Source: an uncultured Chloroflexia bacterium (GTDB lineage Bacteria > Chloroflexota > Anaerolineae > Aggregatilineales > Phototrophicaceae). From it: DNA of 64,000 bases. Shown here one piece after another: positions 1 through 64,000 of this stretch. A model generated the notes under the pieces. That model worked only from the letters and a program-made list of their open reading frames with translations, was not told the origin of the DNA and did no database searches. The stretch lies in the NCBI GenBank assembly GCA_963752305.1, contig CAVVXQ010000009.1, forward strand, positions 1,795,759 through 1,859,758. The letters are read 5' to 3'. The position numbers were made by a program, and so were the translations under genes. Position 1 is the stretch's first letter, and each line of letters begins with the position of its first letter.

Positions 1-362
1 TCCGACTCGTCCAGAATGGACTACGAACCATTGGGATGGGCAAGCAAGCAGATGGCTTGCGGGAGTGGTATACGGAACGGTATGGCTCGGCAGATTATAA
101 GGCAGCGAAAGGTGTGATGCGGGAGACATTCGTCAAGGTGGTGAATGAAGACCTGCTCCCCTACGCGGCGCGGGTGAAACCATCAACCCTGTTGTTCTGG
201 GGCGACCAAGATACAGAAACCTCACTTTGGGAGGGTCAACTGCTGGAAAAAACCATCCCGGATGCGGGTCTGGTGGTGTGGGAAGGCGCGGGGCATTACA
301 GCTATCTGGAACGGCTGGCGGACACGGCGCGAACGATAGATTACTTTTTTAAACAATCATAG
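1..362 (+). CDS. Alpha/beta hydrolase, C-terminal part (start lies outside the window)
   Basis: LLFWGDQDT (catalytic Asp region) and GAGHYSYLE (catalytic His region) of alpha/beta hydrolases. Confidence 0.75.
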   Translation, partial: RLVQNGLRTIGMGKQADGLREWYTERYGSADYKAAKGVMRETFVKVVNEDLLPYAARVKPSTLLFWGDQDTETSLWEGQLLEKTIPDAGLVVWEGAGHYSYLERLADTARTIDYFFKQS

Positions 363-411
363 TTACCAGTTAATACAAGGTGACTGAATTCAAGCAAGCG
401 GAAATGACTTC

Positions 412-2058
412 ATGGAATTTCTACTCCTTATCATTCTAATCGTCTGGTTTGTAGGGACGTGCTGGCGAGTGTACCGGCAGGCACGGTTCTACCAGATCGA
501 AGAATACATGAGCCCCCGATACTTGCGATGGTGTCTAGCACGGCGGGAACGATGGCTTCCCAGACGACCTGCTCTGGCGTGGGTCGGTGGGATGGTGGTC
601 GGATTTGTACTGGCAGAAGCACCGGGGAGCATCCTGCTTACGATCATCGGGGTCATCAGCGCGACCATCGGTAGCTGGCCTCCAAACGAAGGTGAGATTA
701 AGAAGCCGTTCCGCCCTACTCCACGCGCGAAACGGTTACTCGGCGGGGCGTATTTCGTAGCGGGACTTATCTTCGTCATTCTGGCACTTATCCTCACCCG
801 CGCAAACTGGCCGGAGATGGGGGTGGTACGATTCGGTGGATATTCGTTCGCAGGGTTACTCCTATTCCTGAGCGCGCCATTGTTCCTGGTAGCAGGGAAT
901 ATCCTGATGACGCCGGTGGAGGCGGTGTTCCGCAGGCGGTTCATCGGGCGGGCGCGAAAGGCGCTGGACGAGGTGCATCCGACAGTGATCGGCATCACAG
1001 GCAGTTACGGCAAAACCAGCACCAAGACGTTCGTGGCACATCTGTTGAACGGGCGGTATCGAGCGTATCCAACCCCTAAAAGCTATAACACGCTGATGGG
1101 GGTGTGTCTGGCGATCAACAACGATCTGGCGGGCGACCACAGCATCGACTACTTCATCTGCGAAATGGGGGCGTATGTTCCCGGCGAAATTCAGGAAATC
1201 GCAGACCTGACTCACCCGACGATCAGTGTGGTAGTGGAGGTCGGGCCACAACACCTGGAACGGTTCGGGACGGTGGAAAATATCGCAACGGCGAAGTACG
1301 AGATCATCAAGGCGCTTCCGGCGGATGGATTGGGCGTGTTCAACTGGGACAACACGTATGTGCGGGAGATGTACGAACGGGGTTATCCACAGAACCGGAT
1401 AGCGGTGAGCCGGGAAATCGACCCGAAGGATGTCCCAGCAGGCGGGCCGAGGCTGGTGGCGTCGGACGTGAGCGAGACACTGGACGGGCTGCACTTCACA
1501 GTGACGGATACAGAAACAGGCGAACAGGAACGGTTTGAGACAGCTTTGCTGGGCATCCACAATGTCACTAACGTGCTGCTGGCGGCAGCGATTGCGATCC
1601 ATGAAGGCATGAACCTGCGCGATGTGGCGCGGCGGGCAAGGACGCTACAACCGGCAGAAAGCCGACTGGTGCGACAGACAACCCCACAGGGAATCACGAT
1701 CATCAACGATGCCTACAGCGCGAATCCGGCGGGGATGGTGAGTTCCCTGCAAACGCTGTCCCTGCATCAGACCGGGCGACGACTGCTCATCACACCGGGG
1801 ATGGTGGAATTGGGCGAGATGATGGAGGCGGAAAACCGACGACTGGGCGAGATGGCGGCGGGACATGCGACGGATGTCATCCTGGTGGGCGCAGGGCAGA
1901 CCGAACCCGTGAAAGCGGGACTGCTGGGCGCGGGATTCCCGGTGGAGCGACTCCAAGTGGTGGAGACGCTGGCGGAATCGGTGGCGTGGTATCAGGCGAA
2001 CTTGAAACCGGGGGATACGGTGCTGTTCCTGAATGACCTCCCAGACACTTATTCGTAA
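412..2058 (+). CDS. murF: UDP-N-acetylmuramoyl-tripeptide--D-Ala-D-Ala ligase with N-terminal transmembrane extension
   Basis: GITGSYGKTSTK P-loop, KSYNT, CEMGA, INDAYSANP, PGMVELG; hydrophobic N-terminal ~170 aa. Confidence 0.9.
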   Translation: MEFLLLIILIVWFVGTCWRVYRQARFYQIEEYMSPRYLRWCLARRERWLPRRPALAWVGGMVVGFVLAEAPGSILLTIIGVISATIGSWPPNEGEIKKPFRPTPRAKRLLGGAYFVAGLIFVILALILTRANWPEMGVVRFGGYSFAGLLLFLSAPLFLVAGNILMTPVEAVFRRRFIGRARKALDEVHPTVIGITGSYGKTSTKTFVAHLLNGRYRAYPTPKSYNTLMGVCLAINNDLAGDHSIDYFICEMGAYVPGEIQEIADLTHPTISVVVEVGPQHLERFGTVENIATAKYEIIKALPADGLGVFNWDNTYVREMYERGYPQNRIAVSREIDPKDVPAGGPRLVASDVSETLDGLHFTVTDTETGEQERFETALLGIHNVTNVLLAAAIAIHEGMNLRDVARRARTLQPAESRLVRQTTPQGITIINDAYSANPAGMVSSLQTLSLHQTGRRLLITPGMVELGEMMEAENRRLGEMAAGHATDVILVGAGQTEPVKAGLLGAGFPVERLQVVETLAESVAWYQANLKPGDTVLFLNDLPDTYS

Positions 2059-2604
2059 ATGCAAAAGCGTAACACAGAGCAACAGAGGGTCAGAGAAACA
2101 GAGAGAGAATTGAGAAAATGTGCAAAATTGTCGCTGTAGTGAACGGCGGGAGTGCGCGAGGCTGGCGCGGGATTGACCTTTTGTGATGGCGAGAATGAGC
2201 GTGGTTCGCGCCACAGCGATCCAATAACGGCGGAAACGTGCCGGACGTCTGCCGCTTTGACAGTGAATTGTGGTTGCGGCGGAAACGGGTGAAGCTGGCG
2301 CTGCGCTCAACGTTCTGAGTGCCGCGTATTGCGTACAAGACAATAGAAAAGACTCAGAATAAGTACGCAATCGAAAGCGCAGAATGGCAAGAAACAGCGG
2401 GAATGGCAGCGACAATACGGGAAACTCCCGCCCCTGCCACCGATTGGTTTCTGCCGCCGCCGCCGCACCGGGCATTCCGGTATCATCGAGACGTGTCCGC
2501 GAAAGACTCAAAGGTATAGACACAAACGGATCGGACATGGGTCACAACACAGCCTCCAATAACCGATACAGTCATTGTACGGGATTTTGCGAGCGAATAG
2601 GTAC

Positions 2605-2624
2605 ACAAATGTGTACACATTTGT
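2605..2624. promoter_or_regulatory. Perfect 20-bp palindrome ACAAATGTGTACACATTTGT, candidate operator
   Basis: Exact inverted repeat in a ~900-bp intergenic region, overlapping GTACAC-N4-GTGTAC at 2601-2616. Confidence 0.45.
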
Positions 2625-2787
2625 TTCGATTTTGAGGGGAAAAATGGGCAGTTTCCAGATTCCAGTTGCCCGTTACCAGAAAAAGAGAAGGCAAAACTTA
2701 ACGCAAAGGTGCAGAGGGGGAGCAGATCAAAAGCGTAACGCAGAGATTCAGAGAGACAGAGCAACAGAGGGTAGAAGAGTTGAATTC

Positions 2788-2813
2788 GGGACGACACACA
2801 GGTCGTCCCCTAC
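2788..2813 (-). repeat. GTAG-type REP-like palindrome
   Basis: gggacgac-acacag-gtcgtccc followed by CTAC (GTAG on the minus strand). Confidence 0.6.
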
Positions 2814-2965
2814 AAAATGCGTCATTTCGTGCGTGGGTTAAGGAATTGGGTTACATCAGCCTCAACGCTGAAATACAAATGGTTCGGGGCGGTCAGGACG
2901 GATGCAACGCTGATGGGTAAAATCTGACTGACAGCAGTGAATGTGTTTCTTACGAAGGATATGAT

Positions 2966-3805
2966 ATGAAAAAGATAGTTGTCACCGGGGGAAGTGGGAA
3001 AGCTGGCCGCGCGGTGGTGCGGGATTTAGTCGATCATGGGTACGAGGTGCTGAACGTGGATGTCGCGCCACCGAAGGAGTCTATTTCCCCATTCCTGCGG
3101 GCGGACATCACCAACCTGGGTGAGACGTATGAAGTGCTAGCCGGGGCAGAGGCGGTGGTGCATCTGGCGGCGATCCCCGCGCCAGGACGCGAGACGGAAG
3201 AAGTCACCTTCCGCACCAACATCACCAGCACCTATAACGTGTTCGCGGCGGCCATCGCGCTGGGGTTGCAGCGAATTGTATGGGCTTCAAGCGAGACGAC
3301 ATTGGGGCTCCCCTTTGACCGGGAAAAACCAGCGTATGCGCCTATTGATGAAGACCATCCGCTTTATCCCGAATCGAGCTATGCGCTGTCGAAGGTGCTG
3401 ATGGAGGAAATGGCGCGGCAGATGAACCGATGGAGCGGGATACCGATTATCGGACTGCGATTCTCGAACATCATGGAACCGCATGACTACCAACGGTTTC
3501 CGGGGTTCTGGAAGGACGCAACACTGCGCAAGTGGAATTTGTGGGGGTATGTGGATGCGCGGGATGTGGCGCAAAGCTGCCGACTGGGATTGGAGGCGGA
3601 TATTCAGGGCGCGGAAAATTTCATCATCGCGGCGGGGGATACGGTGATGAACCGGACGAACCGGGAATTGATGGCGGAAGTGTTCCCCGGCGTGCCATTG
3701 AGAGAGGATGTTGGGGATTTTGATACATTGTTGAGTGTGGACAAGGCGCGGAAGCTGCTGGGGTACGCGCCGCAATATTCGTGGCGGGCACAGGTGAGGG
3801 CGTAA
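2966..3805 (+). CDS. NAD-dependent epimerase/dehydratase (extended SDR)
   Basis: VTGGSGKAG Rossmann motif, VHLAA, YALSK. Confidence 0.88.
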   Translation: MKKIVVTGGSGKAGRAVVRDLVDHGYEVLNVDVAPPKESISPFLRADITNLGETYEVLAGAEAVVHLAAIPAPGRETEEVTFRTNITSTYNVFAAAIALGLQRIVWASSETTLGLPFDREKPAYAPIDEDHPLYPESSYALSKVLMEEMARQMNRWSGIPIIGLRFSNIMEPHDYQRFPGFWKDATLRKWNLWGYVDARDVAQSCRLGLEADIQGAENFIIAAGDTVMNRTNRELMAEVFPGVPLREDVGDFDTLLSVDKARKLLGYAPQYSWRAQVRA

Positions 3806-3929
3806 ATATTACTTACCCCTAACCCCCCGCCCCCTTCCCCCGCAAGCGATGGAAGGGGGAGAAAGACACGCCAATGGTGAACCAAACGCCTTCGTCAAAG
3901 TTTTAAACATTGATGCAATAGGTGTAATT

Positions 3930-3953
3930 GGACAGGGCAAGCCCTGTCCCTAC
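3930..3953 (-). repeat. GTAG-type REP-like palindrome
   Basis: ggacagggcaagccctgtccCTAC; near-identical to copies at 4614 and 15669. Confidence 0.7.
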
Positions 3954-3982
3954 GAAAGAGCGCACATCGCTCACACGCAAAT

Positions 3983-4486
3983 ATGGACATTAGTCAATCT
4001 GCCCTGCTGATTATTGGAACGGTGATGATGGTGGTGGCGCTGGTGGTGGCGTTCATCCCGATTCTGCCGGGGACGGTGATTGTGTGGCTGGCGGCGATGG
4101 CGTTCGGCATCCTCGACCAGTGGACACGATTCACGCCCCCCGCCGGGGTGGTGAGTACGGCGATTATGATCTTCAGCGTGACCAGCGATTTCTGGCTGCC
4201 GGTGCTGGGCATGAAAACGGGCGGGCTGACGTGCCTGGGGGCGGTTGGCAGCTTCGTCGGCGGGGTGATCGGCACATTCTTCATCCCCCTACCCATCTGT
4301 GGGACGCTGATCGGCGCGGTGGCCGGGGCGCTGCTGGCAGAACTGGTACACTTCCGTGACTTACGCAAGGCGTTCCAGGGGGGACAATCTGCCGCGAAGT
4401 TGTTCGCCATCGGATATGCGGTGGAGGTCATCAGCAGCATCGGCGTGTTTGTGGTGTACATCGTGAGCGTCAGTACGATGGGATAG
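3983..4486 (+). CDS. DUF456-like membrane protein
   Basis: IPILPG motif, Gly-rich hydrophobic helices, GA.LAE motif. Confidence 0.7.
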   Translation: MDISQSALLIIGTVMMVVALVVAFIPILPGTVIVWLAAMAFGILDQWTRFTPPAGVVSTAIMIFSVTSDFWLPVLGMKTGGLTCLGAVGSFVGGVIGTFFIPLPICGTLIGAVAGALLAELVHFRDLRKAFQGGQSAAKLFAIGYAVEVISSIGVFVVYIVSVSTMG

Positions 4487-4613
4487 CGGAGGAGCTTTCA
4501 GCCGTCAGCAATCAGCAAATAGCAATATCCTTTGACCCCGTCGCCAAAACCCATAACCCTGCGTGTAATCACCAAAATCGGGAAGTATTCATCGAATCGG
4601 ATATGATGGTAAC

Positions 4614-4637
4614 GGACAAGGCAAGCCTTGCCCCTAC
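4614..4637 (-). repeat. GTAG-type REP-like palindrome
   Basis: ggacaaggcaagccttgcccCTAC. Confidence 0.7.
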
Positions 4638-4723
4638 GATTCATGTTCGTGGGTGGGCGGGGGGATGGATGCGGCGTATAATTCGTGTCCAGTGGAAAAT
4701 TACGCAGTATTTCGGGGGTGGAT

Positions 4724-5692
4724 ATGCGGGCAGTAGTGATCGGCGGCAGCGGCCACATCGGCACGTATCTTGTACCACGACTGGTTGAAGCCGGATACGA
4801 GGTCATCAACATCACACGGGGGCAACGCGAACCCTACCTGCCCCACGCGGCCTGGAAATCGGTACGACAGGTGGTGGCTGACCGGAAAACCGAGGACGAG
4901 GAAGGCATATTCGGCAAGCGAATACTCGGCCTGCTGCCGGATGTGGTGATTGATTTAATCTGCTTCACGCCGGAGAGTGCCAAGCTGCTGGTGAAAGCAC
5001 TGACCGGACATGTTGACCACTTCCTGCACTGCGGGACAATCTGGGTATACGGTCACAGCACACAAGTCCCGGCCAGCGAAACTCAACCACGTCATCCGTT
5101 TGGGGAGTATGGCATCAACAAAGCAGCGATTGAAACCCTGCTGATGGATCAAGCGCGGCGGTTAGGCTTCCCGGCAACCGTGTTACATGCGGGGCACATC
5201 GTCGGGCCGGGGCATAATCCGCTCAATCCACAGGGGAATTTCAACCCAAAGGTATTTGACATGCTGGCGCGCGGCGAAGAATTGACGCTGCCGAATCTGG
5301 GACTGGAAACGGTACATCATGTCCACGCAGATGATGTGGCGCAGGGATTCATGAAGGCCATCGCCAACTGGAGTACGAGCATTGGGCAGAGTTTCCATGT
5401 GGTGAGTCCGGCAGCAATCACACTGCGGGGTTATGCTGAGGCGGTGGCGATGTGGTTCGGGCAGGAAGCCAACCTCAAACTGCTGTCGTGGGATGAATAT
5501 GCGAAAACGGTGTCCGAAAAGGACGCGCAGGCAACATGGGAACACATTTCACGCAGTCCGAATGCCAGCATCGCCAAAGCACAACGCCTGCTGGATTACC
5601 AGCCGCGCTACACTTCCCTGCAAGCCGTCTATGAGGCGCTGACGTGGATGATCGAGCATCAAGTGGTGGATGTGCCCCCACTCGGACATTGA
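4724..5692 (+). CDS. NAD-dependent epimerase/dehydratase family protein
   Basis: IGGSGHIG, YGINK; start placed at ATG 4724 (MRAVVIGG). Confidence 0.85.
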   Translation: MRAVVIGGSGHIGTYLVPRLVEAGYEVINITRGQREPYLPHAAWKSVRQVVADRKTEDEEGIFGKRILGLLPDVVIDLICFTPESAKLLVKALTGHVDHFLHCGTIWVYGHSTQVPASETQPRHPFGEYGINKAAIETLLMDQARRLGFPATVLHAGHIVGPGHNPLNPQGNFNPKVFDMLARGEELTLPNLGLETVHHVHADDVAQGFMKAIANWSTSIGQSFHVVSPAAITLRGYAEAVAMWFGQEANLKLLSWDEYAKTVSEKDAQATWEHISRSPNASIAKAQRLLDYQPRYTSLQAVYEALTWMIEHQVVDVPPLGH

Positions 5693-5755
5693 CAAGTGTC
5701 CAATCTATGAGCATAGTAGCGGGGAATTGGACGAACTACGCGGGGAGGAAACCCC

Positions 5756-6979
5756 ATGAGCGCAAAACGTAAAACGACTGTCGGCGTGATCTTCGGCGGG
5801 CGGAGTGTCGAACATGACGTGTCGATCATCACCGGCCACCAGGTCATGCGGGCATTTGACCCGGAACGGTACGAGGTTGTGCCGATTTATATTGACCGGG
5901 ATGGCAAATGGTTTACCGGCGACCCACTGCTAGATTTGAAGAATTTCCAAAACGAGGTCGTCAGCCTGAAGGGTGTAGACAGCGCGATCATCTCACCCAG
6001 CATTCAACATCACGGATTGATTGTGAACCCGGTATCCGGGCGGCTGGAAAAGAGCGAAATCCGGCGGCTGGACGTGGTCTTCCCGGCGATACACGGTTCG
6101 CACGGTGAGGACGGGACGCTGCAAGGGCTGCTAGAACTGGCGGACATCGCTTACGTGGGCTGCGGGGTGCTGGCGTCGGCTATCGCCAACGATAAGATTA
6201 TGAGCAAAATCCTGTTGAGCCAACAGGGAATTCCGGTAGCCGAAGGGGTATCCTTCAGTCGGAGTGAATGGCTGCAAGCACCGGACAAAGTGGTCAGCCA
6301 CATCACCCACCAACTCCAGTACCCGATGTTCGTCAAACCAGCACGGTTGGGTTCCAGCATCGGAATCGCAAAAGTGACCGACGAAAAAATGTTGTATGCC
6401 CACATGGAAATCGCACTTGACCTCGACCAGTTCATCCTGGTTGAAGCAGGGGTTGAAGGGGCTACCGAAATTAACTGCGCAGTCATGGGGAACGGGGATA
6501 ATATCCGCACATCGGTGCTGGAACAACCAATTTCACTCGAACAATTTCTGACCTACGAAGAAAAATACATGCGCGGCGGGGAAGGTATGAAAAGCGCGGA
6601 ACGCATTATCCCCGCGCCCCTCAGCTCCGAACTGACCGAACACATTAAAGCAGTCGCTATCCAGGCGTTCCGGGCGATTGGTGGACGCGGCACAGCACGA
6701 ATCGACTTCCTGATCAAGCCGGACGCGGGCGAAATATATCTCAACGAACTGAACACCATGCCGGGATCGCTGGCATTTTACCTGTGGCAGGAAGATGGGT
6801 TGTCCCCGCGCGAGGTCGTCCACCAATTGGTCGAACTGGCGCAAGAAGCACAGGCCGATAAACGCCTGAGTACCTATAATTATCAGACAAATCTGGTGGC
6901 ACTGACGGCGGCACGGGGACTCAAGGGCGTCAAAGGTTCAAAAAGCCATACTGTAACCGAATCCAAACCAGAAAATTAG
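5756..6979 (+). CDS. ddl: D-alanine--D-alanine ligase
   Basis: FGGRSVEHDVS, HGSHGEDGTLQG, KPARLGSSIGI, YEEKY, NELNTMPG. Confidence 0.92.
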   Translation: MSAKRKTTVGVIFGGRSVEHDVSIITGHQVMRAFDPERYEVVPIYIDRDGKWFTGDPLLDLKNFQNEVVSLKGVDSAIISPSIQHHGLIVNPVSGRLEKSEIRRLDVVFPAIHGSHGEDGTLQGLLELADIAYVGCGVLASAIANDKIMSKILLSQQGIPVAEGVSFSRSEWLQAPDKVVSHITHQLQYPMFVKPARLGSSIGIAKVTDEKMLYAHMEIALDLDQFILVEAGVEGATEINCAVMGNGDNIRTSVLEQPISLEQFLTYEEKYMRGGEGMKSAERIIPAPLSSELTEHIKAVAIQAFRAIGGRGTARIDFLIKPDAGEIYLNELNTMPGSLAFYLWQEDGLSPREVVHQLVELAQEAQADKRLSTYNYQTNLVALTAARGLKGVKGSKSHTVTESKPEN

Positions 6980-7073
6980 CGGGGATTGGCAGAGGCTACT
7001 ACAATAAGAAAATGTGTCTATTCCTGGGGCGGGATTTAAACTCGCTTGTCCAAGCGCGCATGGGAGAAACGCA

Positions 7074-8609
7074 GTGACCTTACGCCTACGCAATCTACTG
7101 ATCGTCGTGTCCATAATCGTCATGGTTTCTGCGTGCAGTGGGACACCTACGCCGACAGTGGTCGTGTTTGTGCCAACGGCAACCGAGGGCGCAAGAGTGC
7201 CCACCCGGATGCCAACCAATACGCCAATTCCAAGCACAAGTACCCCCACACCGACGTTGACACCCACCTTCGCTACGCCGGTTGTGCAGCCCATCCGCAG
7301 CATATCGGTTCGGGGCGGGCCAAGTTCCAGTTATCCGGTTATTGCGAATCTTGATCCCAGCCAACAGGTCGGGATTACGGGTGTCAGTGATGATGGCATC
7401 TGGTATCAGATATTGCTGCCGGACGGCACACTCGGATGGATTACCTCAACGTCGGCTATGGTGAATGCGTTCGGCGACCTAGCGAGTATTCCGGTTGCAC
7501 TTGCACCAACAGACACGCCGACTTTTACACCCACCTTCACGCCCACCGATACGGACACACCGACAGCGACCCCCACCGATACGCCCACCGCGACATTTAC
7601 CGTGACGGCGACAGCAACAGAGACGGATACGCCTACCCCACGCCCGACCTTCACGCTGATTCCATCGCCTACGGTTGGGCCGCCCAGCTACGTGGCAAAT
7701 GCACTGACCGAGATCGGGATTGCTACCGACAGTGGGGTTATGGCCGAACAACGGAGCCAGTATGTGCTCGACCTGACCGGCGAGGACAATACCGTTAGCT
7801 GGTGGAATTTTGATGAGCAATATACCGATTTTGTCCTGGGCGCAACCTTCCAATGGGGACCGGGCGCAACTGAAGATTTCTGCGGATTTACGTTCCGGGA
7901 ACAGGTTGACAACAACGACACGAATACACTGTACGCGATCCACTTGAGCCGCGATGGGTATCTGTGGTTTAACACACTGACCGACAGTGAATGGGGTGAT
8001 GAGGTTGATGGGAACGCCGAGTTCATGAACCTGGGATCGAATGACACCAATGAAATTATTCTGGTGGCAGTGGGTGATACCTTCTCCATGTATGTAAATG
8101 GACATTATTCGGCACAATTCAAAGATGACACACTGGTTCAGGGTTTGCTGGGACTGATGGGCGGCACGTATGAAGCCAGCGACGCGACTAGCTGCACATT
8201 CACCAATGCGTTTGTTTTTGACCTGAACCCCGGTACTACTCCGAATCCAGCGCCAACACCCGTCATCACCACGCAGAGCGGCAGCCTGGGTTATGGGGAT
8301 TCGGTGACAGGAACCATTGATGACAACACGCCGAGCGTGGCATACAGCTTTGAGGCTTCGGCGGGTGATGTGGTGAATATCCACATGTATGGCGAAACGG
8401 GTGATCTCGATCCACTGGTGATTGTACTGGACGCCAATGGGAATGAGGTCGGGCACAACGACGATGCTCCAGGACAGACGACACGAGACTCGGCCATTGA
8501 AGGGCTGACCATTCCGGCAGATGGAACCTATACCATCGTTGCTACACGGTATCAAGGTGATGTGGGTTTAACTAGCGGGGCTTTTACGCTGGAATTGACC
8601 AGTCAATAA
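7074..8609 (+). CDS. Lipoprotein with Thr/Pro linkers, SH3-like domain, beta-sandwich and PPC-type C-terminal domain
   Basis: Lipobox VSAC, VRGGP..YPVI/WYQI...GW SH3 motif, DLDPLVIVLD...NDD...GTYTIVA PPC motif; GTG start after GGAG. Confidence 0.7.
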   Translation: MTLRLRNLLIVVSIIVMVSACSGTPTPTVVVFVPTATEGARVPTRMPTNTPIPSTSTPTPTLTPTFATPVVQPIRSISVRGGPSSSYPVIANLDPSQQVGITGVSDDGIWYQILLPDGTLGWITSTSAMVNAFGDLASIPVALAPTDTPTFTPTFTPTDTDTPTATPTDTPTATFTVTATATETDTPTPRPTFTLIPSPTVGPPSYVANALTEIGIATDSGVMAEQRSQYVLDLTGEDNTVSWWNFDEQYTDFVLGATFQWGPGATEDFCGFTFREQVDNNDTNTLYAIHLSRDGYLWFNTLTDSEWGDEVDGNAEFMNLGSNDTNEIILVAVGDTFSMYVNGHYSAQFKDDTLVQGLLGLMGGTYEASDATSCTFTNAFVFDLNPGTTPNPAPTPVITTQSGSLGYGDSVTGTIDDNTPSVAYSFEASAGDVVNIHMYGETGDLDPLVIVLDANGNEVGHNDDAPGQTTRDSAIEGLTIPADGTYTIVATRYQGDVGLTSGAFTLELTSQ

Positions 8610-8625
8610 GCGACGGAACAAGAAG

Positions 8626-8650
8626 GGGTAAGCAGTTAAAACTTGCCCCC
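8626..8650. terminator. Hairpin between convergent genes
   Basis: ggggtaag...cttgcccc stem. Confidence 0.4.
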
Positions 8651-8697
8651 AGGTCATTCTGCCACGAGAGGGTTGTCGTGCGGGATGAGGCTGGTTG

Positions 8698-9405
8698 TTA
8701 ACGCCCGACCTGGCCTACGAAGCGATAACCAATGCCATACTCATTTTGAATATAGGTCGGTACTTTAGCATCCGGCTCGATCTTACGACGCAGATGTGAA
8801 ACGTAGATGCGTGGATAGTGATTTTCTACCGTATATTCCTCACCCCACACCTGTTCAAGTAACTGCTGGAAGGTCATGACACGACCCGGATTCTTGATGA
8901 AGGTTGCCAGCAGCTTAAATTCGGTTGGCGTGAGGCGGATTTCTTCACCCGCAACGAACACATGGCGTTTTCCAAGATCGACAGTTAAATAGTCGTCGTT
9001 ATAACCGCTGAGTTGACCTTTGCTGTCCACGTCCACCGGCCTCGCGCGGCGGAGGAGCGCCTTGACGCGGGCATGAAACTCGATGTTGCGCAACGGTTTG
9101 AGCATAAACTCGTCCGCACCGAGATTCAGCCCTTCGGCTATTTCCTCTTCAGAGACGGCATGGGCGGTCATCATTAAAATCGGCACATCGGATAATTCGC
9201 GGATACGCTGGCAAACGGTTATGCCATCCATCAAGGGTAAACCAACATCGAGAACTACCAAATCCGGCTTTAAATCGTGGAACAGACGAAGCCCTTCCAA
9301 ACCATTGCTGGCAGTTGCCGCTTCATAACCATTACGCTGCAAGTCTAGCTGAAGCAGGCGAGACATTTCTTTATCATCTTCAACAATTAAAATACACGTT
9401 GCCAT
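8698..9405 (-). CDS. OmpR/PhoB-family response regulator (no adjacent kinase)
   Basis: ILIVEDD, VLDVGLP, KP receiver motifs; LTPTEFKLL...LRRKIE...GIGYRF winged helix. Confidence 0.92.
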   Translation of the reverse strand: MATCILIVEDDKEMSRLLQLDLQRNGYEAATASNGLEGLRLFHDLKPDLVVLDVGLPLMDGITVCQRIRELSDVPILMMTAHAVSEEEIAEGLNLGADEFMLKPLRNIEFHARVKALLRRARPVDVDSKGQLSGYNDDYLTVDLGKRHVFVAGEEIRLTPTEFKLLATFIKNPGRVMTFQQLLEQVWGEEYTVENHYPRIYVSHLRRKIEPDAKVPTYIQNEYGIGYRFVGQVGR

Positions 9406-9644
9406 ACTGAACCATTTTGGGTATGAAAGTATAAAAAAGTTGTAAACATTGTACCACGATATGGACTCCGGTCATACTCATGCTGGTCGTGCTGCCTGAG
9501 TGTCCCAGATATTCACAGGGGGGTCGTACCCCTGCGGGAAATATCCGACAAAAACCTTCCCGCCCACCTCATTTTGCGCATTGGGCGCGCCACGCGGTTG
9601 TGTTATGCTAGTCACGCTTTTGTGTATCAATAATCGAGATCATC

Positions 9645-11219
9645 GTGCCATATCAATCCAGCGGTGGCCGCCGAAACAACGTTCAAATAGGTGTCGGGCG
9701 CTCAGTATGGGCGGGAGCGCCTCCGCCCGCAATCCCCGAACGGACGCTCGATGGAATTCCCGGATGCCTAGCATGGGTGGCGCTGCTGCTGTCGATAGCC
9801 AGCGCGGTTGCATTCCCACGCACACTGGTGTTGATTGCAGCCCTACTCGGCTTTTATTCCGCCATCCGGTTCCTGCTAGCAGGCATCGCCAACGTGATGG
9901 GCTTGCGAAATATTCGACAGTGGGAAGCAACTCGCTGGCATGAGCAGTATTTACAGGATGCGACTCCGGACTCTCTGCCCTGGGAGGCCATCCACCACAT
10001 CGTCATCGTACCCAATTACAAAGAACCAATTGAAATTCTGAGCCGGACGCTGGATCGACTGGCCGAACAATATGAGGCGAAAGAGCGGCTCACGATTGTG
10101 CTGGCGATGGAAGCCGGGGAAGAAGGCTGCGTTGAAAAGGCAGATCATCTACGAGAACACTATGCGCCATGTTTTGCGAACTTCTTTTATACGGTACATC
10201 CTCGCGGACTACCTGGGGAAATGCAGTGTAAATCCGCGAACCAAGCATGGGCAAGCCGATGGGTTAAACGGCAGTTGGTTGACGAAGGCGGATACAACAT
10301 CGACCATCTGATGGTGACAACGATGGATGCCGATACCTTGTGGCACAAAGATTATCTCTATGCCCTGACCTATCTATTTGCCATCAACCCGGAACGATAT
10401 ATGCGATTCTGGCAAGCGCCAATCCGGTATCATACCAACATCTGGGACATCAACCCGCTGCTGCGTATCGTTAATGCTTACTCAACCGCGCTAGAATTGG
10501 CCTATCTAGCAGCACCCTGGTGGATACCGATGCCGATGTCGTCTTATTCCCTGAGCCTGAAGCTGCTGGATGCCAGCGGTTACTGGGATGGGGATGTGAT
10601 TGCGGATGAATGGCACATGTTTATCAAGGCGTATTTCGCCCGTGATGGCGCGGTGATGCTAGATCGGGTGTTCCTGCCCTTTTCGGCAACTGCCGTCACC
10701 GGGGACAATTTGTGGCAGGCGATCAAAAATCGCTACCAGCAAACCCTGCGACATGCCTGGGGGAGCAAAGAAGTGGGCTTCATCATCGCCAAGATGCTGG
10801 AACATCCTGAAATCGAGTTTCAAACATCGTTCAAACTGCTCTTCCGGGTGGCGCATGATATTTTACTGGCGGGCGCAGGATGGGTTATCCTGACGGCGGG
10901 GGCACAACTCCCCTTCCTGTTCAACCCGCCATTGTTGGGACAAATCCTGAGCGAGGGATTGAGCAATCCGGCCTATGTACTGCTGCAAATCGCGTTTGTG
11001 CTGGTGTCTGTGCTGGGAATCGTGTTCTGGTATCAGGATGTGATCGCACGGCCACCACGTACCCGGCCACAGACAGTCTACGAACGGTTTTTGACGCTGC
11101 TCAGTTTTCCCTTGCTGCCGATTCTGACACTGATTTTCGTGGCAGTACCGACCATACAAGCCCAAACGCGGCTGATGGTGGGCATCCCGCTGCGATTTCA
11201 AGTGTCAAAAAAGATGTAA
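9645..11219 (+). CDS. Membrane-integral glycosyltransferase family 2
   Basis: IVPNYKE, KSAN, TMDAD, IADEW, QQTLRHAWG (QxxRW-like), TM helices at both ends. Confidence 0.75.
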   Translation: MPYQSSGGRRNNVQIGVGRSVWAGAPPPAIPERTLDGIPGCLAWVALLLSIASAVAFPRTLVLIAALLGFYSAIRFLLAGIANVMGLRNIRQWEATRWHEQYLQDATPDSLPWEAIHHIVIVPNYKEPIEILSRTLDRLAEQYEAKERLTIVLAMEAGEEGCVEKADHLREHYAPCFANFFYTVHPRGLPGEMQCKSANQAWASRWVKRQLVDEGGYNIDHLMVTTMDADTLWHKDYLYALTYLFAINPERYMRFWQAPIRYHTNIWDINPLLRIVNAYSTALELAYLAAPWWIPMPMSSYSLSLKLLDASGYWDGDVIADEWHMFIKAYFARDGAVMLDRVFLPFSATAVTGDNLWQAIKNRYQQTLRHAWGSKEVGFIIAKMLEHPEIEFQTSFKLLFRVAHDILLAGAGWVILTAGAQLPFLFNPPLLGQILSEGLSNPAYVLLQIAFVLVSVLGIVFWYQDVIARPPRTRPQTVYERFLTLLSFPLLPILTLIFVAVPTIQAQTRLMVGIPLRFQVSKKM

Positions 11220-11335
11220 GTCATATCAATTCACATTGGGTCGTACAGGACAAGCCTTGTCCCCATGACTGGTTGTGGACAGCAGCTATCATCTACACTC
11301 TATAACCTCGAATATACTCACCGGAGGAAATCATC

Positions 11336-12232
11336 ATGGCGAAGATCGGATATATTGGATTGGGCATTATGGGGGCGGCAATTGCGCGCAACCTGATGAA
11401 AGCGGGTCACGAACTGGTGGTACACAACCGCAGCCAGGAAATCGTGCAGCAGTTGGTGAGCGAAGGGGCAACAGCGGCTCATTCTCCCAAAGAAGTTGCC
11501 CAACAGGTGGAATTCGTGTTCACCAACCTGCCGGACTCGCCAGATGTCGAAAAAGTAGTACTCGGAAAAGATGGGATTATCGAAGGCGCGCACGAGGGGC
11601 TGATTTTCATCGACAACAGCACGATCAAACCGGAAACGGCGCGGATAATCGCGGAAAAGCTGGCGGCGGTTGGTGTGGCCGCGCTGGATGCTCCGGTGAG
11701 CGGTGGTGATGTGGGTGCGAAAAATGGCAGCCTGACGATCATGGTGGGCGGGCCACAAGCGGCTTTCGACAAAACGGCTCCACTGTTCAAGGCGATGGGC
11801 AAAGCCTGGGTGCTGGTGGGTGACAGCGGCGCGGGGCAGATCGCCAAAGTGTGCAACCAGATTATTGTGGGCGCACAGATGGCGGGACTGGCGGAAGCAC
11901 TGATTACGGCGCAAAAGGCAGGGGTTGATCCAAGCCGGGTGGTGGATGCGATCAAGGGTGGCGCGGCACAGATGTGGACACTGGATGTCAAACCACCCCG
12001 TTTGTTCGCTGGCAACCGTCAGCCAGGATTTAAAGCCTATATGCAGCACAAAGACCTGGGCATCTGCCTGGATACTGGCAAAACCTATGGCATTCCGATG
12101 CCGCTGACGGCAGTGATTCAGCAGCTTTATACGACGATGCTGGAACATGGGGAACGGGAACTGGATAACAGCGCAGTCGTCAGTGTGTACGAAATGCTGG
12201 CAAATGTGAAGCTGGATGAACCCCTGAAATAA
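11336..12232 (+). CDS. 2-hydroxy-3-oxopropionate reductase / beta-hydroxyacid dehydrogenase
   Basis: IGYIGLGIMG, LDAPVSGG, KVCNQ, KDLG. Confidence 0.88.
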   Translation: MAKIGYIGLGIMGAAIARNLMKAGHELVVHNRSQEIVQQLVSEGATAAHSPKEVAQQVEFVFTNLPDSPDVEKVVLGKDGIIEGAHEGLIFIDNSTIKPETARIIAEKLAAVGVAALDAPVSGGDVGAKNGSLTIMVGGPQAAFDKTAPLFKAMGKAWVLVGDSGAGQIAKVCNQIIVGAQMAGLAEALITAQKAGVDPSRVVDAIKGGAAQMWTLDVKPPRLFAGNRQPGFKAYMQHKDLGICLDTGKTYGIPMPLTAVIQQLYTTMLEHGERELDNSAVVSVYEMLANVKLDEPLK

Positions 12233-12297
12233 GCGTCTGAATGGCGAGGCGCTTATGCTATAATGCAGGCAACTGTTTGGTGAGAATAATTCATCCT

Positions 12298-12633
12298 ATG
12301 GCTATGAATGCGCTTCGACAAATTGAGGAACTCCTGCCTTCAATGACGCCCGCTGAGAAAGCCCAGGTGCTACAGTGGGTTGTACGTGATTTAGGCGACT
12401 CTTTCCCTGGCGTTGATGCAACTCCAGGCGTATCGGGCGGTGAGCCTTGCATCGTGCGAACACGGATACCTGTGTGGGTGCTGGTGCAAGCGGGACACTT
12501 AGGAACCAGCGAAGCTGACATCCTACGGAGCTATCCAGCCTTACGTGCCGAAGATTTAGCTAACGCATGGGCATTTTATCGACTACACCGAGAAGAAATC
12601 GAGAACCAGATAGAAGATAACGAGGCCAGTTAG
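12298..12633 (+). CDS. DUF433 family antitoxin
   Basis: TPGVSGGEPCIVRTRIPV...ILRSYP.L...DL..A. Confidence 0.85.
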   Translation: MAMNALRQIEELLPSMTPAEKAQVLQWVVRDLGDSFPGVDATPGVSGGEPCIVRTRIPVWVLVQAGHLGTSEADILRSYPALRAEDLANAWAFYRLHREEIENQIEDNEAS

Positions 12634-12639
12634 TGTGGT

Positions 12640-12978
12640 ATGGCACGTCTGTACACTAATGAAAACTTTCCACTTCCAGTTGTCGAACAACTTAGGGAAT
12701 TGGGACATGACACGTTAACCTCTTACGAAAGTGGCAATGCGGGGCAAGCCATCCCCGATGAAGATGTGTTGGCGTTTGCCGTCGCGGAAAAGCGCATATT
12801 ATTCACACTCAATCGAAAACACTTTATCCGGTTACATCATGAGAAACCGGAACACTTCGGCATTATGGTATGTACTTTTGACCCCAATTTTGCTGCATTA
12901 GGGGATCGGATCAATCAGGCTATTGAAATCGAGGCCGAGGTTCAAGGAAAACTTAACCGAATCAATCGTCCACCCTAG
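12640..12978 (+). CDS. DUF5615 PIN-like toxin
   Basis: LYTNENFP, LRELGHD, DEDVLAFA, RILFTLNRKHF; directly downstream of the DUF433 gene. Confidence 0.85.
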   Translation: MARLYTNENFPLPVVEQLRELGHDTLTSYESGNAGQAIPDEDVLAFAVAEKRILFTLNRKHFIRLHHEKPEHFGIMVCTFDPNFAALGDRINQAIEIEAEVQGKLNRINRPP

Positions 12979-13015
12979 ATGATTGTTTTACACAAAAAGT
13001 AGAAATGGTACTGCC

Positions 13016-13873
13016 GTGAAAGAACGTGTACAGAAATTGATGGCGCAGGCGAATCTCGGTTCGCGGCGAGGATGTGAAGACATCATCCGACAGGGGCGGG
13101 TGCGGGTGAACGGCGCAGTGATTCATCTCGGCGATCAAGCCGATCCCCAAACGGATGTGATCGAGGTGGACGGTGAGAAACTCAGCTTCCCGGAAGGGCA
13201 CACCTACATCGCCTACAATAAACCCAAAAATATCGTGAGCAGCAATGTTCGGTATCCAGGCGATGAACGGCGCACCGTGCGCGAGATGATCCCGGTAGAG
13301 GGACATTTGTTCACCATTGGGCGGCTGGACGCGGACAGCGAGGGGTTGATTATCCTGACGAATGATGGCGACCTGGCGAACCGGCTGTCACACCCACGCT
13401 ATAACCACACTAAGACTTATAAAGTGGTGGTTTATGGTTTGCCGAGCGCCGAGACGATCCAGAAATGGCAAGAAGGTGTGTATTTGCAGGATGAGGAAGA
13501 CGAAAAACCGCAGAAAACTGCTCCTTGTTATGTCAAGATCACGGATGGCGGCAAAGAAACCACGCTGCGAATCGTGATGACTGAGGGGAAGAAACGACAA
13601 ATCCGGCGGGTGGCGTCGATGCTCGGCCATCCAGTAAAATCGCTGATGCGCACCCAGATTGGCAAATTGTCGCTGGGCACGCTGCGACCCGGTGAATGGC
13701 GCGAACTGTCGGCTGCTGACATTAAGGCACTTAAAACCCCGGCGGCAGAAATGCGGAGCAAGAAAGAAGTGACCCGAACACGCAAAGCACGGGCGATACA
13801 ACCCAGTAAAACAGATGCTCCACGCGATAAACCACGCAAACCACAGACTCGGAGAAATATCAGGAAACGTTAA
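13016..13873 (+). CDS. rRNA pseudouridine synthase (RsuA/RluB family)
   Basis: S4 domain, YNKP, IGRLDADSEGL, EGKKRQIRR. Confidence 0.9.
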   Translation: MKERVQKLMAQANLGSRRGCEDIIRQGRVRVNGAVIHLGDQADPQTDVIEVDGEKLSFPEGHTYIAYNKPKNIVSSNVRYPGDERRTVREMIPVEGHLFTIGRLDADSEGLIILTNDGDLANRLSHPRYNHTKTYKVVVYGLPSAETIQKWQEGVYLQDEEDEKPQKTAPCYVKITDGGKETTLRIVMTEGKKRQIRRVASMLGHPVKSLMRTQIGKLSLGTLRPGEWRELSAADIKALKTPAAEMRSKKEVTRTRKARAIQPSKTDAPRDKPRKPQTRRNIRKR

Positions 13874-13874
13874 C

Positions 13875-14606
13875 ATGAGCCTATCCGCATCGGTGCAAGA
13901 TTATGTCGAGCGTCAGCCGCGCCTGACATGGCGGCGGAATGCCCTACGCGCGTTCATTCGCACACTGGGCTTTATGGTGTTGTGGAAAGTCGATGTGACC
14001 GGGATGGAAAATGTGCCGGATGAAGGCCCGACCATCATCATGATGAACCATATCTCGGCACTCGATCCGGTTCTATGTATGGGCGCAGTCACAAACCGAT
14101 TCGTGATTCCCATGACGAAGATCGAGAATACCCATAATCCCCTGTTCCGATTCATGGTGAACTGGTGGGGTTCGTATACGGTCAATCGGGCTGAGATTGA
14201 TCGGAAGGCGCTGATTAACTCGATTGAACTGGTTAAACACGGGCAGATGATTTTGATCGCGCCGGAAGGCCATCGTCACCCGGAAGGACTGGCCGAGGCG
14301 AAGGACGGATTAGCGTACATTGCCACCAAAGCGAACGCAGTGATTATCCCAACAGCCATCTCCGGTGCGGTGGGTTGGAAAGAGAAGATGCTGCACCTGC
14401 AACGGCCAGAAATCAATGTGAATTTTGGGCGACCCTTCCGATTCAAGGTCGATCAAGCAGGGCGCATACCGCGCGATGCACTCACTGCCATGTCGCACGA
14501 AGCGATGTATCAACTGGCGCTGGCGGTCAAAGATGAAACGCGGCGAGGCTTTTACAGCGATGTGAGTAAGGCAACCACCGAGTACCTCGAATTCGTGTCC
14601 CCATGA
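13875..14606 (+). CDS. 1-acyl-sn-glycerol-3-phosphate acyltransferase family protein
   Basis: NHISALD (HX4D), IAPEGHR. Confidence 0.85.
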   Translation: MSLSASVQDYVERQPRLTWRRNALRAFIRTLGFMVLWKVDVTGMENVPDEGPTIIMMNHISALDPVLCMGAVTNRFVIPMTKIENTHNPLFRFMVNWWGSYTVNRAEIDRKALINSIELVKHGQMILIAPEGHRHPEGLAEAKDGLAYIATKANAVIIPTAISGAVGWKEKMLHLQRPEINVNFGRPFRFKVDQAGRIPRDALTAMSHEAMYQLALAVKDETRRGFYSDVSKATTEYLEFVSP

Positions 14607-15664
14607 AAGTGTTTGACGGTCACAACGACACATTGCTCCGGTTATACCAAAGCGAATCAGACAAAGAGTTAGCTTTCTTTCGGGAAAATGAAAGCGGACA
14701 TATTGACCTGCCACGCGCCAAACGGGGAAAGTTAGCAGGTGGACTGTTCGCAATCTTCACTCCCCCACCGCCGAGTTCGCCAGAGCGCGACCCCTTCTAT
14801 GGACTCACCTTCACCGAGGATGGATACGTTGTCTCTGAGCGAAGCCGGTTGGAACAAGGTTATGCACAGGGGTTAACTGATTCGGTGATTGATGTGGCGT
14901 ATCGTCTGGAAAACCAGTCTGTGGGACAAGTCAAGATAGTGAAGTCCTTTGCGGAATTAGAGGCAGCCTTCGAGCAAGAAACATTCGCTATGGTTTTGCA
15001 CATTGAAGGTGCTGAAGCGATTAAAGCCGATCTGAGCAATCTGGAGATGTACTACGACAAGGGGGTGCGGTCATTAGGGCTGGTGTGGAGCCGCCCGAAT
15101 GTATTTGGAAATGGTGTGCCCTTCATGTTCCCACATTCGCCAGATACGGGAGAAGGATTAAGTGAAGCGGGTAAAGAACTGGTCAGGGCATGTAACGAAA
15201 TGGGCATCCTGATTGATCTGGCGCACATCAACGAAAAAGGCTTCCGGGATGTGACAGAAGTGTCGAACGCGCCGCTGGTGGTCAGTCATGCAGATGTTTA
15301 CGCGATTTGCCCTTCGACACGAAACCTGACCGATGAGCAGATTGATGCTGTAGGTCAATCGGGCGGCGTGATCGGCATCAACTTTGAGACATTGAATACG
15401 CATCCGCAATCGAGTATTGAGAAAGATGTGCCGCTCACACAAATTACCGATCACATTGACTACATTGTCAGCCGGATTGGGATAAACCATGTGGCATTCG
15501 GGTCAGATTTCGATGGGGCAGATATGCCAGATGGGATAAAGGATGCTGCCGGACTACCCAATCTCATCCATGCACTCCGAGATGGTGGGTATGACAATGA
15601 GGCAATTGAAAAGATCGCCCACAAAAACTGGTTTCGGGTTTTAGAAGCAAGCTGGAAGGAATGA
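14603..15664 (+). CDS. Membrane dipeptidase (peptidase M19)
   Basis: DGHND, HIEGAE, IDLAH, SH, RNLTD, GSDFDG. Confidence 0.9.
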   Translation: MKVFDGHNDTLLRLYQSESDKELAFFRENESGHIDLPRAKRGKLAGGLFAIFTPPPPSSPERDPFYGLTFTEDGYVVSERSRLEQGYAQGLTDSVIDVAYRLENQSVGQVKIVKSFAELEAAFEQETFAMVLHIEGAEAIKADLSNLEMYYDKGVRSLGLVWSRPNVFGNGVPFMFPHSPDTGEGLSEAGKELVRACNEMGILIDLAHINEKGFRDVTEVSNAPLVVSHADVYAICPSTRNLTDEQIDAVGQSGGVIGINFETLNTHPQSSIEKDVPLTQITDHIDYIVSRIGINHVAFGSDFDGADMPDGIKDAAGLPNLIHALRDGGYDNEAIEKIAHKNWFRVLEASWKE

Positions 15665-15668
15665 ATCC

Positions 15669-15692
15669 GGACAAGGCAAGCCTTGTCCCTAC
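15669..15692 (-). repeat. GTAG-type REP-like palindrome
   Basis: ggacaaggcaagccttgtccCTAC. Confidence 0.7.
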
Positions 15693-15811
15693 GAAAATGT
15701 GATTTGCGTGGGAAATATTTCACATATTGATAGGCGGTTGAAAGGTGTTATCATTACCTTATAGCAAAATAGCAGTTGGAGGTGATATAGCGAACCATAT
15801 CGGGGGCATAG

Positions 15812-16017
15812 ATAGCGCATGGCCCAGCATTGGCTGGGTGACGAGGTGACGGTTGCTTGCTGCGAAGCAGGCCTAATCCCCAACCGGGGAGAAAATCGAC
15901 AGATCAGCGGATGCCGTCAGGGTGAAGTCCACCACCCTTTGTCTTTCCCCTCCGTACAACAGAAGCAAACCGCGAAAACCGATGGGTAACTATCGAGACA
16001 GGCGGGGAGCATGTGGA
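15812..16017 (+). ncRNA. glmS ribozyme (GlcN6P-responsive) with extra inserted hairpins
   Basis: AGCGC at 15814, P1 cccagc/gctggg, GACGAGG, P2 tgacgg/ccgtca, ATCGA...TCAGCGGATG, P3 agggtg/caccct, P4.1 cgatgg-GTAA-ctatcg, pseudoknot tccac/gtgga; directly upstream of glmS. Confidence 0.88.
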
Positions 16018-16127
16018 ACGTTGAGCCAGTCTTTTATCAAGGCGTGGACTCAATGCAGACCGGCTACGCCTGCGCCGCATGGCCGGATGCGTTTTACCCA
16101 AGAACGCATTAAAAACGGAGGACTCCT

Positions 16128-17975
16128 ATGTGTGGCATTGTTGGATATGTGGGTTCACAGGACGCAACCCCGATTATTGTCGATGGTCTGGGACGTTTAG
16201 AGTATCGCGGCTATGACTCGGCGGGGATTGCAGTCATTAAAGATGGCGCGATTGATCTGCGGCGGGACGTAGGCAAGCTGTCGAATCTGCGTGATCGGAT
16301 CGCGGCCAATCCGATCAGCGGGCAGATCGGCATCGGTCATACACGCTGGGCAACACACGGCGCACCCGCCGAGCGCAACGCCCACCCTCACCTGAGCATG
16401 GATGGCGAATTTGTGGTGGTGCATAATGGCATTGTCGAAAATTACCTGGAACTGCGCGAAGAACTCATGGCGGAAGGCGTAGCATTCCGTTCCGACACCG
16501 ATACCGAAGTGATTGTGCAGTTGATCGAACGATTCGCCCAGAACGGCGCGAATTACAACCTGACCGAGGCAACCCGAAAAGCTGTCGGGCTGCTGCGCGG
16601 GGCACACGCGATTGTGGTCATGAGCAAACATACGCCAGATGAATTGGTGGCAGTACGCATCGGCAATGCGGGTGGCGTGGCAATCGGCATCGGCGACGGC
16701 GAAAATTACATTGCGTCCGACATCCCGGCGATCATGGAATACACGCGGAAGATGGTATTCCTCGAAAGCCGACAGATGGCGACCATCCACGCAGACTCGT
16801 TCCAGATACAAACGCTGGATGGTACACAAGTTGACCCACAGATTCACGACATCCCCTACGACCCGGTGAGCGCGGCGAAGGGCGAATACAAACATTTTAT
16901 GCAGAAGGAGATTTTTGAGCAGGCGCGCAGCCTGACCGATACTATCCGGGGACGGGTGGACTTCGAGAGCGGTGAAGTATTTATGCCCGATCTCCATCTG
17001 ACGGCTGAACAGGCACAAGGGTTGGAACGGCTGGTGATTGTGGCCTGTGGTACAAGCTATTACAGCGCGCTGGTCGGCAAATTCTTCATCGAAAAACTCG
17101 CCCGGTTAATGGTTGAGGTGGATTATGGCAGCGAATACCGCTACCGCGACCCGATCCTGAATGCGCGCACAGCGGTGCTGGCGATCACACAGAGCGGTGA
17201 AACGGTGGATACGCTGGCGGCGATGGAAGAAGCGCGGGAAAAAGGCGCATTGCTATGGAGCATCGTCAATGCCATCGGCAGCCAAGCCATGCGGGTATCC
17301 GACGGAACCATCACCATGAATGCGGGGCCGGAGATCGGGGTGGCATCCACCAAAGCATTCACCGCCAGCATTGTTGACCAGTACCTACTGGCGCTGTATC
17401 TGGCACAACTGCGGGGGACGCTATCCAGCGAGGAACTGCGGTGCTACGCACAGGAGATTGGCCGCCTGCCCGACCTGGTGGGACGGGCACTGGAAGCTGA
17501 TGAACAGGTTAGCGAACTGGCGGGACAGTTGTATCATTACACCGATTTCCTGTACCTGGGGCGCGGCATCAATTATCCCATCGCCCTCGAAGGCGCGCTC
17601 AAGCTCAAAGAAATCAGCTACATTCACGCGGAAGGGTATCCAGCAGGCGAGATGAAACATGGGCCAATCGCACTGATTGACGAAAAAATGCCGGTATTGA
17701 CCATCGCGCTGCAAGATGCTCTGTACGAGAAAATGATTAGCCAGATCGAGCAGGCGAAAGCGCGTGGGGGAATCGTGATTGCTATCGCCAGCGAAGGGGA
17801 CACCTTCATCGCTAACAAAGCCGATCATGTGCTGTATGTACCGGAAGCCCCAGCACTATTGAGTCCGGTTGTAGCGGTTATTCCTCTACAACTGCTGGCC
17901 TATCATATGGCTGTGTGGCGGGGTGCAGATGTCGACCAGCCGCGCAATCTGGCAAAAAGTGTCACTGTAGAATAA
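16128..17975 (+). CDS. glmS: Glutamine--fructose-6-phosphate transaminase (isomerizing)
   Basis: MCGIVG, EYRGYDSAG, HTRWATHG, PRNLAKSVTVE. Confidence 0.98.
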   Translation: MCGIVGYVGSQDATPIIVDGLGRLEYRGYDSAGIAVIKDGAIDLRRDVGKLSNLRDRIAANPISGQIGIGHTRWATHGAPAERNAHPHLSMDGEFVVVHNGIVENYLELREELMAEGVAFRSDTDTEVIVQLIERFAQNGANYNLTEATRKAVGLLRGAHAIVVMSKHTPDELVAVRIGNAGGVAIGIGDGENYIASDIPAIMEYTRKMVFLESRQMATIHADSFQIQTLDGTQVDPQIHDIPYDPVSAAKGEYKHFMQKEIFEQARSLTDTIRGRVDFESGEVFMPDLHLTAEQAQGLERLVIVACGTSYYSALVGKFFIEKLARLMVEVDYGSEYRYRDPILNARTAVLAITQSGETVDTLAAMEEAREKGALLWSIVNAIGSQAMRVSDGTITMNAGPEIGVASTKAFTASIVDQYLLALYLAQLRGTLSSEELRCYAQEIGRLPDLVGRALEADEQVSELAGQLYHYTDFLYLGRGINYPIALEGALKLKEISYIHAEGYPAGEMKHGPIALIDEKMPVLTIALQDALYEKMISQIEQAKARGGIVIAIASEGDTFIANKADHVLYVPEAPALLSPVVAVIPLQLLAYHMAVWRGADVDQPRNLAKSVTVE

Positions 17976-18027
17976 CCGCAGTCTAAACACGGGCAAGGGA
18001 GTATGTCGTTCCCTTGCCCATGAACTA

Positions 18028-19549
18028 TCAGGCAAATCCGGGAAAGAAATCGGTCTTGATATGGCTTTTCTGGACTCCCAGACGAGTTCAGGGCAGCCTC
18101 GAAACCTGTCACCATTGCATTTGGCCCAGACAGGTAGAAAACACAGTCATAATAATCGGGCACTTCCCCCTTTATCATCTGGGCGTTAATCCGCCCGACC
18201 TTGCCGCCCCACCCCGACGGAATCCGGCTTGCGCCGGTAATCGTATAGATGGTCTTGATGCCCAATTTGCGCTCGGCTTTGTCGAAAATGTCTTTGTAGA
18301 CTATATCCTCGACGGACTTGACGGCATAGAACAAAACGAGCCGACGATGCTGATTGGTGTCGATGAGGTATTTCACCATGCTCCTGAAAGGTGTAATGCC
18401 AATACCACCCGCAATCAATACACACTTTTGGGTTCGATCTTCCGGCAGCACAAAATCCCCGGCAAGCTGCCCAGCGACAATTTCGGTATCCTGGTTCATC
18501 GACAACATAGATTGTTTATAGGAACTCGAATTGGGATAAAACTTCACCCCCAGGCGCAGATTCGTCTCTGTCGGCGACGAAGCCAGGGTGAAGTAGCGGC
18601 GGTTGCCGCGACTGTCTGGATTGTGGTGGCCTAACGTCCATTCCATGTACTGCCCTGGGACAAAGGGCAACTTGTGATTGGGAACAAAGATAAAGTCGTA
18701 GATGTCCGGGGCAAGCTGTATTTTCTCCTTCAAGCGGAGGACTAATTTCGCCTTTGGACTCACTGCGAAAGCGAACAGATTGCCCATGAGAATGGACAGT
18801 TCGGGCGTGAAATAAAATGATCCGATATGAAGCTGTGGCACAAACAAGAAGCCCACTATCATGCCGTAAATGAGCTGCAACTTTCGGGTCGGCGGAAGCG
18901 TAAGCGGCTCGGTCAAAATCACGAAGGCAAAAAACATCAGCGGCGTGTAAACCAGCGTGTTTTGCATCAAAGCGGGAAGGGCTTCACCCGCAACCAGACC
19001 AAAAACGATGGATGCGACCAGAGCGGTTATCAGAAAGCTCAACACCAGACCGAATTTCTGGGTTTTGCGAACAATCAGTAGGCCACCAATCAAAACGAAC
19101 GGGAGCATGGGCATATCCGCAACCCACCAACTGGCCGTCTGATTGACGGTGAGCGCAGTGAGTGCCACTGCAAAGGCGGCAGGATTAAAGAGGTGCTTGC
19201 GATTGATGGCGATAATGTACTTTGAGGCCATTGCCCAGACCCCCGCCCAGATCAAAAACGTGAGGTCGGAAGCAGACACTATCGGCGTGATTATCAGCGC
19301 CAAAATGAGTGCAGAGATATAAACGGACTCGACATTGGGTGGCACACGAAATGTCCGGGCAAAAATGGTATTGGTTATCCAGCAGATTGTGATGAGAAAA
19401 GTGGTTGAGAACAGCAATGCCCAGGGGTCGTAAGGCAGGAGTCCGGCAAAGCTATAGACAATCGCCAGCCCCACAAGGAAAACCAGATAATACAGAATCA
19501 AACGGTACATGGTGATGCCGTTTAACAGGGTGTCAATGACGCTAAACAT
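18028..19549 (-). CDS. NqrB/RnfD-like membrane domain fused to FAD/NAD-binding ferredoxin-reductase domain (frameshift near 18083)
   Basis: SKY...HLFNPA, TEPLT in the membrane part; PGQY, RYFTLAS, IAGGIGITPF, YLSGP in the reductase part; alternative frame gives the terminus LGVQKSHIKTDFFPGFA-stop at 18028. Confidence 0.82.
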
Positions 19550-20289
19550 GGAGAACATACCTCTCAAATCCGCTGGTGAGGGTCGCTTGACCCGCTGAAT
19601 CAATCATATAACCTTCAAATCCGTCCAGATTTTCGATAAAGTCAATGCCATCGCGCTGCATGGCGAAGGCAGCCGTCGCAAACCGATCTGCTTCATAAAT
19701 ATTCGGGCCAATCACCGTCAGGCTCACAATTTCGGTCAAGGGTCGGTGTCCCGCTTTCGGGTTATACACATGCTGCCCCCGGATATAAGTACCGGAGGTC
19801 GCCACACCGCAATCTGTCACCGAAAGTACCTTTACAATTTCATTCATGTTGAAGGGATTACGGATACCCACACGCCAATGGTCGCCCTGCTCGTTCTTCC
19901 CATAAACCTGGACATCGCCGCCCGCATCTATATAAACATTATGGAAACCCATGTGCCGCAACAACTGCGCGGCGTTAAAAATCGCCCAGCCCTTCACCAG
20001 ACCAGAGGGGTCGTAGAAACCATTATGCTCAATGTCGAAGAAACCATCTGTCTCGGTTTTCGTCTGGGCGGCCAGTGAAAATATGAGTTTCATGTCGTCG
20101 CTAGCCCGCTCAAGGGTTGTCTCGCTAAAGTTGATGCGGGAGATTTCGCTGGTTTCCTTGTAGGTGCTAAATTTCTCATCGACATACTCGAAGTAGCTAA
20201 ACACTCTATCCAGTTCCCCCGCCGTAACCGAGGCATCCAAGACTTCTACCGTGATCGGCATCCCCATCAAGATTTCTGGTTTCGTTCAT
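19542..20289 (-). CDS. apbE: FAD:protein FMN transferase
   Basis: FSTY..SEISRIN, DPSGLVKGWA, AGGD, VATSG; likely true ATG at 20289 with an indel near 20275. Confidence 0.88.
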
Positions 20290-20300
20290 GATTCTCGGAT

Positions 20301-20882
20301 TTAGTTTCTCGCCTGATTGAGCGCGAATTGCAGCGATTCCCTAAACGCCTGACTGGTCAAGGTCGCACCCGAAATAATGTTTACGGATGCACTCTGCGCC
20401 TGAATGGCTTCCTGCGTCAGATAAGGCCCAGCAATGGTGCTAATGCGCAGTGAGGTGCGTCGATCACGCGGATAGTCGAGGAACTGAACATCTGTCACCT
20501 TGCCACCCTGAATCACTGCTTCTACCTGGACGTTCCCATAATAGGCATCGGCCACCGAACCGACGTAATTGCCATCGACATACATACCACTTGATGTCGG
20601 TGTCGGCGGAATGGGGGACGGAACTATCGCTGGTGGACGGCTGGCATTTTCAACAGGGGCAGTCGATAGTTTCTCCTGATTGCTTGATGGTGAAATGGAT
20701 GTCACAGGTTGGGCAGGGGCAATAGTATCGGTGATGGGTGTTCCTACACTCATATCAATTGGACTGGTGGATCGCTCATGTATCGCATAAGCAACAAAGG
20801 TGAAAACAACAAAACCCGATAGTAGAAACTTTTTCAACGTATGGGTGACACCGAGAGATTGTGGTGGCTGCGATTTGTACAT
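20301..20882 (-). CDS. Membrane-anchored FMN-binding protein
   Basis: N-terminal TM, Pro/Ser linker, YVDGNYVG, YG.VQV, ISGATLTS flavinylation motif; RBS GAAGGAG. Confidence 0.85.
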   Translation of the reverse strand: MYKSQPPQSLGVTHTLKKFLLSGFVVFTFVAYAIHERSTSPIDMSVGTPITDTIAPAQPVTSISPSSNQEKLSTAPVENASRPPAIVPSPIPPTPTSSGMYVDGNYVGSVADAYYGNVQVEAVIQGGKVTDVQFLDYPRDRRTSLRISTIAGPYLTQEAIQAQSASVNIISGATLTSQAFRESLQFALNQARN

Positions 20883-20978
20883 AACGATCTCCTTCATCAG
20901 GGATATTGGCACGAAGATTGTGGTCAGTGGATGCCGTGAAATATTTTCCATTCCGGTGTTTATTTACGTAAATTCACC

Positions 20979-21026
20979 TTAAACAAAAATTAAACCCAGA
21001 TTAACTATCCCTGAAACTCACCTTAA
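20979..21026. promoter_or_regulatory. TTAA direct repeats at 11-bp spacing upstream of the FMN-binding operon
   Basis: TTAA at 20979, 20990, 21001, TGAA at 21012, TTAA at 21023. Confidence 0.5.
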
Positions 21027-21400
21027 TTCAACTCATGTTCGTGCAATGACCTTATTGTCAAACATGGGTAAATTGAATTTTTCAAGACCCGCACATTCTA
21101 CGGTGTCCCGAATCCGACAATGCTGGAAACTGTAGTCGGCTTTCTTATCCGTCGGATTGAGGGTGTGCATAGGCGTAACCAAGTGGCTGCGCCAACGGTA
21201 ATCTTCACATTAATCAACCCAAATTCGTAAATATTTTAGCTTCTGGCAATGATAGTTGGGTTTAATCAACGAATGCGGCGTTAAAGTTGAGTACAATATT
21301 AGCTAGACGCTGGTAATGTATAATCTATTTAGGATAAGTTCGGGTATCCTACCTAATAGGATGGGGCTGTCCGGCGGTTCGTGAACGAGGGATAATCTAG

Positions 21401-24400
21401 ATGTTGAAATCATTGATTCGATGGCAGGTCAGATGTGTGGTCATCCTGATCTTTTTAATGTTGGTGAATTCGGTTGTCATAGTGGCACAAGATGAGACCG
21501 AAACCCCTGTATTACCAACTGCCACTGAAACCCTGACCCCCCTGCCAAGCCCAACAGATGTACCAACGTCAACGCCGACTGAGGTTCCAACGGAGACAGC
21601 AACTCCGACGGAAACCGAGACACTCACGGCGACAGAGACCAGTGAACCTGTACTGGATACCGCTACAGCGACGGAGACCAGTGAACCTGCACTGGAGGAT
21701 ACCGCCACGCCGATCAGCACAGAAGAATCAACTGAGGAACCAGTGACGGCTACGGCGACCCTACCTGCCGAAACCGAGACGCCAGCAGCGACAGCACTCC
21801 CACCTGAACCACCGCTTAACCTGCTTGTACGGGAATTATTCGACAACAACGATATGTCTGCCTGGGCAAATCCAGGCAGTTGGATTCTGATCGCCAGCGA
21901 ATCGGGTATGGCGCTTCAGGTCACAAACAGCGAAACCGCAATCCAACTCCAGAAGGGGCCATTTTATAACGCCGCTGCCCAAGCGCGTTTCCAAATATAT
22001 GGAGGCAGTGCGGAGATAAGCCTGCGGCAATCATCCCCCGAAGTCAGTTACACGGCTTCACTGGATGCTTCGGGTACGGTGCAACTTTTACGGGCTGGAA
22101 TCCCGGTGCAGACCGCTGTAATCGGCCTTGACCCGACTGCAACATGGCACAACCTTCGAATATCTGCAATTGATGATGTTGTACGGGTAGCAGTGAACAA
22201 TGTTGAAGTCATTGTCTTCCAGGACAGCGCACCCTTGCCGCCCGGTTACGCAGCTTTGGGGGCGCAATTCAGCGACATGACCAGCGAAAGCGCGCCAACC
22301 AGCAACATTTTGCTGGCGGACGATTTCTTCCTGTGGGTTCCTGAAGCCGAAATGGTCAATTATCCTTCACCCACTCCATTATCGACCCTAGAGCCGCCAG
22401 CAACCGAGACACCTGTTCCTCCAACCGTCGAGCCAACTTTGACCGAAGTGCCAGTTGAACCGACGGCTACAGAGATCATCACCGAAACAACTGTTGAGCC
22501 AACAGCAACCGCCACCGAAACGCTGACTGAACCGGAATCTACAGAGGAGGCCGTCACCGAGACGCCTGTTGAACCAGAATCTACAGAGGCCGTCCTCGAC
22601 ACACCTGTGGAGGAAATTCAACTATCCGGGAAAGACCTTGAGGAAGCGCCAGCGCCCAGCGAGGCGCAACTGGCAGAGGCACAGGCGGCGGTCAACGATG
22701 ACTTCCCCGGCCAAGTTTTCGCACCCGCGTCTGCTCCATTTGAACCCTTGGTGGTTTTGAGTGGCGATACAACAGAAGCCACGATGGAATCCAACGAACC
22801 GATTCCAAATTGCGGTCAGAATCTGGGGAAAAGTGTTTGGTTCTCGTTCACTGTTCCGGCAAATGTCCCAGCAAATACACAATTCACACTTTCCACCAGT
22901 GGCAGTGATTTTGATACAATCATCGGTGTGTACACGGGGAACGCAGTTAACGGTTTAACTAAAGTCAACTGCAACGACGATGCTACCACCAAAACATTTA
23001 GCTCTGAGCTGACGATGGTCATGACGGCGGGCACAACCTACGCCATCCAAATCGGCGGATTTAAGGGTCATTACGGTCTCTATCAGTTCCGGCTGCAACA
23101 GGCCGGTATCCCTGTTCCTTCCACGCCAATTCCGTCTCTGCCGACCAGTGGTGCCAACATAGCGGATACCACTCCTGACCTCATCTGGAAACCCGCTAAC
23201 AATGCTTATTCCTACGAGGTTCAGCTTGACACCTCGTCGGCATTCACTAATCCGCTCGACTTCAGTGGCACGCTGGCAGGCAGTTTATGCACAGCGACTG
23301 ACTGTACCATTACGGTGTCATCCACACTGGCGACTGGCAGATATTACTGGCATGTACGCGGCCTGAATGTTAACGGTGTGCCGGGTCGTTGGAGCGCGCT
23401 GCGGGTCGTAACTATCCGCACCACTGCTCCCAGCCTGCTGCTGCCTGCTGACAATCTGGTGCAGTCCAGCACCCGTCCGACCCTGTACTGGTATGCCTTT
23501 TCCACTGCCAAGAATTATCGTATCGTCCTGCGTCAGGACAATACCTGCGACACCGCTGACCCTGCCACCCTCTTCGACTTCCAGTCGACCACCACCTATC
23601 TGCGGCTGTCGCTGACCTCGGTGCTACTCGATCCCTTGCTTCAGGGCGATTGGCACTGGTGTGTGGCCGCTCAGGATCAGGCTGACAACTGGACACCCTA
23701 CAGCCCAGCACGTACTTTCTCGGTCAACATCCTGTATTATCCAACCAATAATCTGACTACAACCGGCACCAAACCCACCTTCCGCTGGTTTGCGGTTCCC
23801 GGTACTAATGTGCGCTACCATCTGCAAGTCGCCGACAGCAGTGATTTCAGCAACATTCTGGTGGATGTCACCGATCTGTCCACCACCCGTTACACCCTGC
23901 CCGATCCCATCAGCAATCCGGATGGCGGTTATGGCGCCTTCTTCTGGCGTGTCCAGGTCAGCATGGATGGTGGTGGCTACCTGCCTGCCAATCCACCTGC
24001 TCGCATCCTTAGGATCAGCCCGACTGCGCCACCCGCGCCGCTGTCCACCGCACCGAAGTCTGGCACCACCCTGAGCCTGACGACACCTCCCTTCACCTGG
24101 AACGCGGTGCCAGTCACTACTGCCGGTGGTCCCTTCTCTTACGAACTCCAGGGGGATACCAGTCCAGCTTTCACCAGCCCACTCGACTTCAGCATGGCTC
24201 CCACTCAGGATCAACTGTCCTTCACTCCTGGCAGTCCCCTGGCTGTTGGCAGATACTACTGGCGTGTCCGTGCCATCAACAAGTTCGGTGTGCCGGGTCG
24301 TTGGAGCGCGCTGCGGGTCGTAACTATCCGCACCACTGCTCCCAGCCTGCGGCTGCCTGCTGACAATCTGGTGCAGTCCAGCACCCGTCCGACCCTGTAC

Positions 24401-26804
24401 TGGTATGCCTTTTCCACCGCCAAGAATTATCACATCCTCCTGCGTCAGGACAATACCTGCGACCACCGCTGACCCGGCGCACCCTCTTCGACTTCCAGTC
24501 AACCACCACCTATCTGCGGCTGTCGCTGACCTCGGTGCTACCCGATCCCTTGCTTCAGGGCGATTGGCACTGGTGTGTGGCCGCTCAGGATCAGGCTGAC
24601 AACTGGACACCCTACAGCCCAGCACGTACTTTCTCGGTCAACATCCTGTATTATCCAACCAATAATCTGACTACAACCGGCACCAAACCCACCTTCCGCT
24701 GGTTTGCGGTTCCCGGTACTAATGTGCGCTACCATCTGCAAGTCGCCGACAGCAGTGATTTCAGCAACATTCTGGTGGATGTCACCGATCTGTCCACCAC
24801 CCGTTACACCCTGCCCGATCCCATCAGCAATCCGGATGGCGGTTATGGCGCCTTCTTCTGGCGTGTCCAGGTCAGCATGGATGGTGGCTGGCTACCTGCC
24901 TGCCAATCCACCTGCTCGCATCCTTAGGATCAGCCCGACTGCGCCACCCGCGCCGCTGTCCACCGCACCGAAGTCCGGCACCACCCTGAGCCTGACGACA
25001 CCTACCTTCACCTGGAACGCGGTGCCAGTCACTACTGCCGGTGGTCCCTTCTCTTACGAACTCCAGGGGGATACCAGTCCAGCTTTCACCAGCCCACTCG
25101 ACTTCAGCATGGCTCCCACTCAGGATCAACTGTCCTTCACTCCTGGCAGTCCCCTGGCTGTTGGCAGATACTACTGGCGTGTCCGTGCCATCAACAAGTT
25201 CGGTGTGCCGGGTCGTTGGAGCGCGCTGCGGGTCGTAACTATCCGCACCACTGCTCCCAGCCTACTGCTGCCTGCTGACAATCTGGTGCAGTCCAGCACC
25301 CGTCCGACCCTGTACTGGTATGCCTTTTCCACTGCCAAGAATTATCACATCGTCCTGCGTCAGGACAATACCTGCGACACCGCTGACCCTGCCACCCTCT
25401 TCGACTTCCAGTCGACCACCACCTATCTGCGGCTGTCGCTGACCTCGGTGCTACCCGATCCCTTGCTTCAGGGCGATTGGCACTGGTGTGTGGCCGCTCA
25501 GGATCAGGCTGACAACTGGACACCCTACAGCCCAGCACGTACTTTCTCGGTCAATATCCTGTCGTATCCCGGTGATAATCTGAGCCTCACATTGACAAAA
25601 CCGACCTTTATCTGGCTGGCCGTCACCGGCGCGAAATACCGACTGCAAGTCGCCGACAACAGCGATTTCATCAATCCCCTGGTGGATGTGATCGATCTAA
25701 CTACGAACCGTTACACCCTGCCCGACCCCATCAATAACGGAGATGGCGGTTATGGCACCTTCTTCTGGCGTGTCCAGGTCAGACTCCGGTAGCGGTTATC
25801 TGCCTGACGAACCACCCTATCGCACCCTTAGGATCAGCCCGACTGCGCCACCCGCACCAATCATTGCCGGTCCGCCAACGGGTTCCAGCAGCGCGGCTAT
25901 GCCAACGCTGGACTGGAGCGACGTACCTGGCACAACGGCAGGTGATCCTTTTACCTGGGAAGTTACCATCGCTACTTCACCGAGATTCCTGGCAAGCACG
26001 ATACAGATTGACCAATCGACAACCGGGTTAACTACCTCAGAATATCTGATTTCTCCGGCACTGCCAGAAGGCACATATTACTGGCGCGTGCGCGCAGTCA
26101 ACAGATTTGGTGCTGCGGGACGATGGAGTGCGTATCGTCTATTCAAGATTGATACCACATCCACCAACTCGCCGGAACTGATGGTTCCTGCTAACAACTT
26201 GTCCACAATTGTCCGCAAACCGTATTTCACCTGGCGAGCACCGTCAGGAGCGGTGAAATACGAAATTCGCTATACCACAAACTTCGATCCGGCAACTTAT
26301 AACCCCGCCGATGGCCTGACTTCATCCGGGACGGTTGTCGTCACTGATCTCAAAACAGCACGCTTCCTGCCCTCGTCACCGCTGCTCATCAGTTCCTATT
26401 ACTGGCAAGTACGCGCATTCGATGCCGCAGGCAATCCATCGCCCTGGAGTGATGTACGGAAGTTCAAGATCAACTCGCTTGTCAATGATGCTCCGCAGCC
26501 ACACCGCTTCGGCCCCAGCGATGACGTCGTACTGACATGGGCACCGATTAGCTGGACAACTAATCCCGCAGGGGGTTATTACGAGGTACAGGTTGACAAC
26601 AACAGCAACTTCCTCAGTCCAGAATACCAGCGCACGAATGCCAGTAGCAACCGTGTCGAAGTGGCAGAGTATCTGACATACCGGGGTGTACTGGTCAGCA
26701 TGACACTGCCGAATGGAACCTGGTACTGGCGAGTCAGAGCGTGCCCGGCCAGCGGAACTTGCGGAAGTTGGAGCACTACAGGAACGTTTACGGTTGAAAA
26801 GTAA
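21401..26804 (+). CDS. Large secreted surface protein (~1800 aa reconstructed) with Thr/Glu/Pro linkers, PPC-like domain and tandem Ig/Fn3-like modules; split by indels
   Basis: Signal peptide; repeated YYWRVRA...WS modules; ORFs 21401-24472, 24535-24927, 24704-25792 and 25743-26804 join once indels near 24462-24480, 24888 and 25781 are removed. Confidence 0.75.
23374..25554 (+). repeat. Intragenic tandem direct repeat, 912-bp unit, about 2.4 near-identical copies
   Basis: cggtgtgccgggtcgttggagcgc begins at 23374, 24286 and 25201. Confidence 0.92.
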
Positions 26805-26822
26805 GCACAGCTTTAGACTGTA

Positions 26823-26852
26823 TAGGGGGCGAACCTCAACATTCGCCTCCTA
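26823..26852 (+). terminator. Probable intrinsic terminator
   Basis: tagggggcgaa...ttcgcctccta followed by ttt. Confidence 0.5.
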
Positions 26853-26926
26853 TTTAAAATTCTACTTTTAAGAAAAGCCCGACCAGGAGGCACTACTGAA
26901 GTCGTTTCACATAGGATACCAGCCGC

Positions 26927-28871
26927 ATGACTAATCATCCTGGCCGCATGGCGAAAGTCATCGTGTTGTTGAGCGTATTGACCGGATGTCTGGTTGTGAT
27001 CGGCTTATTCGCACAGGTTGACAGACCGGCAACCGAACCAGCACTGCCCACCCAAATGGTTCTTCCGACCCTGACACCAACCACCCTGGCAGTCATTGAG
27101 CAGGAGTCCGCGCGTCCGACGGCATCCGCAGCATCAGAATTGTCGTCCACAGCGCCTACAGCCCAGCCAACAGAAATCCGGGTGGCCGAGAGTACAGCAG
27201 CCCAACCCGTCCCGGTTGTTTTACAGCCAACTACGGTTCCTACCCTTCGACTCGAACATTATAGTCATTCCGCCAGTCATTCAACCCGCATCTAACCAAC
27301 CAATTCCGAAGCGATTGACTGTTCAGTTTCAGCCAGGGACACCAGCCGATCAACAGGCAGCTTATATCCAGCAACTCGGTGGAACAGTTGTCCAGACCGT
27401 TCAGCAAATCAATATGGTCGTCCTGGACGTGCCGGACAATATCACTGCACAAATTGTTCCCCCATCACCCATCGTCCTTAACACCGAACCTGATTATTAT
27501 GTCACCGCGCAGGTTGCCCCTCCGAACGATCCATTTTACAGCAGTCAATGGGCGCTGCCGGTCATGAATGTTCCTTCGGCGTGGCCGCTGCTGCCGAACG
27601 ATACGCCAACTATCACGGTAGCCGTACTGGACAGTGGCATCTGCGCGAATAATTCTGAACTGGCTGGACGTATCATCGCAGGTTACGATTACGTCGAGAA
27701 TGACACCGTTCCACAGGATGAGTATGGGCATGGCTGCGCAGTGTCGGGCGTGATCGCAGCCATTACCAATAACGGAATCGGCGTCGCGGGTGTCGCGCCC
27801 AATACTCAGATTATGCCGGTTCGGGTTTTGGATGCCACCGGACATGGTTCGTATACCAATGTGGCGGCAGGATTAGCGTATGCCGCCGATCACGGTGCGA
27901 AGATCATCAACCTGAGCCTAGCCGGAACTGTGCCTGCCGATTTTCTCCGGGACGCCGTTAATTATGCGGTTGCAAAAGGCGCATTAGTCATCGCAGCCGC
28001 AGGCAACAGTGATGGGGGACCGGTAAGGTATCCAGCAGCTTATCCTGCCGCCATCGCTGTGGGTTCGGTTGACTCCAATTTGCAGCCCAGCAGTTTTAGC
28101 GCGGTTGGGCCGGAGATTGATACCTGGGCACCAGGAAGCAACATAGAGGTCATCACATTAGGCGGTGGATACGGGAAGATCGATGGGACTTCGTTTGCAG
28201 CGCCGAATGTGGTGGGGGTTGCAGCCCTGAGCATGGCGCTCAATCTGCCCCTGGTGCTAAATGGCGGTATTATCTCGGTGGCACTTCCGAGCAATATCCC
28301 TCCACAGCTCGCACCCGCTAATAACGCAACTGTCAATACGAACGTCACTGGCTCATCTATCACAATGACCTGGAATACGACTGCTATTTTGGCAGCAGAT
28401 CACTATGAGTTACAGCTTGCGCCACTGGATGATGACCTGAGCGGGGTGACGCCGATAGAAATTTCTGCCCCGAACAACAGTTATACGGCATGGCTGGAAT
28501 TCGGCAGTTATCACTGGCGTGTCCGCTCGGTGAATATCGCCGATGCTGCGTCAGACTGGAGCGATATTCGGACATTTAGTATCGCCACTCCCGCTAAAGC
28601 CCCGCCGCTACTGAACATCTATACAACCGATACTCCAACTTTCACCTGGGCAGCCGTGAGTTGGGCAAGCAGTTATCGGGTCGAGATCAGTACCAGCTAT
28701 GTGTTTACAGATTCTCTGGCATTCTCTCAGAGCGTGGATTCTACCGTTCATACCGTTACGTCCGGGTCACTCGAACAAGGACAGTATTACTGGCGCGTAT
28801 GCGCAATAAGCGGTCAAACCACCTCATGCAGCGCGGCGGAGTCTTTCTTTGTCGATCTGTCGAGCAGCTAG
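26927..28871 (+). CDS. Membrane-anchored S8 subtilisin-like serine protease with C-terminal Ig/Fn3-like modules (frameshift near 27240)
   Basis: PNDP..QW, VAVLDSG (Asp), GHGCAVSG (His), AAAGN, GTSFAAP (Ser); N-terminal TM in ORF 26927-27295. Confidence 0.85.
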
Positions 28872-28974
28872 GTGCGCAGGGTACATAACCGGCATTGCTA
28901 TACTGGAATCCACCAGCCTAATTTTCTGGCAGACTGCACAAATGAACGCTCACTAAAATAGACCGCCTTGCACA

Positions 28975-29003
28975 TTGACAGATGAGTTGCAGCGTGTCAC
29001 AAT
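28975..29003 (+). promoter_or_regulatory. Sigma70-type promoter of the leader/aminotransferase transcript
   Basis: TTGACA-17 bp-CACAAT with TGn extension. Confidence 0.5.
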
Positions 29004-29038
29004 CCCTACCATTCATAGCAGGTAGGGGAATCCCCAAC

Positions 29039-29089
29039 ATGCGTTTAGTTTTGCACATCAATGACACTTTCACTATGACAACACCCTGA
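29039..29089 (+). CDS. 16-aa attenuator leader peptide MRLVLHINDTFTMTTP
   Basis: Short ORF rich in Thr/Met/Asp/Asn/Ile codons, ending where the antiterminator strand begins. Confidence 0.65.
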   Translation: MRLVLHINDTFTMTTP

Positions 29090-29125
29090 TGGGGCGCTTG
29101 TTTGTTTGTGCGTTGAGCGACACAG

Positions 29126-29147
29126 CACCCCATAACGGGGTGTTTTT
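29126..29147 (+). terminator. Attenuator terminator hairpin
   Basis: cacccc-ataac-ggggtg + ttttt; competes with atggggcgct (29089-29098) pairing to agcaccccat (29124-29133). Confidence 0.75.
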
Positions 29148-29177
29148 ATTTTGATCGTCTGGAATGGAGGCTACCGA

Positions 29178-30497
29178 TTGGCTACACAAGTACCTATTCA
29201 AATTGACCTGGATAAACCGGAATTTGTCATTCCGGCGGAGAATCGCATCCCGATCAATCATTACCCAGCAGACATGCTCCCAATTCCGCCGTCGAGGATG
29301 TTTCTCATCCGTGACGCATTGAAGAAATACAAGGCTGTTGCCGGAGAAGATGCGCCAACCTATGACGCATCCCAGGGAGACGGCGGGGCAAGCCTGCCGG
29401 GTGTGCCCGTAGAAATTCTGGATCGCGCCCATGAACTGCAAGTTAAACAGGGCACTGCCTATAACCAGCCCTGGGGAACAGTTCAGTTCCGCAAAGCTGC
29501 CGCCGAAAATTATTGGCATCTGGACGCCAACACTGGATGGGGACCGGAAAATATCCTGTTTGTGCAAGGTGGGCGAGATGGTTTACAGAAAGCCTACAGC
29601 GCGATGGTTGCGTTGAATGGCGAGATTGGGGCTGCATTTGTGGTATCCCGTGTGCCCTGGATTAGCTACAATTGGGGTCCGTATGCAGTTGGATTGAATG
29701 TCCTGCTCGCGCCGGGTCATCCCGAACAGGGTTGGCGATATACCCCCGAAGCGATCAAAGCCAGCGCCGAATATGCTGCTCAAGATGGCCGGGACGTTGC
29801 TGGTCTGCTGATTACTTCGCCAGATAATCCAACCGGGCGCACCATTCCCCTGGATGAGCAAATTCTGCTGGCGCACACTGCATTGGAAAACGGCTATCCA
29901 TTCGTCTTGTTTGACTGGATATATCACTGGGTAACAGATAATGGCCCATCGGACATCAATACTGTACTGAACGCTTTCTCACCAGAAGAGCGTGAACGGC
30001 TCATTTTCCTGGATGGCATCACCAAGAGCCTGGGCGCATCTAATATTCGGAGCGCACACCTGCTGGCGGGGAAAAAGGTGATTTCGTACATCACCAGCCA
30101 AGCATCTCACAGTGTTATCCCCAGCTTTTATGCGCAGGCGGTTGCGATTGCAGCCTACGAAATGGGTTTCGGAAAAGCGGCAGCCAGCATCATTGAGCCG
30201 ACCAAACAAAGCCGCAAAGTGCTGCGTCAGAATTTAACCGCAGAAGGCGTGAATTTTATCATGGGTGACGGCTACTACGCTTTCATCGACTGCACACCTT
30301 ATATTCAGGCAGGCGGTTTGAGCGACTCTGAAGAACTGATGACCTATCTGGGTGAGAAATATGGTGTGGCGGTAGTGGCGGGGGTTTATTTCTCGCAAGC
30401 CGGAGCGAATTGGATTCGTTTCTCGTATGCCTTGCCACCAGAGCGAACGGAGAAGGCTGCGATCCGTCTCTTCGAAGGGCTGAAGTCGCTGGGTTAA
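29178..30497 (+). CDS. PLP-dependent class I/II aminotransferase (aspartate aminotransferase-like)
   Basis: SPDNPTG, FDWIY, DGITKSLG..R, IRFSYA; TTG start after GGAGG. Confidence 0.82.
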   Translation: MATQVPIQIDLDKPEFVIPAENRIPINHYPADMLPIPPSRMFLIRDALKKYKAVAGEDAPTYDASQGDGGASLPGVPVEILDRAHELQVKQGTAYNQPWGTVQFRKAAAENYWHLDANTGWGPENILFVQGGRDGLQKAYSAMVALNGEIGAAFVVSRVPWISYNWGPYAVGLNVLLAPGHPEQGWRYTPEAIKASAEYAAQDGRDVAGLLITSPDNPTGRTIPLDEQILLAHTALENGYPFVLFDWIYHWVTDNGPSDINTVLNAFSPEERERLIFLDGITKSLGASNIRSAHLLAGKKVISYITSQASHSVIPSFYAQAVAIAAYEMGFGKAAASIIEPTKQSRKVLRQNLTAEGVNFIMGDGYYAFIDCTPYIQAGGLSDSEELMTYLGEKYGVAVVAGVYFSQAGANWIRFSYALPPERTEKAAIRLFEGLKSLG

Positions 30498-30520
30498 GTT
30501 CAGACTGAAGAACAGCGATA

Positions 30521-30556
30521 CGCAAACAGGCACCCGATTTGGATGCCTGTTTGCAT
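30521..30556. terminator. Hairpin between convergent genes (possible bidirectional terminator)
   Basis: gcaaacaggca...tgcctgtttgc. Confidence 0.6.
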
Positions 30557-30590
30557 TAGGAGAAGAAGAGAGACAGGATGTTTGTGGGAT

Positions 30591-31157
30591 TTAGCGCAGT
30601 TCCATCACAGCTTCAATGGTCGCCGGGGTGGTGCGGTTCAGGCTCAGGACTGCACCAGTCGGTGGTTTCACTTCCAGCGTGAAGGCGGTGTTGGCGTCCA
30701 GCGCTGCGTCGGTCAGGTCGACCTTGACTTCGGCCAGTTCGCCGTCTTCCAACAGGGCATCACCGTCATTCGCACCAATCCAGGTCACGTCCCAATCGAC
30801 GTTGTTCAGGAATTGGGTGGCATCCCGGTAGCCAATAATTACTTTGCGATTGTCAGCATCCGAGGTCATATCAACCGGGTCGCCACCGGAAACCAGTGAG
30901 ACCGTGAAGACCACATCGGTCACTTTGGCGGTTGCATCAGGATCTTCGGCAACGACTGCGCCTTTGATTGCCATTGAGGACTGCACGCCTTCCAGACCGG
31001 CGTAGATAGCCTGCTGACCTTTTTCAGTTGATGCCGAACCGGCTGACAGAATGGCGAAGGCGAACACCGAGGCTACCACGATGAAAGCGATCAGGATGAT
31101 GGCCGTTTCGAGAGCAGTCTGACCACTCTCATCTTTGTTGAAACGATTTGCGAACAT
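30591..31157 (-). CDS. Archaellin (archaeal flagellin FlaB/ArlB-like)
   Basis: Class III signal ESG|[21 protein letters not shown]; D.LLE.GE and EVKP..GAVL...R..P archaellin motifs. Confidence 0.85.
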
Positions 31158-31592
31158 TTGTGGAAACTCCTTGTATGAATTTTTGTGCTCAATGAGCGTT
31201 GTTAACGTTACGATAATTAAGATAATAAAGCGAAAGTCGAAAATAAGAATTAAGGTTCACAACAATTTCATAAATTCATCAATTCTTCATCAGTTACCAT
31301 TGTAAGATACGATATGTATTATTGATTCCCAGGGAAAACCCTCCCGGAAACCTTGTTGAAACACAAAGCTATGCATTGAGAAAGAGCAAATATTAACGTT
31401 GAGAATTCAGTGGAAACAGGCGCGAGATGGATGCGAAAGTTGCCAATTCGGTGATGCGTCAATGCAGTATTAGCGTTTAAAGATTATGGTTATTGTGATC
31501 GTCAAGGAAGGCTTGCGCTTGTGGAGACCCGTTTGAGAAAGCGGTTTAGGAAGAGGATAATATAGGGACGAAATATACTCGCCCCTACGTGT

Positions 31593-32546
31593 TTAGCGGC
31601 TCATTGTAACCAATGCACTTAAACTATCCACATTATTTATGGGCATACCCGATTTAGAACGATCTATGCGTTTCAGAAGCCCAGTCAGAACGTCTTTCGG
31701 CCCTAATTCGATAAATGTCTCTGCCCCATCAGCAATCATGGCCTGCACGGACTCTGTCCAGCGAACTGAATGAGTTAATTGCAAATCCAGTTCTTTGCGT
31801 ATCATGTCTTTGTCAGTTAAAGGTGCTGCGTCCACATTACCATAAACTGGCATTTGTGGAGCTTCAAAATCCATTTCCAATAATACTTCCCGGAACGCAG
31901 CCGAGGCAGAAGCCATCAAGGGAGAATGGGCAGCAATGCTGACCGCCAATCTCAGCGCCCGTTTCGCCCCAGCCTCTTGAGCAAGCAGCCTCCCAACTTC
32001 AATTGTTGTTTCGTCACCCGAAATCACAATCTGACCTGGACAGTTGTCATTAGCAAGTACCAATACCCCCCCAGTCTGCTGGCTGGCACGGTCACAAACC
32101 TCACGCACCTGATCGGCATCCAGCCCTAACAGAGCGGCCATCGCACCGGGATTCAATACACCCGCCTCTTTCATCAGCTTTCCACGTTCGCGTACCAATT
32201 TCAATCCAGCCGCAAATGACATCGCATTGGCAGCCGCCAGAGCGGTAAACTCACCCAGACTGTGCCCAGCTACAAAGGCGGGCACGGCATCGGGCAACTC
32301 AGCTTGCAGCGCGCGTAAGGTTGCAATACCACATGTATACAAAGCGGGCTGGGTATTAAGGGTATCGTTTAGCGCATCCTCCGGCCCATTGAAGCATAGA
32401 TCGCTCAAGCGAAAACCCAGCACTTCATCGGCCTCTGCAAAGGTCTGTCGTGCGGCGGGATAGACATCGGCCAGGTCCTTGCCCATACCTACGACTTGAG
32501 AACCCTGGCCGGGAAAAACAAAAGCGATTTTCTTCCAGTCCACCAT
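31593..32546 (-). CDS. fabD: Malonyl-CoA:ACP transacylase
   Basis: FPGQGSQ, GHSLGE, AAHSPLM, VRW, ELGP. Confidence 0.95.
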   Translation of the reverse strand: MVDWKKIAFVFPGQGSQVVGMGKDLADVYPAARQTFAEADEVLGFRLSDLCFNGPEDALNDTLNTQPALYTCGIATLRALQAELPDAVPAFVAGHSLGEFTALAAANAMSFAAGLKLVRERGKLMKEAGVLNPGAMAALLGLDADQVREVCDRASQQTGGVLVLANDNCPGQIVISGDETTIEVGRLLAQEAGAKRALRLAVSIAAHSPLMASASAAFREVLLEMDFEAPQMPVYGNVDAAPLTDKDMIRKELDLQLTHSVRWTESVQAMIADGAETFIELGPKDVLTGLLKRIDRSKSGMPINNVDSLSALVTMSR

Positions 32547-32630
32547 GAATTATCTCCTTGCGAATGGGAATGGTTTCATCGGGATATTCTATCCAAGATC
32601 GAAATAAATGATGAAACACCCTAAAAAAGC

Positions 32631-32663
32631 AAAAGCCGCACTGTTTAGACAGTACGGCCTTTT
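32631..32663 (-). terminator. Intrinsic terminator after rpmF
   Basis: gccg.actgt...acagt.cggc stem with A/T tracts. Confidence 0.55.
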
Positions 32664-32685
32664 CTTGACAATAAATCGCGTTAAA

Positions 32686-32871
32686 TTACGATGATTTGAC
32701 TTCAATCACCTGTTCGCCCTTGTATGAACCACAATTTGGGCAAACATGATGGGCAACATGGTACTCATTGCACGTCTCGCATCGCACGAGGTGATTTAAG
32801 GTGAGGGCGTCATGAGAACGGCGCTTATTCCGGCGCGTCTGGGAGTGTCGGCGTTTTGGTAGAGGACCCAC
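32686..32871 (-). CDS. rpmF: 50S ribosomal protein L32
   Basis: PKRRHS..RRNKRR, CxxC...HHVCPNCGSY. Confidence 0.95.
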   Translation of the reverse strand: MGPLPKRRHSQTRRNKRRSHDALTLNHLVRCETCNEYHVAHHVCPNCGSYKGEQVIEVKSS

Positions 32872-33144
32872 GAGATTATTCTCCTCGTCTTCTTGCGTTG
32901 GTTTGCGAAGTGAGCCGATTATAAAGTCCAGCACCTAGCCCTGTCAAGGTTAGGTAAAAGCTGCAAACTACCGAAATCCTTCGATACTCACCCTGATTGC
33001 AAGGAGATTTTTAGCCATAGATGGCATAATGCGCAAGTTAGTTATCTCCCGCTTTTGACACTGCACAGAAATTCGCGTTGATCTTTCGGCGGATGCACTG
33101 TACTGTTGAATTATGAACTCATCACAATACGGATATAACCCCAC

Positions 33145-34650
33145 ATGAATGAAATCGAAAACACCCAGGAGTCCTCGTCGCGGAGTGCTGGCCGAACTAT
33201 TGCACGAAATACAGCCGTTGGAGGCGTGGCACAAATCCTGTTGCGGGTTGTCAGTTTTTTGTTCCAGATTCTGGTGGTCAATACACTTGGCGGCGAAAAT
33301 TATGGTCAGTACACTATCGTACTTGGCTGGGCAGGCTTATTTAGCGTCTTGGGTGACCTGGGTGTTACCTATTATTTCACACGAGAAATTGCGCGCGACC
33401 ATGAAAAAACCGCACAGTATTTCTGGGATGTGGTTGTGCTGCGCGGAATCCTGGCATTGGTCGCTGCTGTCATAACAACCGGGGGCGCAATTGCCTATGG
33501 CTACTCTCGTGAGATTGTGATTGCTACCGCCCTATACACCGCAACTTATTTTCTCCAAGCATTTCTAGCACCTTTATTAAGTGTGATTAGTGGCAATGAG
33601 CGGGTCGATATCACCTCGTTATTTGAAGTGATCGGTCAGATCATTTTTATGGCAGCAGGTGCATTGTTCCTGTTTGCGGGGAAAGATTTCGTTTGGCTGG
33701 TTATTGCCGCCTTTTTTAACATGCCAGTTCTTATTTTCCTTTCCTTACGGGTTATACGTCGCAACCACTTTGGGCCACCACGTTTCCGAATTAATCCACA
33801 ACTTTGGTGGTCACTTATTGTGAGTGGTTTGCCTTTTGGACTGATTCAACTATCGCTTTCATTCGCATTCCGAATTGACACAGTAATTTTGAGCACACAT
33901 GTAACCGATGAGCAAGTTGGCTGGTATAACGCAGCCTACAATCTGACTCTTACGCTATTAACCTTATCGCGCACTTTTAATACTGCTATTCTCCCTACAT
34001 TGGCAAGAGAACATTCTCATAATCCCGAATTAGTACGCTCGTGGTATTTTAGCTCCGTCCGAATGTTGCTATTCATCAGCCTACCCATTGCGGTTGGCGG
34101 TATGGTGATGGCTTACTCCATTGTCGAATTTCTGTACAAGCCAGAGTTAATCCCGGCGTTTGTTCCCCTAACAATCCTCGTATGGGATATACCTTTCGTA
34201 ATGTATCATACATTCTGTGGCAATATCGCCCAATCAATCAAGCGAGAACGTAGTGCTGCGGTGGTGTACTTCACATTGGGAGTTGGGAATTTTATCTTAA
34301 ACCTACTTTTAATTCCGCATTTTGGTATCATCGGATCAGCCTTTGCCACTGTAGTCACCGATATGGTTGGAGCACTCGAATATTATGTCCTGCTGCGTCA
34401 TGAATTCGGACCGGGTTTAAAATTCTCCCGAATCCTGCGGTTGGGAATCGTCACTACCATCATGGGCATACTGGCCTATGTCCTCCAATCCTGGAATTTA
34501 GTGGTTGTGGTTTTCATCGCTGGCGGTTTCTACTTCACTGCCACATGGTTATCCGGTACATTTACAGTGGCGGAACGGCAACAGTTGGTAAAATTATTCC
34601 AGCATCTGTCGCGCGCAGTTATGCGTCGTTTCCAACTCAGTGCAGCATAA
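33145..34650 (+). CDS. Wzx-type polysaccharide flippase
   Basis: LG.ENYG, DLGV...TREIA, IDTVIL...VGWYNAAY, LLIPHFGIIGSA. Confidence 0.88.
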   Translation: MNEIENTQESSSRSAGRTIARNTAVGGVAQILLRVVSFLFQILVVNTLGGENYGQYTIVLGWAGLFSVLGDLGVTYYFTREIARDHEKTAQYFWDVVVLRGILALVAAVITTGGAIAYGYSREIVIATALYTATYFLQAFLAPLLSVISGNERVDITSLFEVIGQIIFMAAGALFLFAGKDFVWLVIAAFFNMPVLIFLSLRVIRRNHFGPPRFRINPQLWWSLIVSGLPFGLIQLSLSFAFRIDTVILSTHVTDEQVGWYNAAYNLTLTLLTLSRTFNTAILPTLAREHSHNPELVRSWYFSSVRMLLFISLPIAVGGMVMAYSIVEFLYKPELIPAFVPLTILVWDIPFVMYHTFCGNIAQSIKRERSAAVVYFTLGVGNFILNLLLIPHFGIIGSAFATVVTDMVGALEYYVLLRHEFGPGLKFSRILRLGIVTTIMGILAYVLQSWNLVVVVFIAGGFYFTATWLSGTFTVAERQQLVKLFQHLSRAVMRRFQLSAA

Positions 34651-34677
34651 AATCGGAAACTGACAAGGAGATTCGTT

Positions 34678-36000
34678 GTGCGGATTTTGATTGCAGTTCA
34701 TGGTTTCCCGCCCACCCATTCCGCCGGGGCAGAACGGCAAGCTGAACGTATGGCACAATGGTTCATAAATCATGGACATCATGTAGAGATATTTGCTATT
34801 AAGTCAGTGAGCGCGCCAAGACTAAAACTTGAAACCAGCGAACAAGACGGGTTATTGGTTCATCGTGTTTTCTATAATGTGAAGGCGAGTGATAACCCTT
34901 TCCGAAATCTGTACGACAATCCCGCTTTGGGCGATACACTGTACGATTTACTGGCGAGTCGTTCATTCGATTTAGTACACCTCATCAGTGGATACATGCT
35001 TGGGGGGCAGGTTATTCACGCTGCTCATAAATCTGGGCTTCCAGTGGCCGTTAGCCCAATGGAGTTTTGGTTCCTGTGCCCACAATTGAATTTAATTCAG
35101 CCAACCGGGGTATTGTGTTCAGGGCCGGAAAGCGATCAAAAGTGTATGCGCTGTCTCATGGAAGACAAACGGCGCTATCGCCGCCCAGCAGAGATCGCAC
35201 CTGGCATAATGAATTTGTTCTGGTCAACAGCCGAGCACATGCCATTCACTCAGGCAACTACACAGGCTGTTGCACAACGACGAGTTTTTTTGCAAGACGC
35301 GCTTGATAGTGCCGATTTAGTGATCTGCAATTCACAATTCCTCATCCACAAATTCGAGCAATTTGGTTTTAATACGCAGAATTACCAATATATCCGACAA
35401 GGGCTAACAACGACGCTCAAACCACAAACTTCGGCTCAAAATACAAATTCACAAAAGGAACAACTGCGGTTGGGGTACATCGGACAAATTAAATATCACA
35501 AAGGTGTTGATTTGTTGGTTGATACTGTTATTCAACTACAAGATGCAGGCAAAGCGGTATCGCTGGATATATGGGGCAACGAGGCCGAAGCGCAAAATTA
35601 CGCAACGACATTAAAAACTCGATCAGCGAATTATCCAAATATTCACTGGAATGGTTCATATGTCGGAGCCAAAGTGTGGGATGTCATCAGCAGTATTGAT
35701 GTATTGGTTGTTCCGTCGCGCTGGTATGAAAACAGCCCAAATGTTATTTTAGAGGCATTTGAAATGAAACGCCCAGTAATTGTTACCAATCTGGGCGGCA
35801 TGGCGGAACTGGTTGAATCCGAAGTTAGCGGACTTGTATTTGAACTTAACAACATTGACGATCTGCAACGGCAGATTGAACGCTTGTTAAGCGAACCCGA
35901 CTTATTACCCCGCCTCAAAGCTGGAATTCCAGCAGTCAAACGACTTGACGATGAAATGCAAGAGTTAGTATTACACTACGAGCGTGTACTCACTCAATAG
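34678..36000 (+). CDS. Glycosyltransferase family 4
   Basis: FPP..GAE, YIGQ..HKG, VPSRWYENSP.VILEA. Confidence 0.88.
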   Translation: MRILIAVHGFPPTHSAGAERQAERMAQWFINHGHHVEIFAIKSVSAPRLKLETSEQDGLLVHRVFYNVKASDNPFRNLYDNPALGDTLYDLLASRSFDLVHLISGYMLGGQVIHAAHKSGLPVAVSPMEFWFLCPQLNLIQPTGVLCSGPESDQKCMRCLMEDKRRYRRPAEIAPGIMNLFWSTAEHMPFTQATTQAVAQRRVFLQDALDSADLVICNSQFLIHKFEQFGFNTQNYQYIRQGLTTTLKPQTSAQNTNSQKEQLRLGYIGQIKYHKGVDLLVDTVIQLQDAGKAVSLDIWGNEAEAQNYATTLKTRSANYPNIHWNGSYVGAKVWDVISSIDVLVVPSRWYENSPNVILEAFEMKRPVIVTNLGGMAELVESEVSGLVFELNNIDDLQRQIERLLSEPDLLPRLKAGIPAVKRLDDEMQELVLHYERVLTQ

Positions 36001-36064
36001 ACGTCTCCCCTTCTATTTTGTATACTGTCACTCGTGCGCTCAAAACCGACCAGAAAGGTGGACA

Positions 36065-37013
36065 ATGACAACACTCATCACCGGAGGAGCAGGTTTCATC
36101 GGCAGCCGCCTCGCTGACTATCTGCTCAGACACAACCAGGCGGTTGTCATCCTGGACAATTTTGATGACCTTTACGACCCAGCCATTAAACGCTCAAACA
36201 TTGCTTCACTCAATGGCTCTCCTCCTGTGATTGAGGGCGACTTGCGTGATAAAGCCCTGGTTGAGCGATTATTTAATGAGTATGGCATCACGCGAGTTGC
36301 CCACCTGGGTGGGTTGGCAAATGTGCGCAAATCCATCGAACGCGGCGATATTTATGCTGACGTCAACACCACTGGAAGCGTGTCGTTGATGAACATTGCC
36401 CGACAGCACAATGTATCAGTATTTGTACAGGCGTCTACGTCATCGGTCTATGGGCAGACAACACGTATCCCATTTTCCGAAGCGGATGAGCCGGATTTCC
36501 CACTCGCACCTTATCCCGCCAGCAAACGTGCGGCAGAAATTTTCGGCCATAGCTATCATCACATATTTGGTCTCAATGTAACCGTTCTGCGTTTTTTCAA
36601 TGTGTACGGGCCATTTGGTCGCCCGGATATGATGCCAATGAAAGCTATCGAAGCCATTCTCAATGGAGATGTCATTACCGTGTATGACGGCGGAAAACTC
36701 GAACGGGATTGGACATACATTGATGACATTGTAAGCGGAGTGGCATCTGCCCTGGAAAATCCTCTAGGTTACACGATTTTCAACATGGGATGTGGTTCTC
36801 CCATTCCATTAACCCAATTTATCCAGATTTATGAAGAACTAATCGGCAAAAAAGCCATTACTGAAGTCCGCACCCGCACCCGCAAGCGAACCCCGCATCA
36901 CCTATTGTGATAACTCGCGCGCGATGGAACTGCTTGGTTTCAACCCCCAGGTTGGTATCGAAGAAGGGTTGGCACGCACCTGGAAATGGTATCAGGCGAC
37001 CAAAATGCAATAG
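36065..37013 (+). CDS. NAD-dependent nucleotide-sugar epimerase (UDP-glucuronate 4-epimerase-like; frameshift near 36870)
   Basis: ITGGAGFIGS, STSSVYG, YPASK, LRFFNVYGP.GRPDM, RDWTY; alternative frame continues LLGFNPQVGIEEGL..W to stop 37013. Confidence 0.85.
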
Positions 37014-37049
37014 GATAATGGAGAGCTAAGAATACAATACCCCCTGAAT

Positions 37050-38072
37050 TTATTCGCTCAGTTTTTTCTCCAATGCCGCAATTTCATCTTCAACATTCTT
37101 CAGTAGTTTCCGAGTCATTTCTAACCCGGATTGCTGTGTAAGCGGTTTCGCCTGAATTGCGGCTATTTTTTGGCGGAATAGTGATGCAGACGCATACAAC
37201 TCACTGAGCTTCTGATTCGCTTCTGGTGTGGCATCCGGGAACGTGGGGAGAGATGTCAATAATGGGGCTGGTGGAACATCGGCCTCAGGTGTTTTCGTGG
37301 ACACGGCCTTGTTAGGTGTTGACGTGGCAGACGCAGGTGACTTTGAAGTTGTATCTTTTTGCTGCCGCTTTTTCGCCTCAAGTATTTTAGAGGTTACGTT
37401 CATGGCGAACACCGCCATGCCACCGATTTGATCGTCGAAAGCACACGTACCCTCAACAATGAGGGCATCCTCCGGGTCAGAAACGGCCTCCTCCACCTTG
37501 CGCCACTGCTTGGCGGCGATGTACACAGTATAGATTGTTGGGGTTGCTGGTGGCGTCGGAACGCCTTTAGGAAGTGTTGCCGATTTTGATGCATGAGACA
37601 TGGTGGTTATCACCAGGTCTTTGTGACTGCTATCAACCCGGCCAGGACGACCAATCAAGGTGATTTTCACAGTATTCAACACTCCTGTATCATCCAAAAG
37701 CGGCTTCAGAACTTCTACCCGTCTGTTCCAATCAAAAACTGGTCGGAGGGGTTCCGACGGCTTAGGCCGCACCTCTTTTTTACGAAAGTAACCGGGGAAA
37801 ATACGTTTCGCTTTGTCAGGGGGCATTTTATGGCGAGCGACGTAAAAGTATACACCACCCGGCGTCCGCCGACGGGATTGGTCGGGCAGCATTAAACCAC
37901 CCTCTGCCTCGATTGTCAGTGTTTCCTGGAGAATCGACTGAGCAAATTCCAAACCACAGTATTGAATGATTTCCTCGATTTGCCGACGAGGTTGATTATC
38001 CGTTTCATCAAGCGCCTGAGCAATCTGCGCTGCAACCGCCCGCCATTCGTCTTGGGACACCTGTTTCCTCAC
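37050..38072 (-). CDS. Protein with PHAX-type RNA-binding domain, central beta domain and C-terminal coiled coil
   Basis: ETLTIEAEGGL...RRRTPGGVYF matches the PHAX RNA-binding domain signature. Confidence 0.65.
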   Translation of the reverse strand: MRKQVSQDEWRAVAAQIAQALDETDNQPRRQIEEIIQYCGLEFAQSILQETLTIEAEGGLMLPDQSRRRTPGGVYFYVARHKMPPDKAKRIFPGYFRKKEVRPKPSEPLRPVFDWNRRVEVLKPLLDDTGVLNTVKITLIGRPGRVDSSHKDLVITTMSHASKSATLPKGVPTPPATPTIYTVYIAAKQWRKVEEAVSDPEDALIVEGTCAFDDQIGGMAVFAMNVTSKILEAKKRQQKDTTSKSPASATSTPNKAVSTKTPEADVPPAPLLTSLPTFPDATPEANQKLSELYASASLFRQKIAAIQAKPLTQQSGLEMTRKLLKNVEDEIAALEKKLSE

Positions 38073-38105
38073 TGGTGATTCGGGATTGTATGAACAGAGA
38101 TGAAA

Positions 38106-38387
38106 TTATTGGATCACAAAATGGTCGAATTCGCCGCTTGCGGACTGCCAATCGACCTCAACCGACAACACCCGCGCGCCAAGCGGCCCCTGGTTCAAAA
38201 AAACCAGCAATTGATCCAACTGGTCGCGTGTTCCCTCCGCTTTCACCTCTACGGTTCCATCAGGCAAATTTCTCACCCAGCCCGTTATGCCGATTTCACC
38301 CGCACGTAAGGTCGTATAATAACGGAAACTCACGCCCTGCACACGTCCGTGTATGACAGCGTGTAACCTGCTAATATCCGGTGTCAT
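38106..38387 (-). CDS. acyP: Acylphosphatase
   Basis: GRVQGVSFR, GWVRNLPDGTVE. Confidence 0.92.
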   Translation of the reverse strand: MTPDISRLHAVIHGRVQGVSFRYYTTLRAGEIGITGWVRNLPDGTVEVKAEGTRDQLDQLLVFLNQGPLGARVLSVEVDWQSASGEFDHFVIQ

Positions 38388-38614
38388 TCCAACTGCCCTT
38401 GCCATCTTACACCAAGCAATTTTACCATAACGAACCCACTTAATCATATGCGCATGATACCAAAAGTGGGGGCAATATGAAACTTGGGGATAGAATCAAT
38501 CCTCAGCATAGGATAGCATAATGTGACTCCATAGCGCCTCCTCGACATTACTATCACGTTTGACCCTTCACCGGAAATGACACACCACCTGAGAGCAGAC
38601 GGTCTGGTCTAGCG

Positions 38615-38672
38615 TGCACTAATATTGCACTGCCATTGCACTGCTTCTGCACGGCTTGCACCCTTCTTGCAC
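38615..38672 (+). promoter_or_regulatory. Six phased TGCAC direct repeats upstream of the ABC operon
   Basis: TGCAC at 38615, 38626, 38637, 38648, 38657, 38668 (spacing 11,11,11,9,11). Confidence 0.7.
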
Positions 38673-38981
38673 CCCCTCCACAGCTTCCAGATGATATGTT
38701 CATTATTATGTAAAATTTTGAGCTATTTTGGCTACTAATGATGATCCTCAGTAAGTATATATATATTTTAATTCAATAAGGAGGCTCACCGGATAGTATG
38801 TATTATATTTTTGCAAGACTTAATAACACTTTTGTTTCCTTCCGTCTTCAGCCACACAAACCAGCACATAACGGCCTAACAAGCCCGTTTCCTGACAGGA
38901 AAGGCATTGATTTGCATTCTGGGTTATGGGAAGCGAATTTTGTCACGTTCGGAAGATTTTTCACATCAAGGAGACATTCAC

Positions 38982-39770
38982 ATGGCTGAGAAGTCTACCC
39001 CGGATTACGCCCTGAGAATGGTCAATATCCAGAAGAATTTCGGACTGGTTAGCGCCCTCAAAAACATCAATTTAGATGTTGAAAGCAATGAGATCGTCGG
39101 GCTTATCGGAGATAACGGCGCAGGCAAATCGACGATGGTGAAGATCCTCACAGGAGTGTTTCGACCCACCAGCGGTAATCTCTACGTCGCCGGACATCAA
39201 GTCGATCTCCAGAATTATAACGTCAAGCGGGCACACGATTATGGTATAGAAACTGTCTACCAGGATAAGTCGCTAGGTGAGAAGCAGGTTCTATGGCGAA
39301 ATCTGTTCATTGGACGCCAGATTACACGCCGGTTTGGCTTCATTGACGTAAAAAAGGAAAAGGAAATTGCTAACGAAATGATGATTAACACGATTGGATT
39401 TCGCGGCCGAGGAATAACGGTGGACTCCAAAGTGAGCAAACTTTCGGGCGGCGAACGTCAGGGGGTTGCCATTGGCCGAGCAATGCACTTTGAGGCAGAA
39501 CTTATCATTTTGGACGAGCCAACGGTTGCTCTATCGCTGAAAGAAGTCCAGAAGGTGCTCAACTTCGTCCATCAGGTGAAAGAAGCAGGCAAAGCCTGTA
39601 TCTACATTTCGCATGACCTCAAGGATGTATACGAAATTTCAGATCGATTCGTCATTATGGATCGCGGCGAAATCGTAGCGAGCATCAGCAAGAAAGATAT
39701 TACCCTCATCGCGCTGAGTGAGTTCCTGCTGCAATATGCGCATGGTCTGAAAGACAAAAAGGAATCATGA
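38982..39770 (+). CDS. Sugar ABC transporter ATP-binding protein (single NBD)
   Basis: [25 protein letters not shown]. Confidence 0.92.
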   Translation: MAEKSTPDYALRMVNIQKNFGLVSALKNINLDVESNEIVGLIGDNGAGKSTMVKILTGVFRPTSGNLYVAGHQVDLQNYNVKRAHDYGIETVYQDKSLGEKQVLWRNLFIGRQITRRFGFIDVKKEKEIANEMMINTIGFRGRGITVDSKVSKLSGGERQGVAIGRAMHFEAELIILDEPTVALSLKEVQKVLNFVHQVKEAGKACIYISHDLKDVYEISDRFVIMDRGEIVASISKKDITLIALSEFLLQYAHGLKDKKES

Positions 39771-40840
39771 CACGATTACGTTCATTACTAGTCGGCGTCG
39801 GCAAGCTGGAAGGGATTCCGGTTGCTGCTGTTTTGGCCGTCCTGTATGCGGTGTTCATTTTTACAGCACCCCAGGTCTTCACCGGGGTAGCCATTTATGC
39901 ATCGTTCCTGCAAACCGTGCCCAAGGTCCTGCTCTGCGGTCTGGGCCTAACCTTCATTATCACTGCTGGGGAGATTGATTTAAGTTTCCCAGCGGTGGTT
40001 GCCTTCTCCGGTTTCGTATTTGCATGGATATTCAAGAATTTCGACTCCCCCTTAGCGCCCTGGATTGGGCTGATTGCTGCAATCGGGGCTGGGGCACTGG
40101 TCGGGTTTGTCAATGGAATACTGGTCGCCAAAATCGGTGTTCCGTCCATCATGGCAACACTTGCCACCCAATTTTTCTGGTATGGCGTAACCGTTCTACT
40201 GGCTGGCGGCCTCAATTGGAGCATCAGCCCAATTCGCACCAACATTATGTACCAGATATTTGCGGGTCGGCTTTTTGGCGTGCTGCCTGCACAGGCACTC
40301 TGGGCATTGGGATTAACGATCTTTTTGTGGTTCATCCTGAATCGCCACACATTCGGCGAATCCATTATGTTCATCGGTGATAACCCGGATGTGGCGAGAG
40401 TGATGGGTATCAATGTCGAAGCGACCAAAATCAAGCTGTTCACCATGATGGGCGTCATGGCAGCATTCTCCGCGATTATCGTCACCATCGACATCGGCGT
40501 ATTTTATCCAACACAAGGGCAAGGATTTCTGCTGCCCGCCCTGGCCGGGGTGTTCATTGGTGGCACGTCGATTGCCGGGGGACAGGGTTCTATCATCGGC
40601 ACATTTTTTGGCGCTTATATCATCGGCTCACTTGAAGCTGGAGTGGTTGCCACTGGAATCAGCGGTTACTGGGTTCAGTTGGTAGAAGGGGTTGTCATGG
40701 CGGCATCTGTCACACTCAACATCGTCATAGAGGACGGACGCCTTAATGCATTTCGCAACCGAATCCGTCATTGGAGTGTACCTGCGCGTTCAAACACCAC
40801 CGATGTGGTGTCGAAACGGGACGATATGGCGGTCAAATAG
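39767..40840 (+). CDS. Sugar ABC transporter permease (RbsC-like)
   Basis: GEIDLS, PSIMATL, IGDN..AR.MGI, IGGTS..GG.G. Confidence 0.92.
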   Translation: MTRLRSLLVGVGKLEGIPVAAVLAVLYAVFIFTAPQVFTGVAIYASFLQTVPKVLLCGLGLTFIITAGEIDLSFPAVVAFSGFVFAWIFKNFDSPLAPWIGLIAAIGAGALVGFVNGILVAKIGVPSIMATLATQFFWYGVTVLLAGGLNWSISPIRTNIMYQIFAGRLFGVLPAQALWALGLTIFLWFILNRHTFGESIMFIGDNPDVARVMGINVEATKIKLFTMMGVMAAFSAIIVTIDIGVFYPTQGQGFLLPALAGVFIGGTSIAGGQGSIIGTFFGAYIIGSLEAGVVATGISGYWVQLVEGVVMAASVTLNIVIEDGRLNAFRNRIRHWSVPARSNTTDVVSKRDDMAVK

Positions 40841-40965
40841 ATCGCTAATCGTTCGACTCATTGTTCGTGAGGGAGAACCATTAGAAAAGGAGGAACACTA
40901 TTCCAGATAAAAGCCGAGACAGGTCACATTTATCTTAAACAGATTGACTAGAAAAGGAGATAAGA

Positions 40966-41964
40966 ATGAAGCGTTCTTTTAAATTACCAGCCCTTGTCAT
41001 GATTCTTGCTTTGGCGTTGCTCACCGTACAGTTAGGGCTACTTCCGGCTGCTGCACAGGATCAACCCCAACTGACCGTCTACATGCAGATGGGCGGTACT
41101 CAGGGCGATCCTTCGACACTGGCGCGAACCAACGGCGCAGAAGCTGCCGCAGCAGCACTAGGCATTAACCTGATTGAGCAGTATTCCGGCTGGGACCCAC
41201 AGACCATGCTTGACCAATTCAAGCAGGCGGTTGCGGCCCATCCAGACGGTATCGTCATCATGGGACATCCGGGAGAAGATGCCTTCACACCGCTGGTTGA
41301 AGACGCCGAAAGTCAGGGCATCATCATCACCAGTGGCAACAATCCACTCCCAACCCTTGAGGCAGAATACAAGAATAACGGATTTGGCTACGCCGGAGCA
41401 GACCTGTATGACGGTGGTCATCTCACTGGCGAGGCGATGGTCAAAGCCGGACTGCAAGCTGGCGATGAAGCGGTCATCTATGACATCTGGCACAATGAGG
41501 GACGCGCACTGAGTTCACAGGGTATGTATGATGCGCTCACGGAAGCCGGAGTGGTTGTAGACAAACTCGATGTTTCCAACGAAGTAGACGGTGATGCTTC
41601 ATTGGGCATTCCTGTGCTCACGGGCTACATCGCTGCCCATCCCGATCTTAAAGCCATTGGAACCCAGCATGGTAATGTCACCGCCATCATTCCGAATGTT
41701 CTCCAATCGTCAGGGAAACAACCCGGTGACATCATCGTCGGTGGTATTGATCTTTCGCCCGCAACGGTGGAGGGTATTTCCAGCGGCTACATCAGCGTGA
41801 GTTTCGATCAGGAACTCTACCTGCAAGGTTGGCTGCCGGTACAACAAATCTTCATGACCAAGAACTACCTGATTCCAGGTCTTCATGTCAATACCGGCGT
41901 TGGCATTGTCACGCCTGACAATGTTGCCGATATTTCGGCTCTCATCGAACAGGGTGTACGCTAA
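40966..41964 (+). CDS. Sugar ABC transporter substrate-binding protein
   Basis: Signal peptide, PDGIV, GGIDL...GYI..DQ..YLQG. Confidence 0.88.
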   Translation: MKRSFKLPALVMILALALLTVQLGLLPAAAQDQPQLTVYMQMGGTQGDPSTLARTNGAEAAAAALGINLIEQYSGWDPQTMLDQFKQAVAAHPDGIVIMGHPGEDAFTPLVEDAESQGIIITSGNNPLPTLEAEYKNNGFGYAGADLYDGGHLTGEAMVKAGLQAGDEAVIYDIWHNEGRALSSQGMYDALTEAGVVVDKLDVSNEVDGDASLGIPVLTGYIAAHPDLKAIGTQHGNVTAIIPNVLQSSGKQPGDIIVGGIDLSPATVEGISSGYISVSFDQELYLQGWLPVQQIFMTKNYLIPGLHVNTGVGIVTPDNVADISALIEQGVR

Positions 41965-42043
41965 GAGAGCATAGAGTCACTGCCCTGCCACTGACCGAGC
42001 ATGATCTGGCGGCGGGTGCAGGACTCTACACCCGGTAAGTTGC

Positions 42044-42078
42044 GGGGTGTTGGTGGCAATACCAACACCCCATTTTTA
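42044..42078. terminator. Intrinsic terminator between the convergent ABC operons
   Basis: ggggtgttggt-ggcaat-accaacacccc + attttt. Confidence 0.75.
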
Positions 42079-43926
42079 TTATGAACTCACATGTACCTGA
42101 TGCGCTACTGGCGAGGCGTCATAACGCAGGTTTAGTTGAGGGCGCTGCACATAAAGAAAATCTACAATGAGATCGACAGCATGTTTGAGGTCATAAAAAT
42201 ATTGACGGCGGCTTAGTCCAAGATTCTGGCAAATTACTTCAACAGCCCATTGTTCAATAAACGTATGCTTTAACAACTGATAACGGCGTGCTGCGCGCAG
42301 GTCGGAAGTCGCGGACTGCGGCAAGATGTGTTCAATGGCATCGTACAAAATTTCCCGCAGCACGTCGCTTCTTGTCGTCAGATCATTGATTTGAAGCCAG
42401 TTGGCAAGCGCACAGTGATGTAAAAAGACATCATCGTTTAAATTGCGCAGACATTCACGAACCTGTTGTGTCAACCAACCACTTTCCAACAACCAGCGAT
42501 CTTCAATGTCAGTCGCCATTTGCGTCGCCAGCAAGGCAACACTTTCCAATGCCTGTGGAGTAAAAGCGTTTATGATGGAACTTTGAACTTCGATCACACC
42601 GATTACTCGCTTGTTATGTTGGATAGGAACTGCTGCCGCAGCACGAGTAGAAGATTTCCACGACACAACAGAATCATCCTGCTCACGCTTAAGATCGTTA
42701 TGGAAGATCGTTTTCGCGGCCGAGAATGAATTCAAGGTCAACAACCCATCGGGCGATGCTCGACTGTGAGGCTCGATCAGATTGTCGGACTCTCGGTCAT
42801 GCAAATAAACGCGAATTTCGTCATAGTCAAAACGTGTCCGTATGGTGTTCATCAACTGATTGAGCGATTCGTCCAATGGCATAAATGGCTCAATCGTCGG
42901 TGGGGATAACCTTCGCACGGGAGTCGGCGTTGATTCCTGCAAACGCCGCCGCTGGACATCAATCAAAGCGGCGGTGATGATGAGCGCGCCTGTGATGGCT
43001 TCCTTCCAAAGCGGCGGAATACTGATAAGCACCAGACCATTACTGACCAGCGAAATCAATAACACGCCAGCCAACGTACCCCATACACCACCGGTACCTC
43101 CCTTCAAGCTGGTTCCACCGATGATGACGGCAGCAATCGACAACATTTCATAGTTCTCCCCACTATGAAATGTACCACCGGCTATCCGCGCCAGTAAAAA
43201 CAACCCGGCCAATCCGCCAAGAAAACCGCTGATCGCATAGATGATTTGCAGGCTACGTTCCACATCAACGCCACTTAACCGAGTGACCGTCTCATTATTG
43301 CCTATAGCATAGGTATAGCGTCCAAGCCGGGTATTCCGTAACATAAACGCACCCAGGATGAACAATAATGCCATCACCAGCGCTGGTATGGGAATAATGC
43401 CAAACGCATTGTTCCATAACCAATCAAAATCATTGGTTCGCAGATTGATAGCCGAGCCGTTAGAAATTACCTGGGCAAGTCCGCGCAGCAAACTCAGTGA
43501 GCCGAAAGTGACAATAAACGGGGCAAGTTTAAAGCGCGTGATAAAAACGCCATGCAGCCAACCAATCCCGGTGGCAATAAACAGGCCAACAGCAGCAGCT
43601 ATCCAGGGATTCACATGCCCCAGGCCATTACCCAGATTGGTCGTGGTCAGATAAGCGATAATCACTCCGGTGAGCGCCATCATTGAGCCGATGGATAAAT
43701 CGACGCCGCCCGTCAGGATAACGAGTGTCTGCCCAATACTGACAATACCGACAGTCGCCATCGTGATTGCCAGAATTTGCAGGTTGCCAACAATCCCAAA
43801 TTGCAGGGCTTTGGTGACAAAGATGAGCAACAGAATGGTCAGCGTAAAAACCACGATTAAATCGCGCGGGTGAATCTGAGCCGAGCGCAGTTCTCGTTTG
43901 TTTACGTTGAGATTTCGGCTATTCAT
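42079..43926 (-). CDS. RbsC-like ABC permease fused to GAF domain and C-terminal HTH DNA-binding domain
   Basis: GGVDLS, PFIVT, IGNN..RLSGV, IIGGTSL.GG.G permease motifs; AVPI...RVIGVIEVQS...AFT GAF motif; EVICQNLGLSRRQYFYDLKHA helix-turn-helix; single uninterrupted frame. Confidence 0.85.
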   Translation of the reverse strand: MNSRNLNVNKRELRSAQIHPRDLIVVFTLTILLLIFVTKALQFGIVGNLQILAITMATVGIVSIGQTLVILTGGVDLSIGSMMALTGVIIAYLTTTNLGNGLGHVNPWIAAAVGLFIATGIGWLHGVFITRFKLAPFIVTFGSLSLLRGLAQVISNGSAINLRTNDFDWLWNNAFGIIPIPALVMALLFILGAFMLRNTRLGRYTYAIGNNETVTRLSGVDVERSLQIIYAISGFLGGLAGLFLLARIAGGTFHSGENYEMLSIAAVIIGGTSLKGGTGGVWGTLAGVLLISLVSNGLVLISIPPLWKEAITGALIITAALIDVQRRRLQESTPTPVRRLSPPTIEPFMPLDESLNQLMNTIRTRFDYDEIRVYLHDRESDNLIEPHSRASPDGLLTLNSFSAAKTIFHNDLKREQDDSVVSWKSSTRAAAAVPIQHNKRVIGVIEVQSSIINAFTPQALESVALLATQMATDIEDRWLLESGWLTQQVRECLRNLNDDVFLHHCALANWLQINDLTTRSDVLREILYDAIEHILPQSATSDLRAARRYQLLKHTFIEQWAVEVICQNLGLSRRQYFYDLKHAVDLIVDFLYVQRPQLNLRYDASPVAHQVHVSS

Positions 43927-45405
43927 TAGCCTCTCCCATTGCGTAATACAGCAGCGATTCCTCGGTGATTTGATTTCGTTCAAGTGACTGAATGAGATGA
44001 CCCGAACGCATGACCAGTGCGCGGTCACATAATCCGACAATTTCTGTCAACTCCGAACTAATCACCAGGATGGCGCTGCCCTGGCTGGCAAGCTCACCTA
44101 GCAAACGATAAATCTCAATTTTTGTTCCAATATCAATACCCTTTGTGGGTTCATCAAAAATCAGAATACGCGGGTGTACCGCTAACCAACGAGAAAGGAT
44201 AATTTTTTGTTGTGTCCCGCCGGAAAGATAGCGGGCTTTAGCCTCCGGATTAGGAATTTTGATTTGCAATTTTTCCATATAACGTTTAACCAACTGATGC
44301 TCTGCCTGCTGGCTGATGAGCGAGCCAGCCTTCCCCAGTTGGGTGAGTGTGATATTCTCCCGCGCGGTCATATCCAAAAGCATGGCCTGTTCCTGGCGAT
44401 TTTCGGGTAACAGCCCAATGCCAGCCGCAACCGCATCACGCGGCGATTGGATGGAAACGGGTTTCCCATCAATGAAAATAACGCCACTGTCAGGTGTATC
44501 CAGACCGAAAATACTGCGTACCAGAGCGGTACGTCCCGAACCGACCAATCCGGCAAGTCCAACAATTTCACCCGCACGCAGTTCAAAGGACACATCTTCA
44601 AAAGTTGGATGGCGGGTTAATCCTTCTACCCGTAATACTTCAGCGCCGGGAAGGCCGGGGCTGCGTGTAACATTTCGGGTTAGGGTTTTGCCAAGCATCA
44701 ACTGGATTAAATGGTTGGTGGTAACAGCCGCCGAGTTAATCGTCGCCATCCGGCGTCCATCCCGCAGCACGGTCACACGATCTGCAATTTCGAGTATCTC
44801 GGCGGAGCGATGGCTGATATAGATGACACCGATACCACTCACGGTCACACGCCGGATAATCTCAAACAGCGTCCTCACTTCACGATCCGAGAGAGCGGCG
44901 GTGGGTTCATCCATCAACAGCAGTTTGGGACGAACGTATAAAGTTTTTGCGAACCCAATCATTTGCTGCTCTGCCACACTCAGTTTGGAAACCTTTGCAT
45001 CTGGATCGATTTTCATATCGAGCATTCGCAGTATTTCCTGCGTCTGACTGCGCATTTTCCGCCAGTCAATGAATGGCAAATACCGTTTTTGTGGCTCAGA
45101 ACCCAGAAAAATATTTTCGGCGACGGTGGATTCAGTCAATAAATTAAATTCCTGATAAAGTGTGTGAATTCCGGCAAGTTTAAAGTCCTGGGAGAGTTGA
45201 AAAAAACTGGCTTGCCTTCAAAGTAAATGCTGCCGTCGTCGGGTTGATATACGCCACCGATGAGTTTAATGAGTGTGGATTTGCCCGCGCCGTTTTCGCC
45301 AACAAGAGCATGAACCTCACCCGCCTGAACACCAAAATCGACTTGATAAAGGGCTTGCACGCCAGGGAAAGATTTCGATACGCCGCGTACTTCCAAGAGT
45401 GTCAT
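43919..45405 (-). CDS. RbsA-like twin-NBD ABC ATPase (frameshifted near 45140-45200)
   Basis: GENGAGKST in ORF 45136-45405; [33 protein letters not shown] in ORF 43919-45139. Confidence 0.88.
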
Positions 45406-45558
45406 CGGTATTCATCCTGATAACCTCAATAGTCATCATTTTAACCAGATTATGTGATTCCTGTCTAATAGGCTGCCTTTCGCCGCCGCATGGTCGCCCG
45501 ACAATATTGTGATAAATGACTAACATTGTGGGTTTATGGCACAGCCTGGAACGGTGCC

Positions 45559-46665
45559 CTATGGCGCTCCTGATGGCAGTCCATTATCCATCTCTGGCGA
45601 ACCAGCAACCGGGGAAGTCCAGGTTTCACCAGCGACATAGGCGTCCAGATTGGATGCATCAACCACAACCGACGGAGTTAGAATAAATTGGGGGACTGCC
45701 TCACCATGAAATACTTTGTTCATGGTATCTATGACGGTCTGCCCCATGCGCATGGGGTCAACCCCCAGCGTGGCGGTGTATCGACCTTCCCGAATCAAAT
45801 CCAGGGTGGGGCTGTTTCCATCAATCGAAAGCACAAAGAAATCTTTGTTGATCTGCAATCCCAATTGTTCGGCAGCCAATGCCGCCCCAATTCCCATTTC
45901 ATCGCTGTTGCTATAGAACACGTCAATGTCGGGGGTACGCTGCAACGCGGCAGTGGCGACATTCGCGCCCATCTCACGATCCCATTCAGCAGTTTGCTCG
46001 CCAACCACCTCTACATCTGGGCACATGGACAATCCCGCGATGTAACCCTGCGTACGACGATGGGTATGAAAGCCTTCAATACCCAGCAAGATATAGACCT
46101 TGCCCTTCGCCTGTTCAGGGGTCGTGCCGTCCTTTTGCGCCAACACCTGACAGGTATATTCGCCAAGCTGCGCCGCGCCCTGCCACTGGTCGTAACCGAT
46201 GTAAGCTGTCACATGCCCATCTGGGAGCGGAGTCAATGAGTTGTGTATGAAAACCAGGACATTCCGGGCATTGGCGGCTTTCACCACTGGGACAATTGCT
46301 TCGGCCTGCAGCGAGTTGATGCTGACCGCTTCAATGCCCATTTCCAAAAGCTGTTGAATGATGGTGATCTGACCATCAAAGTCACTTTCGCTGCTAGTCG
46401 TCTGTACCTCAACCTTCCAGCCCAAACTTGCCCCATCGGTTCTGGCAGCATCAGAAATTGCCACATGAAAAGGACTGGTCATGCCAGGGGGAACAATGGC
46501 GACATAGTGAAAGTTCCCGTTAGCGACGGCCTGCAGTACAGCAGTTTCGGGCGACGGAGCGGCCTGAGAGGCAATCAACCACACAAAAATGACCAGAATA
46601 GTTATGAGAATAATTGTGCTTGTCGATAAAATACGTAATTTGCGCTGCACCCCCGAGTCCTCCAA
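45559..46665 (-). CDS. RbsB-like sugar-binding protein with N-terminal membrane anchor
   Basis: N-terminal [33 protein letters not shown]. Confidence 0.88.
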
Positions 46666-46852
46666 AAGTATTTTTTGTGGGATAGCAGAATTTTATCCCC
46701 TTCTTTAGGCGATAGACAACAACCGTCCTCCCCGAACAACATGTGAGACATTCATTCCGATTTCATCTCTGGATACTCGCCCTCGTTTTTCTTTACCCTT
46801 ACAATAGTCACATGAATACATTTCGCAATCAGGAACAACCTGTGGTGGTCTA

Positions 46853-47043
46853 ATGCTTGCAACCATTCATGCGTGCGCCCTCGTTGGCATTGAAGGTTCT
46901 ATTGTTGACGTCGAAGTTGATTTCAATCCCCGCGCAGGCATCCCTGCATTTACGATTGTCGGCTTGCCGGACACGGCTGTTAAAGAGAGCCGGGAGCGCG
47001 TTCGGGCGGCTATCAAGAACAGCCATTTGAGTTTTCCGAACAA
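46853..47043 (+). pseudogene. comM: 5' fragment of comM/YifB left by element integration (attL side)
   Basis: MLATIHACALVGIEG.IVDVEVD...[26 protein letters not shown], then homology stops. Confidence 0.88.
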
Positions 47044-49274
47044 GGTTCAACCTGTACAGTTAATGGTGCCTCTGCCAATTCATGATCTCCTTGAGCCGTA
47101 TCAGCGTTCTGCTGTTGCACATACTCCACATAGGTCAACCGTTGATTGATGCCACCCCCAATGCGTGGGACACGAGTTCCTTTACCAAACAGTTCCTTGA
47201 TTCGGGACTGAATTTGTATCCAGCGTCGGTAGGGAAATTCTTGCATAATCTCTAACTGTGATGCTTGACGCTCTACCATTGCTCGAAGAATCGCAAGTTC
47301 TTCGTCGCGCCAGTAGGAACCACTTGCCTTCCCTTTTCTGCCCCCACTTGCGACATAGTCATTGTAGGTTTCATGCTTTCCAAGCCAGCTTGGGGTAAAC
47401 CGTACCAGTCCTCGGTGTTTGCGTATTTCAGCGCTAATTTGACACCATTGCAGTGTAGGAAAAACCTCCGCAATGTCAAGTTGAGATGCCCCAGAATCAA
47501 GCAGGCTCAGTAGGCGTAGGACATGTTCATGAGTCCACCGTTCCCCATGCGGCTTATGCCAGAGGGAAATCTCATCCGAACTTCCATCTTTCCACCGCAC
47601 TGTGAGCGTCATATCACCTGCGCGCGAGTAATCCGAGGCCTCAATACGTTGGATAAAGAGATTGAGAATATTCTTGCGTTCATCTTGGCTCATCCGATCC
47701 CACTCTAAAACCGCGTGTTCAAATAGGGCGTGTGCTTGTTCCAACGATACGTGCTTCTGGCGTTTGACATCCAGCGTAGCCAACTCTTTTTCCAGGCGTT
47801 GCTTCTCCTGTTCCATTCGGGTATAGCGCTGCTCAACCTCTTGAATTAAGGTAGGATGTGTCAAGGTTTTGAGGCTTATCACGAGGTTTTGCATTTCATC
47901 GCTGAGCGAGCCAAGCTGCAAGCGCTTCAATTTGCGCTCACGCTCCATGGCCTGCTGCGTCTCATCAATCGCCTGCTTCCAGGCACTGGTATCGAGTGTC
48001 GCCAGGAGTTTTTGCTTAAAGCAACCCACGACTGCCTCATCCACCCAGGCGCTGCGCCGCGCCCACAGGGTCACCGTTCCCTCGAGCTCTGGACGACGTT
48101 GTACATAGAGGTAACACCCTTCCCGCTTCGGATACATGTATCCTGCCCGATACCATTTGTGGTTTGTGCGGGTATAGATCAGGCCGGTGAGGAGCGGCGG
48201 CTCTGCACGGCGCGAGACCTCCCTAGGCTGACGAACATAGGGATAGGCGGGCTGATAGTTGTCGTTTTCTTCACCCGTCAACGTGTATGGAGACAGCATG
48301 TTAAAGACCGCAAAGAACGTGTCGAGATCAACGATCGGGGCATGGTTGTTCCAGCACTGCACAACTCCTTTGTAACACCAGTGTCCGACATAAACGGGAT
48401 TGGTGAGAAGGCAAATGAAGTTTTGGCGTGTAAGAAAGCTCCCCTCGCCGCGATTGCGTAGGTGATAGACGGTTTTGAAACCGTCGGGTGGCGGAAGATT
48501 TGGATAGGGAAAACTCAGTCCCAAGTCTCGAATTTGGTACATCGTCCTGCGAATTGCGCCACCATTCTCTCGCAACAGTCGGAAGTACTCGCGTACGATT
48601 TGCGCGTATGGTTCAAAGGGTACGAACTTGCGCCAGTTGGGGTTGTCGTCTCCGGTAGGGAGTTGTTTTCGCATATCTACCATGTATCCTACCGGCATGT
48701 GTGCCCCGGCCCACTTGCCTTCCAACAACAAACGCCTACGGGCAGGTGCGAGCCGACCCAAAACGTAGCTGTTGAGATACTCGGCGGCCATGTCGCATTT
48801 GAAGCGAAACTGTCGGGCGTGGAATTCACCGTGTTGGGGATGGGCAAAATCGTAGGTAAAAAATGGGGTAATGACGCAAACTTGCGATTTGCGACAGGTA
48901 TCAATGAAGATGTTGACTTGAATCTGGGTCATGTCCCGAAACAAGCGATCTTCATCCTGACAAGCAACCGCCGCGATTTTGTGATCCGCAATCAGCTCAA
49001 ACAGGTAGCTCATACCCTTGCGTTCATCAATGCGCTTCGTGCCACTCACCCCTTCGTCATCATCAATCAAGATGATCTTCTCTTTCTCCCAACCGCGCCG
49101 TTCCAGTTCCTCCACCATGTCAATGGTTTGGATACTCGTAGAGATGTTACCTACTTGCGCGGTCGTGGATTGGCGATAGTACACGGCTATAGGTTCTTGC
49201 GTGAGTTGTTGCTCGGAGCGTAATGCTTTATGCCCGCCGTTATTCTCCCGGCGAAATGTGCGTTTCTTACTCAT
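47013..49274 (-). CDS. Large serine recombinase (integrase) with C-terminal Myb/SANT-like repeats
   Basis: VYYRQST catalytic Ser, GVSG..R, DRLFR, PVGY, LTNPVYVG, H.PIVD, LLTGLI, coiled coil, ILNLFIQRI. Confidence 0.9.
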   Translation of the reverse strand: MSKKRTFRRENNGGHKALRSEQQLTQEPIAVYYRQSTTAQVGNISTSIQTIDMVEELERRGWEKEKIILIDDDEGVSGTKRIDERKGMSYLFELIADHKIAAVACQDEDRLFRDMTQIQVNIFIDTCRKSQVCVITPFFTYDFAHPQHGEFHARQFRFKCDMAAEYLNSYVLGRLAPARRRLLLEGKWAGAHMPVGYMVDMRKQLPTGDDNPNWRKFVPFEPYAQIVREYFRLLRENGGAIRRTMYQIRDLGLSFPYPNLPPPDGFKTVYHLRNRGEGSFLTRQNFICLLTNPVYVGHWCYKGVVQCWNNHAPIVDLDTFFAVFNMLSPYTLTGEENDNYQPAYPYVRQPREVSRRAEPPLLTGLIYTRTNHKWYRAGYMYPKREGCYLYVQRRPELEGTVTLWARRSAWVDEAVVGCFKQKLLATLDTSAWKQAIDETQQAMERERKLKRLQLGSLSDEMQNLVISLKTLTHPTLIQEVEQRYTRMEQEKQRLEKELATLDVKRQKHVSLEQAHALFEHAVLEWDRMSQDERKNILNLFIQRIEASDYSRAGDMTLTVRWKDGSSDEISLWHKPHGERWTHEHVLRLLSLLDSGASQLDIAEVFPTLQWCQISAEIRKHRGLVRFTPSWLGKHETYNDYVASGGRKGKASGSYWRDEELAILRAMVERQASQLEIMQEFPYRRWIQIQSRIKELFGKGTRVPRIGGGINQRLTYVEYVQQQNADTAQGDHELAEAPLTVQVEPCSENSNGCS

Positions 49275-49405
49275 CTGCTACCTCCTCTACCGGTTCTCTA
49301 CACTCTAGTGCGTGGGGATGCTGGCGCAGATACGCCTTCAGTGTAGGTCTTCAAACCAAATCGGACAGGAGAGGTCAGAAAATAAGGGAGACATCTCCAG
49401 TATTT

Positions 49406-50407
49406 TTACCCTGAATAGAGTCCAGCTTGCAAATACTGCTCACGGCGGTGTTGAAGGGTCTGTTGCTTAATCCTTTCTCGCTGGGTTGTCACCTGCGTAT
49501 AGCGTCCAAAGAACATATCGGCTGGGGTCACGTTGTTCAGCGCTTCATGATAGCGCTGGTGGTTGTAGTAGCGCACGAAACTGGCAATGGCCTGTTCCAG
49601 TTCGGATGGCGAATAGTACAGGTCGAGTTTGACAAGCGACTTCATCGAGCGATGGTAGCGCTCGATCTTGCCCTGGGTCTGGGGATGGTAGGGTGCGCCG
49701 CGAATGTGATCCATCTGGTAGTGCTTGAGATACTTTTTCAGCGCATCGGAGACAAAAGCGGGGCCATTATCCGACAGCAGCCGGGGGCGATGGCGAACTT
49801 TGATGTGCTGGACACCTGTTTTTGCCACCGCAATGTTGAGGGTTTCCTCGACATCGGTGCTGCCCATGGTGGCAGCCAGTCTCCAGGCGAGGATGTAGCG
49901 CGAATAGTCGTCCAGCACGGTGCAGAGATAGTAATAGCCCCAATCGACGACCTTGAACTGGGTGAAGTCGGTCTGCCACAGTTCGTTGACCCGTTTGGTC
50001 GGTTGGTCGAATTGATCCTTGGCGCTCACGATCTGAAACACCGGACTGGTGACCAGATCATAGCCCTTCAGGATGCGATACACGCTCAATTCGCTGATGA
50101 AATAACCCTGGGTGTCGGTCAGATGCCAGGCTAACTGGCGCGGTGACAGCTCGGTTTTCTCCAGCGCCACATCCACCACCTGCTCACGCACACTGCCGGG
50201 AATGTGATTCCAGAACTGCTGTCGCTGGGGCTGCCGATCCGCCAGACCGTCGTAACCCGCCTCGGCATAGCGCCGATACCAGTCGTAGAAGGTACTGCGT
50301 GGCACCTCCAGTTCCGCCAGGGTTTGCTTGACCGGTAGGTCGGATGTCTCCACCAGACGGATAATCTCCATCTTCTCAGCCTGCGAATAACGCGTCATGC
50401 GTCCCAC
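49406..50407 (-). CDS. IS3-family transposase OrfB (DDE integrase core)
   Basis: WQTDFT, LDDYSR, SDNG, PQTQGKIER, YN..R.H. Confidence 0.93.
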   Translation of the reverse strand: MGRMTRYSQAEKMEIIRLVETSDLPVKQTLAELEVPRSTFYDWYRRYAEAGYDGLADRQPQRQQFWNHIPGSVREQVVDVALEKTELSPRQLAWHLTDTQGYFISELSVYRILKGYDLVTSPVFQIVSAKDQFDQPTKRVNELWQTDFTQFKVVDWGYYYLCTVLDDYSRYILAWRLAATMGSTDVEETLNIAVAKTGVQHIKVRHRPRLLSDNGPAFVSDALKKYLKHYQMDHIRGAPYHPQTQGKIERYHRSMKSLVKLDLYYSPSELEQAIASFVRYYNHQRYHEALNNVTPADMFFGRYTQVTTQRERIKQQTLQHRREQYLQAGLYSG

Positions 50408-50757
50408 TCGTTCTCCAAACCGGTCAGACTTTTTTTCAGCACCCGGTTCTTCAGCGCTAACTCGGCCACCAACTGCTTGAGTTGGGCGTTCTCTTCCCGC
50501 AGCTCATCCACATCGTCACTGTTGGCTTGACGCTTCGTGTCGCCCGCTAAGCGTGACTTGCCCGCCTCCAGAAATTCTTTGCTCCATTTGTAGTAAAGGC
50601 TCTGCGCGATCCCTTCCCGGCGGCATACTTCAGCGATGGTTTCTTCCCCGCGCAAGCCTTCTAGCACGATGCGGATCTTCTCCTCCGCGCTATGCTGTCG
50701 TCGGGTCTGGCGACGGATGTCCTTCACGGTTACTTCGGCGGATACTTTCTTGCCCAT
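50395..50757 (-). CDS. IS3-family transposase OrfA (HTH + leucine zipper)
   Basis: SAEEKIRIV, IAEVCRREGI..YYKW, LREEN..LK, LKK. Confidence 0.92.
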   Translation of the reverse strand: MGKKVSAEVTVKDIRRQTRRQHSAEEKIRIVLEGLRGEETIAEVCRREGIAQSLYYKWSKEFLEAGKSRLAGDTKRQANSDDVDELREENAQLKQLVAELALKNRVLKKSLTGLENEWDA

Positions 50758-50844
50758 TTGCTTTCTCCTTTATGGTCTCCAATGGGTGGAAAGTCTCCTT
50801 TATTTTAGCCTATCTCCGTGTCTGAGTGGGTCTGAAACGGAACA

Positions 50845-51014
50845 CTGCCACTTGTAGATCAGGCTCGGCGTAATGTCTAAATCGCGCTCAATCTTGCTGA
50901 CACTCCGCCCTCCCGCTTCCACCATTGCCAGCACTTCTTGTAGTTTCCCCTTTCCTGCTCCTTGCCTTCAGTCTAACGGACATTTCTGCTCCCCGCTAAA
51001 CTGGGGTAAGACCA
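50845..51014 (-). mobile_element. Truncated remnant of a second IS3-family element (left end + start of orfA)
   Basis: TGGTCTTACCCCAG... terminus at 51014; residual RSVSKIERDLDITPSLIYKWQ HTH cut by the intact IS. Confidence 0.6.
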
Positions 51015-51392
51015 TCGTTTTCGGCATTTCCGGGTCCAATAAAAATCGCCTAGCAATTCTGACCTTAAGTAATCAGATACTGGTCTCGACGTTCCATTTA
51101 ACTACCACTTGTAGTAGAAAATTCGTGGGTGCGTTACAAACTACATCGGGTGGATGCCACTATACATCAGGCATACTTTACATTTGTCGGGTTTATTGTA
51201 ACTATTTATATGTGGACGGTTCTTTCCACTTTTCTTTCGGACACCTAGCAAAGTGGTGCAACTTGGTGCTGGCTACCTGAGTGCGGCTTTTCCCTTTTCG
51301 AGCCAGCGAAAAAAGGAGAAGTCAAAGGACGTTCCATCACATATAAACGGGCTGCCAGAGCGGTAGTCCGTTTTCAAACATGCTACTAAACA

Positions 51393-52299
51393 TCAATTAA
51401 GAGGCTGGGTCCGTTCTTCTCCGGCCACTGACCAGATTGGATGATTCAAAATCGTTTTTTGTGACAGGTGGGAATGGACTGCAAACCAAAACCGCCGCTT
51501 CCCTCCTACACTTTCGGTGGCTCCTTTGAGAACTCTCTAATCGCCGCTCACCACCGGTGACTGTGAGGACGCGCATACTCTTACTATGGAAGCGCTGCTC
51601 GTATCGCCCAGTTGCATAATAGGACGCATAGGCTAACACCTTTGTCTTAAAAACCCGGAGCGTTTCTGTGCCTCGATCCAGTTCCAAAAAGAAATGTGCG
51701 TACCCATTGGGTGTTTTGAGAATAAAGTAACTATCAGGAATGAGAGACACGAGATGTGTTCTACCCGATGGCGTACGAATGGGGACACGATCGTAGCTCG
51801 CCTTCAGTTCCGTTTCATTTACCCACTTGAGAAGTTCATATCCTGCCGCTTCTGCCGCTTTGGTGAAAGTAAGGCGTATATCATTGATCGCTAATGTGTG
51901 TTCCAAAAACTCCTGCTTAAGCTCCTTGCTGCTGGAATACCACACCAGATCATCAAGGTTATACTCCGTACGCAACAATTCTGCCCCCCTGCGATCAAGC
52001 ACATAGAGGGTCGGGCTGTTCCATCCTCGTGTCGACAGGAATTTGCGTTCCAGAAATCCATGATCGTAGAGCCGTACCAAGACACGCTGCATGACACTGC
52101 GGCTACGGTCAAATAGTGTTTCAAGCTGATCCTGCCGCAGAACGCGATGGGTATAAATGGTGTAAATGATTGCCTTATCCCGCTCGGTCAGTCTCATGTT
52201 CGGGGGGTGGTTGACCCGGCGGTCAGAGCGCCTCCGTTTCGGTATCGTTGTATTCATCTCTTTGTCCCCTGAACTTTGGTGTTCATGATCTATTCGCAT
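51393..52299 (-). CDS. Replication-relaxation family protein (wHTH + PD-(D/E)XK-like relaxase; frameshift near 51530)
   Basis: LTERD..I, HTLAI, IPDSYF...FFLELDRGTE...K...Y; alternative frame ends RFWF...PIW..stop at 51393. Confidence 0.82.
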
Positions 52300-52588
52300 A
52301 TTCCATGCCCATGCATTACGCTCGTGTAGCTCAAGTATACCGCCGCATAAGTCGTTGGTGATGAATACTTATGAGCAGGCGAGCAACTCTATGCGGTGAC
52401 ATTCTCTCGCAAATACATCGACACAATAACTGGACTGTCATGATTTCAAATTGTCGCACGCATAGGTATGTATCAGATGGATCACAGGCGATAAATATGT
52501 CGTCCACCTTCGCTGGCCCTTGAGAGATGATGGGGATGATACAAACATAGTATATACGATGCATCACCCCCTCTCCCGTCGGACAGAA

Positions 52589-54892
52589 CTATTTGCCGAT
52601 GTACGATGCCTCTTCTGAGATTGGGTCGTAGAGTTCTTCCGCTATCTCTTGGTTGTCCAGTTGCGCGTACCGCTTTTGCAGCCACGAAAGCACATCCGAT
52701 TGACTCTTTGGTGTGTAGTATTGGATAGACAGTTGGCGAATGCGTTCTGCCCGTCGCTCAGCCTCTTCATGCGGTATGCGGGGCGGTGTCGCCATCAGAC
52801 TGAATGCTGGTTGCTGCTGCCCCTGATAGCGCAGCCACACGGCGGCTTGAAACTTGTCCAAGTTCAACAAGTCCTCCGCACTAAAGTGTGGGCGGGTATA
52901 GTGAGCAAGCTCGCGTGCGTCGTCATCACCACCGGACTGGAAGGCAACTACCATGCCCACATTCCCTTTAACGGCATTCCATGTACTTCCTTGCAGTTGC
53001 TTCAAGTATTGATTTGCAAGGGTCAGCGAGAGATTGAACTTGCGAGCTTCCGAGAATAAAGTGTCCATCGTACTGGTCGTGAAGTGTTGCGTTTCATCCA
53101 CATAGGCATAGACTGGCGAACCTTTGGCTGCCCCATGCATGATCGCGGCCTGCAGACAAGTCACGATCAATGAACCAATCAACTGTTGTTCCCGGCTAGG
53201 AATGCGCTCATCCGAGGTCTTGAGGGATACCAGAATTATCTTGCGCTGGCGGATGAGGGTGGCGAAGTCGAGTCCATCCGGATGACATAAAACTGTGCGG
53301 ATCGCCTTATTGCGATAGAAGGTGCGGATCCGTCGGGTTACGGGGCCGCTTACCTGTCGCTGCTGGCTGTCTGACATCGCACCGAAGTCATTTCGCCAAA
53401 ACTCTTGGGTGACATCATCTTCGACCTGTCGCAGTAAGTTGGTGCGGTAGCCCGCGTCAAGGAACAACCGATTGACATCCCAAAGCGTAGCCTCTGAATC
53501 ACTCTGAAGTGCCAGTAATGCATTTTCCAGCGCATCGCTGGTTTGCGGCATGTCTTTTAGATCAGGATATAAGCCATACAGAACGTCCAATATCCGCCCG
53601 AGTCCCACATCGTCGTGTAACCCACGCATGGGATTAAGCGGGAGTGGATAGTCGGAATTTCCAAGATCAAGCAGTACCACATCGCGCTCGCGGTGCTCGG
53701 GAATACTGGTTCGCAGAACCTGATCTACCAACGTTCCATGGGGATCAATCACGATCACACCGTTGTGGCGCATAATGTCCTGATGGATCAATTGGTGCAG
53801 GAAGTTGCTCTTCCCTACTCCGGCTTTGCCAACCACTAAGCAGTGGGTGCGGCGGTCTTCATCGGGCAGATACACCGGTTCACTACGTCCAGCATACTGG
53901 TTTGTACCAATGCAAAGGCCGTTGCGTTTGCCTTTGAACACTTGCGGTAGTTCCACCTGTGCGGTCTTCGTCCAGGCAATCGTGGTCGCCTGAAACTCAC
54001 GATGTGGTAGATGCCACAGTGCACCAATTTCTCGTGGTTCCAGGACTAGCCGCGTATCTCGGCGCTGCTTCTGGAGTGCCTTAGTCTGTTTCGATGGCAG
54101 TCCAAGCGTCAGGTATGTACCAAGTGCGCTGGTCAACAGGTCGGTTTCATCGTCACCCACATGAGCGACTTCGAGTTGTCCATTCCCTCCATACCATCGA
54201 ATACCGTTGTACGAGGCTTCATCAAAGTGAATGGTCTGATTGTCGATAGAAAGCAGTATATCCAACCGCTCTGGATAGGGACTGTCAATCTGAATCATAA
54301 CGCTGCACTGATACAGGGCGCGTTGCAACTTGTCCACAAATACTCTCTGATCCTCGGGGACATACCGGTCTACTTTCTGTGGGAACAGAAAACCGAGTAA
54401 TGATCCATCGTACACATTGCGCTTAATCCGCTGGGTTCCTTCGGTATATGCATCTGGCAGCAATCCGGTGACAAACACGGTATAGATGATCTGCTCACCC
54501 GGTTGCAATCCGGTCATCGTTTGGGTGAGAGCAGCCAACGGATCAGCAGAAGGCTTGATACCCTCAACATGTTTGATGGGAGCAACAAACTCTGGCACTA
54601 GATAGCCATAGGGAATAAGCAGTCGATGAGTTACCCCGTCGTTCTGCCGACAGTCAACCAGCGTGTCAATGCGGATATTCGCCTCCGGGTAGGTTGCCTG
54701 TATCGCGGTTCGCATTCCTTCGGGCTCGCGCTCCAATAGGTCAATGATTTGCCATTCAACATAAGAAGCACGGGCCACGATACGAAAGAGGAGCGAGTTG
54801 TAGCCATACAGGAGTTGTTCGATGAGGTGAGAGGCGCGTTGCGCCTCCCACTCATTCCGTTTAGGAACGGTGATCGTATACACTAAAATCAT
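52589..54892 (-). CDS. Type IV coupling protein / HerA-FtsK-like ATPase
   Basis: H.LVVGKAGVGKS, VIDPHG.L, YVDETQHF, SEARKF, ANQY..QL, GNVG. Confidence 0.85.
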   Translation of the reverse strand: MILVYTITVPKRNEWEAQRASHLIEQLLYGYNSLLFRIVARASYVEWQIIDLLEREPEGMRTAIQATYPEANIRIDTLVDCRQNDGVTHRLLIPYGYLVPEFVAPIKHVEGIKPSADPLAALTQTMTGLQPGEQIIYTVFVTGLLPDAYTEGTQRIKRNVYDGSLLGFLFPQKVDRYVPEDQRVFVDKLQRALYQCSVMIQIDSPYPERLDILLSIDNQTIHFDEASYNGIRWYGGNGQLEVAHVGDDETDLLTSALGTYLTLGLPSKQTKALQKQRRDTRLVLEPREIGALWHLPHREFQATTIAWTKTAQVELPQVFKGKRNGLCIGTNQYAGRSEPVYLPDEDRRTHCLVVGKAGVGKSNFLHQLIHQDIMRHNGVIVIDPHGTLVDQVLRTSIPEHRERDVVLLDLGNSDYPLPLNPMRGLHDDVGLGRILDVLYGLYPDLKDMPQTSDALENALLALQSDSEATLWDVNRLFLDAGYRTNLLRQVEDDVTQEFWRNDFGAMSDSQQRQVSGPVTRRIRTFYRNKAIRTVLCHPDGLDFATLIRQRKIILVSLKTSDERIPSREQQLIGSLIVTCLQAAIMHGAAKGSPVYAYVDETQHFTTSTMDTLFSEARKFNLSLTLANQYLKQLQGSTWNAVKGNVGMVVAFQSGGDDDARELAHYTRPHFSAEDLLNLDKFQAAVWLRYQGQQQPAFSLMATPPRIPHEEAERRAERIRQLSIQYYTPKSQSDVLSWLQKRYAQLDNQEIAEELYDPISEEASYIGK

Positions 54893-54902
54893 GGCATCCG
54901 TC

Positions 54903-55091
54903 CTATTGCTGCCCGTCAGTATCAAACAAGTCCGCTTGAGCCGGATTGAGCTTGTTCTGACGACGGTTGAGTACCCACGCGGTAAAGAGGGCCAAAATGC
55001 CAAAGAGCCAGCGCAAAATTCGGAAGGTTAGCTTGGTGTACTCCCACATCTCGGCAAAAACAAATTCCACAAAACCATTCATGATAAGCAC
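54903..55091 (-). CDS. Small membrane protein heading the mobilization operon
   Basis: RBS GGAGG upstream, one hydrophobic segment, abuts the ATPase gene. Confidence 0.5.
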   Translation of the reverse strand: MLIMNGFVEFVFAEMWEYTKLTFRILRWLFGILALFTAWVLNRRQNKLNPAQADLFDTDGQQ

Positions 55092-55296
55092 CTCCGACGT
55101 TCCCTACTCCTTCCCAAACGGTAGTGTTTGAGTGCTCTTAGTAAATAGGAAAATTTGGTTCAGCGTCGATCCCATTTCTAGTGCCACATTTTCCCATACC
55201 TGAGCTATACTGTGGGATATATGCCTTAGGGAATATAGTTCCGTTGCACTATCTTTAAGTCTAGCGTCTAGGTGGTACACCAAAGGAAGTAATCAT

Positions 55297-56643
55297 TTGA
55301 GCATAGATGCTAAAGAATTCGGACTTCGCTTGCGGAACCTACGCAAGGATGTAGGATTCTCCCTAAACGAATTGGCGGAGCAGTCATATGTGAGCAAGAG
55401 TACGGTTGGTCGATGGGAAACAGGAAAAAGTCTGCCTGATGTCGAGGAACTATATTGGTTGTGTAAGGCTCTTCAATGTTCCCCGGAGCAACTTCTACGA
55501 ACACACATCAAGGACAACAGTGAAGGTATTGAATATGGCTCCGACCTAAGTTGGCGAGTAAACACCCCATATACCATCCGTTTCGGTGCCAACAAGCAGC
55601 GGTCTGAAGAAGATATCGCAAACGCTGTGGAAATATTTCGCTTAATCGCCCAGCAGGGAATGGGGTTTGATGACATTCAGCACCACAGCTTAAAATTTCG
55701 AGGTTTTGCGCGTGAAACCCTTCGTCAACTGGTCAAAGTAGCTCTATTTTCGTCGGTGATTTAGTTGATTGATGTTAAATGTGACGATGAGTTAGCAGAG
55801 GCAGTGCTCCGAAAATATAGACCCCACTTGCATCAATGTTTTGTGGCAAAGACAGCTCTACTACCTGATCCGCTAATCGATACAACTATTCGTACGGAGG
55901 CTGTCGCCTATCTTGCAGTCAAGCACACACTTAACACCCTGCCCAGGCATGGGAGAGTAGGAATAACAGGGGGGACAACAATCTCCCGATTTGTCGATTT
56001 ACTTCCACCTGCAATCCCGGAACTAAGTGCCATCGAATGGTATCCCCTCCTTGCGGTACCACAACAAAAGGAGCGCACGGGACTTTCCGCAAACAGTGTG
56101 ATTACGCGATTGTTGCATAGTCAGCCAGGAACAAAAGGGTATAGACTATCGTTTGTTGACACTTCACAACGGGACGGTGATGGTTTGGACAAGCTTACTG
56201 CTTACTCTCGTCAATTTATCGAGGATGCGCGCCTAGTCATGGAACAGGCAAAAACGGTCTCCGGTGCCTTCATTTCAGTTGGCACACCAGAATACAAGTA
56301 TGAGACCTCTGATGCCCACCTGGGACTTCCACATTTATGGTCGGTATTTTCAGCTATGAATCAGACAGATCAACAACATTGTGTAGGTGATCTTCTCCTA
56401 AATCTAGTCGATGAACACGGGAATCCTTGTGGTTCAGATGCAAACCAAAGTGCAAATACTGCCCTCGTATATTCAATTGGGCTTGAGACCTTGCGACAAA
56501 TCGCGAAGTCGGGTTCCGTCTGGGTACTGGCAGCGCGTGCTCGAAAAGGCAAAGCACGAGTCATTAAGGGAGCACTGGAAGCAGAACTCATCAACAGTAT
56601 TGTTGTTGATGCGACCATCGCCCACGAGCTCCTTGAATTATGA
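55297..56643 (+). CDS. XRE-HTH + SorC/CggR-type sugar-binding domain regulator, interrupted by an in-frame TAG at 55762-55764
   Basis: LRNLRK...SLNELA..VSKSTVGRWETG; VGITGGTTI, ISVG, VGDL...D..G, K...I..AL....NSIV.D; both ORFs share one frame. Confidence 0.75.
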
Positions 56644-56805
56644 CGGGCATTGGGACAAGTATCCATTCTGTTTCAAGTTACTTTGCCAGATCAACCAACA
56701 TCCGAAATCGTTCATCAGTATCGGCATCTAGGCAGAGCCATTTACCATTCCTAGCTGCGTTGAGCGCATGAACGCCGAGAGTTCCATTGCCTTTTAGAAG
56801 GGTGG

Positions 56806-57036
56806 TTATCTAAACGAATGTAGGGACTCCCTAACAAGAGTAAATTCCCCGCTTTTTAGTTGCAGGTGATAGTGTTCGGTTCGGTTACGAAACACTGTTT
56901 GGAAGGCTTGCAGGAGTTCTGGGGCTCGTTCTGAAACGAGATGCTGGTCTGTCTCCATCCTCACCAAAACATCGTACAGAGACAGAGCGGAGAGAAGTAG
57001 CAAACCCGATATTCGCCAAAGTTTTCTTCCACTCAT
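56806..57036 (-). CDS. Small hypothetical protein
   Basis: 76-aa ORF with hydrophobic N-terminus inside the element; no recognised motif. Confidence 0.3.
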   Translation of the reverse strand: MSGRKLWRISGLLLLSALSLYDVLVRMETDQHLVSERAPELLQAFQTVFRNRTEHYHLQLKSGEFTLVRESLHSFR

Positions 57037-57078
57037 ACAATAGTCAGTAGAGACAAATAATTAGTCTGGAAGTCAAAC

Positions 57079-58613
57079 ATGCTTGCCACCGTCCATGCCT
57101 GCGCTCTTGTCGGTCTTGAAGGATGTATCGTTAACGTCGAAGTTGATTTCAATCCCCGCGCAGGCATCCCTGCATTTACGATTGTCGGCTTGCCCGACAC
57201 GGCTGTTAAAGAGAGCCGGGAGCGCGTTCGGGCGGCCATCAAGAAAGCCATTTGAGTTTTCCGAACAAAGTCTATGTGGTGAATTTATCACCTGCCGACC
57301 TACCCAAACATGGCCCATCCTATGATCTCGCCATCGCCATCGGTGTGTTAGCCGCCACCGATCAAGTACCGTTAGGGGCAATCGACGGATCAGTCTTTCT
57401 AGGAGAGTTATCGCTGGATGGCAGTGTGAGGCACGTCAAAGGCATTATGCCGATGGTCTACACAGCGCAGCAAACGGGCTACCAATGCGCCATCGTCCCG
57501 GCTGACGATGCGGAAGAAGCCGGTCTGGTCGAAGGAATACAGATTATTCCAGTTCACAATCTGGGCGATCTGGTCGAGCATCTCTACGAATTGAACCCGA
57601 TTGCCCCCTACATATCTCATACCACGCCGATGGACGAGCCAGAGGGTCTGCCCGATGGGATGGTCGATTTTGCCGATGTAAAAGGACAGCAGCTTGTCAA
57701 ACGGGCGCTCGAAGTAGCGGCAGGTGGCAATCACAACCTTCGCCTGATTGGCCCGCCGGGGACAGGTAAAACCCTGCTCGCACGCGCCATCCCCGGCATT
57801 CTACCAAAATTAAGCTACGAGGAAGCATTAGAAGTCACACGTATCTATTCGGTGGCGGACATGCTGCAATCGAATCAGCCGTTGAAGCGATCACGGCCCT
57901 TCCGCGCGCCGCATCACACCATCAGTCAGGCTGGTATGGTAGGCGGTGGTGCAATCCCCAGACCGGGAGAAGTTACCCTATCGCACCGGGGTGTGTTGTT
58001 CCTGGACGAATGTACCGAACACAGTGTCAGAACGCTGGAAGCTCTACGGCAGCCGATTGAGGATAAAACCGTCACAATCTCGCGTGCTAAAGGCACATTA
58101 ACCTTCCCGGCCAATTTCTTACTGGTCTTAGCTCAAAATCCCTGTCCATGCGGCCATTTTGGGGATTCCGCCAAAACCTGTACCTGCACACCGACCATGA
58201 TCGCGCGTTATCAAAGTAAGTTGTCTGGCCCTTTACTGGATCGGATCGACATCCATGTGGATGTGCCGCGTGTGGACTACGACAAACTGCTGGGCACAGA
58301 ACGCGGCGAAACGTCGGCTGTTATTCGAGAGCGGGTGGAAAAAGCACGAACTCGACAACGCGAACGCTTCGCCAACCATCCGCATCTCTTTGCCAATGCC
58401 GACATGGGGGTGAGTGAAATTCAGGAGTTTTGTATCCTGACACCGGAAGCGCGTCAAGTGCTGGAACTCTCTGTCCGCCGGATGCAATTGAGTGCCCGCG
58501 CCTATCACCGAGTTCTGAAACTCAGCCGCACCATTGCCGATCTGGCTGAAAGTGACCGAATTGATGTGCCGCATGTGGCCGAGTCACTCCAGTATCGTCC
58601 CCACCAGCAATGA
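57079..58613 (+). CDS. comM: ComM/YifB Mg-chelatase-like AAA+ ATPase, restored by an element-borne 5' end (1-nt deletion near 57246)
   Basis: ATG 57079 MLATVHAC...; [52 protein letters not shown]. Confidence 0.9.
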
Positions 58614-58619
58614 GACAAT

Positions 58620-59840
58620 CTATCCAGACACGTACTTCTCATACAGGCGCATCGTGTGTAGATAGGCATCCGGGTAATATTCTTCCGGCGTAATATCCAG
58701 TTCCACCGTTCGGACTGGTTTTTCCAAAACAGTCGGTTTAGTTGCCGCGAAATCCTTAATCACCTGTGCGTGGGGTTTCAAGGTGCCATCAGGGCGCACC
58801 AGACCAAAAAATCGTTCATGATGCGCCTCGTCACACGGCGGTTTATCCCAGAGTTCCTCAATATAATCGGCATAACACCAGATAAACGCGCCCGTTGAAC
58901 CGACCTCAACCAACTTCGGCAGCAACGCCGCCAGGTAGGTTGCCATGTCTTCCTCGGACGCCATGAATTGGGTTCGTGGCTCTCCATAGGCCGTCCATGC
59001 CCAGGTTTCTGAGGCTTTCCCCGGCGCTGTGGTACAACCGCCAAATTCTTCCATTAAGGTGGGTTTGCCACACAAGGCGCTGACCAGAGCACAGGTAAAG
59101 GGCACAAAATCCGGGTCAAGCGGGTCACGCGCGAATGGCATGTACATGGGGTACGAGTGCATCACCGCTACATCCGTTTCGGCAAATATCTTGTCGATAT
59201 GCAGGCCGTTGTCGTAGAGTAGGCTGGCCTGATGTAAACCACATGTCACCAGATGTTGGGCGTCAATTTCCTTGATGATAGCCACCATTTCCTTCACCCA
59301 GGCGCGTCCGGCGGCAGCGTCATGTGGCAGGGAAAATAAATCGGGTTCATTCCCTAAGTTCCACATCCACATAGCCGGATGGTCCTTCAATGCCCCTACC
59401 ACCGTTCGCAGCAGCAGGCGTTCTGCATCTAATGCCATCGGGTCGTGAAAAACGTTGCGGTAACCACCGCTCATGACCTTCCCGCCGCTCACCACCTGTC
59501 GAGGCTGATTGGTTGGTGTGGGCGCAGTCGGGTCGAGCAGCCACGATGGCGACCAGTTTGGTCCGCTCATGTGTCCGGTGAAAAAGGTTAAATCCAGCTT
59601 CAGGCCATTTTCCGCCGCGATGTCACAAACCGTTATTAAATCGCGCATCCGTTCGGATGAAACAGCATCTGGTGTGGGTTGGAAGTCCTCCCACAACAGG
59701 AAAAATCGTACTACCGTGATACCTAAATCGCGGATGATCGAAAATTCTTCGCGCACTTCCCCCGCGTCAAAATGCTTCCACCAGTACATAGCCTTCCGGC
59801 GCGGCCAGTAATTCACACCGAGTAAAAATGGTTCACTCAA
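58620..59840 (-). CDS. Clan GH-A glycoside hydrolase (GH5-like beta-mannanase/cellulase family)
   Basis: GVNYWP, WNLGNEP (acid/base), HSYP, MEEFG (nucleophile), FGL. Confidence 0.82.
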   Translation of the reverse strand: MSEPFLLGVNYWPRRKAMYWWKHFDAGEVREEFSIIRDLGITVVRFFLLWEDFQPTPDAVSSERMRDLITVCDIAAENGLKLDLTFFTGHMSGPNWSPSWLLDPTAPTPTNQPRQVVSGGKVMSGGYRNVFHDPMALDAERLLLRTVVGALKDHPAMWMWNLGNEPDLFSLPHDAAAGRAWVKEMVAIIKEIDAQHLVTCGLHQASLLYDNGLHIDKIFAETDVAVMHSYPMYMPFARDPLDPDFVPFTCALVSALCGKPTLMEEFGGCTTAPGKASETWAWTAYGEPRTQFMASEEDMATYLAALLPKLVEVGSTGAFIWCYADYIEELWDKPPCDEAHHERFFGLVRPDGTLKPHAQVIKDFAATKPTVLEKPVRTVELDITPEEYYPDAYLHTMRLYEKYVSG

Positions 59841-59903
59841 AATTGTTCTCCAGAGGGATGAATAGGGTGTCGCAGTCCGTGAGCATATCCAATCGCCTGT
59901 TGA

Positions 59904-59932
59904 TTGACAAATAGAACAAAAGTTCGTATAAT
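59904..59932 (+). promoter_or_regulatory. Consensus sigma70 promoter with LexA (SOS) box in the spacer
   Basis: TTGACA (59904-59909), 17-bp spacer, TATAAT (59927-59932); GAAC-AAAA-GTTC at 59914-59925. Confidence 0.85.
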
Positions 59933-59938
59933 AACCTG

Positions 59939-61087
59939 ATGAATATTCACCGGACAGCAGACACCCTCCAAAAACTCGCTCAAATAGGTGATTCCACCCA
60001 GTTTGAACCGGCGGGCGATCAACCCCAGGCTGAAAAGCGCCTTAGGAAGCGCGGGGTGGATATGCTTCCCTGTGTGTCCAATGTGTCTACCCCAACCGGC
60101 ACGATGCCGGTGATGAAATCCATGATGACCACCGCCTGCGAACGGAACTGCAATTACTGTCCGTTTCGCGCGGGTCGTGGCAAAACCCGGCGTGTCACCA
60201 TTAAACCGGATGAGATGGCCTCGACTTTCGACCAGTTGCAGCGTGGTGGGATTGCAAAAGGGTTATTTCTGTCGTCGGGCATTATTAAAGGCAGCATCAC
60301 CACACAGGACAAAATCCTGGACACGGTGGAAATCATCCGGCAGAAGTATCACTATCAGGGATACATCCATCTCAAGATCATGCCGGGAGCGGAGTACGAT
60401 CAGGTTTATCGTGCGATGCAGCTTGCAAATCGGGTGTCGATCAATCTGGAAGGCCCAACCGAGGAACGCCTGTCTGCCCTCGCCCCCAAAAAAGATTTCG
60501 TGGGCGAATTGTTGCAGCGGTTGGCCTGGGCGCATGAAATCCGGCAATCGGGTATTCGCGCCAGCACAGTAACTCAGTTTGTCGTCGGGGCGGTGGGCGA
60601 TACCGACCTGGAAATCCTGTCCATCAGTGAGCGACTCTACCAGCAGATGGGTATCAGCCGAGCCTATTTTTCTGGCTTCAGCCCGATTATTGACACTCCT
60701 TTTGAAAACCTGAACTCTACCCTACCCGTTCGGGAATTCCGGCTGTACCAATCGAGCTTTTTGCTGCGGGATTACGGCTGGAGTGTCGAAGAACTGCCAT
60801 TTGAGGGCGAGGGCAATCTGCGGCTGGACATTGATCCCAAACGCGCCTGGGCAGATATACACCTGCGCCAGCAGCCATTGGATGTGATGCACGCCGAACG
60901 CGGCGAACTGATGCGGATTCCCGGTATCGGGCCGAAAGGGGCAGATGCGATTCTGCGGGCGCGTAAAGCGGGACACCTATCCGACCTGGGGCATTTACGG
61001 GCGATTGGGATTCGCGCGCCGGAGCAGGCCGCACCGTATATTCTGCTGGATGGACGCCGCCCCCCGGTTCAGTTACCTTTGTTTTAG
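59939..61087 (+). CDS. Putative DNA modification/repair radical SAM protein with HhH domain
   Basis: CERNCNYC, GLFLSSG, GYIHLK, RLYQSSFLLR.YG, DPK.AWA, RIPGIGPKGA HhH. Confidence 0.88.
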   Translation: MNIHRTADTLQKLAQIGDSTQFEPAGDQPQAEKRLRKRGVDMLPCVSNVSTPTGTMPVMKSMMTTACERNCNYCPFRAGRGKTRRVTIKPDEMASTFDQLQRGGIAKGLFLSSGIIKGSITTQDKILDTVEIIRQKYHYQGYIHLKIMPGAEYDQVYRAMQLANRVSINLEGPTEERLSALAPKKDFVGELLQRLAWAHEIRQSGIRASTVTQFVVGAVGDTDLEILSISERLYQQMGISRAYFSGFSPIIDTPFENLNSTLPVREFRLYQSSFLLRDYGWSVEELPFEGEGNLRLDIDPKRAWADIHLRQQPLDVMHAERGELMRIPGIGPKGADAILRARKAGHLSDLGHLRAIGIRAPEQAAPYILLDGRRPPVQLPLF

Positions 61088-61318
61088 GAGAAGCGCAATA
61101 ACCTCCCGTGTTTGCGGCAGTACCCCCAAAAAGACAGTTTTTCTGCCATAAACGAGGGAAGATACTGCGGAACTTATAGAAATTTGTGCAACAAAATTTA
61201 GTCACATTCGCTACATTAGACCCATGACTCCGACCCAGAACTTAGCCGAATGTCTCAGCGCGGAAGATATAGCCCATACAGATGGTGTGCCAGAGGTTGG
61301 AAAGCGGGTTTGAGGTCA

Positions 61319-62892
61319 TCAGTTATTGGGTGAAAGCACGATAATCTGTGGCTGGCGCAGATATTTCTCGCGGATCGCAGCCGTCGCGGCGAACTGCTGC
61401 GGTGTCAACAGCGACCAGAAAAATGTGGGGTCAACGATTTTTCCTGCTCCAGCATCCGCATATTTTCGCAACCAGTCGAAGAAGGCATCTGTTCCCAACT
61501 CGTTCCTTAAATCGTTGAGCATCCGCACCCCACGCAGGTAAACCGCGTTGATATAAGCACGGCGCGACTTCAAATTCATAAACGGTGCTGTCCACATAAC
61601 CATCAGGAGCATAGGCATCAACCCGAAAACTCCACCACCAGTCCCTTAGCGCCGGATAATATTCTTCGATGAAGACAAATTCGCTGTAAGTCGCCAGGGC
61701 TTCATCCAGCCAGGGGTTAATGGCCTGGTCGTTCCCTACCCGCCCATACCACCATTGATGGGAAATTTCATGGACGGTGATAAGCATCAAATAGGAAGTT
61801 GGCCCATTAAATCCACGAAAATATTCCCCGCCCACAAACACCAGACCACTGAACTCCATGCCATCGGGGAAATCGCCCTGAACGATCACCATCCGTTTAT
61901 AGGGGAAGTTCCCATACAAATCGCTGTACATTGCAAGGGCGCTGGTCGCCACATCCAGCGCAAACGCCGGGGTCGAGATTTCCCCGGCTGTAGTCTGAAG
62001 GATGGCATCATCATAACTATAGAGTTCGACTGTCACCCCGTTTTCAGTATCTTTACTCAACACCTTAAATTCGGTACTCATGCTCAAACTAAAATCGCGC
62101 GCATTGGAGAGCGAAAATTCCCAGTGTCCGGGTTCATCCCGCACGATGTCTCCCGGCGCGGCGACCTTTAAACCTTCGGGGGCGTCGTCGATATTCAGTG
62201 TTACATCCCAGTCAGCATCATCCAGCACATCCTGTTCGCCAATAGGAACCTCTTCATGGCTCACCCAATCTTCGCCCTGCCGCACCGCGATGGTCGGCAG
62301 CCAGTGTCCCAGATTGATCTGGCGATAGGTGTAACCGAGATAACCCTTGTAGGCATTTACCCCATTCGGATCAATCGGTGGAATTTCCAACCGAAAATTC
62401 AACGTCAGGCGAATTGTACAATCGGGTTCAAGTTCACCCGGAAGATCGACTACCAATCGCTGCCCGGTCAGGTCATAGGAAAGTTCGTCATCCTGCAATG
62501 TCACCGATTTCGAGCGAAAAAACCTTCGGATACCCATTGGCGCGGACATTCAGCACTAGTTGGTCAAATGCATCTTTTGTCCGATTGGTATAGTGGACAT
62601 CCTGGCGTACCATGACCGTGCGATGCTGATAGGCGACATCCGCTTCAACCCGGTAAGTGACGCTGGTTGCATCAGTTTGCGTACCACACTGGAAAAGCGG
62701 TGGGCGTGTCGTCGCCGATGCCTGAGGACTGGGTACAATATGGATTTGGCGATCAATTGTCGGGACGGGCGTGGTCTGTAATACTCGAACTGTCGTCGCA
62801 GTTGGCTGTGGCAGAACAACCTGTGCGGACGTAAATGCACATGCCGTTAAGACGAGTACGAAAATGAGGGGCATAAAGCGCAGTTTCGGCAT
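61319..62892 (-). CDS. M1-family zinc metallopeptidase lipoprotein (split by indels near 62520 and 61560)
   Basis: Lipobox LTAC, GMEFSG, HEISHQWW..18..DEALATY, VYLRG. Confidence 0.82.
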
Positions 62893-63035
62893 AAGCGCAT
62901 CATACCCCGCACAACTTGAATTGCCAATATGCGTATAGTATGCGGTGGTTTTTTACACAACTTTCGCAGCTAATGTATTGCGAATGTGTTATATTGTAAT
63001 GATCCTAAACATACTTTAATTGGGAAGGGGGGAAC

Positions 63036-63962
63036 TTGAACCTGTCTTCAGTCCGCACACAAACTCGTGGTCTAATCCGTTTGACCCGTTGGAAAGAATA
63101 CATCCCATTTGTCATTCCGTTAACAATCCTCGGCGCATTACTCGCCACACATCCAACCGGAATCCTACTCGACTGGCGGTTAGTCGCGGTCACTGCGGCC
63201 AATATTCTGGCAGTCGCCTATGCGTTCATGATTAATGACATAGAAGATGCGCCCGATGATGCCCGTGACCCTGAACGCGCCGCCCGTAATCCCATCTCGA
63301 CGGGAGAAATTGGAACCCATTTTGGGTATACCGCCTGTCGAATTGTAGCGGCTATCACTCTCGTTCTGTATGCGTTGGGCGGTCTACCTGCATTCGTGAT
63401 TGGTGTCGTCACGCTGCTTCTCTCACATCTCTATTCCTGGCGTCCAGTCCGGCTAAAAGCATGGCCGGTCACAGATGTGGTTTCCCATTCGCTGATGCTG
63501 AGTGGATTACTGCTCCTGGCCGGATACTTCACTTACCATTCTCAACCGGGTATTGTCTGGTTTGTAGCCGCCGGGGTGACATTGGTTTCGGTATACGGGC
63601 AACTTTATAACCAACTACGTGATTATGATATGGATAAGGCGGCTGGTCTGCACAACACTGCCATTATCCTGGGGCAGGACAATACCCGCCGCCTCATGTA
63701 CTTCACCGTTGCGCTGGCGGGCGTTTGCCTGCTGATTGCTTTTGTACAGGGGGCGTTCCCCTGGGCACTGGGATTGGCGATCATCGCCAGTATTCCTATC
63801 AGTATGCTCTTCCGTCCCAAGACCGACATGCGCGGCGGTGTAGCTGTGGATGTCAGCGGTGGATTACAGATTCAAGTCCTCATGGTCGCAAATCTGACGA
63901 TTGCTGCCTGGTTGTTATGGGCAGTCATTAATCAAGTGTGGCCGCTCCTACCAATTCGCTAG
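63036..63962 (+). CDS. UbiA-family prenyltransferase
   Basis: NDIEDAPDD...RNP, YS..P.RLK, NQLRDYDMD..AG; multiple TM helices. Confidence 0.85.
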   Translation: MNLSSVRTQTRGLIRLTRWKEYIPFVIPLTILGALLATHPTGILLDWRLVAVTAANILAVAYAFMINDIEDAPDDARDPERAARNPISTGEIGTHFGYTACRIVAAITLVLYALGGLPAFVIGVVTLLLSHLYSWRPVRLKAWPVTDVVSHSLMLSGLLLLAGYFTYHSQPGIVWFVAAGVTLVSVYGQLYNQLRDYDMDKAAGLHNTAIILGQDNTRRLMYFTVALAGVCLLIAFVQGAFPWALGLAIIASIPISMLFRPKTDMRGGVAVDVSGGLQIQVLMVANLTIAAWLLWAVINQVWPLLPIR

Positions 63963-64000
63963 TCATGGTTCATCAGGCTGTATCGGGGATGTGTATTGTC

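Follow-up and report, generated by a model that had tools for sequence, protein, structure and literature searches.

A candidate membrane-bound sugar sensor built from an ABC importer and a fused helix-turn-helix module in Chloroflexota

Results

Organization of the locus

The window, the whole 64,000-nucleotide stretch of uncultured Chloroflexia DNA analyzed here, contains a sugar ABC cassette and a second sugar ABC operon that converge on each other. The features of the locus are as follows.

38614-38673 (+): candidate operator made up of six direct repeats, (T/C/G)TGCAC(T/G/C), from the phased-array score
38692-38700 (+): predicted extended -10 element (TG-A-TATGTT), 28 bp from the start of the last box
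38982-39770 (+): ATP2, single-NBD ABC ATPase, first gene of the target operon
39767-40840 (+): PERM2, CUT2 permease without an extra domain, second gene of the target operon
40966-41964 (+): SBP2, Peripla_BP_4 solute-binding protein, third gene of the target operon
42044-42071 (no strand): terminator-like hairpin of 12 pairs between the converging operons
42079-43926 (-): fusion gene, 615 aa, permease-linker-GAF-helical/HTH module, from the ORF and domain searches
42127-42504 (-): helical output module (residues ~475-600) with invariant WL..GW and a predicted sigma4-like HTH
42184-42213 (-): recognition helix SRRQYFYDLK, within the helical output module
42511-42876 (-): GAF domain, residues 351-472 (Pfam GAF, E 4.8e-8)
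42877-42933 (-): Pro-rich linker, residues ~332-350, of variable length and low confidence
42970-43773 (-): RbsC-type permease domain, residues 52-319 (Pfam BPD_transp_2, E 2.7e-33)
43919-45405 (-): ATP1, RbsA-type two-NBD ATPase, frameshifted in this assembly
45559-46665 (-): SBP1, RbsB-like solute-binding protein, start probably GTG 46651

A preliminary description of this DNA had placed a complete RbsB/RbsA/RbsC-type cassette beside a second sugar ABC operon at 38982-41964. The ATPase, permease and SBP of that operon were all present, and our domain survey agreed that no further regulator adjoins the cassette within the window. The SBP, ATPase and permease families of the cassette were also as described; its ATPase, however, is not complete as a single gene. 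Scores fell below the NCBIfam equivalog cut-offs for RbsC (193 of 398 bits), RbsA (501 of 745, using ATP1 of a relative) and RbsB (95 of 337), and the SBPs of the locus reached no SBP ligand equivalog. At the same loci, sensor genes were more divergent (53-62%) than target genes (69-82%).

The ATP1 frame shifts within a C-run at 45190-45192: Walker A is in frame from the ATG at 45405, and the remainder lies in ORF 43919-45139. All of the ATPase motifs reported earlier are thus encoded in the DNA, split across two frames. ATP1 is intact in relatives, at about 500 aa, and the frameshift is probably an assembly error. The assembly is indel-rich, with frameshifts in 8 of the 71 gene loci tested; three low-share DNA read runs covered neither the frameshift nor the fusion junction. 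Among 42 listed ATPases, seven of them ordinary paralogs, Walker A (GxNGAGKST) was found in 41 and the NBD1 DEPT motif in all 42, and K43, D167, E168 and H200 were invariant across 32 aligned ATP1 sequences. In SBP1, 86 positions were conserved at 95% or more.

A permease continuous with a GAF domain and a predicted HTH

The fusion gene is a single open frame that runs from the ATG at 43926 to the stop at 42079, its ATG overlapping the 3' end of the ATPase gene. The proposed order of permease, linker, GAF and putative HTH in one frame was borne out by this 615-aa ORF and its Pfam BPD_transp_2 and GAF matches. The permease domain has a conserved cytoplasmic coupling-loop motif, intact in relatives. 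A Pro-rich linker had been claimed as well, and we located it at about residues 332-350; pLDDT was below 50 at residues 332-339 of the structure model. The GAF domain was the least conserved part of the protein (34.9% mean identity). Neither HisKA nor HATPase matched the fusion protein, and no REC or kinase domain was found in it. Transmembrane helices and a predicted DNA-binding domain coexist in one polypeptide, the HTH being assigned from its fold and weak profile matches.

The AF2 model of the C-terminal module had a pLDDT of 93, with helices at residues 71-85, 90-97 and 101-126 of 127 aa. Almost all structure matches were sigma region-4 or HTH domains, in keeping with the earlier proposal of an HTH fold. 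The closest were VIA (Z 8.2, rmsd 3.1, 74 aligned) and BldN (Z 7.5, rmsd 1.1, 59 aligned), middling Z values in a range that the tool rates as common for helical domains. The matches span sigma-70 region 4 only (model residues ~42-127); residues 1-41 were barely covered, and the module gave no Pfam match to region 2. A Foldseek search with the module returned no match at E<=0.001, and its sequence profile found no relative among solved structures (best E 0.43). Matches to HTH-clan Pfam families were weak (E<=0.1, 49 members) and under every Pfam cut-off: DUF1492 in 48 of 49, and Sigma70_r4 and HTH_23 in 21 each. The C-terminus is thus predicted to be a sigma4-like HTH, a DNA-binding domain.

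Across 18 loci, mean pairwise identity was 96.8% in the recognition helix, where the SRRQYFY stretch was invariant, compared to 47-55% in the remainder of the module. dN/dS of the HTH module was 0.02-0.08 in seven of nine pairs, those not saturated, values which point to purifying selection.

Conservation of the fusion

The same architecture had been expected elsewhere in Chloroflexota, and it was found in 26 of 382 genomes of the order. Independent protein clusters with the fusion number well over 100 (32-90% identity), and 25 other genomes have it. Some database matches to the fusion were named Anaerolineales. Beyond the order, a sample of 401 genomes from the class and 401 from the phylum, with the best 6-10 candidates scored in each, yielded no fusion. 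The fusion was retained in 108 of 120 listed homologs. Five of six short homologs inspected started with permease helices and are thus fragments; P0073 started at the GAF domain. A scan of contigs was swamped by ordinary permeases, and a phmmer search was dominated by multi-GAF proteins. Two long matches from the contig scan, L047 and L077, were rejected as tandem permeases.

These data bear on whether assembly error or read-through created the fusion. Such errors would be in character for an indel-rich assembly, yet the recurrence of the fusion across clusters and genomes has already refuted that explanation, whose probability we regard as negligible. An indel-made fusion was likewise excluded, since 62 of 66 matches to the C-terminal half also carry the permease.

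The SBP, two-NBD ATPase and BPD_transp_2 permease were co-encoded except at L107 and L123, where fusion and array were present and ATP1 did not adjoin. The dedicated ATPase may therefore be dispensable. Co-occurrence with a second ABC operon held, in several gene orders.

A candidate operator that follows the fusion

Phased repeats had been anticipated upstream of the second operon, and six TTGCAC(T) boxes lie within the 38600-38690 stretch named earlier, just 5' of the predicted promoter. The boxes start at 38614, 38625, 38636, 38647, 38656 and 38667 (spacing 11, 11, 11, 9 and 11). This was the top phased-array score of the genome (54.3, compared to 29.8 for the runner-up), and the array is unique within this genome. 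Other TGCAC-rich sites in the genome were rejected as a regulon; they are mostly a dispersed palindromic repeat.

The array tracked the fusion across genomes. In front of the same operon, 19 of 19 fusion genomes scored 31-58 and 27 of 30 non-fusion genomes scored 17 or less, a held-out test that is only partly independent because the motif was initially spotted by eye in all loci. In two of the three non-fusion exceptions, G447 and G761, a sensor-clade ATPase was cut at the contig end; both genomes had been flagged by the array alone. The third, G754 (87% complete), had a partial array (31.5) and SBP1, and no fusion or sensor-clade ATPase was found in it. Of six independent tree pairs, 5.6 were concordant and none ran the other way (p about 0.03 by sign test).

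The window and 61 fusion loci yielded 38 arrays, every one directly 5' of a sugar-ABC operon. Four kinds of operon were represented, the partner operon and three others, and at least seven changes were forced on the permease tree, the array following the fusion over all four target types. No array-led target was seen in three of the 26 fusion genomes (G604, where contigs end, G735 and G741). An order-wide exact-pattern scan had matches in 18 of 26 fusion genomes, in one of them at an unrelated site, and in 34 of the 356 remaining genomes, with about 30 of 382 in the reversed control; only its chance-level background is informative, as the pattern was tuned on known arrays. Thirteen non-fusion matches, when re-scored, were all at or below 28.6.

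No consensus promoter was detected at the array in a scan for sigma-70 sites. A TAnnnT was spaced at +28 in nine of 38 arrays and at +37/38 in 25. In 25 of the 38, the boxes lay wholly upstream of the -35/-10 pair; in nine, extended -10 promoters among them, the last box lay over the -35 position; in none did boxes lie over the -10 or downstream. Extended -10 promoters are typical of activator-dependent promoters.

Relatives of the HTH module and of the cassette

HisKA_7TM-GAF-HTH and HTH-REC proteins of Anaerolineae matched the profile of the fusion module (E 1e-9 to 1e-22). They have the helical/HTH module in common with the fusion and differ from it in input domain, recognition helix and repeat sequence. 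Response regulators with the same HTH module carry phased repeats of their own. By script, GTGCC/GCGCC (TGGCAC on the other strand) was found in four of five response regulators with an SRRQ helix; among response regulator-type relatives the repeat script was positive at seven of 17 loci and negative at ten, and none of ten shuffles did as well.

The ATP1 clade (SH-aLRT 99) was sister (89) to ordinary RbsA paralogs, which are array targets in seven loci. The likely origin of the cassette is an ordinary RbsABC-type importer that shares SBP1 and whose ATPase and permease genes were duplicated; the cassette was likely re-wired later to other operons through relocation of the array. Three of the seven RbsA-paralog target loci adjoin ribulokinase, AraD-like or sugar-isomerase genes, and the ligand is likely a pentose or related sugar. 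Only another lineage provides this hint of a pentose, as this genome has no close match to ribulokinase or AraD at E<=1e-20.

Discussion

The repeat motif comes and goes with the fusion, suggesting that the whole importer is likely a sugar sensor that directly turns on the partner operon. In our favored, moderately probable reading, SBP1, ATP1 and the permease-GAF-HTH protein make up a membrane-bound sensor that would recognize the TTGCAC repeats and likely act as an activator of that operon. Its parts differ in strength. The fused HTH very probably reads the array. That the fusion activates the target operon is also quite probable, because the boxes end just 5' of the -35 hexamer or replace the -35 at an extended -10 promoter. 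Control of the tethered GAF-HTH arms by SBP1 docking and the ATP1 cycle, the weakest step, is somewhat favored. Monosaccharide-loaded SBP1 would dock onto the permease dimer, and the conformational cycle driven by ATP1 would change how the two tethered arms pair or how available they are; the arms may then load head-to-tail onto 4-6 boxes. The flexible, variable linker argues against a rigid mechanical relay.

We lean slightly toward a broader reading, in which the duplicated importer became a dedicated ATP-powered receptor whose docking and ATPase cycle are read by an activator built into the permease, with neither kinase nor soluble regulator. Such a receptor would possibly perform little net transport. 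The sensor would be portable, its six-box TTGCAC array moved onto at least four kinds of operon, and its HTH would belong to an undescribed family of Chloroflexota with a readable helix-to-repeat code.

With the same regulator and operator, the signal could instead be chemical: the cassette would import a modest amount of sugar, and the sugar or a metabolite would bind the GAF domain and switch the HTH. The GAF fold binds ligands, the transport motifs are all retained, and diffusion fits a flexible linker better than mechanics does. The low conservation of the GAF domain, set against that of SBP1, speaks mildly against a ligand-pocket route, and its conserved columns appear to be generic core and not pocket. 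We consider this alternative unlikely.

It is improbable that the fusion is a membrane-tethered repressor, sitting on the array when idle and released when sugar arrives. A last box over the -35 position would suit repression, and in genomes lacking the fusion the same operon is often preceded by a LacI-like palindrome or gene, which makes repression an established route in them. The overlapping arrays include extended -10 promoters, however, and most arrays lie clear of the promoter.

A working importer might also carry the GAF-HTH part as a passenger, constitutive or proteolytically freed at the Pro-rich linker and uncoupled from the transport cycle. The exposed, low-confidence linker, the occurrence of the module in REC and HisKA_7TM-GAF proteins, and P0073 are all compatible with this. 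Retention of the fusion in most homologs argues against it, and the second, more conserved importer alongside would make a pure transport role redundant. We judge it decidedly improbable.

Least likely of the regulatory alternatives, and highly improbable, is that the fused HTH has another role and that the array is bound by a different, unlinked regulator, co-inherited with the cassette. At two loci the target operon does adjoin such a gene, of ROK type in L152 and of DeoR/SorC type in L175. Yet no gene besides the cassette and operon was common to the fusion loci, which share no kinase cluster either; the array follows the fusion through target changes, and related boxes accompany related helices.

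If the sensor reading is true, the sensing part of a one-component transcription factor is here an ABC importer, an arrangement for which we found no description in the literature searched. Membrane-bound regulation, transporter co-sensing and SBP-dependent sensing would be combined in one polypeptide. Whether transporters signal through conformation, flux or imported ligand is a long-standing question that becomes testable here, since the operator, the input (SBP, ATPase) and the output (HTH) are defined and can be mutated separately. For an HTH module that is widespread and unannotated in Chloroflexota, the array also supplies a first predicted binding site, and the system could be a compact template for SBP-programmable biosensors.

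The families matched by SBP1, ATP1 and the permease domain, below equivalog cut-offs, are those of the CUT2 importers RbsABC, AraFGH and AlsBAC, to which the fusion adds about 290 C-terminal residues (GAF and HTH module). Transmembrane transcription regulators such as ToxR, CadC and BcrR (PMC10269533) also combine membrane helices with a DNA-binding domain in a single chain and act from the membrane on a nearby promoter, as predicted for the fusion. In contrast to them, the predicted sensor of the fusion is the whole membrane domain of an ABC importer, which has an SBP and an ATPase of its own, and the predicted HTH is C-terminal and sigma4-like. In the supplement of PMC10269533, BPD_transp_1 occurs in five single proteins, unrelated to one another, and BPD_transp_2 in none; that Pfam-based screen would likely miss the sub-threshold HTH of the fusion.

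In E. coli MalFGK2-MalT, the state of the importer governs the sugar-uptake activator (PMC10427625). MalT is a soluble STAND protein in its own right, which MalK retains and lets go upon transport, whereas the predicted activator domain of the fusion is covalent to the permease and its cassette is separate from the regulated importer. CbrA/CrbS (SLC5-STAC-HK) and Ks-Amt5 (Amt-HK) join a transporter fold to a signaling output, as the fusion does, and CbrA retains transport (PMC7096432). These are secondary carriers or channels that feed two-component phosphorelays; the fusion instead pairs a primary, ATP-driven importer with a predicted direct DNA output and has no histidine kinase domain. CuaDSR (PMC10384115) and XylFII-LytS/YesN (PMC8050422) likewise combine a regulated ABC importer, which has its own SBP, with a neighboring SBP dedicated to sensing. 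In those systems the sensing SBP docks on a histidine kinase; in the system described here, its predicted docking partner is an ABC permease.

Architecture of the putative sensor cassette

The preliminary description proposed a complete cassette of a substrate-binding protein (SBP1), an ATPase (ATP1) and a permease continuing into GAF and helix-turn-helix (HTH) domains, converging on a second sugar ABC operon (ATPase ATP2, permease PERM2 and SBP2). Gene calls and Pfam matches placed permease and GAF in a single ORF and reproduced the convergent arrangement:

45559-46665, minus strand: SBP1, gene call
43919-45405, minus strand: ATP1, RbsA-type ATPase, split over two frames in the assembly
42079-43926, minus strand: fusion ORF, 615 aa, its ATG overlapping the end of the ATPase gene
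fusion residues 52-319: BPD_transp_2 (Pfam)
fusion residues 351-472: GAF (Pfam)
42044-42071: hairpin between the converging operons
38982-41964: partner operon, converging on the cassette (ATP2 38982-39770, PERM2, SBP2 ending 41964)
38614-38673: candidate operator upstream of the partner operon, six TTGCAC(T) boxes spaced 11, 11, 11, 9, 11

The full-length AF2 model (53 sequences, pLDDT 82) showed a permease, a Pro-rich linker modelled with low confidence, a GAF domain and a helical C-terminus, and Foldseek matched it to GAF domains and BtuC. Modelled alone, the C-terminal 127 residues reached pLDDT 93. The nearest structures to this HTH module among 48,161 chains were sigma region-4 domains and other HTH proteins (SigL: Z 8.2, rmsd 3.1, 74 aligned; BldN: Z 7.5, rmsd 1.1, 59 aligned), although Z values of this size can be generic for helical domains. 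Foldseek gave no match for the module at E≤0.001, and Pfam HTH-clan matches were consistent, yet under cut-off. The C-terminal HTH held up as a prediction.

ATP1 changes frame at the C-run 45190-45192. Because seven relatives are in frame through this site and 8 of 71 genes tested in this assembly change frame against same-order homologs (73 gene rows with 10 positive, less two duplicates), the frameshift is probably an assembly error. Completeness of the cassette was upheld for the ATPase motifs, which like the permease coupling loop are retained across loci, but not for ATP1 as assembled here.

Other features of the window were as follows:

46853-58610: split gene, which we take to be comM/YifB-like, interrupted by a 10.2-kb element
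46970-47010 and 57196-57236: 41-bp exact direct repeat of the element
47013-49274: serine recombinase, in the element
49406-50757: IS-like transposase pair, in the element
51397-52299: Replic_Relax protein, in the element
37050-38072, minus strand: 340-aa protein carrying PF10258, the PHAX RNA-binding domain (E 6e-19), which is known from snRNA export in eukaryotes
35984-36910, plus strand: NAD-dependent epimerase; the Pfam match is cut short at the C-terminal end of the family, perhaps through a further frameshift in the assembly

Conservation and gene neighbourhood

The fusion is real and conserved. A search with residues 340-615 returned 66 proteins at 32-90% identity, 62 of them with the permease family, and the HTH-module profile gave 242 matches, with a permease in 108 of 120 among the matches listed; five of six short matches inspected begin inside the permease and are fragment-like. 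With six candidates scored per genome, the same architecture was found in at least 26 of the order's 382 genomes, and also in 36 metagenome stretches. Source names were Phototrophicaceae, Aggregatilineales, Anaerolineae and Anaerolineales. One copy is broken: at L173 (genome G572) the fusion is in pieces, ATP1 has no in-frame Walker A and the array is degenerate (34.3), reflecting joint decay or assembly errors. The recognition helix (S572-R-R-Q-Y-F-Y578) and K581 showed no variation in sets of 53 and 49 sequences. Over the 18 loci that have the complete six-gene set, mean pairwise identity was 96.8% in this helix, 54.5% in the HTH and 47% in the helical part, and dN/dS of the module was 0.02-0.08 in seven pairs (two further pairs saturated).

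The sensor genes and a second ABC operon were linked in convergent, divergent and co-directional orders, in keeping with the co-occurrence that the preliminary description proposed to check. The partner is a CUT1 operon at L097 and an ordinary RbsA/RbsC pair in seven loci, followed by an SBP1 homolog where the contig reaches. Three of these seven adjoin ribulokinase, and AraD-like and L-arabinose- or fucose-isomerase-like genes also occur there; these neighbours are the only hint of a ligand. In an ATPase tree (68 sequences, quick search), fusion-linked members formed one clade (SH-aLRT 99; four members mislabelled by the distance rule) whose sister (89) is the ordinary RbsA group of those seven loci, which suggests that the cassette arose by duplication. 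Loci L107 (6342-8572) and L123 carry fusion and array with the coupling loop retained and no adjoining RbsA-type ATPase. At L164:4558-6594 and L167:7538-9574 a 679-aa SBP has two tandem SBP1-like domains.

Candidate operator array

A weight matrix built from the 63 boxes of 13 metagenome training loci was run on the genome loci. In this genome the array scored 54.3, the next site 29.8 and the Markov control at most 23.9. PERM2 was present in 50 of 382 genomes; by HTH profile, with every candidate scored, no fusion was found in 32 of them (best E 1e-17 vs 1e-45 to 1e-50 for true fusions). Phased upstream repeats were among the proposed checks, and before ATP2 all 19 fusion genomes examined scored 31.4-57.7, including three with fusion and operon on separate contigs. 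Among 30 non-fusion genomes (two more had too little upstream DNA), 27 scored ≤16.9 and three 31.5-53.0. Two of these three, G447 and G761, have a sensor-clade ATPase at a contig end, which was not found in the third, G754; in G761 this DNA matches fusion locus L105 at 99.2% identity and extends into the permease start.

In the window and 61 fusion loci together, 38 arrays scored ≥25, a set that contains the training loci and some near-duplicates. They comprise 29 before ATP2, seven before an RbsA paralog, one before an SBP1-led operon and one before a CUT1 SBP, with none elsewhere than these operon starts. An array-led target was present in 23 of 26 fusion genomes. Regulation through the array is a prediction we consider very likely.

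At L292 (G761:C26) a full array (53.5) lies divergent from ATP1, followed by an apparent IS transposase; the target operon, on a different contig, has a similar array at its head. About 12 sites on contigs C6 and C9 of the window's genome carry dispersed ~70-bp palindromic repeats (start TCTGCACAA, centre TGTGCAATTGCA), a REP-like family distinct from the operator. In L218-L225, L233 and L234, which lack the fusion, a LacI-like palindrome, TTGCGCTAACA, or a gene with an N-terminus LacI-like by eye often lies ahead of the same importer operon; this may represent regulator replacement.

Relatives of the HTH module

In Chloroflexota proteins of ~420 aa (L084-L088, L244-L254, L256, L257, L261) the module is N-terminal to a REC domain, near sugar ABC genes in several. 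It is C-terminal in HisKA_7TM-GAF proteins of ~640-700 aa, one of them encoded ~29 kb before the window (G000:C9:1764855-1766783) and others at L255 and L258. Module-matching ORFs of this size occurred in most genomes searched, and in inspected loci the gene lies upstream of an S1-domain rpsA-like gene. The protein is a candidate second membrane one-component regulator.

REC-type loci with the SRRQ helix had three perfect GTGCC or GCGCC repeats 10-11 bp apart in four of five cases by script, and at L087 by eye only; the opposite strand reads TGGCAC, one base off TTGCAC. TGAC repeats accompany several S(E/V/L)RQxYR-helix proteins. Upstream repeats beat all 10 shuffles in 7 of 17 REC-type loci and did not in 10. 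Phased repeats thus seem to track the recognition helix, a possible recognition code, and would lend independent support to the predicted HTH-array match.

Proposed mechanism and alternatives

SBP1 would bind a monosaccharide and, loaded, dock on the permease dimer; the ATP1 cycle would alter two tethered GAF-HTH arms and so bring them onto the array, where they would recruit polymerase. We regard this mechanism as a whole as rather probable. It is favoured by SBP1 conservation (86 positions ≥95% conserved in 38 sequences), intact ATPase motor motifs, an invariant WL..GW at the GAF-helix junction and faster divergence of the sensor genes than of the target importer. In the 18 six-gene loci, pairwise identity averaged 53.6% for the permease, 52.6% for ATP1 and 61.8% for SBP1, and 81.7/68.8/78.0% for ATP2/PERM2/SBP2. 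The flexible linker and the absence of an adjacent ATP1 at L107 and L123 count against it.

Switching by ligand binding to the GAF domain (mean identity 34.9%) is unlikely. Activation of the target operon is probable from promoter geometry: in 25 of 38 arrays a TAnnnT begins 37-38 bp beyond the last box, in nine it begins 28 bp beyond, and in 14 a TTGA begins at +14, which places the boxes directly upstream of the -35 or in its place, an activator geometry; repression by the fusion appears improbable. Slightly less credible still is GAF-HTH as a passenger or proteolytically released factor. Use of the array by another regulator is very improbable; array state changed 11 times on the PERM2 tree (at least 7 forced; 47 rows, 2 short rows excluded), and six independent pairs gave 5.6 concordant and 0 opposite changes with the fusion (p ~0.03). 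An artefactual, indel-made fusion has a negligible chance, given its recurrence across homologs and genomes.

Comparison with known systems

As the preliminary description supposed, no account of a permease-GAF-HTH fusion was found in the literature searched, largely outside subscription journals, where reviews and known systems were all that appeared. The available part of one survey (PMC10269533) lists five single BPD_transp_1 proteins and none with BPD_transp_2. In the portions seen of other sources, prokaryotic transceptors are called rare, with an S-component/5TMR example (PMC11109136), the SBP-stimulated receptors named are chemoreceptors, kinases and cyclases (PMC8050422), and MalT is held by MalK at the idle transporter (PMC10427625). 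Further close comparisons, from partial texts, were the CbrA transporter-kinase fusion (PMC7096432) and SBP-dependent three-component sugar sensing by CuaDSR (PMC10384115); ToxR, CadC and BcrR, likewise from partial sources, are the transmembrane regulators named for comparison. By definition the fusion is a transmembrane one-component regulator, its DNA-binding part being predicted. It is set apart from known regulators by two features that we did not find described, its operator and a complete ABC importer serving as the input module.
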